Positions 1-64,000 of a stretch of 64,000 nucleotides of DNA are shown one piece after another (within the stretch, counting starts at the first letter, position 1; the number at the start of each line of letters is the position of its first letter). The notes under the pieces were generated by a model. That model ran no database searches and was not told the origin of the DNA. It worked only from the letters and a program-made list of their open reading frames with translations. Where the stretch lies: NCBI GenBank assembly GCA_000002435.2, contig CM018791.1, one strand, 5' to 3'. Origin of the DNA: Giardia intestinalis. Taxonomy: Eukaryota. The position numbers and the translations under genes were made by a program.

Positions 1-262
1 CGCCAATAGCATATGCAGGAATCTATCGCTGCCCTTTGGGATAGATTCTACACAAGCGTGCACCGGGGCATCGTTTCAACAGCTTCTTTACGCTAGCATA
101 TGGGCACAATCTGGGCTCCCCTTCCTTTCAAAGAAGAGTATTCAGGACTCTCGCCTCATTTTGCAGCAGAACAAAATCGATTACCGTACCACTAGCTCCT
201 TTCAGTTTTTCGAGAGACCTCAGACAATCCACCCTATTCATATTTCAACCGTGTTTCTTGAG

Positions 263-3200
263 ATGGAGGACTTAATTAAGCGCTTGATCGAGCTGCTACA
301 GATAACCAACAAATCAAATTGTGAAATCTTGGGCTTCTACAACTCCCCAGACTATAAAGATCTAAGCCCGGCAGAGCTATTTACATGGCTAGAAAAGAAC
401 GGTGAATTTGCACGTGTTGACAAGATAGACTATGTGCTCTTTGGAGATAGCAACGACATGACGAAGATAGGGATAAAGGTTGAGTCCGACACGAGTGAGG
501 AGAAGCTCGCTGAGATAAGAAAGGCGAAGCTAGCATATTACTCCAGGTTGCTGACGCGAGGAGAGCCTCTTCCTATCAAACCAGAGAACATAAAGCTCAT
601 AATAAGCGAATCCCCATACTTGCCCGATGTAACCATCGAGACTAGATTGCGATCACTGTTGCCCCTGGTATCTCTCACTTGCAAGCTGATTCTCTTAAGT
701 GACGACCTAAGCACTCAGATTGAAGATTGGTTCTCTCAATCTATCAATGCAATCTCCATCCAGGACATCAAGATTGCTATAATTCACGCTATAGATGTCG
801 CTCTTTCGTTTCTTGCGTCTGTCGGCGACGAAATTGCTATATCCTCCATTGCCCGTATGATCTTTGAAACGTTAAGCAAATACCGGCAACAATTCATCGT
901 CCTTTTCATCATAAAGGCTGCTCTGGATAATACGCAAGTAGGCTTTGGATATGATGTAACTGCGTACGACACGTTCCAGCCGTACAATAAGGGTGACATT
1001 TCCTTCGACGAATACCTGGGTATAGATAGTAGAGAGCCTCTAACCATATCTCTATACGTTAAAGACCTGCTCTCTAAGGCCCAGTATCAATTAACAGATG
1101 ATGTCATAGCAAGAAAAGCTGTGGACACCTTCATTGAGTATGCCAACAAGCTGCATTTTGCGATGAACACATACTGCATTAAAACCCGAATTGATAAACT
1201 AATTCAGCTTCAGCATCATGAGATTGCATTAAGTGTTTTGAGTACGCACGAGTCCATTCTCTTGGATTCCTTTTTATTACCTGTCTTTTGTGATTCCAGA
1301 AGTGACTTTTCTCTTCTTGCAGAGCCGGACTTTTTGTCCACCGAATTTTCTAAAACACCGGACGCCAGCTCATGCCTTCTTCCTCCCATGCGTCCAGTTG
1401 TGCATATAAGCAAGGTTAACGGTCGTTCTGGCATAGGAAAATTCATTACCACGGTTAACTGTGCTGGGTACTATAGCTATAAGTCAATTGTAGCTAAGTC
1501 TCTCATGCACGATTTACATTTACCCCCTCTGCGGATCCTGAAGATGACTCCTGCTATCCGCTCGCTGCGGAAACTGCGGTATCTCATGGTGGGTGGATCT
1601 GAGCGTATGCTTATGCAGTCGATGCACCATTATCAGGCGGATCTTCTCACATCCTTCACTTCCTACCACACTGACAGCCTGTTTGATCTAGAGTGGCTCA
1701 GCTCCTCGTCAATCATTTCCTATTATAACACAACCACGGGAACACTCTTTAGCAAGCCTATTTCTTGTTACAATGTATGTAAGCCTGAAATAGATGAATA
1801 TCTGGCTGATCTCGCCCGCGGGCCAATTGCTGCATGTCTTCACAATGCCTTAGAGCAGAAGAGTGACACGGCAGCACAGATAGAGTGGGCATCTGTTGTC
1901 GAAGCCCTGGGATTTGCACTAGCAGACTTGAGATCCATGGACAGTAGCTCTAGGGTGGAACACGTTCTTCAAAACAGACTCGAGGCGTTCTGGAATAATC
2001 TTGCAGATGTCGTGAGCTGCTCAAGCTTTTACAGGGACGCATATGAGCATAGTTCTGCGGCAAGATATGTCTTTCAAGTGTCTACTCCGGATACCTTTGA
2101 CGATCTATACACAACTGACAATACCATTTGCTTACACTCCCGTAACCTCAGGGATCTTCTTCGCATACGTAAGTTGCACCAGGGTGCTAAGCTTCGGCCC
2201 AAACAACTCGCTGTCCCCAATGCTGGTAATCTTTCGCCTTTCATCTCTGGATATATATTTCCATACAGTAACCCATTTATCACGCGACTCAAACACTTTC
2301 AATTCACCGTTATGCGTGGGCTTTATGAACAGCAGCTCTGGATGGAGCCAGCTGTGTCACATCTCTATAATATCAACGTTATAGTACAGCTTATCCTGCT
2401 CCAGTCGTGTGCGTTTCGAGAGCTATCTGCTCTCAATTTGTGTCTTAGCATTAATCACTCTGCCTCAGCATCCTTTGAATCAGAATCTTCGCTAGCTATT
2501 AGGATTGCTCCAGAAGGCTTGAAAAAGAGCGCGTGTAACATATTCTGTTATAAGCCGTTCATAGAGTTCCCTTCCCCTCCAGAGACCTTTGGTCAAGTAG
2601 TGAGTGACCTAATCATGGCCTTGAAATATGCATCTGTGTCCCGATTTAATGCTAACTTGAGCTTTAACCAGTTAGCTCTTCGGAAAACGTCGCGCCAGGG
2701 CCTGTGGACTCTATGCTCAGACATCTTCAACACGCAGACAGCCGCTATCAAAACAAATGCTCACGTTTGTAGCAGCCAACTTCTGAATCCTCTTCGCACG
2801 CACTTATCTGGGTATAGACTCTTGTTCTCCGCAATAGTAGAGGCTACCTTATACGAGTCCTACTACTCTCCAGTTTGCCGTCCTAAGCTTGCTCTCAAGG
2901 TCCCCGAATTAACCTCCAAGCATCAGGATCCTCTTCCCTTCATACTAATCCCTCTGCCGCAACGCATCATTGATGCCATATCGACGGTACTCGCATGCTG
3001 TGGATATACAGGATACGAATTTGTTGCGTTTAAGCTTCTGTATCCAACTGGAGTGTATGTTTACTATATCGACGGCATCCTGCAGCGTTCTCGATATGCT
3101 CAACGCTGGACCAAAACATACTCCATCCCGCAGAGCTCCAGTGACCAACTGTTATTCACAAAAGACACTGTTTCTTACTCTCTCCTAATAGATCCTGTGC

Positions 3201-6200
3201 AGCGCGTTCTTACTGAGCGAGAAGCGCTGGAATACATCCCGTTAGCCACACCGTTGTGCTTCCAATACTTACACCTTTTGTTCACTACTACAACAATTGC
3301 ATTCATCAACCATTGCCTATCCTTATCATTCGGTCTTTACACAACACAGTTTGCTAACCTCCTACAAACAGAGCTGCTGTGCTCAGCTCCAGACAGCCCC
3401 TACCGTAACGAACTTTCGTACTTTGTGCGAGGACTACCTCTCCGAATCACGATTCATGCCATCAGAAAGCTAATGCTCAATATTCAAGAGGGCGCCATCT
3501 ACCAACACAAGGATAGTCTCGAGACACTTGACAATCTGGGCAATCTTGTGGGCTCTCTTCGCCAACTTGTCATCGATCATAGAAAGTATAAGGTTCTTAC
3601 CTTTGATAAGAGCTACACGGACCTCATACTGGAACGTGCTATGCATCGTCTTTCACGGTTACACGACTTGCGGGCCGAACCCCTTACTATCTATACCGGT
3701 GATCCCCTTAAACTTGGTGAGCTGTATGCCGCTAGGACCTCTGATTCGTCATACCATCCAGCAATGCACTCCGCGGATGTAGACTCTCTTTGCGCGCTTT
3801 CCTCTAGTGACGAGGACGACGACGCACTAGACCCAGGGGTGGATGCTGAAGAGGCACTTACCAACTTGCGAAACAAGCTCGATCACCGGCTTGAGCATAC
3901 TGCACATTCGCAGATGCGTTATAACGCTGATCTTTGTAGGGCTGACCGACAATTGAGTGGAAGCGTCGATCAGACATGTGCCACGTCAACGAGTCCTGGG
4001 GCCGGTGATACGGTTTCCAGAGCAATGACAGTGGATAGGTTTTTGACCATTGGACAAATAACAAGCCTATTCGGCTTTTCAAATAGCATGCTGGAGGCGT
4101 CCATTCTGTTACCCTGCTTCAGTGACGCGCGCTCGCAGCATATCTTGGATGTTCTTGATGAGATGGACACTTTACTTTCGACAGTGCGTGGCTGCGTGAA
4201 CAGGAACCCAGACACTGGTGACATCAGCATTGAACAGACTATCTCCGTCTGCCCCGATTTTATGAATACATATTCTTCCCTAATCACATGTCCGACTAAA
4301 GAGATTGAAAAGTATGAGGATTCTCTTGGACAGCACCTTAGGACAATCAGTGCTCAATCTTCTCCTAAGGTTGATCAGTCAATGTATACGTTTTGTCAAT
4401 CAGAAATAGAGGCCATATCATCTTTTCACAACGAGGTCTATTCAGAAGGGGGATTGATAGGGCGGCTTGGGTCTGCCCCGCTTGAAGTTGATGCTCCGTA
4501 CTTTGCACCGTCATTTAGAGGCCTGACTTCCTTTGTCAAGGCAACGGAGTTGTTACTACTAGAGCACTTTGCCATTCTGGTAACTCCCACAACAACGGGC
4601 TACTCTGACCCAAGGGTACTTAACTTCCTCAACGTAAAACTGCCACTACATATGGCATACAGCGTCATCTTTGTATCTGTAGCGTCGAGATTCTTCTCTG
4701 CTTCGGAGGTTTTAAAGCTCCTTGCTACACCAGTGCTCGTCGTCATCCGTGATCTAACTTCAGAACCTGTCAAGAACAACTTACCAGCCTCCCTGCAGGA
4801 GCTGGCATCTCTTTTTGCTACTATTTCAACAGTTAAAGCTCCAGGCCGGCTAATTATCTGGGATCCGTCACTCATTGCGGCGGCTTCTGAGCCCGTCGTC
4901 TATGAGCTGTCTCCTGTGCTTCGCAGTGCTCTTGGAGCAGCTCAAATTCCCATATCTTCCCACTACATAGTGATGGCTTCTGACTTGTTTGAATGGTGTA
5001 TGCCACCACCTATTGTCTCTCTCCCGCAACCTATTGTGTGTCTTGCGAAGCTACTTTCTGGCTATATTTCAATGCCTAAAGTTTCACTAGACACGATAGG
5101 GTCCTTTATATCCCGCATCTCCTCTTGTACGTCTGGCGCAGACACTGAGCCGCGAGCTAGCTATCGCATGGCGGTCGGCCTTCTCTCGCTGCAGTGTCAT
5201 ACTAATCATAGACTAATGACCCTCTTGGAAGCGATATCATCTGTAATAGGAAAGTCCGAGCTGGGTCTGGGCTTTACTGGCAAGAATGCTCTAGAAGCCT
5301 TAAGAACCTTTCTGGGCATCGAGTTTTGGGGCACAAAGGTGCTGTTGGCAGTTGCTCCGAGGCTGCCTGCGTTCGTTTATCTTCTATCTCCAAATCCCTG
5401 TAGCAATGCAGTTCACAAATTGGCCAGTATATCCATTATTGGACCGGTCATTGACAATACAAGCACTCGAGACCTAGAACTTACTGGCCCGCACATTAAT
5501 TGCAGTGCCCCCATACTACTAGAAGTATTAACTTCAGTTTGTCTACCCTGCATCCATTGCCCGCGCTGGGTGGAGATGTTCTATGAACAGTTTTATGCAA
5601 CAGATTGTCGTGGCCTCGTACCCCTGAATACTAAAGGTTGGGGGATTCTCGCCTCCCTAGCTTACAGTATTCTAAACAGAGTGGACAACCTTATACACGG
5701 CCTATACTTGGGAATTACAGACTTCAAGCTAGACTTTAGTAGTACCTCATGTCTGTCTATCATTGAGAAGGTTTCTGCCCAGCCCGTTCTTACACACGGC
5801 TTCGATCTGATGACAGACACATACACCACCGAACTGCTTATTCTATCATTGGTGCGTATATTGACGGACTTCCAGCTCTCCAGCAACACCCTTTCCTTAA
5901 AAGCGCTTCTCAATAAGTCTGGGACTGGGCATGGTACTGCTTTGAACACTAAAGAAGAAATTTTCAAAATCTACAATGGATTAGATACCGTTTCAATCAT
6001 CAGTGCAATCCACGTGATACGAAACCTTAGCGAGCTGCATACTTTGTACAGCGGGGAGGTTATTCTGGACTCTCACTGCATCTACATATTAGTGATTCCC
6101 GAGCAGCACATCCCAGTCACCTCAGATCGCTACTATCACATCATGCGCATATTATCAGCCAAAAGAGAGAGCACCACCAAGCTGATTGTCCTTACAAACT

Positions 6201-9200
6201 GTCGCTCTATCTATGGTCGCTATGTAGAGCTGGGAATCACCACTGAGAGCCCGCTTGCTCAGGAGTTGGATGGGCCTTGTCTTCATGGCATGCTGAGCCA
6301 TGCGCATCTGCTCTACGAGTTTGCGAGCAACTTATCCTATAGCAATATAGTAGAGAGCTACAATGCTTCAACGGGCGCCTTTGCGGAGCTGGAGGCAGCA
6401 AACGTGTCTGCAACTATGTTCGAAGAGACACTCTCCAATTTCGTCTTCACTCTTGAGCAGCGTATCTTTGTGGTTAACTTGGCCGAGTGCCTCAAGATAT
6501 TGTTTGTTCCCATCCTATACATCCCCCTTGAAGCTTACAAACTAACCCCCACTCTGTCAACTCAAACTCTGTCTGGAATTTTGACGATCTACCTTTACTT
6601 GTTACAGCTCTACTCCGTGCTCACTGCAAGGCCAAAGCTAGGAGCACTACGAGCGTGCATCTACCCTCACTACAGCTTTGAGTGCAACATGGACTTTTTA
6701 ATGATCATTACATTGATAACAGATAGGTTTTCTACAGCTCTTGCGTACATAATCGCTATTCTCTTCTCTTTTGCCACCACAGCTGTCAAGCTCTTCTTGC
6801 TATGTTCTACTGATCATGTCTTCAACCGCGAGTTACTCCTGTCTAAATTAAACAATGACCCGGCAACTGCTCTAGCAAAGCATCACAGTAAGTGCCTTTG
6901 CGACATGATACAACTGGTTCTCCTTGAGAAGAAGGGCAAAACCCAATATGAATGTGCAATGAACAAAATTTCGTCTGAGTTCAATCAACCACTATTTGAA
7001 TGTACTCAGATACTAAATCATTATTTCAAAGGCATCATTGATTTGCTGAATTTGCCAGGAGATTCGCACGTATATCGAACGCCATATCTTTATCTACTTC
7101 CGCAGTTTCCAGACTTGTCCGCATCCATAGAGGCCACATGCAGTTCTTATGAATCCATTCTTGCTGTCCGCACAATTGTAGGCTCGTACAAGCACTCCAA
7201 GCCTGAAGCCCTCGATCCTCTGCGCCACGTTACGTTTGAATTAACTCCGCTACCTTATCCTAGTGACTTCTTGGCAGATATCACGGATGCCCAGGTTCCC
7301 ACGGGAGACCATGAGGCAGACTTGCTGGTTTATCGGGCTGTTATCTATCAGCACAAGGGCATCAGCAGAGAGGACTACAAAGGGTTTTCCCTTGCTTACT
7401 GCTTGGCTGCGTCCGCTTACTTCTGCAGGCCTTTTTGTCTCGCAGCTAGTCTCTTCGGAGTTCAGAACACGGTTGTGCTAAAGTATGCATACCCTCTCAT
7501 CAAGCAAGACTGCTCCACCATGGTTCACACTGAGTACGTGTCGCCGTCTTCGGTGACATCTAGTTCTTCTTTAGATATTCTCTCACTGCGTTCGTACTAT
7601 CGTGTTACTAAGTTATATTTGCGTGACGAGTCAGATATCCGCGTGTTTCTCTCTCGCCACCACACCTGGTTTTGTTTAACAGAGGACTCTAGTGAGAGGC
7701 TTGCTATAGCCTTTGTGCGAACGATTATCATTATAGAAGTGGAGTGTCCAGAAGTCCTAGCATCGGGCTTTCTGTCCTCTTTTGCATATCATCAACTAAT
7801 ACAAATGCCAGATTCACTTGGTCATGTAATGACATACAAAATGGTCAATGTTTGTCCCATAATTAACATTTGCTTGGCCATAGGGCAAACGAAAACTAAT
7901 GTTAACGCCTTGAACTTGCTTAGCCATTTGTATTGTCCGCATGCCATAGCAGATTGTTATTCTAGTCCCGAAGGGGATACCGGTACTGCAGCGCTTTTCA
8001 CCCCCACACAGCAAGTTCTGCTCTATGTCCTTCAAACAGAAATAGGGGCCTTGCTTGACCCTGCAGCCGTTGTGCATCTGTGTAAGCGCCTCGCATGTTT
8101 ATCAATACCCTACACTTCTCTCTTGCCTATCCTTTGGGCATTCTCCCAACTGTACTCTCTATATTTATATTCAAATGTATTAACTAGTCAGGGCACTCGC
8201 TCAATCAACTCGCCAGAGACTTCCACAAGGACCACAGAAGCAGTTGACAGCCTACTTGACTTCGTCTACTTTCAGCAATTTGGGCTTCAGATTGCATCCA
8301 GCAGCAACTGGTCGAATCCTCAGCAGTTAATAGAAACCATGGTGACCAACTTGATACCAGCTCTTTCCTCTATCTCAGTTGAGTCCTCATCTATTCTTGC
8401 GAGCTCATTGAGTAGTGAGCCTAGCATTTGTCCGGTTTTTTCTAAAAACTATCTATTACAAATTCTTTCTATTCATATCAATGCAGTCCATATGCGAAAT
8501 CTTTTTAATAGGATTATGTTCCATTATGCTGGAACTGTGGATAGACGCGACAAGGTATTGATGCGAATGCGACAGGCAACATCTTCAAGTTCAAACGATA
8601 ACCTACTTGCACCTTCTACCCGCAATAATTTACTGCCATCCTTTAGCTTGGATTCTATAGATACTTCTTTTAGAAGTCCATTGATCATCTTGGACAAGCT
8701 TTTGAAGGATGCCTTTCACAGACGCCTTCCATCCACGAAGCTAGAAAAACTATTCACCTTGCCGTATGTGAGCGGCATTCGGACGCCTATTTCCGTTGTC
8801 ATTTCATCGTACTTATCTTACGACGAATTTGTCTTCACCGTTTCACGCCTAACCTGCTCCGAAGTCAAGGTCCCAATGAGCTCAAAGCGGACGTCCATCA
8901 GCTCAGTGGTTGTTGACCTAGGAGGAATCTGTGGTGCCTATCCTTCTGCAGATATAGGTGCAAACCAGACCCTTGGCCAGCTTTCATCTAGAGAAAGAAT
9001 ACTGATGGGTATCCGGGCTGCCGTTGGAAGCATCCTCCGTCTATCTCCTTCTATCTACATGCCTACAAATGCGCGGAAGGACCGGACAGACACGTATCTT
9101 CTTCGAGCGTCTGTCTCATATTATGACGAGCAAAGAGAGAGTTGTATGGCTACAGCACCAGATAATATAAAGAAAGACGCTGGTAGGTATTTGTTTGGCA

Positions 9201-12200
9201 CATCTGCCGCTGCCGATGAGTACTCTGCCTCCATGTTTGAACTCTCGATCCCGTTTCCCGTGGGCAGGTTCATAAGCATACCATCCCCGTCCTCCACTAT
9301 ATGCTCGAACATCCATGATGTTCAGGCATCTCTATACACCTTTGCCACATATGCCGGGTTTCAACCGGCGATGCTGCCCGAGTACAACAGGGTAATAATT
9401 ATCGCTCCAATATCTCTACTTCTGGGAACCAGTACACTGGACGTGCTATCGTCTCTTGGTGAGATGTCGTCCTCAGAGAGTCTTTGGCAGCCATCGGAGC
9501 TGTCAGATGTTCTATCTGATTTTACAACCAATACCTCTGTCTCAATGCCAACACTGCCCCTCCTTAATAGTATTATTGCCACTAGACTGAGTATTTTCAT
9601 CTTTGATGATCTCAACATTATGGACTCTAAAGCGGTCCTCAGCCCTGAGCTCCAGCGTCTACGCGCACTTGCCACTATACTCAATCTGCAGGACTATTCA
9701 CACATATTGCCCACAAATCTTCAAGTGTTTACGGAGGCCTTTAACTTAGATTACTTCTATACTGAGGAAACATTTGGAGAGGAGCTCAATGACACTGACT
9801 CTAATGAAGCAGCATCGCCTGTGCTCGGTAATGATATCCACTTGCTGACTACTCCCTCAAAGGAGAAACCGGTGAGTTTTCTTCCCGGCGATCTGTTAAC
9901 GTTTACTGAGATAGCCACGAATAGCACAAATCCTTACATTATAACAATGAGGCTCCGGTGCTCCTATCTTCTTAAATACATGTGGAGGCTCTTCAGTTCA
10001 GAATACACTCTTCCCCAGAATATACTGTTGGCTGTGTTTGGCTCAGCTGGCAACGGGTATGCACTTTCTAACAAATCCATTCCATCCACCGCGATAACGG
10101 TTAAGTCTCAGTTGGAGAGCGTGCAGAAGTCACGCGTGCTATTGTCAGGCAATTCTACTCGGCTGCAATCCGGACTAAGTAACTTTAGTTCTGCCAGGGA
10201 TTTGTCAAACGAAGATTTTGGGTCAGCACAGCTTGATACCGAACTTCGGCAGCTCTCGAAGCGAACATTACTATATTGCAACCTAATATATAGAATCCTT
10301 GCGACTGGGGCCATAAAAGAGAACCCTGTCGTAACCTCTAAGCAGACTACTTTGCTCTCTGACAAATTTATCCGTGGAGCAAAGGAACCTGTACCACTAG
10401 CCACAGATCCTGACTCTGCTCAGGAGTCCTCATATCATCACTCAGAGTCGCAGTTCGACTCTCCTCGACACTTATCACTCGAGAAAGGTTTGGACTCAGA
10501 TACCACCAGTGATTCCGCCACTTCCACACTCATTAAAGTTATCCTCGAACTGTTGCCGCAAGCGACTGCTGAGTTCTCAGTTCTGAAGCACTATGTGTCG
10601 ATAGAACTAATGACTTCACTCGCTAATGCACTCAGCAATAGCATAGTGCTATACTATTCCAAGGAGCATCTGTCCATTCAAGATAGTGCTGTTACATTGG
10701 CCAATTTGCAGCACCACATCGGCACTCTCCAAAGTGCTGCAGCTTCCCATGCCAAGTGCGTAGAGGAGGTTGATAGCCTTATCCAGACACAAGAGGAATC
10801 TATTTCGACCTTACTAAAGCAAGAGGTGGAATATCAAACAACGGTGAATATGCTACTCTCAGAAAAGGAAGCTCTCGGTTTGACCCTTGACACCCAATTA
10901 GAGGATCTGTTCTTAAAGGTGGAACCTTGTCGCATAAAGATAGAAGAGGCCATCAGCTTTCTCTATCGCCTATTCCATGTCTCATTGGAAGCATCGCCTG
11001 ACCTCCTGCTCTCTGACATCTCCGTGGAGCTTTTAGTATCCTTGTTTGGCGTATCAAGAACCTTCCTCCAGGCATCAACACTGTCCATAGATACTGCGCT
11101 ATCTATTAAGTTAACAGAACTCGATATTAGCCACATTCTTAATACGCCTCTATCGCCTGCTGCACTGACCCTTCTAGAAGAAGAGCCGTCTCCCAAGTCT
11201 GCTCTGAGCGATTGTCTGTGCCGCCTTGGAAGTGCTATTGTTGAATACAAAGCTTTGCTAATGCCACATACGATGCTGACAAACAATTCTGCCTATGCTA
11301 ACTATCATAAGCTTGCCATTTTGCTTGCTCTAAAACGGGTGGATGAGGAGCTAGTAAAAGCTCAGCTACAAATAGCAGGGGTCAATTTGGAGAACTATCG
11401 AAAGGAGCGAGCCAATTTAGAAACCCAGAAGAAGCTACTTCTAGAGACAGATGACATCCGTGTGCCCCAAGAAGATATCCTTGCACTTATTTCCAGGCGT
11501 ACCGACGATGAGCTGCACTGCCGACGAATGCTACATTTGGCTGCTTTGTACGGAAGTCTGATCTCTGCATGCACGCTCTTTGGCTTCCATCACCTTGGTC
11601 TGTTCACTGCTATGTTGGATGCATCCTTTGGCAAGACCAAAGATGCACAGCTCTGTGTAGGCTGTCAGCTCGTTGATCATGGAGCTGCGTGTCATGCATG
11701 TCACAACTGTCGCTGCTTTTGTCGCTGTACACGCACCTATCAGCCCACTGGTGCATATGTAACAAACGCAGCGCAGACCCTTCCACTTCTCTGCACAGAC
11801 ATCACTAAAAAGGAGCACTTGTTAAATGTCGTAACTAAGGTCTTCGGAGAGGTGTGCCTCACTAAGTCATCGCTCCAGTATCGCCTTACCTTAGGTCACA
11901 CTGCTCTCTTGGAATACATAAGCTGCGTTGTCCTCTGTCAGCTTCCTTCGCGGGCCCCAATATACGTTTCTGGAAATATTCTGCATAGTGCAATTGCAGA
12001 GGCCGTCTCTGGCTCACCCGGATATACAGTAATATCCATGAAAAATGAGAACAAGCTGGTGGATGACACAGAAGAATTTTATACATCGTTTGTCAATACA
12101 TTGCAGGAAACTCTATCCGCTCATACTCACAGTGTGATCTTCTTGAAGGTGGAGACAATCAATTGGAAAGCTCTGGATTTGCTAGGTGCTTTAACATATG

Positions 12201-14767
12201 ATTTGAAATTGGTAGCAGGATATGGCAATATAGCCAATACTGTCGATCATAACTTCAACAAGTACAGGTTTGCTTCTCCTCTCTCTAGCTACCACTTCTT
12301 TGTAACATGGGGCCCTGAGGTCACAGAAGTGTTTAGGAGCGTCTCTACGCGGTTGAGCCTCCCTAACTTATTTCTCTTCTCACAGGCATCTTTTGCCGGA
12401 GGCAATTTACAGAGCCTGAGTACGTGCATTCTAGACTCAAAGACAGCTACGCGAACTCACTCGCTTGCTAGCTCTATGGCTGTGCACCGAGAGAATTTAT
12501 CAGCTATCATAGTTTCGTTTCTCTCCCAGTCTTACTTCACTGACCTGGTTGCGTTGAGGCTGGAACAAGAGAGCTTAATAAAGCAATCTAAGCTGGGAAT
12601 GAAGCAATTTACAACTATGCATCTCGCTTCCGATGAGAACACCGTGCTAACTATGCTCCCAACTATACATCAGCAGATCACTACACAGACGCAGTACATA
12701 CTGTCCATAAACTCTATTGAAAAGAAGCTGCTCGCACTCATAAAGCAACGAGATGCGTGGACACGTGGCTCTGACTCGATTGTTTCTACAGCTACCCAGA
12801 CATTACTTGCATTTTCAAACTACTTGGCAAGATTGAGTGTTCGGTATCCGGCCCTGAGCGCATTCTGGACAACGCTTAGCCCAGAGAATCTTCAGAAGAT
12901 CATTGACTCAATGGATGGTGTCATGAGAGATACAGTGTTTGCTGGATCGTTCTATAGGTTCATACTGTATGCATTATTGCCTCTCCTTGCTCGAGCACTG
13001 CCAGTTCAACAATACTATATTACTGTTCTTGCACTGATAGTAATAGGAGAGCTATCAGCGCGTACTGCCATCCCCTCTACTATTACTACTTGGGAAGCAA
13101 TTTTCAAAGCAACTGAATCGGAATTAGACGAGCTTGTGACAAAGGAGCTTAATGCATTGCTGCCTCAGGCCAAAACACATGCCCTGCACTCTAACATAAT
13201 TACCTGCCTCAGTATCCTCGCAGAAGAAAACACTGTGTCTACACGGTTAATAGATAACATTTCCTCACTCACCTCTACTATTCGCCCACAGTGCAGTCCA
13301 TCACAATCTGATTATGATTTTCTCAATTCAGAGCAACCTCATTTTATCAAGGGCGGGAATCCTATCTTGTTTTTTACAGAAGACCCCATAGTTACTTGTA
13401 ACGCGCTGGCAGGAAAGCTACTACAGGCCAGACGACCTATCACCATTACGGCGGCGTCATCTATAGCTACACAATCTAGGATGAAGCTAAACGATCTGTC
13501 GTGGATCCATACTCTAGCAGCTCTTGAGGAGCCATTCTATAGCGATGAGTTTCCGCGAGCAACAATGTTTAAGACCAGCCATGACGCTTCCCAAGCATCT
13601 TCACTATCTGCAGTGACCATTGTCATCTGCCAATCAATTGAGTTGGTGGAAGTAGTGTTGCGCTCAGCTCGAGGAATACCTGGTAGACTTGTCATTGTCT
13701 TGTGGACAGGCTATATGGACACAAGTCCATTGAAAGAGTCTATGGCACTTATAAAGTTGTTGGCGGCGTATCCGACTGTGGCATGTGTGCATAGCCGCGG
13801 TCATCTAAGCAGCTCTGCTAAGAGTATGACGTATAGGCCTCCCCTGGCATCTCTTACACGATCTCATCTCTATGGACAGCAATCTTTGCAGCAGATGTAC
13901 AAGCATCCTCCTACGGCATGGCTTAACCTGGCCTTGGATATTATCTTCCCTGCACTGAGCCCGGAGCTTACTTTGCCAATGACCCCTTACGTATACTTGC
14001 GGCTAGAGCGGCTGTCTCTACTCAGCAGCGTCGTCACCGAGGAGTATTGTCCACCAAACACTATTATTGAGAGTATGTTGTTTCTAGGAAATGGAGTAGC
14101 AAGCAAGTTTTCACCAGCCACCATAATTCAGTACAGACAGGTAGATCTGACGACATTGCTGGACGGATCCCTCTTTCAGAAGCTTATCGCCTATATTCTT
14201 CGACCTCTCTGTCTTACGGATAGTGCACAGCGCATCATAACCCTGTACCTGTTCTGTCTTTGGCTCTTCATTAAGCATCTCAAAAAGGATGATCCGGAGA
14301 CTCTAGCAGCAAAGGTGGCCTCATTTTCTCTCGGCGAGGTATGTGATACGCACCTGAATGGCGTGATGTGGCCTAAGGATCAATTTCTGGCTATCATTCA
14401 ATCTTTTGGTGTTATTCTAACATCAAAACCAGTTGAGTGGACCAAACACAATGACTCACTGGTGTGGCATCATGCGAATACCATTTCTGGCCATGCACCG
14501 CTTATGGGTCGCTCTAGAGAGCTTCCTAAGCCAAGCTTTTGGTACCCCACAACACCAGTATCCACCCCTGCTTACCCAATAACCTACAAGGTCGCAGCTT
14601 CCCCTGGCGGTGGGTTCCACTGCTATGCTGTACCTTTTTCCAGACCTCTTCAGACCAATACGCCACCCGAGGACCCTGAAGCCACAGGGGATCGCACAAG
14701 CGAAACGCACCATGATTTACTTCTGCAACCTGCTCCGACCGGGGCCATATCCTTGCTCAGAAGCTAA
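263..14767 (+). CDS. Giant hypothetical protein (~4835 aa from first ATG; the ORF is open from 161 but that start is a TTG). No recognisable catalytic domain. A Cys/His-rich cluster (CVGCQLVDHGAACHACHNCRCFCRC) lies near nt 11650-11740.
   Basis: Uninterrupted 14.6-kb ORF. First in-frame ATG at 263 (MEDLIKRL...). The amino-acid composition looks like a real protein (leucine-rich, probably helical repeats). The Cys/His cluster was read directly from the translation. No P-loop, kinase, BEACH or HECT motifs seen. Confidence 0.75.
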   Translation: MEDLIKRLIELLQITNKSNCEILGFYNSPDYKDLSPAELFTWLEKNGEFARVDKIDYVLFGDSNDMTKIGIKVESDTSEEKLAEIRKAKLAYYSRLLTRGEPLPIKPENIKLIISESPYLPDVTIETRLRSLLPLVSLTCKLILLSDDLSTQIEDWFSQSINAISIQDIKIAIIHAIDVALSFLASVGDEIAISSIARMIFETLSKYRQQFIVLFIIKAALDNTQVGFGYDVTAYDTFQPYNKGDISFDEYLGIDSREPLTISLYVKDLLSKAQYQLTDDVIARKAVDTFIEYANKLHFAMNTYCIKTRIDKLIQLQHHEIALSVLSTHESILLDSFLLPVFCDSRSDFSLLAEPDFLSTEFSKTPDASSCLLPPMRPVVHISKVNGRSGIGKFITTVNCAGYYSYKSIVAKSLMHDLHLPPLRILKMTPAIRSLRKLRYLMVGGSERMLMQSMHHYQADLLTSFTSYHTDSLFDLEWLSSSSIISYYNTTTGTLFSKPISCYNVCKPEIDEYLADLARGPIAACLHNALEQKSDTAAQIEWASVVEALGFALADLRSMDSSSRVEHVLQNRLEAFWNNLADVVSCSSFYRDAYEHSSAARYVFQVSTPDTFDDLYTTDNTICLHSRNLRDLLRIRKLHQGAKLRPKQLAVPNAGNLSPFISGYIFPYSNPFITRLKHFQFTVMRGLYEQQLWMEPAVSHLYNINVIVQLILLQSCAFRELSALNLCLSINHSASASFESESSLAIRIAPEGLKKSACNIFCYKPFIEFPSPPETFGQVVSDLIMALKYASVSRFNANLSFNQLALRKTSRQGLWTLCSDIFNTQTAAIKTNAHVCSSQLLNPLRTHLSGYRLLFSAIVEATLYESYYSPVCRPKLALKVPELTSKHQDPLPFILIPLPQRIIDAISTVLACCGYTGYEFVAFKLLYPTGVYVYYIDGILQRSRYAQRWTKTYSIPQSSSDQLLFTKDTVSYSLLIDPVQRVLTEREALEYIPLATPLCFQYLHLLFTTTTIAFINHCLSLSFGLYTTQFANLLQTELLCSAPDSPYRNELSYFVRGLPLRITIHAIRKLMLNIQEGAIYQHKDSLETLDNLGNLVGSLRQLVIDHRKYKVLTFDKSYTDLILERAMHRLSRLHDLRAEPLTIYTGDPLKLGELYAARTSDSSYHPAMHSADVDSLCALSSSDEDDDALDPGVDAEEALTNLRNKLDHRLEHTAHSQMRYNADLCRADRQLSGSVDQTCATSTSPGAGDTVSRAMTVDRFLTIGQITSLFGFSNSMLEASILLPCFSDARSQHILDVLDEMDTLLSTVRGCVNRNPDTGDISIEQTISVCPDFMNTYSSLITCPTKEIEKYEDSLGQHLRTISAQSSPKVDQSMYTFCQSEIEAISSFHNEVYSEGGLIGRLGSAPLEVDAPYFAPSFRGLTSFVKATELLLLEHFAILVTPTTTGYSDPRVLNFLNVKLPLHMAYSVIFVSVASRFFSASEVLKLLATPVLVVIRDLTSEPVKNNLPASLQELASLFATISTVKAPGRLIIWDPSLIAAASEPVVYELSPVLRSALGAAQIPISSHYIVMASDLFEWCMPPPIVSLPQPIVCLAKLLSGYISMPKVSLDTIGSFISRISSCTSGADTEPRASYRMAVGLLSLQCHTNHRLMTLLEAISSVIGKSELGLGFTGKNALEALRTFLGIEFWGTKVLLAVAPRLPAFVYLLSPNPCSNAVHKLASISIIGPVIDNTSTRDLELTGPHINCSAPILLEVLTSVCLPCIHCPRWVEMFYEQFYATDCRGLVPLNTKGWGILASLAYSILNRVDNLIHGLYLGITDFKLDFSSTSCLSIIEKVSAQPVLTHGFDLMTDTYTTELLILSLVRILTDFQLSSNTLSLKALLNKSGTGHGTALNTKEEIFKIYNGLDTVSIISAIHVIRNLSELHTLYSGEVILDSHCIYILVIPEQHIPVTSDRYYHIMRILSAKRESTTKLIVLTNCRSIYGRYVELGITTESPLAQELDGPCLHGMLSHAHLLYEFASNLSYSNIVESYNASTGAFAELEAANVSATMFEETLSNFVFTLEQRIFVVNLAECLKILFVPILYIPLEAYKLTPTLSTQTLSGILTIYLYLLQLYSVLTARPKLGALRACIYPHYSFECNMDFLMIITLITDRFSTALAYIIAILFSFATTAVKLFLLCSTDHVFNRELLLSKLNNDPATALAKHHSKCLCDMIQLVLLEKKGKTQYECAMNKISSEFNQPLFECTQILNHYFKGIIDLLNLPGDSHVYRTPYLYLLPQFPDLSASIEATCSSYESILAVRTIVGSYKHSKPEALDPLRHVTFELTPLPYPSDFLADITDAQVPTGDHEADLLVYRAVIYQHKGISREDYKGFSLAYCLAASAYFCRPFCLAASLFGVQNTVVLKYAYPLIKQDCSTMVHTEYVSPSSVTSSSSLDILSLRSYYRVTKLYLRDESDIRVFLSRHHTWFCLTEDSSERLAIAFVRTIIIIEVECPEVLASGFLSSFAYHQLIQMPDSLGHVMTYKMVNVCPIINICLAIGQTKTNVNALNLLSHLYCPHAIADCYSSPEGDTGTAALFTPTQQVLLYVLQTEIGALLDPAAVVHLCKRLACLSIPYTSLLPILWAFSQLYSLYLYSNVLTSQGTRSINSPETSTRTTEAVDSLLDFVYFQQFGLQIASSSNWSNPQQLIETMVTNLIPALSSISVESSSILASSLSSEPSICPVFSKNYLLQILSIHINAVHMRNLFNRIMFHYAGTVDRRDKVLMRMRQATSSSSNDNLLAPSTRNNLLPSFSLDSIDTSFRSPLIILDKLLKDAFHRRLPSTKLEKLFTLPYVSGIRTPISVVISSYLSYDEFVFTVSRLTCSEVKVPMSSKRTSISSVVVDLGGICGAYPSADIGANQTLGQLSSRERILMGIRAAVGSILRLSPSIYMPTNARKDRTDTYLLRASVSYYDEQRESCMATAPDNIKKDAGRYLFGTSAAADEYSASMFELSIPFPVGRFISIPSPSSTICSNIHDVQASLYTFATYAGFQPAMLPEYNRVIIIAPISLLLGTSTLDVLSSLGEMSSSESLWQPSELSDVLSDFTTNTSVSMPTLPLLNSIIATRLSIFIFDDLNIMDSKAVLSPELQRLRALATILNLQDYSHILPTNLQVFTEAFNLDYFYTEETFGEELNDTDSNEAASPVLGNDIHLLTTPSKEKPVSFLPGDLLTFTEIATNSTNPYIITMRLRCSYLLKYMWRLFSSEYTLPQNILLAVFGSAGNGYALSNKSIPSTAITVKSQLESVQKSRVLLSGNSTRLQSGLSNFSSARDLSNEDFGSAQLDTELRQLSKRTLLYCNLIYRILATGAIKENPVVTSKQTTLLSDKFIRGAKEPVPLATDPDSAQESSYHHSESQFDSPRHLSLEKGLDSDTTSDSATSTLIKVILELLPQATAEFSVLKHYVSIELMTSLANALSNSIVLYYSKEHLSIQDSAVTLANLQHHIGTLQSAAASHAKCVEEVDSLIQTQEESISTLLKQEVEYQTTVNMLLSEKEALGLTLDTQLEDLFLKVEPCRIKIEEAISFLYRLFHVSLEASPDLLLSDISVELLVSLFGVSRTFLQASTLSIDTALSIKLTELDISHILNTPLSPAALTLLEEEPSPKSALSDCLCRLGSAIVEYKALLMPHTMLTNNSAYANYHKLAILLALKRVDEELVKAQLQIAGVNLENYRKERANLETQKKLLLETDDIRVPQEDILALISRRTDDELHCRRMLHLAALYGSLISACTLFGFHHLGLFTAMLDASFGKTKDAQLCVGCQLVDHGAACHACHNCRCFCRCTRTYQPTGAYVTNAAQTLPLLCTDITKKEHLLNVVTKVFGEVCLTKSSLQYRLTLGHTALLEYISCVVLCQLPSRAPIYVSGNILHSAIAEAVSGSPGYTVISMKNENKLVDDTEEFYTSFVNTLQETLSAHTHSVIFLKVETINWKALDLLGALTYDLKLVAGYGNIANTVDHNFNKYRFASPLSSYHFFVTWGPEVTEVFRSVSTRLSLPNLFLFSQASFAGGNLQSLSTCILDSKTATRTHSLASSMAVHRENLSAIIVSFLSQSYFTDLVALRLEQESLIKQSKLGMKQFTTMHLASDENTVLTMLPTIHQQITTQTQYILSINSIEKKLLALIKQRDAWTRGSDSIVSTATQTLLAFSNYLARLSVRYPALSAFWTTLSPENLQKIIDSMDGVMRDTVFAGSFYRFILYALLPLLARALPVQQYYITVLALIVIGELSARTAIPSTITTWEAIFKATESELDELVTKELNALLPQAKTHALHSNIITCLSILAEENTVSTRLIDNISSLTSTIRPQCSPSQSDYDFLNSEQPHFIKGGNPILFFTEDPIVTCNALAGKLLQARRPITITAASSIATQSRMKLNDLSWIHTLAALEEPFYSDEFPRATMFKTSHDASQASSLSAVTIVICQSIELVEVVLRSARGIPGRLVIVLWTGYMDTSPLKESMALIKLLAAYPTVACVHSRGHLSSSAKSMTYRPPLASLTRSHLYGQQSLQQMYKHPPTAWLNLALDIIFPALSPELTLPMTPYVYLRLERLSLLSSVVTEEYCPPNTIIESMLFLGNGVASKFSPATIIQYRQVDLTTLLDGSLFQKLIAYILRPLCLTDSAQRIITLYLFCLWLFIKHLKKDDPETLAAKVASFSLGEVCDTHLNGVMWPKDQFLAIIQSFGVILTSKPVEWTKHNDSLVWHHANTISGHAPLMGRSRELPKPSFWYPTTPVSTPAYPITYKVAASPGGGFHCYAVPFSRPLQTNTPPEDPEATGDRTSETHHDLLLQPAPTGAISLLRS

Positions 14768-16015
14768 GTCATTAAGGGACCTATCGCTTTGAGTGTCCTC
14801 CCGTTGAATCTTAAGAATGTTTTCAAGATTTGGATCACTGTGGGAGTCCTCAATAGCCTCGGCCACATCTGCGTTTGTATCTTCAACCTTCGCCCCAGAG
14901 TCGCTTTTCTTTATGAGCCTTCCGTCTTCTTCTAATTCAAAGTTGAGAGCTTCGGCATATTTTCGCTGCTCGTCAAAATTCCACTTGTATCCGTTGACCT
15001 GGATGTCGCGCTCGCATAGTAGGAAGTATGTCGCAGTCATCTGGTTGTGTCTATTGTTATTCAAAGATCGTATGATTTTTGTCGCGCTCCAATCGGAAAT
15101 CTTTGTGACCATTGTGTAAATAATTCTAAAGTCTACCACTTTGCTCATCTTCAGCTCAGGGTTGGGCTCCTCAGGTCCTGTGTAACACTGGATATACCAC
15201 GGGTGCTTTGTGATCTCATCAAGCGTGATCCTCTTATCTGGATCTACGACCAAGATCTTCGAAATGAGGTCCGCGGCCTCTGGAGACACGTGATCAGGGA
15301 TATGAAAGACCCCGGAGATGATCTTTTTGTAGAGAGTCTCTGTGTTGTCGTGGTCGAAGGGAAGGTGCCCACAAATCATGGCAAATAGAATGATGCCAAT
15401 GGCCCAGACGTCGATACTCGGGCCGTGATATTTCTTTCCACTCAACATCTCTGGGGACGCGTAAGATGGAGAGCCACAAGCTGTTTTGAATTTCGCTTCG
15501 TCAGACATAAGGATGTTGGACAGACCGAAGTCGATCAGCTTGATGTTGTATGAAGAATCAAGGAGCACGTTTTCTAGTTTCATGTCCCTGTGGCACACCT
15601 TCCTAGAGTGGCAATAGGAAAGTGCAGAAACAATCTGATGGAAGTACTTGCAAGCCTCTTCCTCGGAGAGCTTTTGCTTTTGGACCACATAATTAAAGAG
15701 CTCTCCGTTGTCAACATATTCTGTCACCAGATAGATGTGACGAGGGGTATCGATGACTTCTAAAAGACGAACAATGTTCGAGTGATCTAGGAGCTTAAGG
15801 ACTTGGATCTCTCTCACAATGCGTTTGAAGTCATCTTCGCACTGAATTCGGCTTTTATCTAGCACTTTCAAAGCGACCCGTTCACCTGTAATTAGGTGTG
15901 TGGCGAGCCTTACGTCTCCAAAGGTTCCTACCCCGAGACTCTTTCCAGTGATGTAGTTAGACACGCGCTTCACGCGGACACGTACAGTAGAGGAGCCGGT
16001 CGTTGTTGATGACAT
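14717..16015 (-). CDS. Ser/Thr protein kinase of the CAMK-like (AMPK/MARK-related, CAMKL) family, with a UBA-like segment after the kinase domain.
   Basis: Glycine loop LGVGTFGDV, VALKVLDK, HRDMKLENVLLD, DFGLSN, GSPSYASPE. C-terminal ...NRHNQMTATYFLLCERD resembles the UBA motif of MARK/AMPK-related kinases. ATG at 16013-16015. Confidence 0.8.
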   Translation of the reverse strand: MSSTTTGSSTVRVRVKRVSNYITGKSLGVGTFGDVRLATHLITGERVALKVLDKSRIQCEDDFKRIVREIQVLKLLDHSNIVRLLEVIDTPRHIYLVTEYVDNGELFNYVVQKQKLSEEEACKYFHQIVSALSYCHSRKVCHRDMKLENVLLDSSYNIKLIDFGLSNILMSDEAKFKTACGSPSYASPEMLSGKKYHGPSIDVWAIGIILFAMICGHLPFDHDNTETLYKKIISGVFHIPDHVSPEAADLISKILVVDPDKRITLDEITKHPWYIQCYTGPEEPNPELKMSKVVDFRIIYTMVTKISDWSATKIIRSLNNNRHNQMTATYFLLCERDIQVNGYKWNFDEQRKYAEALNFELEEDGRLIKKSDSGAKVEDTNADVAEAIEDSHSDPNLENILKIQREDTQSDRSLNDLASEQGYGPGRSRLQK

Positions 16016-16390
16016 ACGGACAAGCCAATTCTATCGATTTTTCTACCTTATTTTTTGTTTTGTAGTGCAGCTTTTAATGGTGGATATTTTTTTGAAACCT
16101 GCCACCACTATCTTGCTCAAGGACGACAGCGCCTCCATAAGCAGGACTCGGACCTGAATACCCTCTACTTAAGACTCGGCATATACTTTGTTTCTCTCTT
16201 TACCTTGTTCCCAAGAGGTCCAGTTCCTATGCGAGCTATGAGGCATCTAGAACGTGACCTTCTTCTTAGCAACTTACAGGTTATACCAATATATTGTTAC
16301 TGCAATTCCAAATTTTACAGATTTGAACATTCACCCCATTCGGCAAGCAAACAACACTCACAAACAAGGTTTTACTTCTTACTCAGCTGA

Positions 16391-17617
16391 CTACATCCTA
16401 TAGAAGCTTTCAGCAAAGATGCGTTGGAGGTCGGAACGCGACGTCGGAACAGGAGTTATTGAGAGAGTGGCCTTGGCTCCGTAGTATGCAAGAGTAGCGT
16501 CTGTGAGAGTGTCAACGTCTTCGAGATTAAAGCCTTCATCTGTTAACGTCCCCGAAAAGCCGACCTTGTTGTGGAAGGCACGCATGCGCCTGAAGGCCTG
16601 CTCTGCTTCGTCGGGTGTTCCTTTGAGGTTCCCCAGGATCGGCCTAAAGAGGTCGTTCAGGTAGCCACAGACCTTCGGCCAGATGTGCTTGAGGACCGCC
16701 GGCTGGAGGAGTGCCAGACCTCGACCGTGTGCAAGCCTTGGCCTGTACGCAGACAGGGTGTGCTCCATAAGGTGCGTCAGGTGGCAGCCGCTTTCGTCTA
16801 TGGCCATACCAGCAATTGCAGCAGCATAGCTGAGCCAATAGCGGGCGCGAAGATTGTCTGGTTCTGCTAACGCTATAGGTAAGTAGCGAACGATAAGGTA
16901 AACGGCTTCTCGTGTCAAAGTGCATACATAGGGGGTCATTATCGTGGTTGTGGATGCCTCCATCACGTGGTTGAGGGCGTCAATCGTTGTGAAGCGCACC
17001 ATGTCAGGGCTAAGACTAAAGAGGCCATTAATATCGTCTATTGAGTAATCGGGATAGAGGAACTCAAAGCCGATCCCTGACTTGATCGGATAAAGCTCTC
17101 CCGTGAGGATGGACGCCACGGAGTAACGGTCACACTCCGTCCCAGTTCCGTGAGTTAGGTTGACCAGAACAAGCTTGGAGCGGCACTTAGGCTCGAACTC
17201 ACCCTTATAAAGCTCTCGAGCTTTGTTATTAGAGTACTCAAGAAGAATAGACACCGCCTTCGCAGAATCGCATGGGGATCCGCCCCCAATTCCGCACACA
17301 AGAAAGCCCGGGCCATACTTCGCTCGAAAGAGGTCTACAGCCTCGTCAATTTGCTCCACGGTTGGGTTGGTGCTGATACCGTTGTAGTGCAGGTACTCTA
17401 TCCCACGCTCAGCAAGAGCTTTAGTGATAGTGTCCCAAAGGCCACACTTCTGGTACGCTGTCGGAGAGCTAACAAAGCCAACACAGGACGGTTTCAGGTC
17501 ATCAAGGATTTCTCCAAACTTGACAATGGCCCCAAATCCAAAGAACAGGCCGCGGTTGGTGCCATGGGCTATGCGCACGACTCTTGTGATGTCGGATGAC
17601 TCATAATAGTCGGTCAT
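16391..17617 (-). CDS. Iron-containing (group III) alcohol dehydrogenase.
   Basis: GIGGGSPCDSAKAV matches the Fe-ADH GGGSxxDxAK signature. The ~400-aa length and His-rich metal-site region (HLMEH) agree. ATG at 17615-17617 preceded by a 93-bp AT-rich spacer. Confidence 0.85.
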   Translation of the reverse strand: MTDYYESSDITRVVRIAHGTNRGLFFGFGAIVKFGEILDDLKPSCVGFVSSPTAYQKCGLWDTITKALAERGIEYLHYNGISTNPTVEQIDEAVDLFRAKYGPGFLVCGIGGGSPCDSAKAVSILLEYSNNKARELYKGEFEPKCRSKLVLVNLTHGTGTECDRYSVASILTGELYPIKSGIGFEFLYPDYSIDDINGLFSLSPDMVRFTTIDALNHVMEASTTTIMTPYVCTLTREAVYLIVRYLPIALAEPDNLRARYWLSYAAAIAGMAIDESGCHLTHLMEHTLSAYRPRLAHGRGLALLQPAVLKHIWPKVCGYLNDLFRPILGNLKGTPDEAEQAFRRMRAFHNKVGFSGTLTDEGFNLEDVDTLTDATLAYYGAKATLSITPVPTSRSDLQRIFAESFYRM

Positions 17618-17710
17618 GGTTATATTTCTATAATTTCAAATAAGTTTAATTTCAAATAAATTTACGCAAAATTAAATATTTAATATGAATGTCCTAAAGT
17701 TACATAATGC
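17618..17710 (-). promoter_or_regulatory. AT-rich spacer immediately upstream of the Fe-ADH start (likely promoter) and downstream of the coiled-coil gene. Contains two copies of the 13-nt motif taatttcaaataa (17631-17643 and 17647-17659).
   Basis: Very high AT content. The duplicated 13-mer was read directly. Placement just upstream of the ATG is consistent with short AT-rich initiator-type promoters in diplomonads. Confidence 0.45.
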
Positions 17711-20700
17711 CTATTCACACAATTCTGTCGGTTTTTCCGAAAGGCCAGTGCTTCCGTAATTATTCCTAAGAGTCTCCATGAGCGTGTTCCGTGTTTCTAT
17801 CGCATTTGTTATTTCTAAAATTACTTTGTCCAACTTACTGGTCAATATGTCAGTGTCCGTTACGTTAGCGGAGATCATGAAGTCTTCTTTGGCGGGGCCG
17901 CTTAGCGAACACCCGCCCGCTTCGGAAAGCTCAAACATAGCTCTCTTTGCTGCCATATCTAAGTCTGGAAGCACAGGGATATTTGCTTGCTTTTGAGAGG
18001 CTCCATGTTGTGCCTTTACTGCAGCTAGTTCTTTCTTCAGTCGATCGATCTCACCAGTAGTTTCTCGCTTCATTAGTGTGTGTTCGGCCCGTAGCATTGC
18101 AAGCTCCGAAAGTAGGTTCTGTGCCTCTTCGTTCATCCCCTTTATCGTACGCTCAAGGGTGTTTTGGACACGGATCAGTTCCGTCTTTAAACGCTCGTTC
18201 TCTAGTTTGTCTCCTTTACCTGCAGACACAGCTGCTCGTCGTAGTCTTTCGTTTTCTGCACGTAGCTGAGAAATGACACTGCTCTGATCTAGAATTCGCC
18301 TATCAGAAAGCTTGTTTTTCTCCTGCGCACTCTTGAGCTGCAACTTAAGAGTCACCACACTGGCATCGTCTGTGCCTCCAGACATTTTCCGTAGAGCTTC
18401 TAGCTTATCATCTTTTTCGCTCAGCTGCCTCAGCAAATCTTGCCGCTCATTGTTCAATCTGATGTTGAGATCTGCCAGCGTCTTATTCTCATTCTCCATA
18501 GCGGCAATGATAGCGGTTGTTTCAGCCAACTGTGCAGCAGTAGCTTCTGCAACAATTGTACTTGATGATGATCGAGCTTCCGTCACTTCGGCCAACATTT
18601 TCTCCAGCTCTGCTTCAAACTCCTTCTTCTGCTCTTCAAGTGCTTTGGATAACTGTCGGACTTGCCGCTGCAGAGCTTCTATTTCCTGCTCATATTGTTC
18701 TCTTACTCGATCAATGTCTCGCTCGTACATCAGTGACGAAGTTGCCAGTATGCTTCTGCTCATGGAAGCAGACTCTTCCTTTCTTAATTCTTGAATCGTG
18801 TCTTGAGCAACAGAAAGCTCAGCTTCAGCATTTGCAAGCTTGGACAACAAAGCATCATAGTCCTTGCATTTATCGCAGATAGTTTCTTGTGGTCTAGCGG
18901 TAATCGGGAGAGCAGAGGTTGCTGCATGCGTTTCTAACATGTTTGCTCTTTCTTCTCTTAGCCTTGCTACGAGATTTCGAAGTTTGCTGATCTCCTGCTC
19001 GTGTGCTTCCTCGGTTTCGAGCAGTTCCGCTTGCAATCCTTGTATTTTAGACTTCAGACGCCGAACCTCAGCTTCATGTTCTTGTGACGCCAATTCTATG
19101 TCTGCTTTTGCTATGGAAATCTCTTTCCTGAGCTTGTGCACCTCTACTTCTGCTTCGCTAGCGAGGCTTGCTGAGGTAGCATGTTCATCGGTCCCAGGGA
19201 GGACGTCTTGGGACGTTGGGCCCGTACACCTTTCAATTACCTCTGAAACAGTTGAGGATCTAAGAGGAGAAGTGGAGCGATGAATGTTCTCCGTACTGTG
19301 AGGAGATAGCGAGCTACTCGTGAGTGTTGACGTTTGAAGACCCATCTCAATAGCCAGTTTAGATTCCCTTAGATTGCTGAGCGATGGATCTGGTTTTTGC
19401 TGCAATTTCGAGCCTTTCAGCGGCAATGTGCCGGAATTCTCTACGGAGAAGATCGCTGTATCTTCGCCAGCGTCAAGCTCGTTAGCATCCAGGAAGCTTG
19501 ACTGTTCACGACGTAGATCTGCTATAATAGAATCAAATGCTGTCTGAAGAGTTCTCTTTTCACGCAGCAACCCGTCTACGGTGATTTTTTCACGGCTGAA
19601 TATTCGTGCTACTTGAGATTGCAAGTCGATAATGTTATGCGTAATCGAGTCCATACTTTCTGTCTTTTCACGAATCATTTTTTCTACTGATGCCTTTAAG
19701 ACATAATATGTGTCGCGTGCCTTTCTGATACTGGGCTGGTCGTCATCGTGTATGCAGGTGTCCTGGTATAGACCACTTGATGGGACCCGATGAGACATTT
19801 CAAGAGCGGCAATTGTTTCTTGCATACACCGTATTTCGTCGTCCTTGGTCATTAGTTCTCCCTTCATAGCTTCTATCAATGCGTCACGTTCTTTGACAAC
19901 AGTGGTAGATATCTGCTGAATTTCCTCTCCGTGACGACTTATGCATTCAGTTAGGCTTTCTATGGTCTCTGTTTTTGTAATAATGGTATCAGACTGCTCT
20001 TTTAGTCGTTGCCGCAAGGTAAGAACCTCTTCGTTAAGCGAGTCTATCAATTTTTCTTGACTAGCCTGCGTCTTCATCAGCTCTTTGGTTATGCACTCCA
20101 TATTGTTGTAGTTATCACTGAGAACAGACTTTTCTTCCTCCAAGCGGATAACAGTGGCTTGAAGGAATGAAAGATCGGCGGTCTGGTCTGGCCTCATGGC
20201 GACCTGTAAACGAAGCTTGGCTGATTCAGAGGTGGTGTTAGGTGTAGTGCCAGACTTGTCTGTGTTAGTTACACTAACGGGAGAAGAGAGTGGCTGCTCA
20301 AGCTGCTGAGATAGCTTTCTGATCTGCTTTTCTTTTGCAAGAGCGTAGCGCGTTATGTTCCGCTTTAAGAGCTTGATGTCCTGAAAGGCCTTGTTAAGCT
20401 CAGGATTGTCTACCACCGCATCGCCACCTTCTTCCAAGGAGTGTGGTCTATCGATGGATTGTTCTGGCGAGCAAAGTGTGGCCTCTCTTCTCAGCGTCTG
20501 CGTAGTAGAGGCCGCTGTGCTATACTCTTGACTTTGATATTGGTCGTCTTCACAAAGTGTGCTGCCACAAATAGTGATCATACCAAGAAGCTCTTCTTCA
20601 ATAACCGTCAGATCAGAATATATATTGACTAGCTCGTAGTCATCACTATCACTGAGCTCCACATCCTCATATAAAACCCTGCTAGAGCCAGATTGTTCCA

Positions 20701-23473
20701 CCTTCACTACTCTTCTTGGGGCATCTACATACGGCTTACTATCAGGATCAGGAGCTGGAAATACGGGCAAGGGTAAGTCATCTTCTTCTAAGTGGGACGC
20801 TGTCCCATCATCGACACTCATAGAATACTGCCTACTCTCATCTACAGAGGCGTCGTCTGCATGGCTCTTGTGAAGGCTCCGTTGCAAGTGTGTACGCATA
20901 CTGGATGTGGAAGGAGACAACACTTGTCGCGGTGGTAGCCCAGTGCCAGCAGGAGAAGCGATGACCCCGCTTGTGATGGTAGCGCCATTAGCCTGTACCA
21001 GGGAGTTGATCTCTGCCTTTAGTAGATCAATCTCTTTGAGAAGCACGCTGTTATCCTTAGCTTGCTGCGCCATCTTACGAGTATTATTAGATACTGTCTT
21101 TTCATGCTGCTCTATCAGACGACTATAATTTGTAGACAAAATTTCCATCTGCTCCTTCAGAGACTTATATTTCTCCCATAGAGTAGTAAGCTCTTTATCT
21201 TTGGCTAGAATTGTAAGTTGTGCAATGTTAACATGTTCTTCTGTAATTACCAACTTATCCTTGAGCTTTTGTATCTCGAAGTCTTTGGCATCTTTAGCAT
21301 CAAGGAATTTGCGGGCTTTAGTGACAGCATCTCCTTCCCCGGGGTCTGAAGTCGAGAGCTCTGCGTCTGAGTGATCAACACTTGCCACAGAGCCCCGGCG
21401 ACTGGACGCTCTAGACTTTATGGTGCGGCTCTTCTTCAGGATCATTTGGCCACACATTCCTCGCTTTGAAAGTTTTTGAGAGCTCGTCACTTGTTCAGAT
21501 AACGCGTCTCCAGTCTCCAAAAGTTCTCCTCGAAGCTTAGTGATCTCACTTATAAGAGACTCTATATGAATCTTATGTGCGTTAATGCTATTTTCAGCCG
21601 AATCAAGTTGCAAGGCGAGGCCTGCTACGACTGCTGCAGTGGCGGGATCAAGAGATGCATAATCTTGTTGTGCAGGAGCCTTGATATTTCTTGCCCCTGC
21701 AAGTTCAAGGGTTAACCTAGCGATGATTTCTATCAATCTATCCCTACTCTCTTCCTGCAAGTTTCCAGTATCTGAAGTTGGTGCGAGTGCTGTTGATGTA
21801 CAAGAGGCGGTCTCAGCTGTGTAGAGGTCTGCCGGCTGTTCCGAACGATTAAATTGATGGTCACATATCATGGAATTTGAGGCACCCTTAACGGTTAGGA
21901 TCTCCTGGAGCTGCTTTTCTAATGCGGCAATACGCTTCCTACTAGTTTCATCTTCGGAGTCTCTAATACGTTCTGTTACCACTAAATCATTCGACGATTG
22001 CTCGAGTTTCTGTGTGAGGACAGCAATTTCTGATAAACGACTGGCAAGTTCATTTCGTGCTTGTTCTAAAAGTTCCTTCGTGGTATTCGCTTCTACCTCA
22101 ACGGCTTTCTTTTCACGTTGTAGGGCATGTACCTCTGCAGCTGAGCATTTGAGCTGTTCCTCCAATATAGTAAGGACCTGCTTGTGATTGGCTGCTTCAT
22201 TCTTAAATTCTATTGCCTTCTCACTCAGCTGAGACTCTGTTGCATGTAGCTTTGCCTCCAAAGAGGTGTTCTTGAGTGTAGCAGTCTGAAGCTCTTGCTG
22301 AGTATGAAGAACCTCCAAGCTAAGAGCGTCTAAACGAGCTCTATCTTCTGCAATTGTTTTGAATGCCCCCTTGAGGCGCTCTTCATATGTGCTCGTATTT
22401 GATTCTAAAAGCCGCTCCAGCTCCACCACCCGCATAGTGAGAGCATCTATATCCTTCTCCTTTGCATGATATTTAGTCATAAGGAGCTCGTATTCATTTT
22501 GCAGAGGTAGCTGGCTTTCAATCTCTGCCTTTAGGCGCTCAATTTCCCCGTCTTGCTGGGCTAGCAGAAGCTGGACGTTACTTTTCGCATTGATGATTTT
22601 GGTTTGCAGTCCGTCCACGTCAGCTAGTAGAGCTTCGTTTTGTTGTCTCAGACCGTCCCGTTCTTCTGTCAAACGAGCCACATCAGCAGAGCAGGTACAG
22701 ATTTTATCTTCCAAGCGAGCCATGTTCTCCTTGTACTCCTGCGCAATGGCCTCTATGTGCGCATCTTGCAGACGTGTTTGCTCCACATTGGCCGCATATA
22801 GCTTTTGAAGACCTTCCAGCTGTGTCCTCAGATCACTGACTTCTTTGCTTGACCCATCTGAGGCAGTCTGAGTAGCTACTAGGGCTTCCTTGAGTCGGCC
22901 CAGCTGAGACTGTAACTCAGTAATTTCACTGTTCTTTTCTACCATCTCCTGTGCCAAAGACTTTGCTGAGCTCTTGAATGTTCTATTTTCGGCTAAGGTT
23001 GCCTCTAACAAAACAACAAGATCTTGGAGCTCACCGCACTCTCTGTTAATGTTCCGCTCCATCCAAGACTCTGAAAGAAGACGTAACATGCTGTCGATTG
23101 CCTTGGACTCTTTCTTACCATACCCATCTGCGCTGCAAACCGTTTCGACAGTCCTGCTAATCTTTTTCAGCCGCTGTATGGTCGATTTAGATTTCTTAAG
23201 ATAGTTAATGAGCTGCTCATTCATAAGCATCAGCTCCAAGTATGCTTTCTCCAATCGTCTGAACTTTATTTCAGGAGCTTCTGTACTCCGCAGAATATCG
23301 GTCGCGTCAGTCATATTGAACTCCTCTGGAATTTCTCCTCCGTCCTCTTGGTGAAGTACAGCAGGGGACTCTTTGAGCGAAAATTCTGTGTGTGAATACA
23401 AGCTGTCTCGTTGCTGCACCCCACTTATAGTTGCGCCATTAGCTGTAACTTGCTCTTGAGTGGATATGCTCAT
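17711..23473 (-). CDS. Large coiled-coil protein (~1920 aa from ATG at 23473; the ORF track extends to 23731).
   Basis: Heptad-like E/L/Q/K/R-rich sequence throughout. The internal Met (MSISTQEQ...) is directly preceded by an AT-rich tract (caaaaatacaaaatctgcttcaATG). The upstream 86 codons are GC-rich low-complexity sequence that overlaps the neighbouring divergent ORF. Confidence 0.7.
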   Translation of the reverse strand: MSISTQEQVTANGATISGVQQRDSLYSHTEFSLKESPAVLHQEDGGEIPEEFNMTDATDILRSTEAPEIKFRRLEKAYLELMLMNEQLINYLKKSKSTIQRLKKISRTVETVCSADGYGKKESKAIDSMLRLLSESWMERNINRECGELQDLVVLLEATLAENRTFKSSAKSLAQEMVEKNSEITELQSQLGRLKEALVATQTASDGSSKEVSDLRTQLEGLQKLYAANVEQTRLQDAHIEAIAQEYKENMARLEDKICTCSADVARLTEERDGLRQQNEALLADVDGLQTKIINAKSNVQLLLAQQDGEIERLKAEIESQLPLQNEYELLMTKYHAKEKDIDALTMRVVELERLLESNTSTYEERLKGAFKTIAEDRARLDALSLEVLHTQQELQTATLKNTSLEAKLHATESQLSEKAIEFKNEAANHKQVLTILEEQLKCSAAEVHALQREKKAVEVEANTTKELLEQARNELASRLSEIAVLTQKLEQSSNDLVVTERIRDSEDETSRKRIAALEKQLQEILTVKGASNSMICDHQFNRSEQPADLYTAETASCTSTALAPTSDTGNLQEESRDRLIEIIARLTLELAGARNIKAPAQQDYASLDPATAAVVAGLALQLDSAENSINAHKIHIESLISEITKLRGELLETGDALSEQVTSSQKLSKRGMCGQMILKKSRTIKSRASSRRGSVASVDHSDAELSTSDPGEGDAVTKARKFLDAKDAKDFEIQKLKDKLVITEEHVNIAQLTILAKDKELTTLWEKYKSLKEQMEILSTNYSRLIEQHEKTVSNNTRKMAQQAKDNSVLLKEIDLLKAEINSLVQANGATITSGVIASPAGTGLPPRQVLSPSTSSMRTHLQRSLHKSHADDASVDESRQYSMSVDDGTASHLEEDDLPLPVFPAPDPDSKPYVDAPRRVVKVEQSGSSRVLYEDVELSDSDDYELVNIYSDLTVIEEELLGMITICGSTLCEDDQYQSQEYSTAASTTQTLRREATLCSPEQSIDRPHSLEEGGDAVVDNPELNKAFQDIKLLKRNITRYALAKEKQIRKLSQQLEQPLSSPVSVTNTDKSGTTPNTTSESAKLRLQVAMRPDQTADLSFLQATVIRLEEEKSVLSDNYNNMECITKELMKTQASQEKLIDSLNEEVLTLRQRLKEQSDTIITKTETIESLTECISRHGEEIQQISTTVVKERDALIEAMKGELMTKDDEIRCMQETIAALEMSHRVPSSGLYQDTCIHDDDQPSIRKARDTYYVLKASVEKMIREKTESMDSITHNIIDLQSQVARIFSREKITVDGLLREKRTLQTAFDSIIADLRREQSSFLDANELDAGEDTAIFSVENSGTLPLKGSKLQQKPDPSLSNLRESKLAIEMGLQTSTLTSSSLSPHSTENIHRSTSPLRSSTVSEVIERCTGPTSQDVLPGTDEHATSASLASEAEVEVHKLRKEISIAKADIELASQEHEAEVRRLKSKIQGLQAELLETEEAHEQEISKLRNLVARLREERANMLETHAATSALPITARPQETICDKCKDYDALLSKLANAEAELSVAQDTIQELRKEESASMSRSILATSSLMYERDIDRVREQYEQEIEALQRQVRQLSKALEEQKKEFEAELEKMLAEVTEARSSSSTIVAEATAAQLAETTAIIAAMENENKTLADLNIRLNNERQDLLRQLSEKDDKLEALRKMSGGTDDASVVTLKLQLKSAQEKNKLSDRRILDQSSVISQLRAENERLRRAAVSAGKGDKLENERLKTELIRVQNTLERTIKGMNEEAQNLLSELAMLRAEHTLMKRETTGEIDRLKKELAAVKAQHGASQKQANIPVLPDLDMAAKRAMFELSEAGGCSLSGPAKEDFMISANVTDTDILTSKLDKVILEITNAIETRNTLMETLRNNYGSTGLSEKPTELCE

Positions 23474-23581
23474 TGAAGCAGATTTTGTATTTTTGAGACG
23501 GTTCACCGGCTGCCAGCCCAGTAAATATTTGGTGCAGGCAGCAGCCGGCCGTTTACTGACCTCGGCCCTACGGGTGGACAG

Positions 23582-24736
23582 GTGCGGCATCGCTCGCTGC
23601 CACAGGGCCGGCAGGAGCGGCCTCTCCGCGGGCCGTCCGATCGATCGCCCGGGCGTCCAAAAACGGAATTCGTGGGCGGCGGTGGCAGTCGCGCGTCCAG
23701 CCCCCTGCACTTCGCCCTCAGGGAACTCCACGAGCGACTGGATAGCGTGCCTAATGAAAGCGTCGCAGGTGTAGTCTACTCCCTCAAGGGATATCCGAGC
23801 CTTGCCCTGAAGGAGATCCTCCTCGACGGCTTAGATAAGAACAGTGCAGATGCCATCAGACTAGAGCTGACCGCCCTTCTCGACCTCTCCCATCCGGGGG
23901 TCCTCAGGCACCACCAAGTAGTCGAGGACGAAGGTCTCATCTATGTCGTCATAGACCGGCACGACAAGACCCTCGAGCGCCTCCTCACCGAGCACAAACG
24001 AAGGAAGACTCTCATCCCTATCGCTGTGATCCTCTCCGTCCTGAGGCAGGTCGCTGCCGCCCTCGCCTATCTCTACGGCCTCAGTGGGATAGGTACTAGG
24101 GGGCTCGTCCACCGCGACCTCAGGCCTGCCAGCATCCTCGTCAGCGCAGACGGAGAGCGCTTCATCATCGCCGACTTCGGCCTCTGCAAGGACGCCCTGT
24201 GGAGTGGGAGCACTCTCATGGGAATAATGGCATACATGGCCCCCGAGGCGCTCCTTCACAACGAGGCCAGCCCCGCCTCCGACGTGTGGAGCCTCGGGGT
24301 CATCCTCTACGAGCTTACTACTCTAAGGAAACCGGACTTCCTAGAAGGTAAAGTCCCAGCAGAGGTCTTCGTCGATGGGTGGAGGCCGGACCTGAGCGAT
24401 GTCACTGATGGCTTCATGCAGAATGTTCTGGAGAGGATATTCGTGCTGGAGCCAGAGAGGAGGCCGACGGCCAGGGAGCTGCACGAGACGCTCGCTACAT
24501 TCGACATCCCAGTTAGTGAGCTGGGGGGTCAGTGCGTGATGCTGAGGTACAAGTGCGGCGCCTTGGAGACTACTCTGAACAGTGCTAACGCCAGGATTAC
24601 ACTTCTGGAGGAGGATGCCAAGACCAAGCTGGACAGGATTACTACTCTTGAGGCGGCCCTCGACGCCAGGTCTGCTGAGACTGCCTCTCTTAAGGGCACT
24701 CTCGAGGATCAGGGTAAAGGGCATCTGGCCACGTGA
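23582..24736 (+). pseudogene. NEK-like protein kinase domain plus short coiled coil. No in-frame ATG before kinase subdomain VIII and a degenerate glycine loop. Likely pseudogene, or a mis-assembled or frameshifted gene.
   Basis: HRDLRPASILV, ADFGLCKD, MAYMAPE and DVWSLGVILYEL motifs are present. The ORF is open from ~23525 but contains no ATG until LMGIMAYM. GC-rich third codon positions differ from neighbouring genes. Stop TGA at 24734-24736; the same frame then continues as plausible coiled-coil sequence (RLEAKVMQLSDRMERP...). Confidence 0.45.
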
Positions 24737-25398
24737 AGGCTAGAGGCCAAGGTCATGCAGCTTAGTGACAGGATGGAGCGGCCGACCCCTGCAGTCTTCC
24801 TCAGGCTGATGCGCGCTGCACACAAACAACACAGAGACCGTCCGGACACTACTTGAAGAGGGATTGGCATCAGCAAACGTGACGAGTAGGGGGTGACGGC
24901 CTCATGCACGCGCCCACGGGAACCGCCCCAGGGTGGCCCGGATCCCCGCCCCGCAGAGCACGAGAGAGGGCGCCGACGGCCGCAGGGCCCTGCTGCTCGC
25001 TGCGCAGGCGGGGAACAAGGACGTTGCGGAGCTCCTCGCGGAGGGGCGACCCCAGCCGGTGAGCCAGAGGCCGACAGCTGCCGCCGCGACAGGTGGGAGC
25101 TTTGTTGAAAAGGGTTGCGGAGACCCGCGCCCACCAGGACGGCATACCATGACGCGAGTCCGTGGGTAAGCTAGGCCCTGGACGCGCACACCCGGCTGAG
25201 CACACGCCACACGGAGCGACCGAGGAGTGCAAGAGATCCCCGGTATGCAAGCGGAGAGAAGTCCCTTATGGCAATCAGCGACCAGCCCTCGCCTTCGGAC
25301 GGCCAGGACTGAGTGAGACGCCCGCTGGCTGGGCTGGGCATGGCCGGCGAGTGGAGTGAATCATAGAGAGAGCAAATTAGCCGAACCTATTCCATACT
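24737..25398. other. GC-rich (~65-70%) ~660-bp spacer between convergent genes. Contains an ankyrin-repeat-like remnant (24933-25169, + strand: DGRRALLLAAQAGNKDVAELLAEG) and a C-run/G-quadruplex-type motif at 24926-24952.
   Basis: Many overlapping stop-free ORFs on both strands, typical of GC-rich non-coding or decayed sequence. The ankyrin-like consensus was read from the translation, in a different frame from the upstream kinase. Confidence 0.4.
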
Positions 25399-27804
25399 TT
25401 ACTCTTGGGATGCATAGAACGCCTCCCGTTCTGTAGATTCTTCAATGAGCTGCTTGATATTCTGCATATCTATCTGGAGATCCTCTAAAGAATGCGTGTC
25501 TATCCTTGGCTGAGTCGAGTCTGATAGCTCAGAATCGTCACAGAGAGAGTCGAACCTCTCATGAAATCCTGTTTGAGTGGTTTGTACTTCATGTAATGTG
25601 GCTTTTTGATGATGCGGTGGAAAGTTCCGTTGAACAGGGCTTTGTACCAAAGTTTCATCGTTAGCCTTCACAGATTGTTTAGTAAATGTAGTTGATGCGG
25701 TCTTCAATTGCTTAGGCTTTGCTTCATTAAGGGGATTTTTTGGGAGTTCAACAGAATAATTGGATAGACTAGATAGTGCCTCATAGGTGTATGTTTGATG
25801 AGGTTGCGCCTCAACCAAATCAGCAGGTTTTTTGGTCTCTTCCAACTCTAGCTTTAAAAGGGTGAGCTCCATCGTGGAATCCTCAAGCTCTGCGGACTTC
25901 AGTTTGAGTTGCTCAGTAAGCTCCTTGATTCGTTGCTCGGCTGCAACTGTCTCTGTTATTCGCTGCTTAAGGGCGTTGTTAGTTTGGTTAAGAGCGATCT
26001 CCAGCTCGGTGATTAGAGCATGATCCTCAGTTCGCTGGTCCTTATTAATATCAGATGCGAGCAAAATAGTTTGAACAGCTTCAGAATAGGAAAGTGGCTG
26101 GGCGTCGATCTCTCTATCTATGAGAGGAACGCCGCCGATTAATGGAGCAGTAGAAAGTGTTGATAACCCGATGGATTCCACCAAGGGGATGACTCGGCTA
26201 CTAGTTTCCGAAATTGCGCACTCGCCTATGGCTGCCAATTCTGCAGCGGCGTTCTCAGCGACAGCTGAGGCCAAGGACTTCCCTTGAAGAGTTGACAGAA
26301 GGTCTATAACGGTTTTATACTCTTGTCGCAACTCATTGTATTCGAACTGTAGTTGGTTCAGACGAAGACCTAATTGCTGATTCTCTTCTTTTAATTCATC
26401 AGCTCTCAACTCCATCTCGTGCTCCTTTATCATCTCTGCCGACCGCTCTCTGTCTCTGCTTTCAACATACTCTTGCTCTAATTTAAGCCGTGTGTTCCGT
26501 TCATTGTCTGCTTCCTCCCTTGCTGACTCTAGTGAATCGTGCGTTTCACAAAGCAAACGTTGTAGCTCCTCTAATCTGAACTGTCGCTCTTCGGTTAACT
26601 CTCGCAATTGAACAAGCTCTGTATAAATTTGATTTTTTTCGTAGTCAGATTGCTGAATCATGATCAGCGCTTGACTCTGAACCTGCTCCAGCTCAAGTTT
26701 GAGCTGAGCAATCTCGTGCTCAAAATTAAGCCTCAGAGCTTGTAGCGCACTCCCATCTGTCTGTCGCAAGGATTCCTGAAGCTGCGAGATCACCATGTCG
26801 TCTGTGGTCAGGTCGTATTCAATGTTCGGATTGTTATGCACGGTGGATACTACTCGCGTGGCAAGACTGGAAGAAGCTGGGGTCTCCAAGGCCCCAGTCC
26901 GCTTTGACTCCTCCAAATCAAACGTTACACGAGCAGATCCTAATGGCTTCTTAGGAGGGGGCTTTAGGACAAATTGTGCAGATGAGTCCTTATTGTCAAA
27001 AGCAGAAAGATGCAATGTTTCTTGTAACACGGTAAGGGCTTCTGTCTGCACTTCCTTTGGAACTAGGCTACAAGGCTTTACTGCGACTAATTCGTCCCTC
27101 AGTTTTCTCAATTCCCTGTGGTGTACAGCTTCTTGCTCCTGTAACTGCGACTGTAAGGAGGATATCTCTTCACGATATGTATCTGCCACTAGCTGAATTT
27201 CCCTCTCCTTGCTTCTTTCCAAACTTTGGATCTCCTTCGTAAGAACATTGACCTGAGTCTGTAGCGCTGACCGCTCTTCGTCCCGCTGAGCAACCAGAGC
27301 ATTTAGGCGCTGATTCTCAGCGTAATACTGTTGCAATAAATGCTGTAGCTCCACAGTTGGCATCATGCCCTGGCTCAGCTGCTGCCGATATACAGCGTTT
27401 TGGCCTAAGATGGTATCCAGAGCCATCAGCATATCTTCCCCTGTTAGCTGAGAGGCTGGGTTCATACTCCGCGTCACGTTAGCGAGAATCAGCAAGATCT
27501 TCTGGAAACTTTCCCCAGAGGGGTCCTGGGCATCTGCACCAATTTGTGCATAATTCCAAGACTGCTCTTGTGCGCTCTGGGTTTTCATAGAATAAGGAGC
27601 ATCTCGATAGTCTGTGGCATATAACAAGTCCGGAGGAACATTTCCCTCTATCAATCCTATTGAACTTATATCCGCCATCTCTGACGGAAATGGGGCTGGC
27701 TCTGCAGCAAGCCCAGGCACCGGGATGTGTAGAGGCGTTGCGTCCATGGAGGAGCGGTAGTCTGTGCTTGGCTGCATCCAGACACCAACAAGAATTTTAC
27801 TCAT
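25399..27804 (-). CDS. Coiled-coil protein (801 aa), function unknown.
   Basis: Long ORF. The central and C-terminal two thirds are E/Q/L/R-rich heptad-like sequence. ATG at 27802-27804. Confidence 0.7.
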   Translation of the reverse strand: MSKILVGVWMQPSTDYRSSMDATPLHIPVPGLAAEPAPFPSEMADISSIGLIEGNVPPDLLYATDYRDAPYSMKTQSAQEQSWNYAQIGADAQDPSGESFQKILLILANVTRSMNPASQLTGEDMLMALDTILGQNAVYRQQLSQGMMPTVELQHLLQQYYAENQRLNALVAQRDEERSALQTQVNVLTKEIQSLERSKEREIQLVADTYREEISSLQSQLQEQEAVHHRELRKLRDELVAVKPCSLVPKEVQTEALTVLQETLHLSAFDNKDSSAQFVLKPPPKKPLGSARVTFDLEESKRTGALETPASSSLATRVVSTVHNNPNIEYDLTTDDMVISQLQESLRQTDGSALQALRLNFEHEIAQLKLELEQVQSQALIMIQQSDYEKNQIYTELVQLRELTEERQFRLEELQRLLCETHDSLESAREEADNERNTRLKLEQEYVESRDRERSAEMIKEHEMELRADELKEENQQLGLRLNQLQFEYNELRQEYKTVIDLLSTLQGKSLASAVAENAAAELAAIGECAISETSSRVIPLVESIGLSTLSTAPLIGGVPLIDREIDAQPLSYSEAVQTILLASDINKDQRTEDHALITELEIALNQTNNALKQRITETVAAEQRIKELTEQLKLKSAELEDSTMELTLLKLELEETKKPADLVEAQPHQTYTYEALSSLSNYSVELPKNPLNEAKPKQLKTASTTFTKQSVKANDETLVQSPVQRNFPPHHQKATLHEVQTTQTGFHERFDSLCDDSELSDSTQPRIDTHSLEDLQIDMQNIKQLIEESTEREAFYASQE

Positions 27805-27815
27805 AGATGGTTAGC

Positions 27816-27841
27816 ATTCCTCTCAGCAATTCCTCTCAGCA
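27816..27841. repeat. Perfect tandem duplication of the 13-nt unit attcctctcagca, inside the 46-bp spacer between the WD40 gene stop and the coiled-coil gene start.
   Basis: Read directly: gc ATTCCTCTCAGCA ATTCCTCTCAGCA acgc. Confidence 0.85.
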
Positions 27842-27850
27842 ACGCAAAGA

Positions 27851-29446
27851 CTACAGGGACATGCTCCTACTCTCAAGGAGCCCTGGGATAAGCACCTCTT
27901 CAGCAGGCCTGCCATCATCCGGTGTGCGATAGAAGGGAGCGAGCTCGTCCTGGTTCAACCTATCTGCAGCTGTGTTAACCGTTGCATGAACAATTCTGTG
28001 TGATTGGTTGTGGCTGTATCGCTCGTCTGCAGGATTCAGCCAGGTGTGATCTCCAGAATGATGGAATATGTCATGGAGAAGAGTCCCGGGTCTATTACAT
28101 GACCAAAAACGCATATCCTTATCGTCCCCGATGGTTGCTAGTACATGTCCGTTGGGATGATATGCTAAGTCTAAGATCTGCTGCGTGTCCTTTGTGCTTC
28201 TGTGCGCTCTAGTAATCGTTTCGAGTGGGCGCAAGTGTATAGGATCGCTGGAATGCTCTGACGTACTTATCCCTAGTACGCTTTCCAGTGTTACTTCATC
28301 CAGAGAGGAGACAGGGTAGGTGCCGGAAATGTTGACTTCATGGGCCACAGCCAGGTCAAAGAAGGACACGTTCCCCCCGCTGTCACCCACGGCAAAAGTG
28401 CTGGGCAAAACAGGATTCCACTTCATGCACGTAGGGTCATTATTTAAGGAAACCATGTAAATGGGTTCGGAGGGGTTGCGTATGTCATAGATACGTACTC
28501 GCTTATCGCATGATCCAACAACGTAAATGCTGCCTGAGCTGTGCCAATTCAAAAAGGAGATCTTATTTTCACGTGGGACCTTTGCAGAAAGGATATGCGC
28601 ATGGCTACCCACAGGGTCTTTCTTGCTCTTCGTGTTTATTCGCAGATCCCAGATTGAAATTCCGCCTGTGTACTCTCCTATTAGCAGCAGGGGAGAGAAC
28701 GGGTGGCAGGCAAGGGAAGTCAAGCTACTGTCAAATCCAGTTATAGTGATCAAAGTCTTGAAACACGTATCAACCGAGTTACTGAGGTGCGACACGATTG
28801 CTGTCTTATCACAACATGTGACAAAGTGAGACCCATCACCTGCAACAGCCATATCTGTGATACAGCCCTTATGGACCTGCTTTCCATAGCACTCCTTACT
28901 CGGTAACCGATTGAGAAAATTATCTAGATATACGACATATCCGTTGCCTGACGAAGTGAGGATATCGTTTTCCCCCGTGGGGAGGACGCGGAGCCTAGTT
29001 ATGAACGCCGATGAGCCGCTTTCCTTTCCGACCTTGTGAATAGTCTCCATGTAAAAGTAGGAAAAGTCGTACGTGTTATGGTACACGATGTCCCCACGCT
29101 CTATCCCCGCGAGAATAAAGCGCCCGTCGCTATTGAACTCACAACAGCGCATCTGGACATAGTCCTTTTTTGACTCCGAAACCTCGACCTTCTTGTGCTG
29201 GATGTACTTATCTAGTACGGGATCTAATGGTACATACATCCGGGAGTAGCAATTGAGAGGAAGTGGGACATCTGTCAAGCGAGGAAAATGAGACTGATTC
29301 ATGAGGTCTGCTAAGTAGAGCATATGGTTGTTAGCATAATCAATTGTCTTGTTGGCTTTGGCCTTCGAGATAGAGGTCCCATTCTTCTGCTGAACAACAG
29401 GGCCTGAATCGCGGCCATGGTGACCATGGTTGTGGCTATGATGCAT
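27851..29446 (-). CDS. WD40-repeat protein, probable polyadenylation factor subunit PFS2/WDR33 homologue, with a His-rich N-terminus (MHHSHNHGHHG).
   Basis: WD repeats (GGISIWDL, DKRVRIYDI, DKDMRFW). The C-terminal block LAYHPNGHVLATIGDDKDMRFWSCNRPG aligns by eye with yeast Pfs2 ...NPVGHIFATAAKDRTIRFWTRARP, and MKWNPVLPSTFAVGDSGGNVSFFDL aligns with Pfs2 WHPINESMFTLACYDGSLKHFDL. Confidence 0.6.
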   Translation of the reverse strand: MHHSHNHGHHGRDSGPVVQQKNGTSISKAKANKTIDYANNHMLYLADLMNQSHFPRLTDVPLPLNCYSRMYVPLDPVLDKYIQHKKVEVSESKKDYVQMRCCEFNSDGRFILAGIERGDIVYHNTYDFSYFYMETIHKVGKESGSSAFITRLRVLPTGENDILTSSGNGYVVYLDNFLNRLPSKECYGKQVHKGCITDMAVAGDGSHFVTCCDKTAIVSHLSNSVDTCFKTLITITGFDSSLTSLACHPFSPLLLIGEYTGGISIWDLRINTKSKKDPVGSHAHILSAKVPRENKISFLNWHSSGSIYVVGSCDKRVRIYDIRNPSEPIYMVSLNNDPTCMKWNPVLPSTFAVGDSGGNVSFFDLAVAHEVNISGTYPVSSLDEVTLESVLGISTSEHSSDPIHLRPLETITRAHRSTKDTQQILDLAYHPNGHVLATIGDDKDMRFWSCNRPGTLLHDIFHHSGDHTWLNPADERYSHNQSHRIVHATVNTAADRLNQDELAPFYRTPDDGRPAEEVLIPGLLESRSMSL

Positions 29447-29603
29447 CTGACTAAGCGTATGTAAGAAGCCCGCAGTTCACTGACTCTTCCCGAGAAACGC
29501 AGCTGCTGTGACTGAGGTCAAGAGGCTGGTGCACCGACTTGTTTGAATTGGGTTAATGGACAGAATAAATGAAAAGACAGCAAACAAAGTGGAGAAAGTA
29601 TAG

Positions 29604-30251
29604 ATGTGGCTTTTCGTGTCCCTTCTTGTGGCTGCTGCGTCATCATGCTTCAATAACCCTAAGCTTATTCTGAAGGAGAAGGTGCTGTGTGTTTCTTATG
29701 AGGCTCCAGCCAAGAAGCAATGTTCCCTCCAGGCCAGAGAGATGTACAAGGCAAAGCTTGAGTTTGAGGCTAAGGATGGGCAACAGGTGGTCTACCATAA
29801 TCACAACGCCGTTTACGGAGCCATAGACGCTTGTTTTGTCAACACGGACCACCACTTTACCTTTGCAAAGGGACAAGTTCAGTTTACCATGGGAAATGAA
29901 ACAGTAGCGGTAACAAATATAGAGGCTAATGAGCTCATCTATGTTTCCTTGGCACCTGGGTCTGGCCCTGCTCCCTCAAAGGGGGAGACTGTGATGGCTC
30001 ATTACACTGGGATGTATCTCAACGGAACAGTCTTTGACACATCGCGCAAGAGATCCTTCCCATTCATGTTCCACTTAGGCCAGAATGAAGTCATCTCTGG
30101 CTGGGATCTCACTTTTGCGTCTATGCAAGCCAAGGAAAAAGGCATTATCGTTGTTCCTTATCAATATGGCTACGGAGAGCAGGGAATTCCCCCTACGATT
30201 CCCCCCAGATCTACCCTTGTTTTCGAAGTAGAACTAGTTCAGATAAATTAA
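29604..30251 (+). CDS. FKBP-type peptidyl-prolyl cis-trans isomerase with an N-terminal signal peptide (ER/secretory FKBP).
   Basis: C-terminal domain GETVMAHYTGMYLNGTVFDTSRKRSFPFMFHLGQNEVISGWD...GIPPTIPPRSTLVFEVELVQI matches the FKBP12-like fold consensus. Hydrophobic N-terminus MWLFVSLLVAAASS. Confidence 0.85.
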   Translation: MWLFVSLLVAAASSCFNNPKLILKEKVLCVSYEAPAKKQCSLQAREMYKAKLEFEAKDGQQVVYHNHNAVYGAIDACFVNTDHHFTFAKGQVQFTMGNETVAVTNIEANELIYVSLAPGSGPAPSKGETVMAHYTGMYLNGTVFDTSRKRSFPFMFHLGQNEVISGWDLTFASMQAKEKGIIVVPYQYGYGEQGIPPTIPPRSTLVFEVELVQIN

Positions 30252-30290
30252 TCCAGCAGATATTGCATCCTTTGATACTGGGGTGTGGAT

Positions 30291-33275
30291 TTACTCTAAG
30301 ACACTTAAGAAAGTAAACAGCTCATTCTCAATACCTGGCACAATGCCTCTACTGCCCAGTGATGCAATTCTCTGCTCTTCGGCGCCGATCAGGGGACCAA
30401 ATATGGACTTAAGTAGTGGTGAACTGTTTGCTAAAACAATGCTAGATAGATCTACCTGAAGCTGACACGGAAGCAATTTGTCTGCTCGGGCCTTTGCTTG
30501 GGCTGTGAAGGCATCTGCAAGCCCCTGAAGCGCAGTCTTTCCAATAAACGCCATAAGCAAATAGGGCATTGCAGATGCAAATCTGGCAAGAGAGGAATTG
30601 AAGGTGGCTGCTATCCTTAGCGCCAGATTAGAAGGCAGAGGAGAAGCTGCAGCTGACGTTTGTACACTGGCCTGCCTAAATGCTTGAGTCACTTCTGGAA
30701 GAGAGAGAACATCCTTGATAATTGCTGTGCTTACGTGCTTGATCACAGATTGAAGTGATCTAGAAGAACAGCGGTAAAGGTCACGCAAAACAAAGAAGTA
30801 ATCATTAATAGTGATCGGGTCGAGCTGTTTCTTTAGCATGGAGCGCAAATTATTAGCGCTAGATGGGATGACCGTAGCAATCATAAAACAAATGGAAGAA
30901 ATGAGAGCATATCCATAGTTGTACTGATACTCTGTCACGTTTCTTGCAGCTGATGCTATGCCCTGAGACGCTATGGAGCTCTTTGCACGCTCAATACCTG
31001 CCAAGGATAGATCTACCTCACCCAGCTTTGCAACCATGTACTCCATTATTTTTGCTGTCAAACCAGAGAATATCCGGCGCAGGTCTGGTACAAGGACCTT
31101 GAAGTCTATGAGATTTGCGTACGAGACATATATGCTCTTAACGAAACTAAGTGTGGCCGCTACGATGTCAAAGATTGGCATGACAGTGTTGAGGAGGGTC
31201 ACCAGTTGGACCGGTGCATCCTTAGACTTCACGCGAATAAACGGCTCGAGTACGTCTTCTAACGATACACTGCTGGACAAGCTGTAGGACATATCTATGG
31301 ACAGTCTCTCCCGAGCTGTCTCTGCGTCTGCCTGGGCTGCTACCCCACCAGGACCTGTAGCAGAATTGGTATCCCCTCCAATCAGATCTGGAAAGACGGT
31401 AACAAGAAGCTTACCAAGGAGATCGTGAAAGGGAAGAAGCTGCTCGATGCATAAGAGAAGATTCAGATAGGGGAATGTCTGGAACTTAGCTAGCTTAACA
31501 CAGGGCGGCTTTACCGTACTTGACCGACTAGTGTTTGCACTTGACCGCTTATTAATCCGATGATCATGCCAGTACCCATCTGCAAAGGTAAATCCATTGT
31601 TGAGTTGGACTATTGTTTCTGTGGTTACCGGTAGAAACTGATAGAAGGTCAAGGATACATCGTCTATTTCTTTGGTTACTATAGAATATTCATAAGTCCT
31701 GTAGGCACACAAATCGCTTAGCTCAAAGTACTTAGCTGTTGCAGATAGGAGGCTGCTGATAAGACCTGTGATAGTCTTCCGAAAGTGGGTTGCCAATCCC
31801 AACCCTGTGAACAAGTCGGATGTGAGCAGATCATACGTTTGCTTGAGGATGTCATTGAGCGAGGAAAAGGATTGCTGGAGAACAGAGGGGGTGTAGGATG
31901 CAAGAAAGCTTTTGTAGCTACCTGTCAACTGAGCACAAATCTTGCCTATGGTGTCCTGCGCCCAGAGAAACACCTTGGAGTTTAAGCGGTGAACAATCTC
32001 CGCATCTGTGTACGGCTCCAACAGATTGATAAACATGAGAGCTCTGTTTATGGAATCTTTCATGCGACCAACATTGGTAATAAAGTTAACTTCAAAGGTG
32101 GTTAGATTCGTTGTTTTATAGTTAAAGACCTTTAGCTTAGCTGGTTGCGCTGACATTGAGCAATCATAGAGTGACGAGCCACCGAGATAGATGTTGACTA
32201 TTGCTTCACCAATCCCCAGATAGTGAATCATGCGGAGAATTGTGCGTTGAAGAGTCAGAACAGACCCAGGTTCTTGATTGTCTTCTCGTGGCAATAGGAA
32301 TGACTCACTTTCGTTCAAAATTTTGAAGTCCGCAACAACCGCTTTCTCCGCATCCGATGGCCGTGTGAATATAGTCATGTAATCGTTAAGAATGGTTATG
32401 TGATGGGAATTGATGGAGTCAGTGTCTTTGATGTTAAAGGACCGCGTTTGTTTAAAGATTAAACTATTTCTAAATGAGTCAAAAGTAGTAGCATCCCCAG
32501 TAAGAAGGAAGTTGGATGCCTGCGTAACAAAGCACTGCTTTAATTGATTCTCGAGATTGCGAACAGAAATTCGCTGATTGTCTGGAATGTCGAAGTTAGA
32601 GGAGGCGCGTGAGATAAGGTCTGGTATCGATAAGACAGTGTGACCCATGGATATGCTGTTACTATGAGGGGCTATAGGCTGGGAAAAATCCAATGTTCCT
32701 GCCAATTGAAGAAGAACATAGGCTTGGACAAGTCTGTTTTCTGCAATGCAAAGACGCACCTGTGCCTCAAGATTGCGGAAGGATACCAATGGAGTTAACG
32801 ATAGAACGTCATCCCTAGCATCAGCTACAATCACAGCCTCTTGAGAGGAAGGTTGACCCATGGGTTCAGCCTCATGCCCTGTGATATCGCCCTCCGCTTC
32901 ATTTAATTCACCAGATATACCCTGCACATTTCCATGCCTGTACTCCTTCTGCATAGCTGAGATCACTTGGGCACAAGATTGAGAGAGTTCTGATAGGCGT
33001 GCTTGACATGTAACACAATTGGCAATGAGGCCATTGAGACGGGTGACGGAGTGTCCCATGGAGTCTGCAGAACGCGACGCAGCTATTATCGTGGATAAAT
33101 CCGTTCCTGTTTCCTTCTTCTGGAGGTAGTCGGTATCTGCCTTCAGTCTATCAATGGCAGGGCCCAAGTGCTCTGCCTCTTTCCCATACTTTTTGAGGAA
33201 CTGGGTAAGAAACGCGTGTGCGCTAAAGTCAGGCGACGTGAAGTTTGCCTTTTGCAAAACTGCAAACACGTCCAT
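30291..33275 (-). CDS. Hypothetical protein (994 aa). The N-terminal region (FTSPDFSAHAFLTQFLKK...) faintly resembles N-termini of multisubunit tethering-complex subunits; unconfirmed.
   Basis: Long ORF with protein-like composition. Its ATG (33273-33275) directly abuts the stop codon of the upstream gene. Confidence 0.65.
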   Translation of the reverse strand: MDVFAVLQKANFTSPDFSAHAFLTQFLKKYGKEAEHLGPAIDRLKADTDYLQKKETGTDLSTIIAASRSADSMGHSVTRLNGLIANCVTCQARLSELSQSCAQVISAMQKEYRHGNVQGISGELNEAEGDITGHEAEPMGQPSSQEAVIVADARDDVLSLTPLVSFRNLEAQVRLCIAENRLVQAYVLLQLAGTLDFSQPIAPHSNSISMGHTVLSIPDLISRASSNFDIPDNQRISVRNLENQLKQCFVTQASNFLLTGDATTFDSFRNSLIFKQTRSFNIKDTDSINSHHITILNDYMTIFTRPSDAEKAVVADFKILNESESFLLPREDNQEPGSVLTLQRTILRMIHYLGIGEAIVNIYLGGSSLYDCSMSAQPAKLKVFNYKTTNLTTFEVNFITNVGRMKDSINRALMFINLLEPYTDAEIVHRLNSKVFLWAQDTIGKICAQLTGSYKSFLASYTPSVLQQSFSSLNDILKQTYDLLTSDLFTGLGLATHFRKTITGLISSLLSATAKYFELSDLCAYRTYEYSIVTKEIDDVSLTFYQFLPVTTETIVQLNNGFTFADGYWHDHRINKRSSANTSRSSTVKPPCVKLAKFQTFPYLNLLLCIEQLLPFHDLLGKLLVTVFPDLIGGDTNSATGPGGVAAQADAETARERLSIDMSYSLSSSVSLEDVLEPFIRVKSKDAPVQLVTLLNTVMPIFDIVAATLSFVKSIYVSYANLIDFKVLVPDLRRIFSGLTAKIMEYMVAKLGEVDLSLAGIERAKSSIASQGIASAARNVTEYQYNYGYALISSICFMIATVIPSSANNLRSMLKKQLDPITINDYFFVLRDLYRCSSRSLQSVIKHVSTAIIKDVLSLPEVTQAFRQASVQTSAAASPLPSNLALRIAATFNSSLARFASAMPYLLMAFIGKTALQGLADAFTAQAKARADKLLPCQLQVDLSSIVLANSSPLLKSIFGPLIGAEEQRIASLGSRGIVPGIENELFTFLSVLE

Positions 33276-35645
33276 TTATTCTTTTATTTCTATTCCCAGG
33301 TCGCCTGCACTGTCATCAGAAGGTCCATAGGAGTCAGATAGTTGCATCTGATCATCGCTCATAACAACCATGTATTTCTGTATTTCAAACTTGATCAATC
33401 CCCGCAGAGATTGATAGGATGTGCCGCTTCTGGCACCTCCACCAGTTCCAGATCGAGTCTGAGGCCGCTCCACGTGGGGCTCTCCCAGCTCATCAATGTT
33501 CTCGAGGTCTGCTGCTTCTTCCAAAGCTAGTATATTCAGTGCTTGGTTTCCAAACTTCAGGGCCTCGTGTGGGCTAACTACCAGAACAGAATCATAGCTC
33601 ACCCATCTAGCTGCGTGGGTCAACGCAGCCCAGCCATCTGCGTCAGTCATGTTACACTCAAAGGGAATAGTTATGTTCAGGGCCCTAGAATGATCATAAA
33701 TGGCACTAAACATGCTTGCAGTAAGCCCACATAAATTTTGACAACGCACTTGCCCCTCTATATGAACAAGTAGGTGAAGAGCATATAGATCGTCGAGGAT
33801 TGCTGCTCGCATGAGGGCAGTCTGCCCCTTATCATCTAGGGCGCCGTTGCACTCTGCTACGCAAACAGGATAAAAAGGCACTTGATGGATCATGGCAAAT
33901 GCTAGCTCCGAGGGCGTTCCCTTCTGCTTGCGCGTGCTGCTTTCATTGCCTCTATCATCCGCGGACTGTTGCGCAATTCCTCTGTGTTTAGACAGAGGCC
34001 GAAGCAAAGGTCGTGACATCGGCCTGTGAGATGCAGCACGGCTTTTGAAGGAAGCAGGTAGCCGGCCAGATGCATAGAAGTGGCGACCAGTCAAGTATTC
34101 CAGGTGCTTTGCCTCAAATATGTCTAACATAATCATAGCTTCATAGAAGGCAACTGCAGAATTGAGTTGGACAATACCGCACTCAAGAGCGGCTTGATAT
34201 GCATACAAAAAGCCCGGTGTCCCCCCATTCGTGTCTGGTCCCTTGCTTACGCGTGCACAGTTAATGCAGCACTCAGATGGAGCAAGCAGCAGCGCGACCT
34301 CCATCGCATTGGATATGGCCATGAAGCTTGGGAATTTCATCTGAAGAGACGCATAGTCCATGCTCTTCGATAAAGCATCTGCTGTCGCTGTCATAGAATG
34401 CTTCACGTGGTCCTCGTGGGGTAGTAGAGGCTGCCAGGGCATGGCCTGAGTCGCTGAGTATAATAGCCAACAGATTGAGCACGAGCCTATCAAGCAAGAC
34501 AGATTGTTACCTGTCATGTTAACTTGAAGCCTCGCTGTTGATATGTACTCTACCGAATGCTGAAGATGATACAAGTGGAAAGACTGAATAGCTAAGGAAT
34601 ATAGCTTGGGCACAAACACAGCGAGGTTGTGAAGGAAAGAAAGGTCTGCTGCATGCTCAACCAGTGTTTCAAGGGACAGCAGGAAGCACGACTTTGCGTC
34701 TTGATGATGGTGCCCAGCACAGACCCGGGACAGAAGTCTCACATGCGCAACATCCCCTGCAGCGACTGCCCTATGAAGAGGATAGATGCTGTATCCATTC
34801 TGTGACACAATGTGCATCCCTCGCCTGATGTAGGACGTTGCCATCATACTGCGATAGTATTCGTTAGCTTTCAGAGAGCTAAGTCTTCTGTCTGCATCTT
34901 TGCATGTTACCAAATGATAGAGAGCATTAGAGTAGATTGTACAGAGCTTTAAATTGGACAGTTCCTCCTTTAAGCTGAGGCGCTTCTCGTGCTTATAGCT
35001 AGCTTCTCGATTAAAGAAAGTTAATGAGAGTAATAGCTTTCCTAGCTGGTAGAACACATAGTCCTCTAGGGCACTCAGGTTATGAGTAAAGCCAAGAGGG
35101 TGCTCAGAGATGCTAGAGAGTGTATCATAGTCTACATACCTTTTTAGATCAAGCTGAACACGCAGAATGCCATAGTTATCCAATCTTAGGCATGCTATAT
35201 CAATGATGTTATCAAGAAGAGTCTTGATGGCATCGTGAGAAAGAAAGATTCTTTTGTCAGTGTACTCAGACAATACATAACTAAGCAGCTCCACTAGATC
35301 CGTGTATAAAAAGGACAGGACAGCACTCGAGAACGGATCCTTAGCAGGAATGGCATACTTCGTGGCCACGGTCTTATCTAGAGCTAGGTCAAGTCGTCGT
35401 TTCAAAGACGGCTGCAGAGTATATCCAGAAAAAACTCGTGATGGTCCCTTGTTCTCTAGCTGGATAGTGTATATAGGAGCTAAGCTGGGGTGCCTTATGG
35501 TCGCAAGAGCGGTGACAAGGTCTCTAGATATATATGGAAGAGAAGTCATATGGACCAGAACACCCGATACGCGACTTATCATAAGCGATCCACCATCACG
35601 CACCCCCCGGACAAACAGGACAGGTGCTATGTTGGCTTCCCGCAT
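33276..35645 (-). CDS. Ankyrin-repeat protein ('21.1'-type) with a degenerate NEK-kinase-like N-terminal region.
   Basis: Ankyrin-like units (PLHRAVAAGDVAHVRLL; GQTALMRAAILDDLYALHLLV; DGWAALTHAARW). N-terminal ...IRHPSLAPIYTI... resembles NEK subdomain IV/V, but no intact catalytic motifs. Confidence 0.55.
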   Translation of the reverse strand: MREANIAPVLFVRGVRDGGSLMISRVSGVLVHMTSLPYISRDLVTALATIRHPSLAPIYTIQLENKGPSRVFSGYTLQPSLKRRLDLALDKTVATKYAIPAKDPFSSAVLSFLYTDLVELLSYVLSEYTDKRIFLSHDAIKTLLDNIIDIACLRLDNYGILRVQLDLKRYVDYDTLSSISEHPLGFTHNLSALEDYVFYQLGKLLLSLTFFNREASYKHEKRLSLKEELSNLKLCTIYSNALYHLVTCKDADRRLSSLKANEYYRSMMATSYIRRGMHIVSQNGYSIYPLHRAVAAGDVAHVRLLSRVCAGHHHQDAKSCFLLSLETLVEHAADLSFLHNLAVFVPKLYSLAIQSFHLYHLQHSVEYISTARLQVNMTGNNLSCLIGSCSICWLLYSATQAMPWQPLLPHEDHVKHSMTATADALSKSMDYASLQMKFPSFMAISNAMEVALLLAPSECCINCARVSKGPDTNGGTPGFLYAYQAALECGIVQLNSAVAFYEAMIMLDIFEAKHLEYLTGRHFYASGRLPASFKSRAASHRPMSRPLLRPLSKHRGIAQQSADDRGNESSTRKQKGTPSELAFAMIHQVPFYPVCVAECNGALDDKGQTALMRAAILDDLYALHLLVHIEGQVRCQNLCGLTASMFSAIYDHSRALNITIPFECNMTDADGWAALTHAARWVSYDSVLVVSPHEALKFGNQALNILALEEAADLENIDELGEPHVERPQTRSGTGGGARSGTSYQSLRGLIKFEIQKYMVVMSDDQMQLSDSYGPSDDSAGDLGIEIKE

Positions 35646-35669
35646 CTCTGTGTTCCTTTAAAATACTTT
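35646..35669. promoter_or_regulatory. 24-bp divergent spacer (tctgtgttcctttaaaatacttt) between the ankyrin gene start (-) and the Trm3-like gene start (+); putative compact bidirectional promoter.
   Basis: ATG at 35643-35645 (- strand) and ATG at 35670-35672 (+ strand), with an AT-rich tract immediately 5' of the + strand ATG. Confidence 0.4.
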
Positions 35670-38600
35670 ATGGCCCTCGACAGCTGCCAACTCTTACTTT
35701 TGGCGCTGCAATCCGTGACAGAGTTACCGCCTTCTGCGAAACAGAACGAACTGTTACTCGGCATCTATGACTCAATACCAGATGGCGACCGTGGCAGCGT
35801 CATTTCAAAAGTCCTTGACAGCTGTGAGGAAAAGGCTGCTTTGGCTCTTTGTACCGCTATTCCTGATGTCGTGTATCTTGATACTGATATCCTCAAGCGT
35901 ACTACTTATCTTGTATCGCGTGCTCTTTCACAGGGCAAGGTTTCCTTTCTGGTTGTTCCCGATGTATTCAATCCGGAAAGCGCAGCTCGCGATTGTATAC
36001 TGTCCGTTGCATACTTTGTTTTGAAGGACCCCGTGTCCATTGCATTGTATTCGAATCTCTTCTCAGTGTTTCTAGAGGACTACGCAGCCTCAGCAAACGA
36101 AGTTTCGCACATTGCTACTATTCACGATCCTCTTCCTTCAATTGGCCTGCATCTAGCCGAGGCAGCAACCTCTGCTCTTCGAATATTGGAGCCAACACAC
36201 CTTATTCTGGTGCTTGCTGCCTGGTATTCTGCCACTAGATCATCACTACTACCCCCTTCTGTTTGCAATGGTCTAGAGACGCTCTATAGACAGGTATCAT
36301 CTGCTGAGCTATTTGACTCTATCGACCCCAAAATCGCTCTGGCTAGTTGTGACTTACTCTTAGATTTACTATCACTAATCTTAAAGAACGAAGGCCTGGA
36401 CCACGTGGTTGGATATTTGAACCCGCAGATAAAAGCATGCAGGCATTTGGAATTGATCTCTTCTTTGCTTTCTCTTGCAGGCTGTCTTTTACCATCTCTG
36501 CTTAAAAACCAAGCTATTGACTGCAAGCCTATTCATTCGCTCATCTCTATGTCTGCATACATTGTGGGCTTGGGATCGTCAGCTGCAGTCAAGCGCATAG
36601 CTCCTTTTCTTAAGGTTGTGTTACCAATTTATGGAGTTGACGCCACCTTTTCCACTGCGCTTTTGATGCTTCTCGACTCAATTGAGTCTGCTAGTAGTTT
36701 GCACCTTGTCATCCCTGCCTTTCAGCGGTTTGGTCCACAGCTGTTTTCATATATGAATAGTGCCAATGGAACTAACCAGGCTTCCTTAGAACAATCTCCA
36801 ATCTTGCTACTTTTATATAATTTTTTACACAGGGCTATGACACTCACACTTCTTCCCATACGGCGCTTTTATTTGCATATTTTACCCTTGATAGCAATCG
36901 GATTTATATCAACCTTTAAGGTTCCTACGACTCTTTTTAGACCTCTCTTCATGGCTTGCAGCATGCTCCCAGCGATTTCAGGGGTCCAAGAGCAACGATT
37001 TGCTCGGAGTGATAACGCTCGTAAGAGGATTGCTCAAGAGCGAAACCGTAGTCTTCACGTTCCAGCTGAAGAAAAAGATCATATCATCGATCAAACCATT
37101 TCCACCCCATATCAACTATTTGGCAATTGCGTCTTTCTCTCCCCAGATACTGACTATCAGGCAACTCCGTTTGAAGACAGGGATATAGAGGACATTTTTC
37201 CTCTCACGGACGCTTTCATGTCCTCTGTCTCCTCCGCTATTGATGAAACACTTGAGAATATTGCGATCGGATACTACGCCTTGGCTAAGAAATACAACAA
37301 CCTCTGCGTCGGCTCGCCTTTGGTGACAGATAATACAGTGTATCGAGCGGTTGTCTCACAAATGCTGTTACAATCGGTGTCGTGTAGGCAGGATCCTATT
37401 ATCTCACTTTCAAATCTCTGCGTTATTATTGGTGCAGCCAATGCATACACCTTCCCGAGCGTCCTCTTTGTTGTCATCAATTCTGCAGTATCGATTATTG
37501 AGTCTTGTCTTTCTACTTACACAGATGGACTAACTGCCTCGAGTAGTTCGAATACCATTGGTGAGTCGGACACCTACGTTGTTCCGGATGATCTTTCTAC
37601 CAAGGCTCTAGAGTCATTCAAGCAGCTTTATTATTCTGTTCTAAACGTTAATCGCATTCATAGACCGTTCTTTATGACAATCTTATTCAAATTAGCACTC
37701 TCCTTGTCACAGCTGTGCAATTTTATGCCATCTGATATCATGACAAGCTTTATGCATCAAGCATTTCAGCTCACCACCTTTCCACAGGACTCCGCTATTC
37801 TTACCAAGTGGGTAGCGCTAGCAGAGCAAAGAAGACTATCTACCCTTGATTTACTCGTCACCCTCTTTCTTTGTGTCCTCTGCAAAAGACCCATCCCCGC
37901 TCTGAAGCAACCTATTATAGATATCTTGAGTGTAGATGAATCGTTCTACTCACTTCTCGGTGATGTAGAGCATCCATCTATGGTAGAGCTGCTCCAGAGA
38001 GCACCAGACTACGTCGGTGAGCTTGTTAGTCTATTGCATAGTAACCTTTCGTGCACAGTCGTATTGAAGGGCGCGCTTAATATTCTAAGATATGGGTACA
38101 GAACAAAGACACCGTCAGATTCAATGCTCGTCCTCCACTCTGACGTTTGGTCAATGATTGCCCCAGACATTCCATTCCTGTCCCCGCTTATCATGAAACA
38201 CATTCCTAACCCAGATCATCGAGGGCTAGCATTCGCTTTGAACAACCTTTCACTGGAAACCATTTCCTATCAGCTTTGCTCCAACACTAATGGAGCTAAT
38301 GCCTTTATAGATGTTGTACGCAGTCTTATGGATGATTGGGAAGCTTTTTCAGAAACGCATACGGCTTCCTTCTTTGGTATGCTAAGTGACATATGCTTGG
38401 TTTGCACGAGAACTATGCATCGATTGCGCAATGATAAGACACTGGTAGAGCGCTTGGAGCAGCTCATTTGCGAAGTCTGTGAGACAGTATTTCAGACTGC
38501 GAACAACGAGGTAAGTGGGTGTGCAAAGGGTATGTACTTTCACTTGGTCTCTAAAGTACTTTTCAGCGAACATGTTATTGATGCACTCTGGCTACTGCAC

Positions 38601-40745
38601 ATCTCGAACTCCGTACACTATCCTCGACTGCTGCTAGTGGTTAAACGGTTCTTCACAGGTGTATACCTGTTTAGTTCGTTGAGCCCGGTGTATTCAGCGT
38701 CGATACTAACACCCTTGGTTTCTAGCATACATTCCTTAATATTTAACCGTGCTGATACATTGGTTAGAAGTTGCTTTGTCAAGACAGAGCTACTGGATAT
38801 GATTCTGTGCTTAGCTCTATATATACCATATGATGGCACGTACTATGAAGTAGAAGATGCTTCCTCTATCGTTGTCCAAACAGGATTGATACGCTATTAT
38901 GAACAGGTTGATAAATCTGAGTGTGTCTCGGACACCTCATTTTTTGCTGATTATAGAGTACGAAAAGCAGCAATCGGGCTTCTCCAGACGCTGGCATGCC
39001 ATACTTCACCCATTGGGCTGATACTTTCGCTTTTAACGAAGAACATGGAACCATCCAAAGAGGCCTTGGACGACCGCAGAAACAACCTTTTGAAAGAAAA
39101 GCCATTAGACATTAGAAAGGGCAGGGGGCAGATTGATGTGTCAGGATTGCCAGATTGCATGTTCAACGATGTGTACACGCTCCTGTTTATCCCTCTTCTT
39201 GAACCACAAAGGGAGCTTTCAATGCTTTCATCTGTATCACAGTTAAAGCACGTGACGCTCCTACGCATACTTAGAATGCTTGCAAGCATAACGTACCACA
39301 ACAAACCATACAACATACAGAACTCTGAATCAGCGGAAACCACTCTATCTAATGCAATCTTGATGCTCAGTGAACGGCTATCACTACCGTGTTGGGCACG
39401 GCGCTCCCGTGAGATCTGGGAACAAGTACTTGTGCTATTGATCGTATCGTCATCACGCCCGTTGCTCACTATACAACGGGCATTTCCTCTCCTATCATCG
39501 CGGAAGGCTTTTACCGATAAATTCACACACCTACAGTCCCACTTAATTGTTACATGCAACACCATATGTATAGTGCTAGATAAGTGGATAACATGTGCGC
39601 TGGAGCAAGCTAGCAATGTATGTCATGATAAGTTTACCAACATCCCAGATTACCATGCCTATCAAATGTGCCTCCGAGAACTTGTGCCCTACGCCCTAAG
39701 CCCTGTCCATAGCCTGCGTGTAATAGCCCAGTCCTTTTTCTTGCGAATGTGGAGTAAGGGGAAACTCCTGACAGAAGCCATGCGTGCCAATAATGTGCCC
39801 GGTCACTCATTCATTAACAAGGCTCTTTTGGCTGTCAGTGTCTCGTCTTCCCTACTAGACATTTTCAAAATGTTCCTGGAGTCTACAGAGGTAGCCAAGA
39901 AGTATGCTTCTTTGCTGGATTTATTAGATCCACGCACTGAGGCACTATGTATGACATCCGCAGCGGCGTATGTTGATACGTCTTATCCTACACCAAATGT
40001 TTCTGCTGTTGCTGGAAACGTCGTCACAACTCTAGACAAAGCTGCGTCCGAAGACACCAATTACAAGAAGATGATAACCTACGCACTAGCGTCGCTAGAC
40101 TTAGGCCCACAAGGTCATGAACAATTGGAGGATCACACCAAGCATGAAGCTATGTGGACAGAGTCTTATAAGCCTTGTGATGTGCCGCATGAGGGCAACT
40201 GCCAGCAAAAAATACACTCTGCTAAGAAAGATGGGCACAAATTAGTTGACCAATCCAGCAACTTAAAATCCAGCAACTTAATAATTAACGCATCACTACT
40301 TGACAAGACTACTAACTTAGGAGGACTGGCCCGCACAGCAGAGGTGTTTGGTCTGGACACCCTTGTATTGGGTAACACATCTTTTGCACTTGATCCTTCG
40401 TTCAAAGCCATGAGCATGACGGCTGATATGTGGCTTAACATTGAAGAAGTTCAACCATGCAATCTTGTGCAGTGGATTGCTGAGAAGAAAAAAGACGACT
40501 ACAGTGTGGTATGCCTTGAACAAAGCAGCAGATCTGTGTACCTGCAGGATGCAGATTTGCCACGAAAAGCTGTCCTAGTCCTGGGAAATGAGAGAAAAGG
40601 ATGTCCAGAAGAAATCCTGAGTCTCTGTGATATGACTGTGGAAATCCAGCAACTAGGGAATATTCGATCCCTAAATGTGCACGTGAGCTGTGCAATCTTC
40701 GTTTGGAAATGGGCTTGTCAGCATAGATTTTCTACCGCGGATTAA
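35670..40745 (+). CDS. Trm3/TARBP1-type large protein with a C-terminal SpoU (TrmH-family, SPOUT) RNA 2'-O-methyltransferase domain. Probable tRNA Gm18 methyltransferase.
   Basis: C-terminal motifs NLGGLARTAEVFG (motif 1), VLVLGNERKGCPEE (motif 2) and IRSLNVHVSCAIFVWKW (motif 3) of the SpoU family. A long helical-repeat N-terminal region precedes them, as in yeast Trm3 and human TARBP1. Start re-anchored to ATG 35670 (MALDSCQLLL...). Confidence 0.75.
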   Translation: MALDSCQLLLLALQSVTELPPSAKQNELLLGIYDSIPDGDRGSVISKVLDSCEEKAALALCTAIPDVVYLDTDILKRTTYLVSRALSQGKVSFLVVPDVFNPESAARDCILSVAYFVLKDPVSIALYSNLFSVFLEDYAASANEVSHIATIHDPLPSIGLHLAEAATSALRILEPTHLILVLAAWYSATRSSLLPPSVCNGLETLYRQVSSAELFDSIDPKIALASCDLLLDLLSLILKNEGLDHVVGYLNPQIKACRHLELISSLLSLAGCLLPSLLKNQAIDCKPIHSLISMSAYIVGLGSSAAVKRIAPFLKVVLPIYGVDATFSTALLMLLDSIESASSLHLVIPAFQRFGPQLFSYMNSANGTNQASLEQSPILLLLYNFLHRAMTLTLLPIRRFYLHILPLIAIGFISTFKVPTTLFRPLFMACSMLPAISGVQEQRFARSDNARKRIAQERNRSLHVPAEEKDHIIDQTISTPYQLFGNCVFLSPDTDYQATPFEDRDIEDIFPLTDAFMSSVSSAIDETLENIAIGYYALAKKYNNLCVGSPLVTDNTVYRAVVSQMLLQSVSCRQDPIISLSNLCVIIGAANAYTFPSVLFVVINSAVSIIESCLSTYTDGLTASSSSNTIGESDTYVVPDDLSTKALESFKQLYYSVLNVNRIHRPFFMTILFKLALSLSQLCNFMPSDIMTSFMHQAFQLTTFPQDSAILTKWVALAEQRRLSTLDLLVTLFLCVLCKRPIPALKQPIIDILSVDESFYSLLGDVEHPSMVELLQRAPDYVGELVSLLHSNLSCTVVLKGALNILRYGYRTKTPSDSMLVLHSDVWSMIAPDIPFLSPLIMKHIPNPDHRGLAFALNNLSLETISYQLCSNTNGANAFIDVVRSLMDDWEAFSETHTASFFGMLSDICLVCTRTMHRLRNDKTLVERLEQLICEVCETVFQTANNEVSGCAKGMYFHLVSKVLFSEHVIDALWLLHISNSVHYPRLLLVVKRFFTGVYLFSSLSPVYSASILTPLVSSIHSLIFNRADTLVRSCFVKTELLDMILCLALYIPYDGTYYEVEDASSIVVQTGLIRYYEQVDKSECVSDTSFFADYRVRKAAIGLLQTLACHTSPIGLILSLLTKNMEPSKEALDDRRNNLLKEKPLDIRKGRGQIDVSGLPDCMFNDVYTLLFIPLLEPQRELSMLSSVSQLKHVTLLRILRMLASITYHNKPYNIQNSESAETTLSNAILMLSERLSLPCWARRSREIWEQVLVLLIVSSSRPLLTIQRAFPLLSSRKAFTDKFTHLQSHLIVTCNTICIVLDKWITCALEQASNVCHDKFTNIPDYHAYQMCLRELVPYALSPVHSLRVIAQSFFLRMWSKGKLLTEAMRANNVPGHSFINKALLAVSVSSSLLDIFKMFLESTEVAKKYASLLDLLDPRTEALCMTSAAAYVDTSYPTPNVSAVAGNVVTTLDKAASEDTNYKKMITYALASLDLGPQGHEQLEDHTKHEAMWTESYKPCDVPHEGNCQQKIHSAKKDGHKLVDQSSNLKSSNLIINASLLDKTTNLGGLARTAEVFGLDTLVLGNTSFALDPSFKAMSMTADMWLNIEEVQPCNLVQWIAEKKKDDYSVVCLEQSSRSVYLQDADLPRKAVLVLGNERKGCPEEILSLCDMTVEIQQLGNIRSLNVHVSCAIFVWKWACQHRFSTAD

Positions 40746-40800
40746 GAGGTTTGAGCTTCCATAGTCTGCAATGTAGGTAACAGTGTGCTCATGCAGAGCT

Positions 40801-43017
40801 CTACTCTGGTATCTCGGAGCCGTACTGTTTAAGTAAGGCATCGACATTATCCTGTTCTTGATACCCTTCTAGCTGATCGTCTTCTTCTAGTTTTAGAGCC
40901 GTGTTCAACAACTCATTGGCCATACCAAGCGTAAGTGGTGCTCTTGTGGACTCAGCTAGCAAGGCTGACCCTAATGTGGTGGGCTGTACAGTTGCGCTAA
41001 ATCCCTTTTCAACGTCCACATAGTCCTCGACCTCGTCAACGGTCATAACCTGTCTCAAATGCCTGTTTTCTATGACCACCTGCGCCATCATCTTTGAAAG
41101 TTTTTTGTTTGTTTCGTTGAGCCTCTTAATAGTCTCCTGGTCGAGAATAATGCGTGCCTTCAACTCGCTTATCTTTTCGCGCTCAGCTGATAGCTGCTTT
41201 TCAAGAGCTCGCTTGGCTCTAGAATTTTCTTTAATTTTATCTGTTGATAACTTGATATTTTGCTCGTACTCTGCTAAGATTGCTTTGAGCTTTAAGGAAC
41301 TATCGACATTATCCGCCACTTTTTGCTCCAGCTTGCTTGACAATGTGGTTATAACAGCGTTGGCACTGGTAAGGTCTGCTATTTCAGCCCGCTGGAGCTC
41401 TATCTGTTCTTGTAACCCTACATTCTCCTTTTTTAGAGCCGCAATTTGGTTTCTGCCCACATCTACCTCCGATTGAAGGGATGACATTACCCGCTCGCGC
41501 TCCTGGACTTCTGACTGCATCTGCATGGCGAATCTATCTCTATTGCTGAGAGTAGCATTGTTGGATACTTTGAGTTGCATGTTTTCGGAAGTAAGTGACG
41601 AAATTTGATGTTTAAGCCTTGCATTTTCGGTTGTCAGCTTTGCACAATTTATGCATCCAGGGTTTGGAATTTGCATGTTATATGGCAAGGGGTGCTGTGG
41701 AGCAGGTGGCAACTGCTGATATGGCTGTGATGTCATTGAGATTGTCAGTGAAGTGTCCACATGACTCTGAGTGTGTGGCTGAGCGTGAGGCGAGGAGCTA
41801 TGCCGAGGCCCCATAGAACATGGATGCACAGTGTTTGGAGACGAGCTTCTGCTATGCCTGTTAGAGTGGGGATTTTCTGCACCGTAAAGATTTCCTGAAA
41901 TTTGCCGTATTTTAGAAGTGGCTACGTCGTACTCTGGAGACATGGAGACGTGTGCCCGCTGGGCAGGGAGATTTGCAGTAGAAACACTTGGGCGATTAAT
42001 ACTAACGTCGCTGCTGGTCGAAGGTGCCGTTAAATTATCTGACTCAAGTCCTGAAAGTACACCGTTACCAGAGGGAACACAAGAAGCAGGGCGATACGGC
42101 TCAGGAATTACATCATCCTGAAAGAGGTCGGCATTATCTACATCATCAATGTCATCGCTAGTAACGTTATGCACTACCGGCTGTGTCCTAATGGATGGAT
42201 TTTGCATTGGCCTAGGGGTAAACTGGTTAATACCACGTGATGTAAGGATGTGATTCGTACTGGTATTACTAATGTCACTGGCACCCTCGTCTTCTCGCTC
42301 CAGGAGGGGTTCCCCACTGGTTGAGCCAGGCAGAGTGCGGCTCTTGGCCGTCAGAGCTGCAATTGTCCGGTCCTTCTGCATCAGCATTGCTGTCATATTA
42401 TTTAGATTACTATTCTTGGCCTTTAAGTCTTCTTTAAGCTGCATGATCTGAGAGTTTAGGAGCTTGACCTCCTCTGGATTTACCGTGTCTGCACTGCTCC
42501 TACTAGACCCAGATTGGGAACCTTTCCTAACCTTTGTATAGGCAGAAAGCTGGCTCTCGAGGGCCTTGTTTTTAGATTTTAGATGTGACACCTCTACCTT
42601 TAGATTATCTTCGCGCTTTGTTACCTCTGCTCCAAAGGCTCTCAAGTTTCTCACTTCGCTTTCCAGCGCATGGAGCTCTGCAGCAAATGTCAGTGGACCG
42701 CGGTGGACAAGTGGTACGGGCTCAGGGACAGAGTATCCTAGCGCTTGGGCATCCTGCATTTCATGAAGTCGCATATAGAGATCGTTATTCTCAGCAAGAA
42801 GCTGTTGATTATCAGCTTGTAATGGATCAATCATCTTCGTCTGATAATCTATAGTATTTTGAAGAGAAGTCATCTGTTTCTTGCTCTGACTTAGTTGCGC
42901 CCGTAAGCCAGCCATATCCGAACTCATGTGAGAAACCAGTGGGACAGCATCATCTGGAAGAGGTTCTTGGTATCCGTAGTTATCTAGAATCTGCCGCAAA
43001 TGACCTGTCCCCGACAT
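40801..43017 (-). CDS. Coiled-coil protein (738 aa) with a Ser/Pro/Gln-rich central low-complexity region.
   Basis: N- and C-terminal heptad-like segments. ATG at 43015-43017 preceded by aaatttaaaatttctcg. Confidence 0.7.
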   Translation of the reverse strand: MSGTGHLRQILDNYGYQEPLPDDAVPLVSHMSSDMAGLRAQLSQSKKQMTSLQNTIDYQTKMIDPLQADNQQLLAENNDLYMRLHEMQDAQALGYSVPEPVPLVHRGPLTFAAELHALESEVRNLRAFGAEVTKREDNLKVEVSHLKSKNKALESQLSAYTKVRKGSQSGSSRSSADTVNPEEVKLLNSQIMQLKEDLKAKNSNLNNMTAMLMQKDRTIAALTAKSRTLPGSTSGEPLLEREDEGASDISNTSTNHILTSRGINQFTPRPMQNPSIRTQPVVHNVTSDDIDDVDNADLFQDDVIPEPYRPASCVPSGNGVLSGLESDNLTAPSTSSDVSINRPSVSTANLPAQRAHVSMSPEYDVATSKIRQISGNLYGAENPHSNRHSRSSSPNTVHPCSMGPRHSSSPHAQPHTQSHVDTSLTISMTSQPYQQLPPAPQHPLPYNMQIPNPGCINCAKLTTENARLKHQISSLTSENMQLKVSNNATLSNRDRFAMQMQSEVQERERVMSSLQSEVDVGRNQIAALKKENVGLQEQIELQRAEIADLTSANAVITTLSSKLEQKVADNVDSSLKLKAILAEYEQNIKLSTDKIKENSRAKRALEKQLSAEREKISELKARIILDQETIKRLNETNKKLSKMMAQVVIENRHLRQVMTVDEVEDYVDVEKGFSATVQPTTLGSALLAESTRAPLTLGMANELLNTALKLEEDDQLEGYQEQDNVDALLKQYGSEIPE

Positions 43018-43148
43018 CGAGAAATTTTAAATTTTGAATAGATTTACCTGTGCAGGGAACATAGACGCAAGGAGATTAGCCTCGAACACACTGTGCCTGC
43101 ACTACCTCATATGGAAAGAGCAAGAGGCGTAAACCTCCCCACTTTCTA

Positions 43149-45203
43149 CTACTGGTCTACACTACTGCTCAATTTAGAAATATGCATGAGAAAGTTCTCA
43201 ATCGTGTAGATAGGACAATTGGTAGATTGTAGGAGTACGGTATTAAAATCTGCTACTAACTTCGTGCGCACGGCGGTATATTGAAAGTACCTTTGTTTAA
43301 TTGGAAGACGCTGTATACGTTTGTGCATAAGAAGCGATAGTCCAACTATCACTCTAAAAATACCATCAAATATTGGAGCAGGCGCATTAGCTGTCAACGG
43401 AATCATAAAGTGCTCAGAGGTACTAAAGTATTCCCAGAAGTTATCGTGAAACCTCTTCCATGGTCCATACCTGATCTTTGGATTTAAGACACCAGTTTTG
43501 GTATCCTTCATTGGATCTGCTAACTCTAAGGCTTCCGTTGCGAACTTCTGCACTTTCGACTGAAAGAGATCGATAAGTAAGACCTTATACGTGTCGGCCT
43601 TTACCTGAATTGTCTCAGTTATGGGTGTTGTTGCTAACTCCTTGGCCGTTACCAGACATTCAGCGGTCAATGTATTCTCCGATGACTTGCTACTACCAGC
43701 GCCAGTATTTAATTTGTTAGCTGCTGTTATTTGAGCATTAACAAATTCAGAGTACCGTACGGTAAAGTCTAGTGTTAACAACGTTATGAATGGGGTAGTG
43801 GTGATAATCTTCCGAGCAACGTCGTCCATAGTAAAAATGTAATGGGTAATGTCCAGCAAAGATAACGCTATAGGGTATGAATACGTCTTGGATGCCCCAA
43901 TGGGGTCGTTGAGTAGCAACTCCATAGCAGCAAGAGCATCATCTTTATCTGATAAGGATCGCACAGACTCTCGGATTTGCTCAGACATCTTCCTTGCGCA
44001 AACAAATAGCATATGATTAACCCTATCCAGTTCATCTCCATAGTCACCATATGACTCAGAAAAGAGGATGTCCGGATATTGGTCGGCAAAAATGCGTAAA
44101 GCTATTAGGGCCAGCAGACTGGATGCCCGGAAGTCTGTTAGAGGTGATACGCCCTGGAATCCGATCATGTGCCAAAAGAATGGATCAACGGTCGTTGTTC
44201 GCTCGCAGGAATCTATGATTTGTCGCCGAATAACTTCAAACAGTCCCCAGTGCTTCACTATCAGGCCAGGAGCGGATTGGAAATCTAAGCTTCTGAGGTA
44301 ATTAAGGTACCGATTTTTAGCCAACAATACTTTGCCAATCCCACACAGTAGCGACATGTGGACCGTGTTATTAGAAGAAATGTGCAGGGGGCGGAGGTCC
44401 ATATAACCGTCTATTTTGGTTTGAAGGACACTTAGACCCGTTGCTAGAAATGTTAGCACGCGCTTATGAACATTTTTCATTATTGCATGCATCTCCTCCA
44501 CGATCTCACCAAGTTCTGATGCACACTTCATGATAGGTGTATCTGGCTTAGATGGACTAACTCCTCTTGGCGCAGGTGACTCTGGGGAGGTGTTATTGGA
44601 TACATTATTGGATATGAAGCTGCCACTTATTGTGAGGGAGTCAGAGAGTGCGCTAGGATAGATTGATTGTTTAAAGAGGGTGGACTGGATGATATTTTTG
44701 CCAAACAACAACCCTATTTGACGCAGCTTCTTACTATTCTCCTTTGTTTTGAAGAGGATTGATATGCCAGTGGATCCATACTGGACTGTAGAAAGCCCTT
44801 GCTCATCAGATGCAGCCTGCAAGTCATGGTATTCTATCAAGCAAACACAGCTAATATCGGTTATTAACGGGCTTCGCAGAAGCAATGGAAACATGTTATT
44901 ATAATCGTACAGAGTAGGGGATTTTTTAGTCGATTGCCGAAGAGTCTCAACAAAGAGGTCATTGTCGGAGTTGGTATCCTGAGGGGAAGTGAATAAAATG
45001 TTGCTGGGTTTTACGCAGCTCTTCTTCTCCAGAGTCTTACAAGGAACGAACAATAGGTCAAAGGTCGGAGTACAGAACATAGAGCACGGTATTGTATTGG
45101 GCTTCTTGTAGGTATAGGTGCAACCGAAGGACTCTGAAGAAGACTTGACGTGTCGGATATCGAATACCAGACTGACTGTGATGCGATGCCAAAGGATAAG
45201 CAT
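43149..45203 (-). CDS. ELMO-domain-containing protein (ELMOD-like, putative Arf/Arl GAP).
   Basis: DPFFWHMIGFQGVSPLTDFRASSLLALIALRIFA matches the ELMO-domain core (W..GFQ...P.TDFRG.G.L.L..L). The start could instead be the internal Met at ~45080. Confidence 0.6.
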   Translation of the reverse strand: MLILWHRITVSLVFDIRHVKSSSESFGCTYTYKKPNTIPCSMFCTPTFDLLFVPCKTLEKKSCVKPSNILFTSPQDTNSDNDLFVETLRQSTKKSPTLYDYNNMFPLLLRSPLITDISCVCLIEYHDLQAASDEQGLSTVQYGSTGISILFKTKENSKKLRQIGLLFGKNIIQSTLFKQSIYPSALSDSLTISGSFISNNVSNNTSPESPAPRGVSPSKPDTPIMKCASELGEIVEEMHAIMKNVHKRVLTFLATGLSVLQTKIDGYMDLRPLHISSNNTVHMSLLCGIGKVLLAKNRYLNYLRSLDFQSAPGLIVKHWGLFEVIRRQIIDSCERTTTVDPFFWHMIGFQGVSPLTDFRASSLLALIALRIFADQYPDILFSESYGDYGDELDRVNHMLFVCARKMSEQIRESVRSLSDKDDALAAMELLLNDPIGASKTYSYPIALSLLDITHYIFTMDDVARKIITTTPFITLLTLDFTVRYSEFVNAQITAANKLNTGAGSSKSSENTLTAECLVTAKELATTPITETIQVKADTYKVLLIDLFQSKVQKFATEALELADPMKDTKTGVLNPKIRYGPWKRFHDNFWEYFSTSEHFMIPLTANAPAPIFDGIFRVIVGLSLLMHKRIQRLPIKQRYFQYTAVRTKLVADFNTVLLQSTNCPIYTIENFLMHISKLSSSVDQ

Positions 45204-45260
45204 CGTTCAACACTCAGTCAGTCAGAGAAAGCCTTCTTAAAAATTGAAAAAAATTGCCCC

Positions 45261-46619
45261 ATGAATAGCCAAGTGGCAAACATCCCCGTTGATCCTCGAG
45301 AGCACAAGACTGCACTGGCTAACTTTCCTCCTTCCTTCTCATTTTACGACTCCATCCCATGCTTGTACGGGTCTCAGGAGCGGTACGAGATTGGCAGGAA
45401 GCTGGGGCATGGCAAGTACTCGGACGTCTTTGAAGGGTACTGCGTGGATACCGACTCTAGTGTGGTTATCAAGATTCTCAAGCCAGTGCGGCGTAAGAAG
45501 ATCTACAGAGAAATTAAGATATTGACCAACCTTCTCGCCGGCCCCAACTGCATAAACCTTCTTGACGTTGTCTCGGTGCGTGACTCAGACTATCCTGCCC
45601 TTATACTGGAGCATGGAGGCCTGTCTCTCGCCCACTCCGTGCAGATGCTCAATGACGAGCAAATTAGAATAGTGCTATTTCAAACCCTACGAGCGTTAGA
45701 GTGGTTCCACATTCATGGAATTGTCCACCGTGACACCAAGCCTGGAAACATTGCATACGATCCCACTAGCCATAGGTTGAAGCTTTTAGATTATGGGCTG
45801 GCCGAGTTCTACTCCTATGGAACGCCGCTCCACCATCGCGTAGCATCTAGACATTACAAGTCGCCCGAAATACTCGTCAATTATCAGCTCTATGACTACT
45901 CTTTAGATATCTGGTCACTAGGTACCCTAGCTGCTGGCCTCATATTTAAGCGTCACCCCTTTTTCAGAGGAACAAATAATATCAATCAGCTGGACAAGAT
46001 TGTTGAAGTGCTAGGCTCAGCTGACTTTTTCGCCATGATCAACAAGTACAATATTAAGCTTTCTTCATCGCGAACTTATGATCTACAAGGGTATGAACGC
46101 ATGCAGTTTGATGCCTTTACAAACCATGACAACCACTATCTGGTGACGGACCAAGCCCTTGATTTTCTGAATAAAACTCTTGTCTACGATCCTGAGAAGC
46201 GTCTGACCGTCCGTGAAGCTCTTCTGCATCCTTACTTTGATTGTATCCGTGAAAAAATAACCGATATGGCAATAGAGGAGGTCAACGATGCAAAGAAAAT
46301 CATGGAGCTGGAGGAGATTGAACAGCAGCTGAAGCCGGCTAAGGCAGAAAAGGTCGAGGACCCTGCAGGCTCGGGGTCATGCAGCCAGCGGCCCCCGCAG
46401 ATGCATAGTATCCTTGGTCTCAGCCCGTCTGCTTTACCGACCTGGAAGACAGATCTCAAAACACAGCACTTCCCCGTTCCCATGTTGCCCTCTGAGCTCA
46501 GTAAGAATCCCAGTAAGTACAGTCAGTTTGATAAGATGTGGGAAGAGTATTGGAAGACTCAACAGATGAAACTAGTAGAAAGCGGGATGCAGGTATATGG
46601 ATCTCAGATTACTTCTTAG
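45261..46619 (+). CDS. Casein kinase 2 alpha catalytic subunit, with a ~120-aa C-terminal extension.
   Basis: YEIGRKLGHGKYSDVFEG, VVIKILKPVRRKKIYREIKIL, HRDTKPGNIAYD, LLDYGLAEFY, RHYKSPEILV, DYSLDIWSLG and HPYF all track the CK2-alpha consensus closely. Start set to ATG 45261, preceded by aaaaattgaaaaaaattgcccc (the ORF is open from 45150). Confidence 0.9.
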   Translation: MNSQVANIPVDPREHKTALANFPPSFSFYDSIPCLYGSQERYEIGRKLGHGKYSDVFEGYCVDTDSSVVIKILKPVRRKKIYREIKILTNLLAGPNCINLLDVVSVRDSDYPALILEHGGLSLAHSVQMLNDEQIRIVLFQTLRALEWFHIHGIVHRDTKPGNIAYDPTSHRLKLLDYGLAEFYSYGTPLHHRVASRHYKSPEILVNYQLYDYSLDIWSLGTLAAGLIFKRHPFFRGTNNINQLDKIVEVLGSADFFAMINKYNIKLSSSRTYDLQGYERMQFDAFTNHDNHYLVTDQALDFLNKTLVYDPEKRLTVREALLHPYFDCIREKITDMAIEEVNDAKKIMELEEIEQQLKPAKAEKVEDPAGSGSCSQRPPQMHSILGLSPSALPTWKTDLKTQHFPVPMLPSELSKNPSKYSQFDKMWEEYWKTQQMKLVESGMQVYGSQITS

Positions 46620-46772
46620 AGGCCTTTGTGTTTTCGTTCTTTATGCCTTCGGGAGTTTTATATTTTAGCGAAGGACAAAACTTTGCCTGCAGAGATACCA
46701 ACGTTGCGTTAGTATCATTGGTAATTATGGGAAAATAAATTTTTCGTTAAATCTGGGCCTGAGTTTATCTGA

Positions 46773-47984
46773 ATGCTGGACTGGAAGGGCTACGCCGCTT
46801 TGCGGTCTCCTACGCATTCGCTGAACCATGCCATTGTAGGGTTCATTTCTCAGTGCCGCGTCGGGCCGGTTGAACTAGATGCTCGAGATCGTCTTCTTTC
46901 TCTCGTTCGTAGTGCCTCGTATGACCTCTGCGCCCAGATAACCTTCGAGGGTTTTGGTTCGTGGGAGGTAGGCTTAGCAAACCCGTCATCTGACATAGAC
47001 ATCCAAATTGTCCGGCCTGGTAAGCGTTCCTTTGCAATACCTCACCTGATTAACAACTTGAAGCAAGCTTTTTCGGTAGTTGACTACCCTGTCACAGTGG
47101 ATCCAGCTTACTTGCGTTTATGCCACGATCAATCTGGTTTGGAAGTGGAGTTGTATGTGTTTGACGAAGGGCGTTACGAGGAATGCCTTTCGCGAAACAG
47201 CCGGGCTATGGCTGCATTCTTTTCTGCAAATCCTATTCTTTGTGCTCTTTACATGATAATCAAGCATTTACTTAAAAGGGAGTCTTTGTACTGTCCGGGA
47301 GATACCGCAAAAGGCGTTCCACTAGAGTACGCGGACGATGATGAAGAGGTCGTGCAGCCGGTGGGGCCTACTGCGCAAAAGCCTGGCATAAGTGGGTATG
47401 TGCTTTGTTGGTTGATAATAGCTTTTGCCCGAAATGGGCTCCAAGAGATGGGCGAAGAGCCGTTACTGGACTCCAGTACTTCGCTTTATACTATTGGAGA
47501 GATTCTCATTTTGTTCTTACACTACTATGCACATGTTTTCAACTACGATCTCTACTATCTGCAGGTTGAAAGCGAATTACGTACGGAGATCTCGAGTCTC
47601 AGAAGAAGCACAGAAGCACGGCACTTACTGAAAGATAAAAGAACACAGTTGAGGTTGGGCATACACGACAGCCCCAACGGAGTCCGAGTGTGCCGGGTTC
47701 CACCAACAAGTACTCTATATGAAGTCATGCGTCGGGTTGTGCCATTGGAGGCTCTACCGCTTGTTATCCTGAACGCAGAGTTAGGCATAAATATTACTGA
47801 AAAGGTGTGTGACTATGACTCAGTCAGAAAACTATTTCAAGACACGCTCTCACTATTGAAAGGATATGTGGAGGGAACAGTCCGAGTACTTGATCTGAAT
47901 ACAATTTTGGGATTCACAGAAGACTACTGGGCGCGGCGGAACAGGATATCTTCATTTGTGACGAAGGGCAGAGCCGTGGCTTAG
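46773..47984 (+). CDS. Non-canonical poly(A) polymerase / terminal nucleotidyltransferase (Cid1/Trf4 family, Pol-beta-like NTase).
   Basis: FGSWEVGLANPSSDIDIQIV fits the hG[GS]x(9-13)DhD NTase motif. A downstream helical PAP-associated-like region is present. ATG at 46773. Confidence 0.65.
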   Translation: MLDWKGYAALRSPTHSLNHAIVGFISQCRVGPVELDARDRLLSLVRSASYDLCAQITFEGFGSWEVGLANPSSDIDIQIVRPGKRSFAIPHLINNLKQAFSVVDYPVTVDPAYLRLCHDQSGLEVELYVFDEGRYEECLSRNSRAMAAFFSANPILCALYMIIKHLLKRESLYCPGDTAKGVPLEYADDDEEVVQPVGPTAQKPGISGYVLCWLIIAFARNGLQEMGEEPLLDSSTSLYTIGEILILFLHYYAHVFNYDLYYLQVESELRTEISSLRRSTEARHLLKDKRTQLRLGIHDSPNGVRVCRVPPTSTLYEVMRRVVPLEALPLVILNAELGINITEKVCDYDSVRKLFQDTLSLLKGYVEGTVRVLDLNTILGFTEDYWARRNRISSFVTKGRAVA

Positions 47985-48033
47985 CAAGAGGCTCTTGGAG
48001 ACTATAAACAGCAGCAAGTGCTCACAGATATGA

Positions 48034-51000
48034 CTATGTGTTTTTTCTTGTAATGCCGGTTATAACTATGCCGTTTAAAGTAGGCTTGGATGCTGCGTGG
48101 CCACTAAACCTTCTCGTTGCACCGATTGACGGTCTTTCTGTTGAGCGAGAAGAATTAGCAGTGTTTGCAATATGATCATTTTTGACAAGGGGCAGCACAG
48201 GCTGACTTGTGCTGTGTGCTGCATCTCCAATGGTGAATCGTACTATCTGTACCTCACTTTTGGCATCTTTCTCTAGTCGCCACTGAATGTACTGTTCTAG
48301 CCGTGATACCTCTTCCGCAGTCTTGGCAATGCCTTCAAGCTCAACTAGGTTTTCAATAGTGTAGAAGAGCTTAACCCGGAACTCGGCTATGTTCTTTTCC
48401 CGCACACTGAAAGGGTTCTCAGCGACAAATAGCTTTGTTAGAGATCGTAGCTTCTTCAGTGTGTCAAGGGTTTTGTCTCCATTGTGGATTTTATTTGCCC
48501 TGAGATCTAAAAGAAGTAGGGTCCCGTAAGACGTGAGGGGCTCAAGAAATTCTACGCTACGAATGTTACACAAATCGCATTTGAGAGTCTTGAGCTTAAC
48601 TAGTCCAGAGAAGCAGTCCTTGGAGACGGTTATAAGAGGGTTCTCACCTATGTCAAGATAGGTGAGCATCCTACCTACTGCACTGAATGCGTTATTTGGG
48701 AGCGAAGATATGTTGCACCCACGGAGAATGAGGCACTTTAGACACGGGAGCATCGTATTTGTGACCTTTATGGATCCTATTGGGTTATAGGAGACGTTGA
48801 GAGCCTCCAGGGTGTTGGACTTTAGCCCATTAAAAGGGTCTGAGATCTTATTGTAAGAGAGGTCTATTTGGATGAGGCTCGAAAACTCCTTGAGAGATGA
48901 TATATTGGTGATTGCGTTGCCACTGGCAAAGATTGTCTCTGCAGCGGTCACTATATGCGATATTGACTTTTCAAAGTTCAAGGTCATGATCCCGGAGTTA
49001 GAGAGACTCAGGGTGTTCTTGCCATTCCATGCGTTTAACGAAGTAACTATCTCTTGGTTGAGAGAGCCGACCAGCTTCAGCCTGTTCTGCCGTATCGTGG
49101 AAGGGTCTATGGAGACACAATTGAGACACTGAAGAGGAAGCATGTAGATGATGCCAGGAACAGGGTCCGATGGGGGAAGTATGACATGCGTACAGTTACT
49201 GCAACGATTGGACAAAGTGATTGCGACCTTCTCTGCTGAGCTTTTGATGCCAAGGCAGGATACAGTACGTAGTTGGGGAAGATCAGGCAGAGTATCTATT
49301 TCTAAACCTGGGTTGCAGTTCATATGCAGAGTGGTCAATGTCTCACTGTACGTGGCCAGCGAATTGATGCTTGTTATATTGTTACAAGATATGTCTAAGT
49401 CGACGAGACGATCCAGGGAATGTGCCAATAAGTCAAGCGTCTTGGACGTGATTTTGCAGTTGCTCAAATTAAGCACTTGAATGGAGCCATAACTTAGTAG
49501 GTTGCTTGGCTTGACCACAAAATTATATGATAGATCGACTGACAGCAGTGTATCTGGAAGCGTCTTGGGGATGTCAAAGGCCCCTATCATGGAATAATTT
49601 ATATGGTGCCCAAGAATCACAGGAGACAGCTCAAAGTATGTGCGGGCTACAATTGCCGTGCCTGTTGAGGCAGAGGATGGATTCATCAAATTGTAAGTCT
49701 CTGTCATCCACGGAGAAGCATTATCAAGATCAAGAAGTGCCACCATTTCTGTAAGGTCCTTGCTCTCAATTGTTATATTAAATACTTCACAGAGCATCGC
49801 TGGGTTACCGGCCATGTTCTTCCTAGCAATGAGGGGCTTGATCATGCGCCCATTTATTGACTGGAGGCTGGGGAGGAACCCGATGATGTGTAACGCATAG
49901 TACAGGTTGATGGAGGATTGGATGGTGAATGGGTTATCAAAGATAACTATGTGTCTGAGGCTTTGGCGTGTGGCAGCGGACAAACCTCGCAAGAGATCGG
50001 ATACATAAGAAATGTTATTAGAGGAAACGTCAAAGAATATCAGATTGGGGCAATCAATCGCTATCTCTTTCAACATGTTTGAAGATAGATCTAAACACTT
50101 TAAGCTTGGCAAAGAAATAGAGACACTTGTTAATAAGTTGCATGCCAGGGAAAGCCTTTCTGCGCTCGAGTAGCTACTGAGAAGATCAGGATGCTCCTGA
50201 AGCTGTGTAGATGTGAGTCCACAGTTATGTAGGTCGACCATGCGGGCGGTACTTGCGGGCTGCTGAACTGTTATGGAGTCTCGTTCGGTTGCAATCTTGT
50301 CTGGTGTGATCTGGCCTTGATGGGCAATCAGATTCACCAGAGGGGTGAACCTTGGCGGGGCTATTGAGGCAGTATGCCCGGGCCCGGGCCTGGACTTGAC
50401 ACCCCTGGGTGATGTGTTTTCTTGCCCAACCTCTGTGCATGCAATGGCGCTGTCTGGGATAACATTGCTTAATGCATCAATATGTGTCTTGTATTGCTGC
50501 CACACCATGGTCAATAGCCACTGAAGTAATGGATCATGGGAAGAATAGAACAGGGGAATACGGTGCTCAGTAGCCACCATAGGCGAGCACTCCACCACTG
50601 TCTCAGATAACTGTTCAGCCCGTGATTTCTGGGCCACTTTAGACACCGGTCCCTTACGGTAGATAATAGTTGTTCCTACGGTAGTGTACATAGTCGTGTT
50701 AATGTCTAGATGCTTTCTACCATCATGAACAGCTATTGTCTGATCAGACAGCTTGACAGCGATGAGCACTAGGGGCTCACCTATCCGAATCTTAGCGATC
50801 AGATCTAGCAGCTGACCTTCATCATACAAGGGTATTCGACGCAGCCCAGGGCGAATATTGAAGGGGTGATGTTGCCTTTGAGTAGTTTTAGAGGCCATTT
50901 GAAAGTACTGCTTATAAATGTCCTCCGTGAGGACCTCTGTGATCTTCTCGTTTGTTTCCTCCGTTGCCTCTGCCTTCACTATGGCAGATCTGTGAATAAC

Positions 51001-52563
51001 ATTTAAATTTAGCACTTTGCCAGTTGCACAGATGATGTTAGCTCCTATAATCTCGTGCACTAGACCGAAGATGTTGAGTGGAAACGCCGTATCCTTGTAA
51101 ACGTCTTCTCTATTCATGTCAAAGATGTCAGACATGCAGACATACATAAGGGGGTCTTGTTTCATGGACGAGATTTCCTCAAGATAATTCAGCGTAGGCG
51201 CTATGCACGTCTCAGATATCTCAAGTGCCTGATACTTTTGCCTACTGAAGTACGTGTCAGCTATGCGATTACTATGAAGGGTTGAGAAGACTGTGAATCT
51301 GGAAAGAGCATCTTCTAGTTGAGCCTTCCTCTGAGGGAATAGCTCCTCGGATAAGCCTGTGACTGCCTTGAAAAGGTCAATCTTAAGGAAGGAGAGACCA
51401 ACAACTTCGTGATATCTAAGGTATAGTTGGCGTAATAGAGCCAAAGCAGCGGCTAAACCCTGGTTCAAATTGTTCAACTCGACAAAGCCTAGCTTATGCA
51501 ACTCAGCAAAATCTCTGCGCATGCCCTCAGCATTTTCTGCTTCTGTGGCACTTATGTAATCATTCACGTGCTCCTTGCAGAGCAATAACAAGCGAAGGTC
51601 CATAAGGTCGCACTTAAGTCGCTCGTAGCTTTTGTAAATTTCCCTGAGAAAAGGCCGGGTGTAGGCGTCACATGCCGCAATAAACTGGTTCAGGTCTAGG
51701 TTTAGCATCAGAGAGATTAGTTTGTACTGCTTAACTGATGGGGCTGCGCAACACAAAGAGTAGTTCTTGGTGATGTCGCTGGCAGTATAATGCAATCCGT
51801 TGATTGTGCGCAGCTGAAGGTCGTATTTGGTAATGACATACGCGAAAAATTGCTCGATTTCTGCAAAGCTCATCAACTCAAAGAATGGAGTGCGGCCGGC
51901 CCGGGACTCAACATGAATAGAGCGAAGCATGGGGAAGGAGCCGTGCAGCATGTTTAGCAACGAAACAAAGTTGTATACCCTCGTTGCAGAAATGTCAACG
52001 GAGTAAAGCTTGGGGCAAAGCACGGGTAGAGCGTTGAAATTTGATATGTTTGTCCTCGAGATATCGAGATGGACAAGGTTTGGAAGGTTTGCTAGCCATG
52101 TAGTGTAAAACACAGGGTTATTTGCAACGTTCAGACCTCGTAGGCTTGTGGACTTTAGGTCTGATAACGATTTATCAGTCAGGTGGTTGTCAGGCAACGA
52201 AAGGTACTCGAGACGAGGAAGAGCGCTTAGTTCTGCAACGTGTGTGATCCTGTTGTCGTCCAGCCATAGGAATCGAAGCCCCGTAACCTTGGCTGCCTCC
52301 TCTATGTTGGTTATTCGGCACCTGATGAGCCGCAAGAGCGTGAGACCCCCAAGAAACCTCTCCAACCCCGCCACTTTGTGGTACCGTGGATGAAGGAAGA
52401 GGGTAATTGTGTTGCTGGGAGGGGTGGATTCAGCGACAGCTTTAGCATATCCAGACAGATGGTCTGCGACACACTGCACCGGCTCCTCAAAGGCGTGTTG
52501 CGCAAAGTCTAAACACACCTGTGGGTTAGCCTCGCAGAGTATTACATACGGATCGGCCGCCAT
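48034..52563 (-). CDS. Large leucine-rich-repeat protein (1509 aa).
   Basis: Multiple LxxLxLxxNxI-type repeats in N-terminal, central and C-terminal blocks (for example LRFLWLDDNRITHVAELSALPRLEYLSLPDNHLTD; LIQIDLSYNKISDPFNGLKSNTLEALNVSYNPIGSI). ATG at 52561-52563. Confidence 0.75.
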   Translation of the reverse strand: MAADPYVILCEANPQVCLDFAQHAFEEPVQCVADHLSGYAKAVAESTPPSNTITLFLHPRYHKVAGLERFLGGLTLLRLIRCRITNIEEAAKVTGLRFLWLDDNRITHVAELSALPRLEYLSLPDNHLTDKSLSDLKSTSLRGLNVANNPVFYTTWLANLPNLVHLDISRTNISNFNALPVLCPKLYSVDISATRVYNFVSLLNMLHGSFPMLRSIHVESRAGRTPFFELMSFAEIEQFFAYVITKYDLQLRTINGLHYTASDITKNYSLCCAAPSVKQYKLISLMLNLDLNQFIAACDAYTRPFLREIYKSYERLKCDLMDLRLLLLCKEHVNDYISATEAENAEGMRRDFAELHKLGFVELNNLNQGLAAALALLRQLYLRYHEVVGLSFLKIDLFKAVTGLSEELFPQRKAQLEDALSRFTVFSTLHSNRIADTYFSRQKYQALEISETCIAPTLNYLEEISSMKQDPLMYVCMSDIFDMNREDVYKDTAFPLNIFGLVHEIIGANIICATGKVLNLNVIHRSAIVKAEATEETNEKITEVLTEDIYKQYFQMASKTTQRQHHPFNIRPGLRRIPLYDEGQLLDLIAKIRIGEPLVLIAVKLSDQTIAVHDGRKHLDINTTMYTTVGTTIIYRKGPVSKVAQKSRAEQLSETVVECSPMVATEHRIPLFYSSHDPLLQWLLTMVWQQYKTHIDALSNVIPDSAIACTEVGQENTSPRGVKSRPGPGHTASIAPPRFTPLVNLIAHQGQITPDKIATERDSITVQQPASTARMVDLHNCGLTSTQLQEHPDLLSSYSSAERLSLACNLLTSVSISLPSLKCLDLSSNMLKEIAIDCPNLIFFDVSSNNISYVSDLLRGLSAATRQSLRHIVIFDNPFTIQSSINLYYALHIIGFLPSLQSINGRMIKPLIARKNMAGNPAMLCEVFNITIESKDLTEMVALLDLDNASPWMTETYNLMNPSSASTGTAIVARTYFELSPVILGHHINYSMIGAFDIPKTLPDTLLSVDLSYNFVVKPSNLLSYGSIQVLNLSNCKITSKTLDLLAHSLDRLVDLDISCNNITSINSLATYSETLTTLHMNCNPGLEIDTLPDLPQLRTVSCLGIKSSAEKVAITLSNRCSNCTHVILPPSDPVPGIIYMLPLQCLNCVSIDPSTIRQNRLKLVGSLNQEIVTSLNAWNGKNTLSLSNSGIMTLNFEKSISHIVTAAETIFASGNAITNISSLKEFSSLIQIDLSYNKISDPFNGLKSNTLEALNVSYNPIGSIKVTNTMLPCLKCLILRGCNISSLPNNAFSAVGRMLTYLDIGENPLITVSKDCFSGLVKLKTLKCDLCNIRSVEFLEPLTSYGTLLLLDLRANKIHNGDKTLDTLKKLRSLTKLFVAENPFSVREKNIAEFRVKLFYTIENLVELEGIAKTAEEVSRLEQYIQWRLEKDAKSEVQIVRFTIGDAAHSTSQPVLPLVKNDHIANTANSSRSTERPSIGATRRFSGHAASKPTLNGIVITGITRKNT

Positions 52564-52627
52564 GCGAGGAAAGGAAACGAACCTAACTCGGAATTTTCAA
52601 ATTAAGCAATAGTTTACAGACTGACAC

Positions 52628-53002
52628 TCAAAGATCCTGCGACCGATGGGAGCCCTTGCCCTCTCTTCCCTCCTTCGCGGAGCGGGCGACGCCTCCCTCG
52701 CGGATTGTGACGTTGGCGAAGATGGTCGCAAGCTCCTTGTCCTTGCGGAGGGCAGTTAGGATGTGGTTGGGGACGATGCGCTTCTGGCTCTTCTTGTCAC
52801 GGTGGTTGCACGCCTCCCGGAAGACCTCTGCGACGACGTTCTCGAGGACGGCCGCGAGGTAGACGGGCGCGTCGGACGAGATGCGCTCTGCATAGCGGCC
52901 CTCGCGCAGGTGGCGGTGGATACGCCCGATCGGGAACGAGATCCCCGCGCGCGCGGACCTGCTCTTCATCTTGCTGTTGTCCTTGACGGGCTTGGTGCTC
53001 AT
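52628..53002 (-). CDS. H2A: Histone H2A.
   Basis: [41 protein letters not shown] aligns with canonical H2A ([41 protein letters not shown]). Start re-anchored to ATG 53000-53002 (MSTKPVKD...); the ORF-track start at 53026 is a TTG. Confidence 0.9.
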   Translation of the reverse strand: [124 protein letters not shown]

Positions 53003-53058
53003 GGCTTTCTTTATCTGCGCGGACAATTTAAACTGAAATTATGCCTAAATCTGCGCTC

Positions 53059-53084
53059 CTGGACATCTCTAACTAATGATACTA
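53059..53084. repeat. Perfect tandem duplication of the 13-nt unit ctaactaatgata in the divergent spacer upstream of histone H2A, followed by an (A)ATAAA-rich tract.
   Basis: Read directly: tct CTAACTAATGATA CTAACTAATGATA aaaacgaaataaagtaataaaataataaag. Confidence 0.85.
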
Positions 53085-53201
53085 ACTAATGATAAAAACG
53101 AAATAAAGTAATAAAATAATAAAGACACGGTTCATTTTTAACCTCTTTGACTTTCTATTTCCATTTTAATCTTTTGCCAAAAACCGGGGAAAAGCCAGCT
53201 T

Positions 53202-55028
53202 ATGCAACAGAGAAACCTTTCGCTGGCAACCCCACAGCCGGTTGGAGTACAAGGAAACGCAGGATCTAAAATGCTAACGGAACTGGAAGAACTGGCAGAA
53301 GGCTCAGAGTACTACTCCATTGGTAAGTCCGCGATATCGTCCACCCAGTTTGCAGCCATGGAGCAGGCTCAGCAGAATTTCGTATCAATGGATGTTAGAA
53401 GGCTGATCTGGTATGTCTCGTACATTGATGTTCTTGCCTTTTTATTTAATGGAGTCATTAATATATGCGCATACAGCCTCACATACCAGTTTGGAGGCCT
53501 CAAGGCCATCAGCATAGAGGCTTCCGTACTCCCTTTGATCCTTTTGCTTTGCAGGAACCCCACGCAGGCCATCTTCTCCAGCATTTCCGGGCCAGTTTTC
53601 AAGGCACTTGCAATAGGAAATATCAACGTTGCAAACATATACGTAAGCCACGCAGTTCTAGTCAGTATCATTTGGAGCATTATGATCCCAATCATCTTTA
53701 TTGCATGGCACAAGCAGCTCCTATTCTTTATCGTGTCCGGACCCTACCATGCCGATACAGATTTTAGCTTTGGAAAAAAGTATCTGATAGCGTCTTTTGT
53801 CATACTCCCCCTCGCTTATACGTTTAGTTCGGGCGTAAACATTCTTTTAAAGCTCGAGAACAGAAACTTTCTCTACCTATCAAAGACAATCTACCTCGGA
53901 ATCTTGAGCCTGCTTCTTCTGTATGTGAGCTATTACATATCTGCTGCAAAGCTGCCGGGTTTTGGGACCAGCAAGCTCAGAGAAGGCACTGGACTTGAGT
54001 TGGTAGCCTATTCTATTGGTGCTGCGAACCTGATAGTAGGCCTGTGGATGGTCCTAGTTTTCATGAGAAAATCTGTTCTAGACATCCCCTTACACGGTGG
54101 ATTAGGATTTTCCTTCCGCAGGCTCTTTCCTTTAAACGGTAAGGTGCTTTTGCGCATCTTCATCCAAGGTCTGGCTTCGTGGAGCGGAATATCTGTCTTG
54201 AATGTCCTTATTTTCAGTCTCAATATAGTCTATGCTCGATGCTATACAGACACTGTTGCAATGATGCACAGCAAGACAGCATATCTCAACTATATGCTCA
54301 TGTATAATGTGGCCTCCATCTTCCTCGATGGAATGCGTCCAGGGTTCTCCACAATTGCTTCGTACAACCACAGTCTTCACAACTATAAGCGGCTCTATGC
54401 GCTCATTAAGTACAGCTGGCTTTACTGCACCGTTGCCACAGCTGCGGTTTGTCTTCTGCTCGGGGCCCTGTCAGACTACGTCATAGCTGGATATCAGCCC
54501 TCTTTTGATTCTGTCAGTCAAAAGGATGCACTATCTCTTTATATGATGGGCAACCCAGTTTATAAACGCGTGGGAAGGAGCGCTTTTTACACACCGTCGC
54601 TTATCGTGGCCCATAACATTGCACAGGTTATGGCGTCCATAGATAATAAGAGAAGCTTGTTCTACGTATTTATGACTGTTCGTCCTGTTTGCATCTTTGT
54701 CCTTATGCTGGTCTTGGCATTGACGAACGGCAACGGGGCAGACTTTTCTGTTTGCTTCCCAATTGGTGATGGAATTGCCGGCGCTGTTGGGCTGCTTGCC
54801 CTTGCCATGTACTTCACGAAGTATAGAAGTTTGGCTGCAAAGTTGGGAGATGCAGAAACATGCTGCTCACCTGTAGAGCCGACGGCGGTGAAGGGCGCCA
54901 GCTACTCGTCTGAGAGGAGCTTTACTTCTGAAGCTCTGAGCGACGACTCAACAGAGGACATCACAATCAGCTGCAGTAACACTGCAACAGAGGAGAGCAG
55001 CTTCACTGCATCTAGCAGAAGGGGGTGA
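53202..55028 (+). CDS. Polytopic membrane protein (~12 predicted TM helices). Tentatively a MATE/MOP-superfamily transporter or flippase-like protein.
   Basis: 608-aa ORF with about 12 hydrophobic segments of TM length. Size and topology resemble MOP-superfamily proteins. No diagnostic motif confirmed. Confidence 0.5.
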   Translation: MQQRNLSLATPQPVGVQGNAGSKMLTELEELAEGSEYYSIGKSAISSTQFAAMEQAQQNFVSMDVRRLIWYVSYIDVLAFLFNGVINICAYSLTYQFGGLKAISIEASVLPLILLLCRNPTQAIFSSISGPVFKALAIGNINVANIYVSHAVLVSIIWSIMIPIIFIAWHKQLLFFIVSGPYHADTDFSFGKKYLIASFVILPLAYTFSSGVNILLKLENRNFLYLSKTIYLGILSLLLLYVSYYISAAKLPGFGTSKLREGTGLELVAYSIGAANLIVGLWMVLVFMRKSVLDIPLHGGLGFSFRRLFPLNGKVLLRIFIQGLASWSGISVLNVLIFSLNIVYARCYTDTVAMMHSKTAYLNYMLMYNVASIFLDGMRPGFSTIASYNHSLHNYKRLYALIKYSWLYCTVATAAVCLLLGALSDYVIAGYQPSFDSVSQKDALSLYMMGNPVYKRVGRSAFYTPSLIVAHNIAQVMASIDNKRSLFYVFMTVRPVCIFVLMLVLALTNGNGADFSVCFPIGDGIAGAVGLLALAMYFTKYRSLAAKLGDAETCCSPVEPTAVKGASYSSERSFTSEALSDDSTEDITISCSNTATEESSFTASSRRG

Positions 55029-55055
55029 GGACGAATGTGTTTAAGACAGCATGCT

Positions 55056-57638
55056 TTAGTTCTTCATTAGCAGAGACATGCATGCAGAGAACGAACGCCT
55101 AGACACTCGTGGACTACGGTTTTTTCTCACATAATCTGACACGTCGCTTCCGTTCAAGGCCTTGAGAGAGTTCTCGAAAGCCTTCAGGTGCTTCACACAC
55201 TCAGTATGGCCATTTGTTGCTGCCAGCATGAGGGCGGTTACTCCATCTGTCCTCTGGATCCTTGCTTCAATGGGAATCAGGAGAAGGACACACTGCAGGT
55301 ACCCTCTTTCAGCGGCTATCATCAACGCTGTTGTTCCATCGCTCTTTTGGGCCCCTCCTTCTATCAACGCAAGGGCCCGTACAGAGTCTGGCTTATTGTT
55401 AGCAGCAGCAAGCATTAGCGCAGTGTTTCCCTCATTGTCCCTTAACATTTTCTCCAAAGGAGCTAAGATAGATATACAGTCGATCGAGCCTTTCTTCGCA
55501 GCCGCCATAAGGGCGGTCATACCACTCTCCTCGGTCATCTTAGCCTCGTGGTCCAGCAAGAGCATCACAGAAGCGGGATTATCGTGAAATGCTGCCGTGT
55601 ATAGCGCTGTTATTCCTGTTTTTGTCTGCATTCTGGCCTCTTTTGGTATTAGAAGCTCGATACAGTCAATATTATCCTTAGAAGCAGCGGCCATGAGAGC
55701 GGTCCCTCCCATTATGTTGCACAACCCAGCCTCCTCCTGTAGGAGAAGCTCAACGCATTGCTTGTGTCCCTTCTGCGAAGCAATAATGAGCGCAGAAACC
55801 CCGTTATTATCTTGCAGGCATGCTTCCTTCTCCATTAATATTTCAACACACTTGACATGATTGTTTGATGCGGCATTGTACAGGGCAAACCTGCCTAAAT
55901 TAGAGCGAATTCCTGCTTCCAATCTTTCTAGTATTGAAACGCACTCTGTATGGCCGTTTAGAGCGGCCAACATAAGCGCAGTTTGCCCCTTGCCGGCTTG
56001 CATCTCTGCCTCCCAAAGAGAGAGGACACGCGTGCTCTTAACGTGGCCGTTCTGGGCAGCGATCATGAGCGCCGTTGCACCCTCAGTGTTGGTCATCCGT
56101 GCCTCCTTCTGCACCAGCAATTCAACGGCTTCTATGCTGTCAGCGGAGGCTGCATAGAAGAGAGCAGTTCTTCCTTGCTCGTCTTGGGAGGTCGCCTCTG
56201 CCAGGAGGAGCTTTACACAGTCTGTGCTGCCATTCTTGGCTGCAAACATCAGAGAGGTTGCACCGCCCGCGCCATGAATTCCCAGCTCTCTAAGCAGCAG
56301 CTCTGTGCATTTAACGTGATTGTGGTGCGCAGCGAGCATCAGTGCAGTCATGCCATGCTTTACTGAAGTGTTTCCATTCCGGTACACCAACCGAGTTGGT
56401 CCAGTGTAGACCTTTCCAAGGTCACAGGAGTGGGCATGCATATCATCAATATCTCCCTGCTCAGCTGCACGCATCAATGAGGTATGCTTGTCTGTGGCAA
56501 TCCCATTTCTTGGGCTGCACTTTATGCTAGTAGCGTCTCTGGCAGTGCACTTCAATATGTGCTGACAGATATCAGTCAAGAGACCATCCTTTCCATTGAC
56601 TATAGCGTCATCCAAGATCTTGCTATCGTGATCCTTGACAAAAGTTTTGAATAGATCAGTGTCAGTGAGCGTGCTGGCAGATGACACGGATGTGCTCGAC
56701 AAGTGCAACTTAATGGCTTCTTCGTAGTTGAATATGGCTTGAGAGACCTCTGGAATTAGCACAATCTCTGAGGCGGTCATCCTCTGTGCTGGATCAATCT
56801 CTAGGCAAGCGTACATGAGTTTGTTAAGCGTTGGTGAGTACCCATAATCTGTGAGATCGATTGATGAAAACGCCGGCCGTTCCTGCCTCAGAACCTCAAA
56901 GCTTGGCTTCTTACGCAGACATATCTCATAAATCAGGCACCCTAATGCCCAGACATCCATCTTTGTAGTTAGATTGCCGTCACCAGACCTCACTTCCGGA
57001 GCAATGTAGACGTCCGTGTCCTCTGCGCTTACCATCGAATTAAATGCGTCAATTGCAACTGCCGATTGACTACTATTCAAAACAATCATTCTGGTCAACC
57101 CAGAAAGCTTTATACGTGCATGTATTGATCTATCCGTGAGAAGTATGGATCTGGGGGAAAGATGGGCGTAGATGATGGGGCCTGCATCACACGGCTGTGC
57201 ACCTGGTACGCCTGCCCCACCCTCCTCTATAGGCCCAGGTCTGAACGGAAGATGCAGATAAGCTAGAGCGCTGGCAACCTGACCTACTACGCTCCAAACG
57301 AACGTTTCACTCAAGATCCTATTTAGTCCACGCACATCGTGTAGTAGAGTTGCGAGAGTGCCCCCTTCGCATAGTTCCATATCGATTGTTAAACAACGAC
57401 CTGCAAGATCGTGTTTGGCTGAGAAATGGCGCACCAAATTTGGATGGTCGAGTGTTAGTGCGACCTGATAGATATATAGTAAATGCAAAGCAGGTGCAGA
57501 AGGGAAGTCCTCGATAGAAATATGCTTGACTGCCAAAGGTACGTCCGTGCCCCTTTTTTGGGCATAAAACACCTGCCCAGTGCCATTAGAGCTAAGTGGA
57601 GAGACGTCGACGTACAATTCGCTCGATAATAGACCCAT
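55056..57638 (-). CDS. NEK-family pseudokinase fused to a long C-terminal ankyrin-repeat array (Giardia 'NEK/21.1'-type architecture).
   Basis: N-terminal kinase-like fold with LDHPNLVRHF, but the catalytic loop reads YAHLSPRSILL (no HRD Asp) and the glycine loop is degenerate. About 18 ankyrin units of the TALMxAAxNGH type follow. Confidence 0.8.
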   Translation of the reverse strand: MGLLSSELYVDVSPLSSNGTGQVFYAQKRGTDVPLAVKHISIEDFPSAPALHLLYIYQVALTLDHPNLVRHFSAKHDLAGRCLTIDMELCEGGTLATLLHDVRGLNRILSETFVWSVVGQVASALAYLHLPFRPGPIEEGGAGVPGAQPCDAGPIIYAHLSPRSILLTDRSIHARIKLSGLTRMIVLNSSQSAVAIDAFNSMVSAEDTDVYIAPEVRSGDGNLTTKMDVWALGCLIYEICLRKKPSFEVLRQERPAFSSIDLTDYGYSPTLNKLMYACLEIDPAQRMTASEIVLIPEVSQAIFNYEEAIKLHLSSTSVSSASTLTDTDLFKTFVKDHDSKILDDAIVNGKDGLLTDICQHILKCTARDATSIKCSPRNGIATDKHTSLMRAAEQGDIDDMHAHSCDLGKVYTGPTRLVYRNGNTSVKHGMTALMLAAHHNHVKCTELLLRELGIHGAGGATSLMFAAKNGSTDCVKLLLAEATSQDEQGRTALFYAASADSIEAVELLVQKEARMTNTEGATALMIAAQNGHVKSTRVLSLWEAEMQAGKGQTALMLAALNGHTECVSILERLEAGIRSNLGRFALYNAASNNHVKCVEILMEKEACLQDNNGVSALIIASQKGHKQCVELLLQEEAGLCNIMGGTALMAAASKDNIDCIELLIPKEARMQTKTGITALYTAAFHDNPASVMLLLDHEAKMTEESGMTALMAAAKKGSIDCISILAPLEKMLRDNEGNTALMLAAANNKPDSVRALALIEGGAQKSDGTTALMIAAERGYLQCVLLLIPIEARIQRTDGVTALMLAATNGHTECVKHLKAFENSLKALNGSDVSDYVRKNRSPRVSRRSFSACMSLLMKN

Positions 57639-57680
57639 GTGACCCCGCAGAGACGTTGCAGCCTTAGGACGCTTTTTTAA

Positions 57681-59543
57681 ATGGACGATTATGTCGACGA
57701 TCCCTCGGACGATGCACTCTTCGATGATCAGGACGCCAATGCCGGCGGTCTAGGTCGAGAGAAGATCGGATTGCATACCAATGAGGATCTTGCGGGATCT
57801 CGGGGGGTCTTCAAGCAGGTAAAGGTTAGCTCCACATCCCAAGATCGCACCAAAAGTGCAAAGCATATACCTGTACAGCCCATTCCAGAGAGTAATCAGG
57901 AGGTAGTGGAAACGATTAGAACACTCAGTGAAGAAAATGCCCTATTATTGAACAAGGTGAAGGAGCTCACTAAAAATGCCCCTACCGCAGAAAGAGGAAA
58001 CATTAAGAAAGTGATTGTTGACCTCAACACACAAATTCGTCAACTCACATCTGTTAATGAGCGGTATAAGAGCAAAATTTCAGAACTTGAACAAGTCAAC
58101 AAGGTTTTAACCACAGAGACTAACCAGTTAAGCAGCAAGCTAGAAGTCCTTGCAAAGCGCCAGCAAGAGCAGCCGTCTAAAAGCACCTCTGCACGCGGGT
58201 CACAACTGTCATCGAAGGCTTCCCACGATAAAGAGCCAGATGACTCTGTCCTTCTCAAATTGGGCCAACTGAATATTCAGATTAATGCTCTTACAAAGGA
58301 GAATACGATGTTAAAGACCGTGCTCCAAAGGGAGACAGGCGAGGATTGGACGACTCTAAAGACCAAGTCACTGTCTACGACCTATAGGGGGCGATCTGAA
58401 GAGATTTCTCTGCTCAAGGGTAAGTTAGTGTCGGCACAAGACCACATACAACAACTGGAGGCAGAATTAGCAAATGCGCGGGGGCTCATTGAGGTGCCGG
58501 ACAACCCTGAAACTGCATACCTCGGTGAAGAGTCTCGTGCAGCCAATTACATCGCTACCATACGTGAACAGTATCACACCCAGATCGACAACTTAACTGC
58601 TGATGTGCAGAGGCAGGCAGATCGCCTGGCAGAGAAAGATGCACGGATCAAAGACTTGGTGGAGAAGGACAAAAAGAACTCTGTGCGAATTGCAAGCTTA
58701 AACAATGAGCTGAACGTCGTTAAGACAGGCGCAAAGAGCATGCTTGCAAAGGCAAAGCATGATGATCTCACAATAGAGCTGTTGAGAAAGTACATTGATT
58801 CCGGGGCCAATCAGTCCAAGACGAGAGACATGCCCGTATATGACCAACTCATGCTTGCAGAGAATGCTGTAAAGGCGTCCGAAGCCAAGCTGGAGGCGGT
58901 GATGCAGACGACGAAATCCTCGTCTGACCAGGCAGTCTATGTCGCAGCAGCTGCACGGCTAGAGGCTCATGAGCTGCGTGCCGTTGTGGAACGGCTTCAG
59001 TACACAGTGGATGTCCTTGCGCGCCAGGTTCGAGAGCTGGAAGCTTCCAGAGGGCAAATAAGCAATTTGATGTCTGCACTAGTGTCTTCCTCTACCTCGT
59101 TGGAGCCTTATGTAGACCAGCTATCTCCGCAAGCATACGAGGTTCAAATTGCCTCCAAGGACTTTGAGCTCCAGAGTCTTCGCAGAGTTGTAGAGCAGCT
59201 CAATCAAGCCTTCGCAGACATTGGCGGACAAAGCCTGACGAGCACGGGCGACAAGGCTGCGACCATGACCACAGGATATATGTCCCAGGGAGACACTAAA
59301 GAGATTGATTCTTTACTCAGTACAGTCAACGGCACGACTGGTGTGACTGGTACGGCTGCCGCAGTTAGCACGCTCGCTGTTACCGCTGCAAACCAGGCTG
59401 TGGCCAAGCACCTAATAGAGCAGAAGCCAAAGAAGCTCAAGCGCACAAAGGAGGTAGGAGAAGAAATGTATAGACCCTTATCTACGGAATCAGGCACTTC
59501 AGACGATGGACTCTGCAAGCAGCCGGTAGAGACACAGGAATAA
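57681..59543 (+). CDS. Coiled-coil protein (620 aa), function unknown.
   Basis: Acidic N-terminus followed by extended heptad-like sequence. ATG 57681 preceded by cttttttaa. Confidence 0.7.
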   Translation: MDDYVDDPSDDALFDDQDANAGGLGREKIGLHTNEDLAGSRGVFKQVKVSSTSQDRTKSAKHIPVQPIPESNQEVVETIRTLSEENALLLNKVKELTKNAPTAERGNIKKVIVDLNTQIRQLTSVNERYKSKISELEQVNKVLTTETNQLSSKLEVLAKRQQEQPSKSTSARGSQLSSKASHDKEPDDSVLLKLGQLNIQINALTKENTMLKTVLQRETGEDWTTLKTKSLSTTYRGRSEEISLLKGKLVSAQDHIQQLEAELANARGLIEVPDNPETAYLGEESRAANYIATIREQYHTQIDNLTADVQRQADRLAEKDARIKDLVEKDKKNSVRIASLNNELNVVKTGAKSMLAKAKHDDLTIELLRKYIDSGANQSKTRDMPVYDQLMLAENAVKASEAKLEAVMQTTKSSSDQAVYVAAAARLEAHELRAVVERLQYTVDVLARQVRELEASRGQISNLMSALVSSSTSLEPYVDQLSPQAYEVQIASKDFELQSLRRVVEQLNQAFADIGGQSLTSTGDKAATMTTGYMSQGDTKEIDSLLSTVNGTTGVTGTAAAVSTLAVTAANQAVAKHLIEQKPKKLKRTKEVGEEMYRPLSTESGTSDDGLCKQPVETQE

Positions 59544-59600
59544 TAAAGACATCTGGCTTTGGAAAGGATAGATAATTGCTTAAACATTCTTAAAAATTTG

Positions 59601-60113
59601 ATGGTGGTCTCCGTGGCTGACGACTTAGTTACTAAACTCCACGTGCAAAATCCAGACGGTGTGACGCCATCGGTTCTACTAGCATTTTTAAGCAGTATCA
59701 AGGAGAAGCCGGAGGTGCTCACGGAGGCCACGGTGGAGTCTGTCCTTCTGATGTGCAGCAGTCACTACACTGGGGTTCTGTTGGGGTTCAATAACATCAA
59801 GCGTGCTGTGTACGTCTTTTCCAATTATACAAAGGACCAGTACTACGCCCTTTACTTGTATTGTGACAAAAGATACCGAGGAATTTTGAGTTCCAGCGAG
59901 TTAATTTCGGCCCTCAGGCGCATTAACATCGGCCTGACTGAGCGCGCATGTGCGTCTATGCTTGAGGACTACACCCAGGAGATTGCAGCGAACAAGGGCA
60001 TCACGTACCGCACTTTCATGCAAGTCCTGGTAAAGTGCATAATCTTCAGACGACAATTCCTGGATGCTCTTGAGGGAGACAAGAACCTTACCTATATACG
60101 AATCAAGCGGTGA
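59601..60113 (+). CDS. Small (170 aa) protein with a degenerate EF-hand-like pair; tentative.
   Basis: Helix-loop-helix segments DKRYRGILSSSELISAL and EIAANKGITYRTF carry Gly at loop position 6 and a hydrophobic residue at position 8, but lack the canonical Asp ligands. Start re-anchored from TTG (59559) to ATG 59601, preceded by cattcttaaaaatttg. Confidence 0.4.
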   Translation: MVVSVADDLVTKLHVQNPDGVTPSVLLAFLSSIKEKPEVLTEATVESVLLMCSSHYTGVLLGFNNIKRAVYVFSNYTKDQYYALYLYCDKRYRGILSSSELISALRRINIGLTERACASMLEDYTQEIAANKGITYRTFMQVLVKCIIFRRQFLDALEGDKNLTYIRIKR

Positions 60114-60198
60114 CACGGTTTGGCACCGAGAGAGCAACGGATAGATTTGCCAAAACACTCTGTAATTTTCAATTTTAAAAATCTTTGCAATATTTATT

Positions 60199-61329
60199 TT
60201 ATTCGTAAAAGAAATCATAGATGAATGCGCAACAAATGCTTGCTAGTATGTGACAATCGATTCGATCTATGACGCCGCCGTGTCCGGGTATTAAATTGCT
60301 GAAGTTTTTAATTTTTGCACAGCGCTTGGCAAGCGAGGCCAGCATGCCCCCAACTGGCCCCACGATGCTTATCCACAGAGCAAGGAGCATGCAGCAGATG
60401 TACATCCGGCTCAGCTGACTGTTGTCCAGTAGAGACACACCGTGGGTAGCGGCCTTCGTCGCTGCTGCGGCCATTGTGGCAGCCTGCATGGCTGCGTCAG
60501 CATCCAGCCTAGACCTAAATACCTCGCCACCAAACTTTTCGATCAAGGGGATTGCACAGAAATGCGAAAATACTAGGGTGGCAACCCCGGCACCAATGTA
60601 CCCCTCCCAAGTCTTCGACGGCGAGACGCGTACTAAGGAATGGCGCCCCAGCAGCTTTCCTAGTATGTATGCGAAGGTGTCGTTCGCAACCACTAGTACA
60701 GAGGGAAGATAAAAATACATCCCATCCTTCTGGACGGTCATGATGATACGTATCTCCAGACAAGTCAGAAACAGCCCTCCCATAACCCATCCACAAAAGT
60801 TCAGGACGGGCAAGAACGGGTCCCTCACGTGAAGAAGTAGAACAAGGAGGAAGAAGGTGCTGATGACAAAGCTGTATAGTTTGTTAAAAAGATAGGGCAG
60901 ACCATTCTGCACTGCTCGCAAGGCCATGAATAATGCATTAGCAAGGCTGGGTGATAGCCTGGCTGCATAGAAGACTACGTAGGAGCCTACCCTCTCCACA
61001 AACTTGCCCAAAAACTCTGGCAAGTCCATGTTTGCCGTGAGCACGGCAAGGTAGAGAGACCAGGCCGTGAGGATCATGAAGCATGCCGAGCGAGGACAGT
61101 GGACACGCAGCGAGGCACTCGCCGTGTGCAGTATCTCATAATATGTGCAGAAGGAAAGCAGCAATAGAGTGTAAGGGAGATAGAACGGATACCAGAGCAT
61201 AGAGCCGAAAAATACAATCATGCACACTCCAGACACTGTTCTCACAATTAAGCGAAAGATACTATCACGGCGCCCTCCAGGCGCGGCAGCTGGTGGCTTG
61301 GCAACCGCACGTCTGTGTTTAGCCCCCAT
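60199..61329 (-). CDS. Phosphatidate cytidylyltransferase (CDP-diacylglycerol synthase).
   Basis: The C-terminal signature SLAKRCAKIKNFSNLIPGHGGVIDRIDC matches the CDS family pattern S-x-K-R-x4-K-x5-PGHGG-x-D-R-x-D, and SPSKTWEGYIGAG is present. The protein is multi-TM. Confidence 0.85.
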   Translation of the reverse strand: MGAKHRRAVAKPPAAAPGGRRDSIFRLIVRTVSGVCMIVFFGSMLWYPFYLPYTLLLLSFCTYYEILHTASASLRVHCPRSACFMILTAWSLYLAVLTANMDLPEFLGKFVERVGSYVVFYAARLSPSLANALFMALRAVQNGLPYLFNKLYSFVISTFFLLVLLLHVRDPFLPVLNFCGWVMGGLFLTCLEIRIIMTVQKDGMYFYLPSVLVVANDTFAYILGKLLGRHSLVRVSPSKTWEGYIGAGVATLVFSHFCAIPLIEKFGGEVFRSRLDADAAMQAATMAAAATKAATHGVSLLDNSQLSRMYICCMLLALWISIVGPVGGMLASLAKRCAKIKNFSNLIPGHGGVIDRIDCHILASICCAFIYDFFYE

Positions 61330-61397
61330 TTTTAATTTATGGACATTTGGACAGAATTCTTAAAATGTACTGAATAAAATGCACTGAGGGCGTTTTT
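61330..61397. promoter_or_regulatory. 68-bp AT-rich divergent spacer between the CDP-DAG synthase (-) and the DEAD-box helicase (+); putative bidirectional promoter.
   Basis: ATGs at 61327-61329 (-) and 61398 (+). The spacer is tttaatttatggacatttggacagaattcttaaaatgtactgaataaaatgcactgagggcgttttt. Confidence 0.35.
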
Positions 61398-63080
61398 ATG
61401 ACCCACTTTGCCCTGTTCGAAGATGAAAGTATTAGCGAAAATGTAGCGGGAAGCACATCTATAACGCATGCAGTTTCCATAGGAGATTCAACTCCCGCCT
61501 CAGAGTCCCCAGAAGAGCCTACTAAACCTCCTCCTTTGTGCGATGCTTCGGAGGCACTTAGAGGCACCAGTACAGAGGTCACTTTTAGTTCCTTGGGCGT
61601 GTCTCCTATGCTTGCACAACTCCTAAACCAGTACACCATCACAGTGCCCACAGACATTCAACAAAAGTCGCTTCCATACACGATGCAGGGGCGGGACTTT
61701 TGTGGAATAGCCCGCACAGGATCGGGGAAAACACTCTGCTTTGCGCTTCCGATTCTTCAGGAGCTTTCTCAGGATCCTTATGGAATATTTGCACTCGTTC
61801 TTACCCCAACTCGTGAGCTTGCCCTTCAGATAGAGCAGCAAATGAACGCTTATGGAAACCCTCTGGGTATACAGGCTCAGAGCTTGATCGGAGGGAAGGA
61901 CTCGGTCGAGCAGTCGGCAATCTTAGATTCCAGGCCGCACATCCTCATCGCTACGCCAGGGAGGCTAGCGTACATGCTAGAGTCCGCTGCTGCCCAAAGG
62001 AACTTCCGCCGAATGAAGTACTTAGTTCTAGATGAGGCGGACAGGCTTCTTTGTGGCGACCCAGAATTCAACAAGCAGCTTACAATGATCCTCCAGGCGC
62101 TGCCTCCCATCAGCAAGCGCACAACCTTTCTCTTCACGGCAACGCTAAGTAACAACCTAAAGCATTTCCTCACCAACGACTCAAACACTATACCATCCGG
62201 CGACAACCGAGAGCAGCGTATGAAGCGATTTACTTACATTAATGTGGAAGGAAAGGACATGGCGCTAGTGCAGCAGCTTATCCAAAAGTATCTATTGATT
62301 CCTCAGCCCAGTCACAAGGTCACCTGGCTCGCATGGCTCCTATCTATGATTTCAGGAATCCAGATTAATAAGAGGTCAGACAACGCCATAGCTAGCACAG
62401 AATACAAACTCGATGACCTGGCAGATCTTTCCTTCAACCGTTCCTCTTCACTTGGCTCGAAGCTAACTGAAGAGAGAGTGAAAGAGCTGATTGTCCTGGG
62501 AGGTGTCCGCTCAATAATAATTTTCACCGACACCTGCACATCCTGCTCAGAACTGGAGCTCACACTAGCAGAGCTGAAGTTCCCTGTATGCGCGCTGCAT
62601 GGGCTCATGACCCTTGACCAAAGAATATACAACATGAAACTGTTTAAAACGTACCAGGCACGGATCCTAGTGGCTACAGACTTGGCCAGCCGTGGCTTGG
62701 ACATAGACACGGTCGATTTGATAATCAACTACAATGTGCCCAGTACTCCCGACGATTATATCCATCGTGTTGGACGCACGTGCCGGGCAGGACGAGATGG
62801 CTGCGCTATCACGTTCGTGGAGGCACCAGAGAGGGACAGACTGTATGCCATAGAGGAGCAAACACAGAAGCAGTTGACTAATTTGCGATATGTAATCGAC
62901 AGGACAAACAGCGACAGGGTTATCCGAGTGTCAGAAGAGGTCATTTTAACTGCATATTACATCACTGTCTCTTCTGCTAATATTACTGCAAAATTGAAGC
63001 GCGAAGAGCAGGGGGTTACTGAGCAAAATGAAAAACGGAACAAATGGCGGCTTGAAAAACGGCGCGGCGTGAAATTGTGA
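61398..63080 (+). CDS. DEAD-box ATP-dependent RNA helicase, DDX49/Dbp8-like, with a ~40-aa insertion before motif IV.
   Basis: Q-motif region (VPTDIQQKSLP), ARTGSGKT (motif I), PTRELALQ, DEAD (LVLDEADRLL), TAT (motif III), IIFTDT, ILVATDLASRGLDI, HRVGRTCRAGRDG. The segment YLLIPQPSHKVTWLAWLL parallels DDX49 YLLVPEKVKDAYLVHLI. Confidence 0.88.
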   Translation: MTHFALFEDESISENVAGSTSITHAVSIGDSTPASESPEEPTKPPPLCDASEALRGTSTEVTFSSLGVSPMLAQLLNQYTITVPTDIQQKSLPYTMQGRDFCGIARTGSGKTLCFALPILQELSQDPYGIFALVLTPTRELALQIEQQMNAYGNPLGIQAQSLIGGKDSVEQSAILDSRPHILIATPGRLAYMLESAAAQRNFRRMKYLVLDEADRLLCGDPEFNKQLTMILQALPPISKRTTFLFTATLSNNLKHFLTNDSNTIPSGDNREQRMKRFTYINVEGKDMALVQQLIQKYLLIPQPSHKVTWLAWLLSMISGIQINKRSDNAIASTEYKLDDLADLSFNRSSSLGSKLTEERVKELIVLGGVRSIIIFTDTCTSCSELELTLAELKFPVCALHGLMTLDQRIYNMKLFKTYQARILVATDLASRGLDIDTVDLIINYNVPSTPDDYIHRVGRTCRAGRDGCAITFVEAPERDRLYAIEEQTQKQLTNLRYVIDRTNSDRVIRVSEEVILTAYYITVSSANITAKLKREEQGVTEQNEKRNKWRLEKRRGVKL

Positions 63081-63450
63081 TACGCTTGTAAATTCTCTGT
63101 TCACAGAAATTGTCCTCCAAGACCATTGCATAGACTGATTGTCCCGTGTGGAGCTTTTTCCTCTCCCCCTCCTTCTCTCTGCGTGCTTTTTCTCTGTTTG
63201 TGCGTGTGCACGCGTGTACATATGTCCAACAGCAGAGAGTTACTGTTTACTTCAATCAAAGTTCACTGATTGACATCTTTGTGACATTACCAACGCTCCT
63301 GTAACGCACAAACCGCAAAGAAGAAATCATAAGAAGAACACAACTACAGCAAGAAACCTTTACCCTCACACTCTAACCAATCATTGAGTGTAAGAGCAAA
63401 GGCAAGCCGAATTCGCGCGCCGCTGCAAGAAGGGAATGCTAGACCCTCAC

Positions 63451-64000
63451 CTACTGTGCCTCATATTCGTTCATGCTAGCTGCCTCCACGTTGGCACTGA
63501 CACTGCCCTGTGGAATGGCAGGAAGAGCCCCGCTGGCCTGGTCAGACTCAAGAACTTTGTTAATCACATCATTGATTTCGGCCTCGACGCGCGCATCCAT
63601 GTCATTGCTCTGAAGGGCGTTTTCAAACTGAGAGTTGAAGATGGAGTTGACTATGCCCATTCGCTCCAGCTCTCTGGACATGTTCACTATACCCTCTCTA
63701 AACCCATTAGTGCTGAATAGTTCGTTGATCCTCCCGACGACAGCGCCCGAGTCTTTGATAAGGGCGTGAATCTGCTGCTGAGTCGCCTGAAGCCTCACTT
63801 CTCTCTCAAGACTTGTGACCTGGACGATGAAGAGATTTATCTGATCCTTCACCTTCTTGGCGTCAAGACAGGACTTCGCAAGAGCTCTCATGCCTTCGGA
63901 ACAGTCGTAATTCAGCTTGGCCATCTCTCTCATCTCACGTTGAAGCCTGCTGACATGAGAGTCAATTTCCCTAATTTCCTTGTTGAAAGCGCTAACAGAA
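63451..64000 (-). CDS. ESCRT-III subunit (Snf7/CHMP family, Vps2/Vps24-like). The 5' end is cut by the window edge.
   Basis: The reading frame stays open upstream of the Met at 63933 to the window end (..SVSAFNKEIREIDSHVSRLQREMREMAKL..). It has a basic N-terminal helical half and an acidic C-terminal half (..DMDARVEAEINDVINKVLESDQ..), as in CHMP2/3. Confidence 0.6.
   Translation of the reverse strand, partial: SVSAFNKEIREIDSHVSRLQREMREMAKLNYDCSEGMRALAKSCLDAKKVKDQINLFIVQVTSLEREVRLQATQQQIHALIKDSGAVVGRINELFSTNGFREGIVNMSRELERMGIVNSIFNSQFENALQSNDMDARVEAEINDVINKVLESDQASGALPAIPQGSVSANVEAASMNEYEAQ

What the first reader, a model, noticed from the sequence alone, without database searches (positions are those of the whole stretch)
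263..14767. 4,835-residue protein with no recognisable domain apart from a Cys/His-rich cluster
This is one of the largest ORFs one expects in such a genome, roughly 540 kDa. By eye it has no P-loop, kinase, BEACH, HECT or AAA signature. The only conspicuous motif is CVGCQLVDHGAACHACHNCRCFCRC at nt ~11654-11740, about 78% of the way along the protein. That could be a zinc-binding module, RING or UBR-like or novel. Giant proteins of this kind are often scaffold or E3-type factors and in diplomonads are essentially uncharacterised.
Basis: seen in the sequence. Interest (0 to 1): 0.5.

Follow-up and report, generated by a model that had tools for sequence, protein, structure and literature searches.

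The report
Giant Giardia orphan with dynein-like stalk
The flagged ORF is the last 70% of a 6,973-residue protein found only in Giardia; it matches nothing by sequence, but its one well-modelled part looks like the coiled-coil stalk of a dynein motor, followed by an eight-cysteine cluster conserved across the genus.

The parts
2..14767 (+). 3' part (4,921 codons plus stop) of the giant gene GL50803_30233. It encodes residues 2053-6973 of a 6,973-aa protein. The first 2,052 codons lie upstream of the window.
   Evidence: Frame 2 is open from base 2. It is 100% identical to P0003 residues 2053-6973. dN/dS A vs B is 0.09 overall and 0.04-0.26 per 400-codon block.
263..265 (+). It is actually internal Met-2140.
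   Evidence: orthologues continue 2,137-2,139 residues further upstream, and there is no in-frame stop.
10676..10924 (+). Outward arm of an antiparallel coiled coil (CC1, protein residues 5611-5693, 83 aa).
   Evidence: Heptad scan. The AF2 model shows one continuous helix with pLDDT up to 94. Length is conserved in G. muris: 83 vs 86 aa.
10925..11266 (+). Helical tip domain of the hairpin (residues 5694-5807), six short helices, flanked by Pro5694 and Pro5807. It is acidic and fast-evolving.
11267..11581 (+). Return arm of the coiled coil (CC2, residues 5808-5912, about 101 aa with one break at Pro5874).
   Evidence: AF2 helices at tile 217-271 and 276-313, pLDDT up to 93. Length is 101 vs 104 aa in G. 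muris, the same +3 change as CC1.
11585..11629 (+). Conserved helix at the base of the hairpin (FHHLGLFTAMLDASF). Together with the preceding GSLISAC motif it is the best-conserved stretch around the stalk.
   Evidence: A-B identity 0.93 and Gi-Gm identity 0.40. Invariant columns G304 to F329.
11654..11752 (+). Cys8 cluster C-x2-C-x8-C-x2-C-x2-C-x-C-x-C-x-C (nt 11654-11728) plus the conserved tail CTRT-x4-TG. Probable metal-binding knuckle.
   Evidence: All 8 Cys and the TRT..TG tail are conserved in assemblage B and G. muris, where the first spacer is 5 instead of 8 residues. It is the only Cys-dense window in the protein. Chance expectation is about 6e-5. AF2 pLDDT is about 30 here, so the fold is not known.
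11945..12394 (+). First alpha/beta (beta-alpha-beta) unit after the stalk (residues 6034-6183).
   Evidence: Secondary structure only, from the low-confidence 1,200-aa model: strands at tile 471-476, 508-513, 561-566 and 586-590, alternating with helices.
12500..12763 (+). Second, shorter helical hairpin (41 + 43 residues, residues 6219-6306). It sits where the dynein strut/buttress would be.
   Evidence: Secondary structure of the low-confidence model. Weak heptad signal at 6274-6301.
13385..13792 (+). Second alpha/beta unit (residues 6514-6649).
   Evidence: Secondary structure of the low-confidence model.
9587..9628 (+). Walker-B-like strand LSIFIFDDLNIMDS, about 350 residues before the stalk (a lead only).
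   Evidence: Partly conserved in G. muris as LSVIIFEDVSVADLS. The match to human dynein AAA4 FIMDESNVLDS has P 0.03-0.08 in G. intestinalis and no signal in G. muris. It is hhalign's top but non-significant local match.

Best explanation
GL50803_30233 is a Giardia-genus-specific giant cytoplasmic protein. Its C-terminal ~1,400 residues appear to be an extremely diverged, catalytically dead relative of the dynein heavy-chain motor. They comprise a ~12-15 nm antiparallel coiled-coil stalk with a small helical tip, then an alpha/beta module, a second shorter hairpin (strut-like) and another alpha/beta module. No nucleotide-binding P-loop survives. It therefore most likely works as a static or passively compliant structural arm rather than a motor. 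Inferred, not shown: a ring-like body held by the long, better-conserved N-terminal ~5,000 residues, a stalk that projects an acidic tip to dock on a partner, and a Cys8 cluster about 25 residues past the stalk base that binds metal (two Zn(Cys)4 sites, or an Fe-S cluster) and rigidifies the junction where a dynein would transmit stalk-registry changes. A role in Giardia's microtubule cytoskeleton (axonemes, ventral disc, median body) is a guess from the dynein analogy only. Shown: gene integrity, selection, genus restriction, Cys8 conservation, and the stalk-like fold of the hairpin model. Inferred: homology to dynein, the ring, metal binding, and cytoskeletal function.
For: Real, constrained gene. 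It is intact in many isolates and in G. muris, with dN/dS 0.09 along the whole in-window ORF. Peptides were detected once by LC-MS/MS (PMC8552679 supplementary files).

Internal consistency. The two arms are length-matched and change together between species (83 to 86 and 101 to 104 aa) at only 18-29% identity. Prolines flank the tip in G. intestinalis.

Beyond the stalk. The secondary-structure order is alpha/beta, a 41+43-aa hairpin, helical, alpha/beta. The low-confidence 1,200-aa model retrieves dynein motor domains as its top 7 Foldseek hits, with ~1,000-column alignments (5NUG E 8e-3, 3VKH and others). The next hit is the AAA+ protein Hsp104. About 1,070 residues follow the stalk, which is similar to canonical dyneins (my knowledge; human 3,500 to 4,646 confirmed).

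Cys8. All 8 Cys are conserved across the genus.
Against: There is no sequence-level support at all. No Pfam dynein model hits at E<=10. Three-species profiles against PDB sequences, which include more than 90 dynein chains, give only noise. hhalign against validated human DYNC1H1 does no better than against the reversed control, in four regions. The by-eye motif matches reach only P 0.03-0.08 in G. intestinalis and vanish in G. muris. The windowed scan shows no collinear diagonal.

No GxxxxGK[ST] occurs anywhere upstream of the stalk where AAA1-4 should be.

The tip is acidic and is among the fastest-evolving segments of the protein, unlike a tubulin-binding MTBD.

The stalk starts at residue ~5,611 against ~3,190 in human dynein, so ~2,400 extra residues are unaccounted for. 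The N-terminal half is better conserved than the putative motor, the reverse of real dyneins.

Confidence: 0.5

Rival explanations
1. It is a lineage-specific giant scaffold unrelated to dynein. The coiled-coil hairpin with a small helical tip arose independently (convergence), and the flanking alpha/beta units are ordinary Rossmann-like domains. The protein is a Giardia-invented structural or tethering factor whose main business lies in the better-conserved N-terminal ~3,300 residues.
Confidence: 0.38
2. One reading: a giant E3-ligase or scaffold-type factor whose Cys/His cluster is a RING-, UBR- or RZ-like zinc finger.
For: Eight conserved Cys make metal binding plausible. Giant E3s such as RNF213 place zinc modules at a similar relative position (~77-78% of the length; my knowledge, not tested).
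Against: No RING, UBR or other zinc-finger Pfam model hits at E<=10. The His residues are not conserved. The spacing lacks the two long loops of the RING cross-brace. No HECT, RBR, UBC or ubiquitin-related domain was found anywhere. True relative position is 85% of 6,973 aa, not 78%.
Confidence: 0.04
3. An SMC/Rad50/MukB-like coiled-coil protein, with the Cys cluster acting as a zinc hook.
Against: These hits rank below all dynein hits (E >= 0.037). The Cys cluster lies past the base of the hairpin, not at its apex. The apex carries a ~100-aa helical domain instead. No ABC-ATPase Walker A or signature motif is present and no Pfam SMC hit was found.
Confidence: 0.03
4. Not a real gene: a chance or degenerating long ORF, or several genes fused by mis-annotation.
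For: No annotated function, no literature, and very low spectral counts in the one proteomic detection.
Against: 14.8 kb of open frame in the window and 20.9 kb in full. dN/dS is 0.09 in every block. It is collinear with a 6,207-aa orthologue from residue 1 in G. muris. It is intact in dozens of assemblies. Peptides were detected.
Confidence: 0.01

Closest known systems
Dynein heavy chain (cytoplasmic and axonemal; stalk/MTBD structures 3WUQ, 5AYH, 8I3J, 3ERR; motor domains 5NUG, 3VKH)
   Different: There is no detectable sequence or profile similarity, and no Walker A P-loops. The tip is acidic (net -5 to -12) rather than roughly neutral or basic. About 2,400 extra residues precede the stalk. 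A Cys8 cluster is inserted after the stalk base. The N-terminal part is more conserved than the 'motor'. The family is restricted to Giardia.
DNHD1 (dynein heavy chain domain-containing protein 1; human, 4,753 aa; sperm flagellum; PMC9916431)
   Same: It is a giant, atypical dynein-heavy-chain-related protein with several coiled coils that is thought to act structurally in the axoneme rather than as a classical motor (PMC9916431; the rest is my knowledge).
   Different: DNHD1 is still recognisable as dynein-related by sequence (hence its name). The Giardia protein is not. No orthology is detectable, and no Cys8 cluster is known in DNHD1 (not tested here).
RNF213 / mysterin (giant E3 with a dynein-like six-AAA core and zinc modules)
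   Same: It is a protein of over 5,000 aa that combines a dynein-like AAA core with Cys-rich zinc-binding modules in the C-terminal quarter (my knowledge).
   Different: RNF213 has no coiled-coil stalk and keeps functional Walker motifs and a bona fide RING. None of these was found here.
Rad50 zinc hook and SMC/MukB coiled coils
   Same: Both have a long antiparallel coiled coil and Cys-mediated metal binding associated with it. They appear as lower-ranked structural hits.
   Different: The hook CxxC sits at the apex, and the heads are ABC ATPases. Here the apex is a helical domain, the Cys8 lies beyond the base, and there are no ABC motifs.

Membership tests
Dynein heavy chain | Significant match to dynein sequence models (Pfam DHC_N1/N2, AAA_6-9, MT, Dynein_heavy, Dynein_C) or to dynein sequences | tested here: not met
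   There are 0 Pfam families at E<=10 on all tiles and all three orthologues. Profiles against PDB sequences give no dynein hit. hhalign against validated human DYNC1H1 equals the reversed control.
Dynein heavy chain | Antiparallel coiled-coil stalk carrying a small all-helical domain at its tip | tested here: met
Dynein heavy chain | Two conserved prolines at the CC1-to-MTBD and MTBD-to-CC2 junctions (about 125 residues apart in human: 3287 and 3411) | tested here: inconclusive
   They are present in G. intestinalis A and B (P5694 and P5807, 113 apart). In G. muris prolines occur 5-8 residues away from the aligned positions.
Dynein heavy chain | Walker A P-loops (GxxxxGK[ST]) in AAA1-AAA4 upstream of the stalk | tested here: not met
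   A regex scan of the full proteins found only GRSGIGKF at residue 2526, about 3,100 residues before the stalk. It has F for S/T and is not conserved in G. muris.
Dynein heavy chain | Ring of six AAA+ modules, with a strut/buttress hairpin from AAA5 packing on the stalk | tested here: inconclusive
   The secondary-structure order after the stalk fits (alpha/beta, 41+43-aa hairpin, helical, alpha/beta). The pLDDT-34 model has dynein motors as its top 7 Foldseek hits over ~1,000 columns, but at E 8e-3 to 7e-2.
Dynein heavy chain | Tip domain suited to bind the acidic tubulin surface and conserved accordingly | tested here: not met
   Net charge is -7, -12 and -5, with 2-7 Lys+Arg, against +3 and 16 Lys+Arg in the human MTBD. 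The tip is among the least conserved segments. Binding itself is not testable here.
   The spacing is C-x2-C-x5/8-C-x2-C-x2-C-x-C-x-C-x-C, and the His are not conserved. There is no Pfam hit.
Metal-binding Cys cluster (generic) | An invariant set of at least 4 Cys in CxxC/CxC pairs across orthologues | tested here: met
   All 8 Cys are invariant in assemblages A and B and in G. muris, at about 30% local identity. The metal identity and the fold are not testable with these tools (AF2 pLDDT about 30).
Rad50/SMC | CxxC hook or hinge at the coiled-coil apex, and ABC-ATPase head motifs at both ends | tested here: not met
   The apex is a ~100-aa helical domain without Cys pairs. The Cys8 lies after the base. 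No Walker A or ABC signature is present. Structural hits rank below dyneins.

The most novel reading that the evidence does not exclude
Giardia carries a 'fossil dynein'. This would be a heavy-chain paralogue that lost all nucleotide sites and all recognisable sequence, doubled in size, and was re-used as an ATP-independent structural arm of a Giardia-specific microtubule organelle (for example the unidentified side-arms or crossbridges of the ventral disc, or the cytoplasmic axoneme attachments). Its acidic stalk tip would bind a lineage-specific partner instead of tubulin. Its Cys8 (Zn or Fe-S) knuckle at the stalk base would act as a redox- or metal-sensitive lock on stalk conformation.
Probability: 0.12. 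Interest if true: 0.75.

Novelty: new variant of a known kind. Interest (0 to 1): 0.5.

Why it matters
At 6,973 residues this is a very large protein for Giardia, an important human parasite, yet it has no annotation and none of its identifiers appears in the literature library searched. If its C-terminal third really is a dynein-derived module without ATP sites, it would show how far a motor can diverge while keeping its stalk architecture. It would add a pseudo-motor to the small set of dynein-related structural proteins, such as DNHD1. It would also nominate a candidate for one of the many unassigned densities on Giardia's microtubule organelles, which are essential for attachment and are parasite-specific. 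The genus-wide Cys8 cluster is a directly testable handle, through metal analysis and Cys-to-Ser alleles. If the resemblance is convergent, the protein is still a constrained, genus-restricted giant with no known fold for more than 5,000 residues, and a good target for structure prediction at scale.

Tried and rejected
- Pfam on the whole protein, on 1,000-aa tiles, on the off-window N-terminus and on all orthologues gave nothing.
- PDB sequence search with the single protein and with the profiles A1, A4 and A6 gave only noise.
- The large k-mer-prefiltered homologue search found only G. intestinalis clusters and missed G. muris. A three-sequence, 4,800-column query timed out. A two-sequence query returned nothing, not even self-hits, so it is a failed positive control and is disregarded.
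- The last large search, with a recalled dynein AAA1 bait, confirmed the bait but returned only fragments of 390 aa or less, useless for building a dynein stalk-to-C-terminus profile.
- I therefore validated my recall of human DYNC1H1 residues 1884-3174 and 3175-4646 against the PDB and used those sequences as the dynein reference.
- All dynein sequence tests were negative or did not replicate: hhalign, Smith-Waterman with shuffles on by-eye motifs, a windowed diagonal scan, and a semi-global alignment (uninformative). I rejected my own by-eye matches (KVEP...SPD...VELLVSLFG, GSLISAC, IFIFDDLNIMDS, FDEFVFTVSRL) as evidence.
- The metagenome scan for further lineages found nothing.
- The first AF2 run of 1,200 aa with 2 sequences gave pLDDT 34. 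I used only its secondary structure and, cautiously, a Foldseek search of it.
- AF2 gave no usable geometry for the Cys cluster (pLDDT about 30).
- Membrane protein was rejected: only one or two hydrophobic 19-mers and no signal peptide.
- Internal repeats: none.
- Literature searches under five identifiers found no paper. The ventral-disc proteome supplements do not list the gene.
Full report
**1. The observation**

The window has a very long + strand ORF that ends at the TAA at 14765-14767. Frame 2 contains no stop from base 2 onward, so the ORF is cut by the left edge of the window.

The only relatives found by the first large search are 6,971 and 6,949 aa long. The window's Met-263 aligns to their residue ~2,138. 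Cluster look-up names the protein: Giardia intestinalis WB GL50803_30233 (XP_001706934.1, A8BHW4), a 'hypothetical protein' of 6,973 aa. The 4,921 in-window residues are 100% identical to its residues 2053-6973. So the '4,835-residue protein' is the C-terminal 70% of a 6,973-residue protein, and ATG263 encodes internal Met-2140.

It has 8 Cys and 3 His in 25 residues and is the only Cys-dense window in the protein. Its chance expectation is about 6e-5.

**2. Is it a real, single gene?**

Yes.
- Full-length ORFs of 6,971/6,973 aa (assemblage A) and 6,949 aa (assemblage B, 74% identity) recur in more than 25 independent assemblies.
- The same kinase gene lies downstream in the assemblage B and assemblage A contigs, as it does in the window.
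- Nei-Gojobori dN/dS between A and B over the in-window part is 0.09 (0.04-0.26 per 400-codon block; dS is near saturation).
- An exhaustive HMMER scan of 1.84 billion representative proteins with the C-terminal 1,200 aa (A+B profile) found exactly one further relative, E = 4e-67. It is Giardia muris GMRT_10929, 6,207 aa, also 'hypothetical'.
- That orthologue is collinear from residue 1, with 31% identity over ~6,100 aligned positions.
- No other diplomonad, and no known family, reached E <= 1e-3 in that scan.
- A metagenome scan found nothing more.
- Peptides of GL50803_30233 were seen once: an anti-actin immunoprecipitation in G-buffer, one of three replicates, 3 counts (PMC8552679 supplementary files 1 and 3). 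I take this only as evidence that the protein is made.
- No paper in the library mentions the gene under any identifier.

**3. Sequence-level annotation**

Nothing was found.
- Pfam gave 0 families for the whole in-window protein at E<=1.
- Pfam also gave 0 families for six overlapping 1,000-aa tiles and the off-window N-terminal 2,200 aa at E<=10.
- Scanning every member of the two half-length alignments at E<=1 gave only single-member noise hits at E 0.04-0.1: Rgr-1_C, CLN6 and Mga.
- phmmer and three-species profile searches against all PDB sequences returned only noise.
- There are no internal repeats and no membrane-protein pattern. The composition is Leu/Ser-rich.

**4. The Cys cluster**

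The pattern is C-x2-C-x8-C-x2-C-x2-C-x-C-x-C-x-C in G. intestinalis and the same with x5 in G. muris. It is followed by an invariant CTRT-x4-TG. All eight Cys are invariant. The three His are not: the first is Tyr in assemblage B, and none of the three positions is His in G. muris. MAFFT misplaces one gap, so the equivalence of the first CxxC is by inspection.

It is therefore a Cys8 module, not a Cys/His one. Eight invariant Cys at about 30% local identity argues strongly for a functional, most likely metal-binding, site. That could be two Zn(Cys)4 centres. Alternatively, given the CxxCxxC core, it could be an Fe-S cluster. This is an inference and cannot be resolved here. The spacing does not fit the RING cross-brace, and no zinc-finger model matches.

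**5. The hairpin**

A heptad scan showed two coiled-coil stretches flanking a ~110-residue non-coil segment just upstream of the cluster.

The first AlphaFold job (last-but-184 1,200 aa, 2 sequences) had pLDDT 34 and is useful for secondary structure only. In order, it showed:
- a 74-residue helix;
- a small helical bundle;
- long return helices;
- a beta-alpha-beta unit;
- a 41+43-residue helical hairpin;
- a helical region;
- a second alpha/beta unit.

The second job (residues 5600-6040, 3 sequences including G. muris) gave pLDDT 70-94 over the coil-tip-coil.

Foldseek of this model against 350,542 PDB chains returned dynein heavy-chain stalks or microtubule-binding domains at ranks 1-22. 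These include 3WUQ (E 4e-4, TM 0.56), 8I3J (TM 0.59), 5AYH, 3ERR, and axonemal dyneins from cow, human, Chlamydomonas, Leishmania and Trypanosoma. Generic hairpins (MukB, Smc, Rad50, chemoreceptors) follow from E 0.037.

The two arms are length-matched and change in parallel between species (83 to 86 and 101 to 104 residues) at 18-29% identity, while the tip shrinks from 114 to 91. Prolines flank the tip in G. intestinalis (113 residues apart, against 125 in human dynein). They are shifted by 5-8 residues in G. muris.

Foldseek with the low-confidence 1,200-aa model gave dynein motor domains as the top seven hits (5NUG, 3VKH, 9YNC, 9E0U, 9BM0, 9BM1, 8PQW). Alignments span ~1,000 columns at E 8e-3 to 7e-2, and Hsp104 comes next. 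This result is not independent of the stalk and comes from a poor model, so I count it as suggestive only.

**6. Trying to break the dynein idea**

I had formed the idea by eye, so I tested it with controls. I recalled human DYNC1H1 residues 1884-3174 and 3175-4646 from memory and validated both against solved structures (3,006 and 3,325 bits, full length, 5NUG and others).

Against these:
- hhalign of the Giardia profile gives probability <1% and does no better than against the reversed sequence, in the stalk, pre-stalk and post-stalk regions.
- Smith-Waterman with shuffles gives P 0.03 for the CC1/tip junction and 0.03-0.08 for a Walker-B-like strand in G. intestinalis. Neither replicates in G. 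muris.
- A windowed scan shows no collinear diagonal.
- No GxxxxGK[ST] exists upstream of the stalk.
- The tip is acidic (net -7, -12 and -5, against +3) and is among the least conserved segments.
- The stalk begins ~2,400 residues later than in canonical dyneins.
- The N-terminal half is better conserved than the putative motor.

So the dynein relationship is supported by predicted structure only. Several defining sequence and chemistry features are not met.

**7. Verdict**

Its Cys cluster is a conserved Cys8 site, which is plausibly metal-binding but is not RING- or UBR-like.

The most likely reading (about 0.5) is a highly diverged, ATPase-dead dynein-heavy-chain-like structural protein with the Cys8 knuckle inserted just beyond the stalk base. 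The main rival (about 0.38) is an unrelated Giardia-specific scaffold whose hairpin is convergent. It works like a stalk-bearing arm, but membership of the dynein family is not established. What the N-terminal ~5,000 residues do remains unknown.

I rate it 'new variant of a known kind', with moderate interest.

Noticed in passing
window 14717-14767: The 3' end of the giant ORF overlaps, tail to tail, by 51 nt with a convergent 432-aa protein kinase ORF (14717-16015, minus strand; Pkinase E 7e-80). The same neighbour and a similar overlap are present in the assemblage B and assemblage A contigs (L001, L002).
   Followed up: partly
window 1-262: The ORF lister reported this ORF as starting at a TTG at 161, although the frame is open to base 2. 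Any reader relying on 'first ATG' or on that list would mis-size the protein. The true start lies about 6.2 kb upstream of the window.
   Followed up: yes
P0003 residues 1-3300 (window 2-3745 holds the last part): The N-terminal half is the best-conserved part between G. intestinalis and G. muris (many 100-aa blocks at 35-48% identity, against 10-38% in the stalk and post-stalk part). This is the reverse of canonical dyneins. Its fold and function are completely unknown.
   Followed up: partly
window 4574-4606, 4844-4870, 8906-8947, 9587-9628: By-eye strand-plus-loop motifs resemble degenerate Walker A sites with Tyr in the Lys position (ILVTPTTTGYS, VVVDLGGICGAYPS) and Walker B sites (GRLIIWDPS, LSIFIFDDLNIMDS). 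They are partly conserved in G. muris. Only the last was tested statistically, and it did not hold up. They may be pareidolia.
   Followed up: partly
PMC8552679 supplementary files 1 and 3: GL50803_30233 was detected in an anti-Giardia-actin immunoprecipitation (G-buffer condition, 1 of 3 replicates, 3 counts). Monomeric actin is a subunit of inner-arm dyneins, which is an intriguing coincidence. The evidence is far too thin to infer an interaction.
   Followed up: partly
window 10925-11266: The tip of the hairpin is among the fastest-evolving segments of the protein (A-B identity 0.54; Gi-Gm 0.20; 23 residues shorter in G. muris) and is strongly acidic in all three sequences. That would be odd for a tubulin-binding surface.
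   Followed up: yes
window 17711-23731 (minus strand), 35490-40745 (plus strand), 24001-26000: Other large ORFs are in the window. One is a 2,006-aa ORF with only a weak coiled-coil DUF7491 hit. Another is a 1,751-aa ORF whose last 140 residues are a SpoU-type RNA methylase (E 9e-29) behind 1,600 unannotated residues. There is also a locally GC-rich stretch (56.5% GC against about 46-48% elsewhere).
   Followed up: no
tool behaviour: The k-mer-prefiltered homologue search missed the 31%-identical G. muris orthologue with a 4,834-aa query. It also returned no self-hits with a two-sequence alignment. Absence of hits from that tool should not be read as absence of relatives at about 30% identity or less.
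   Followed up: yes
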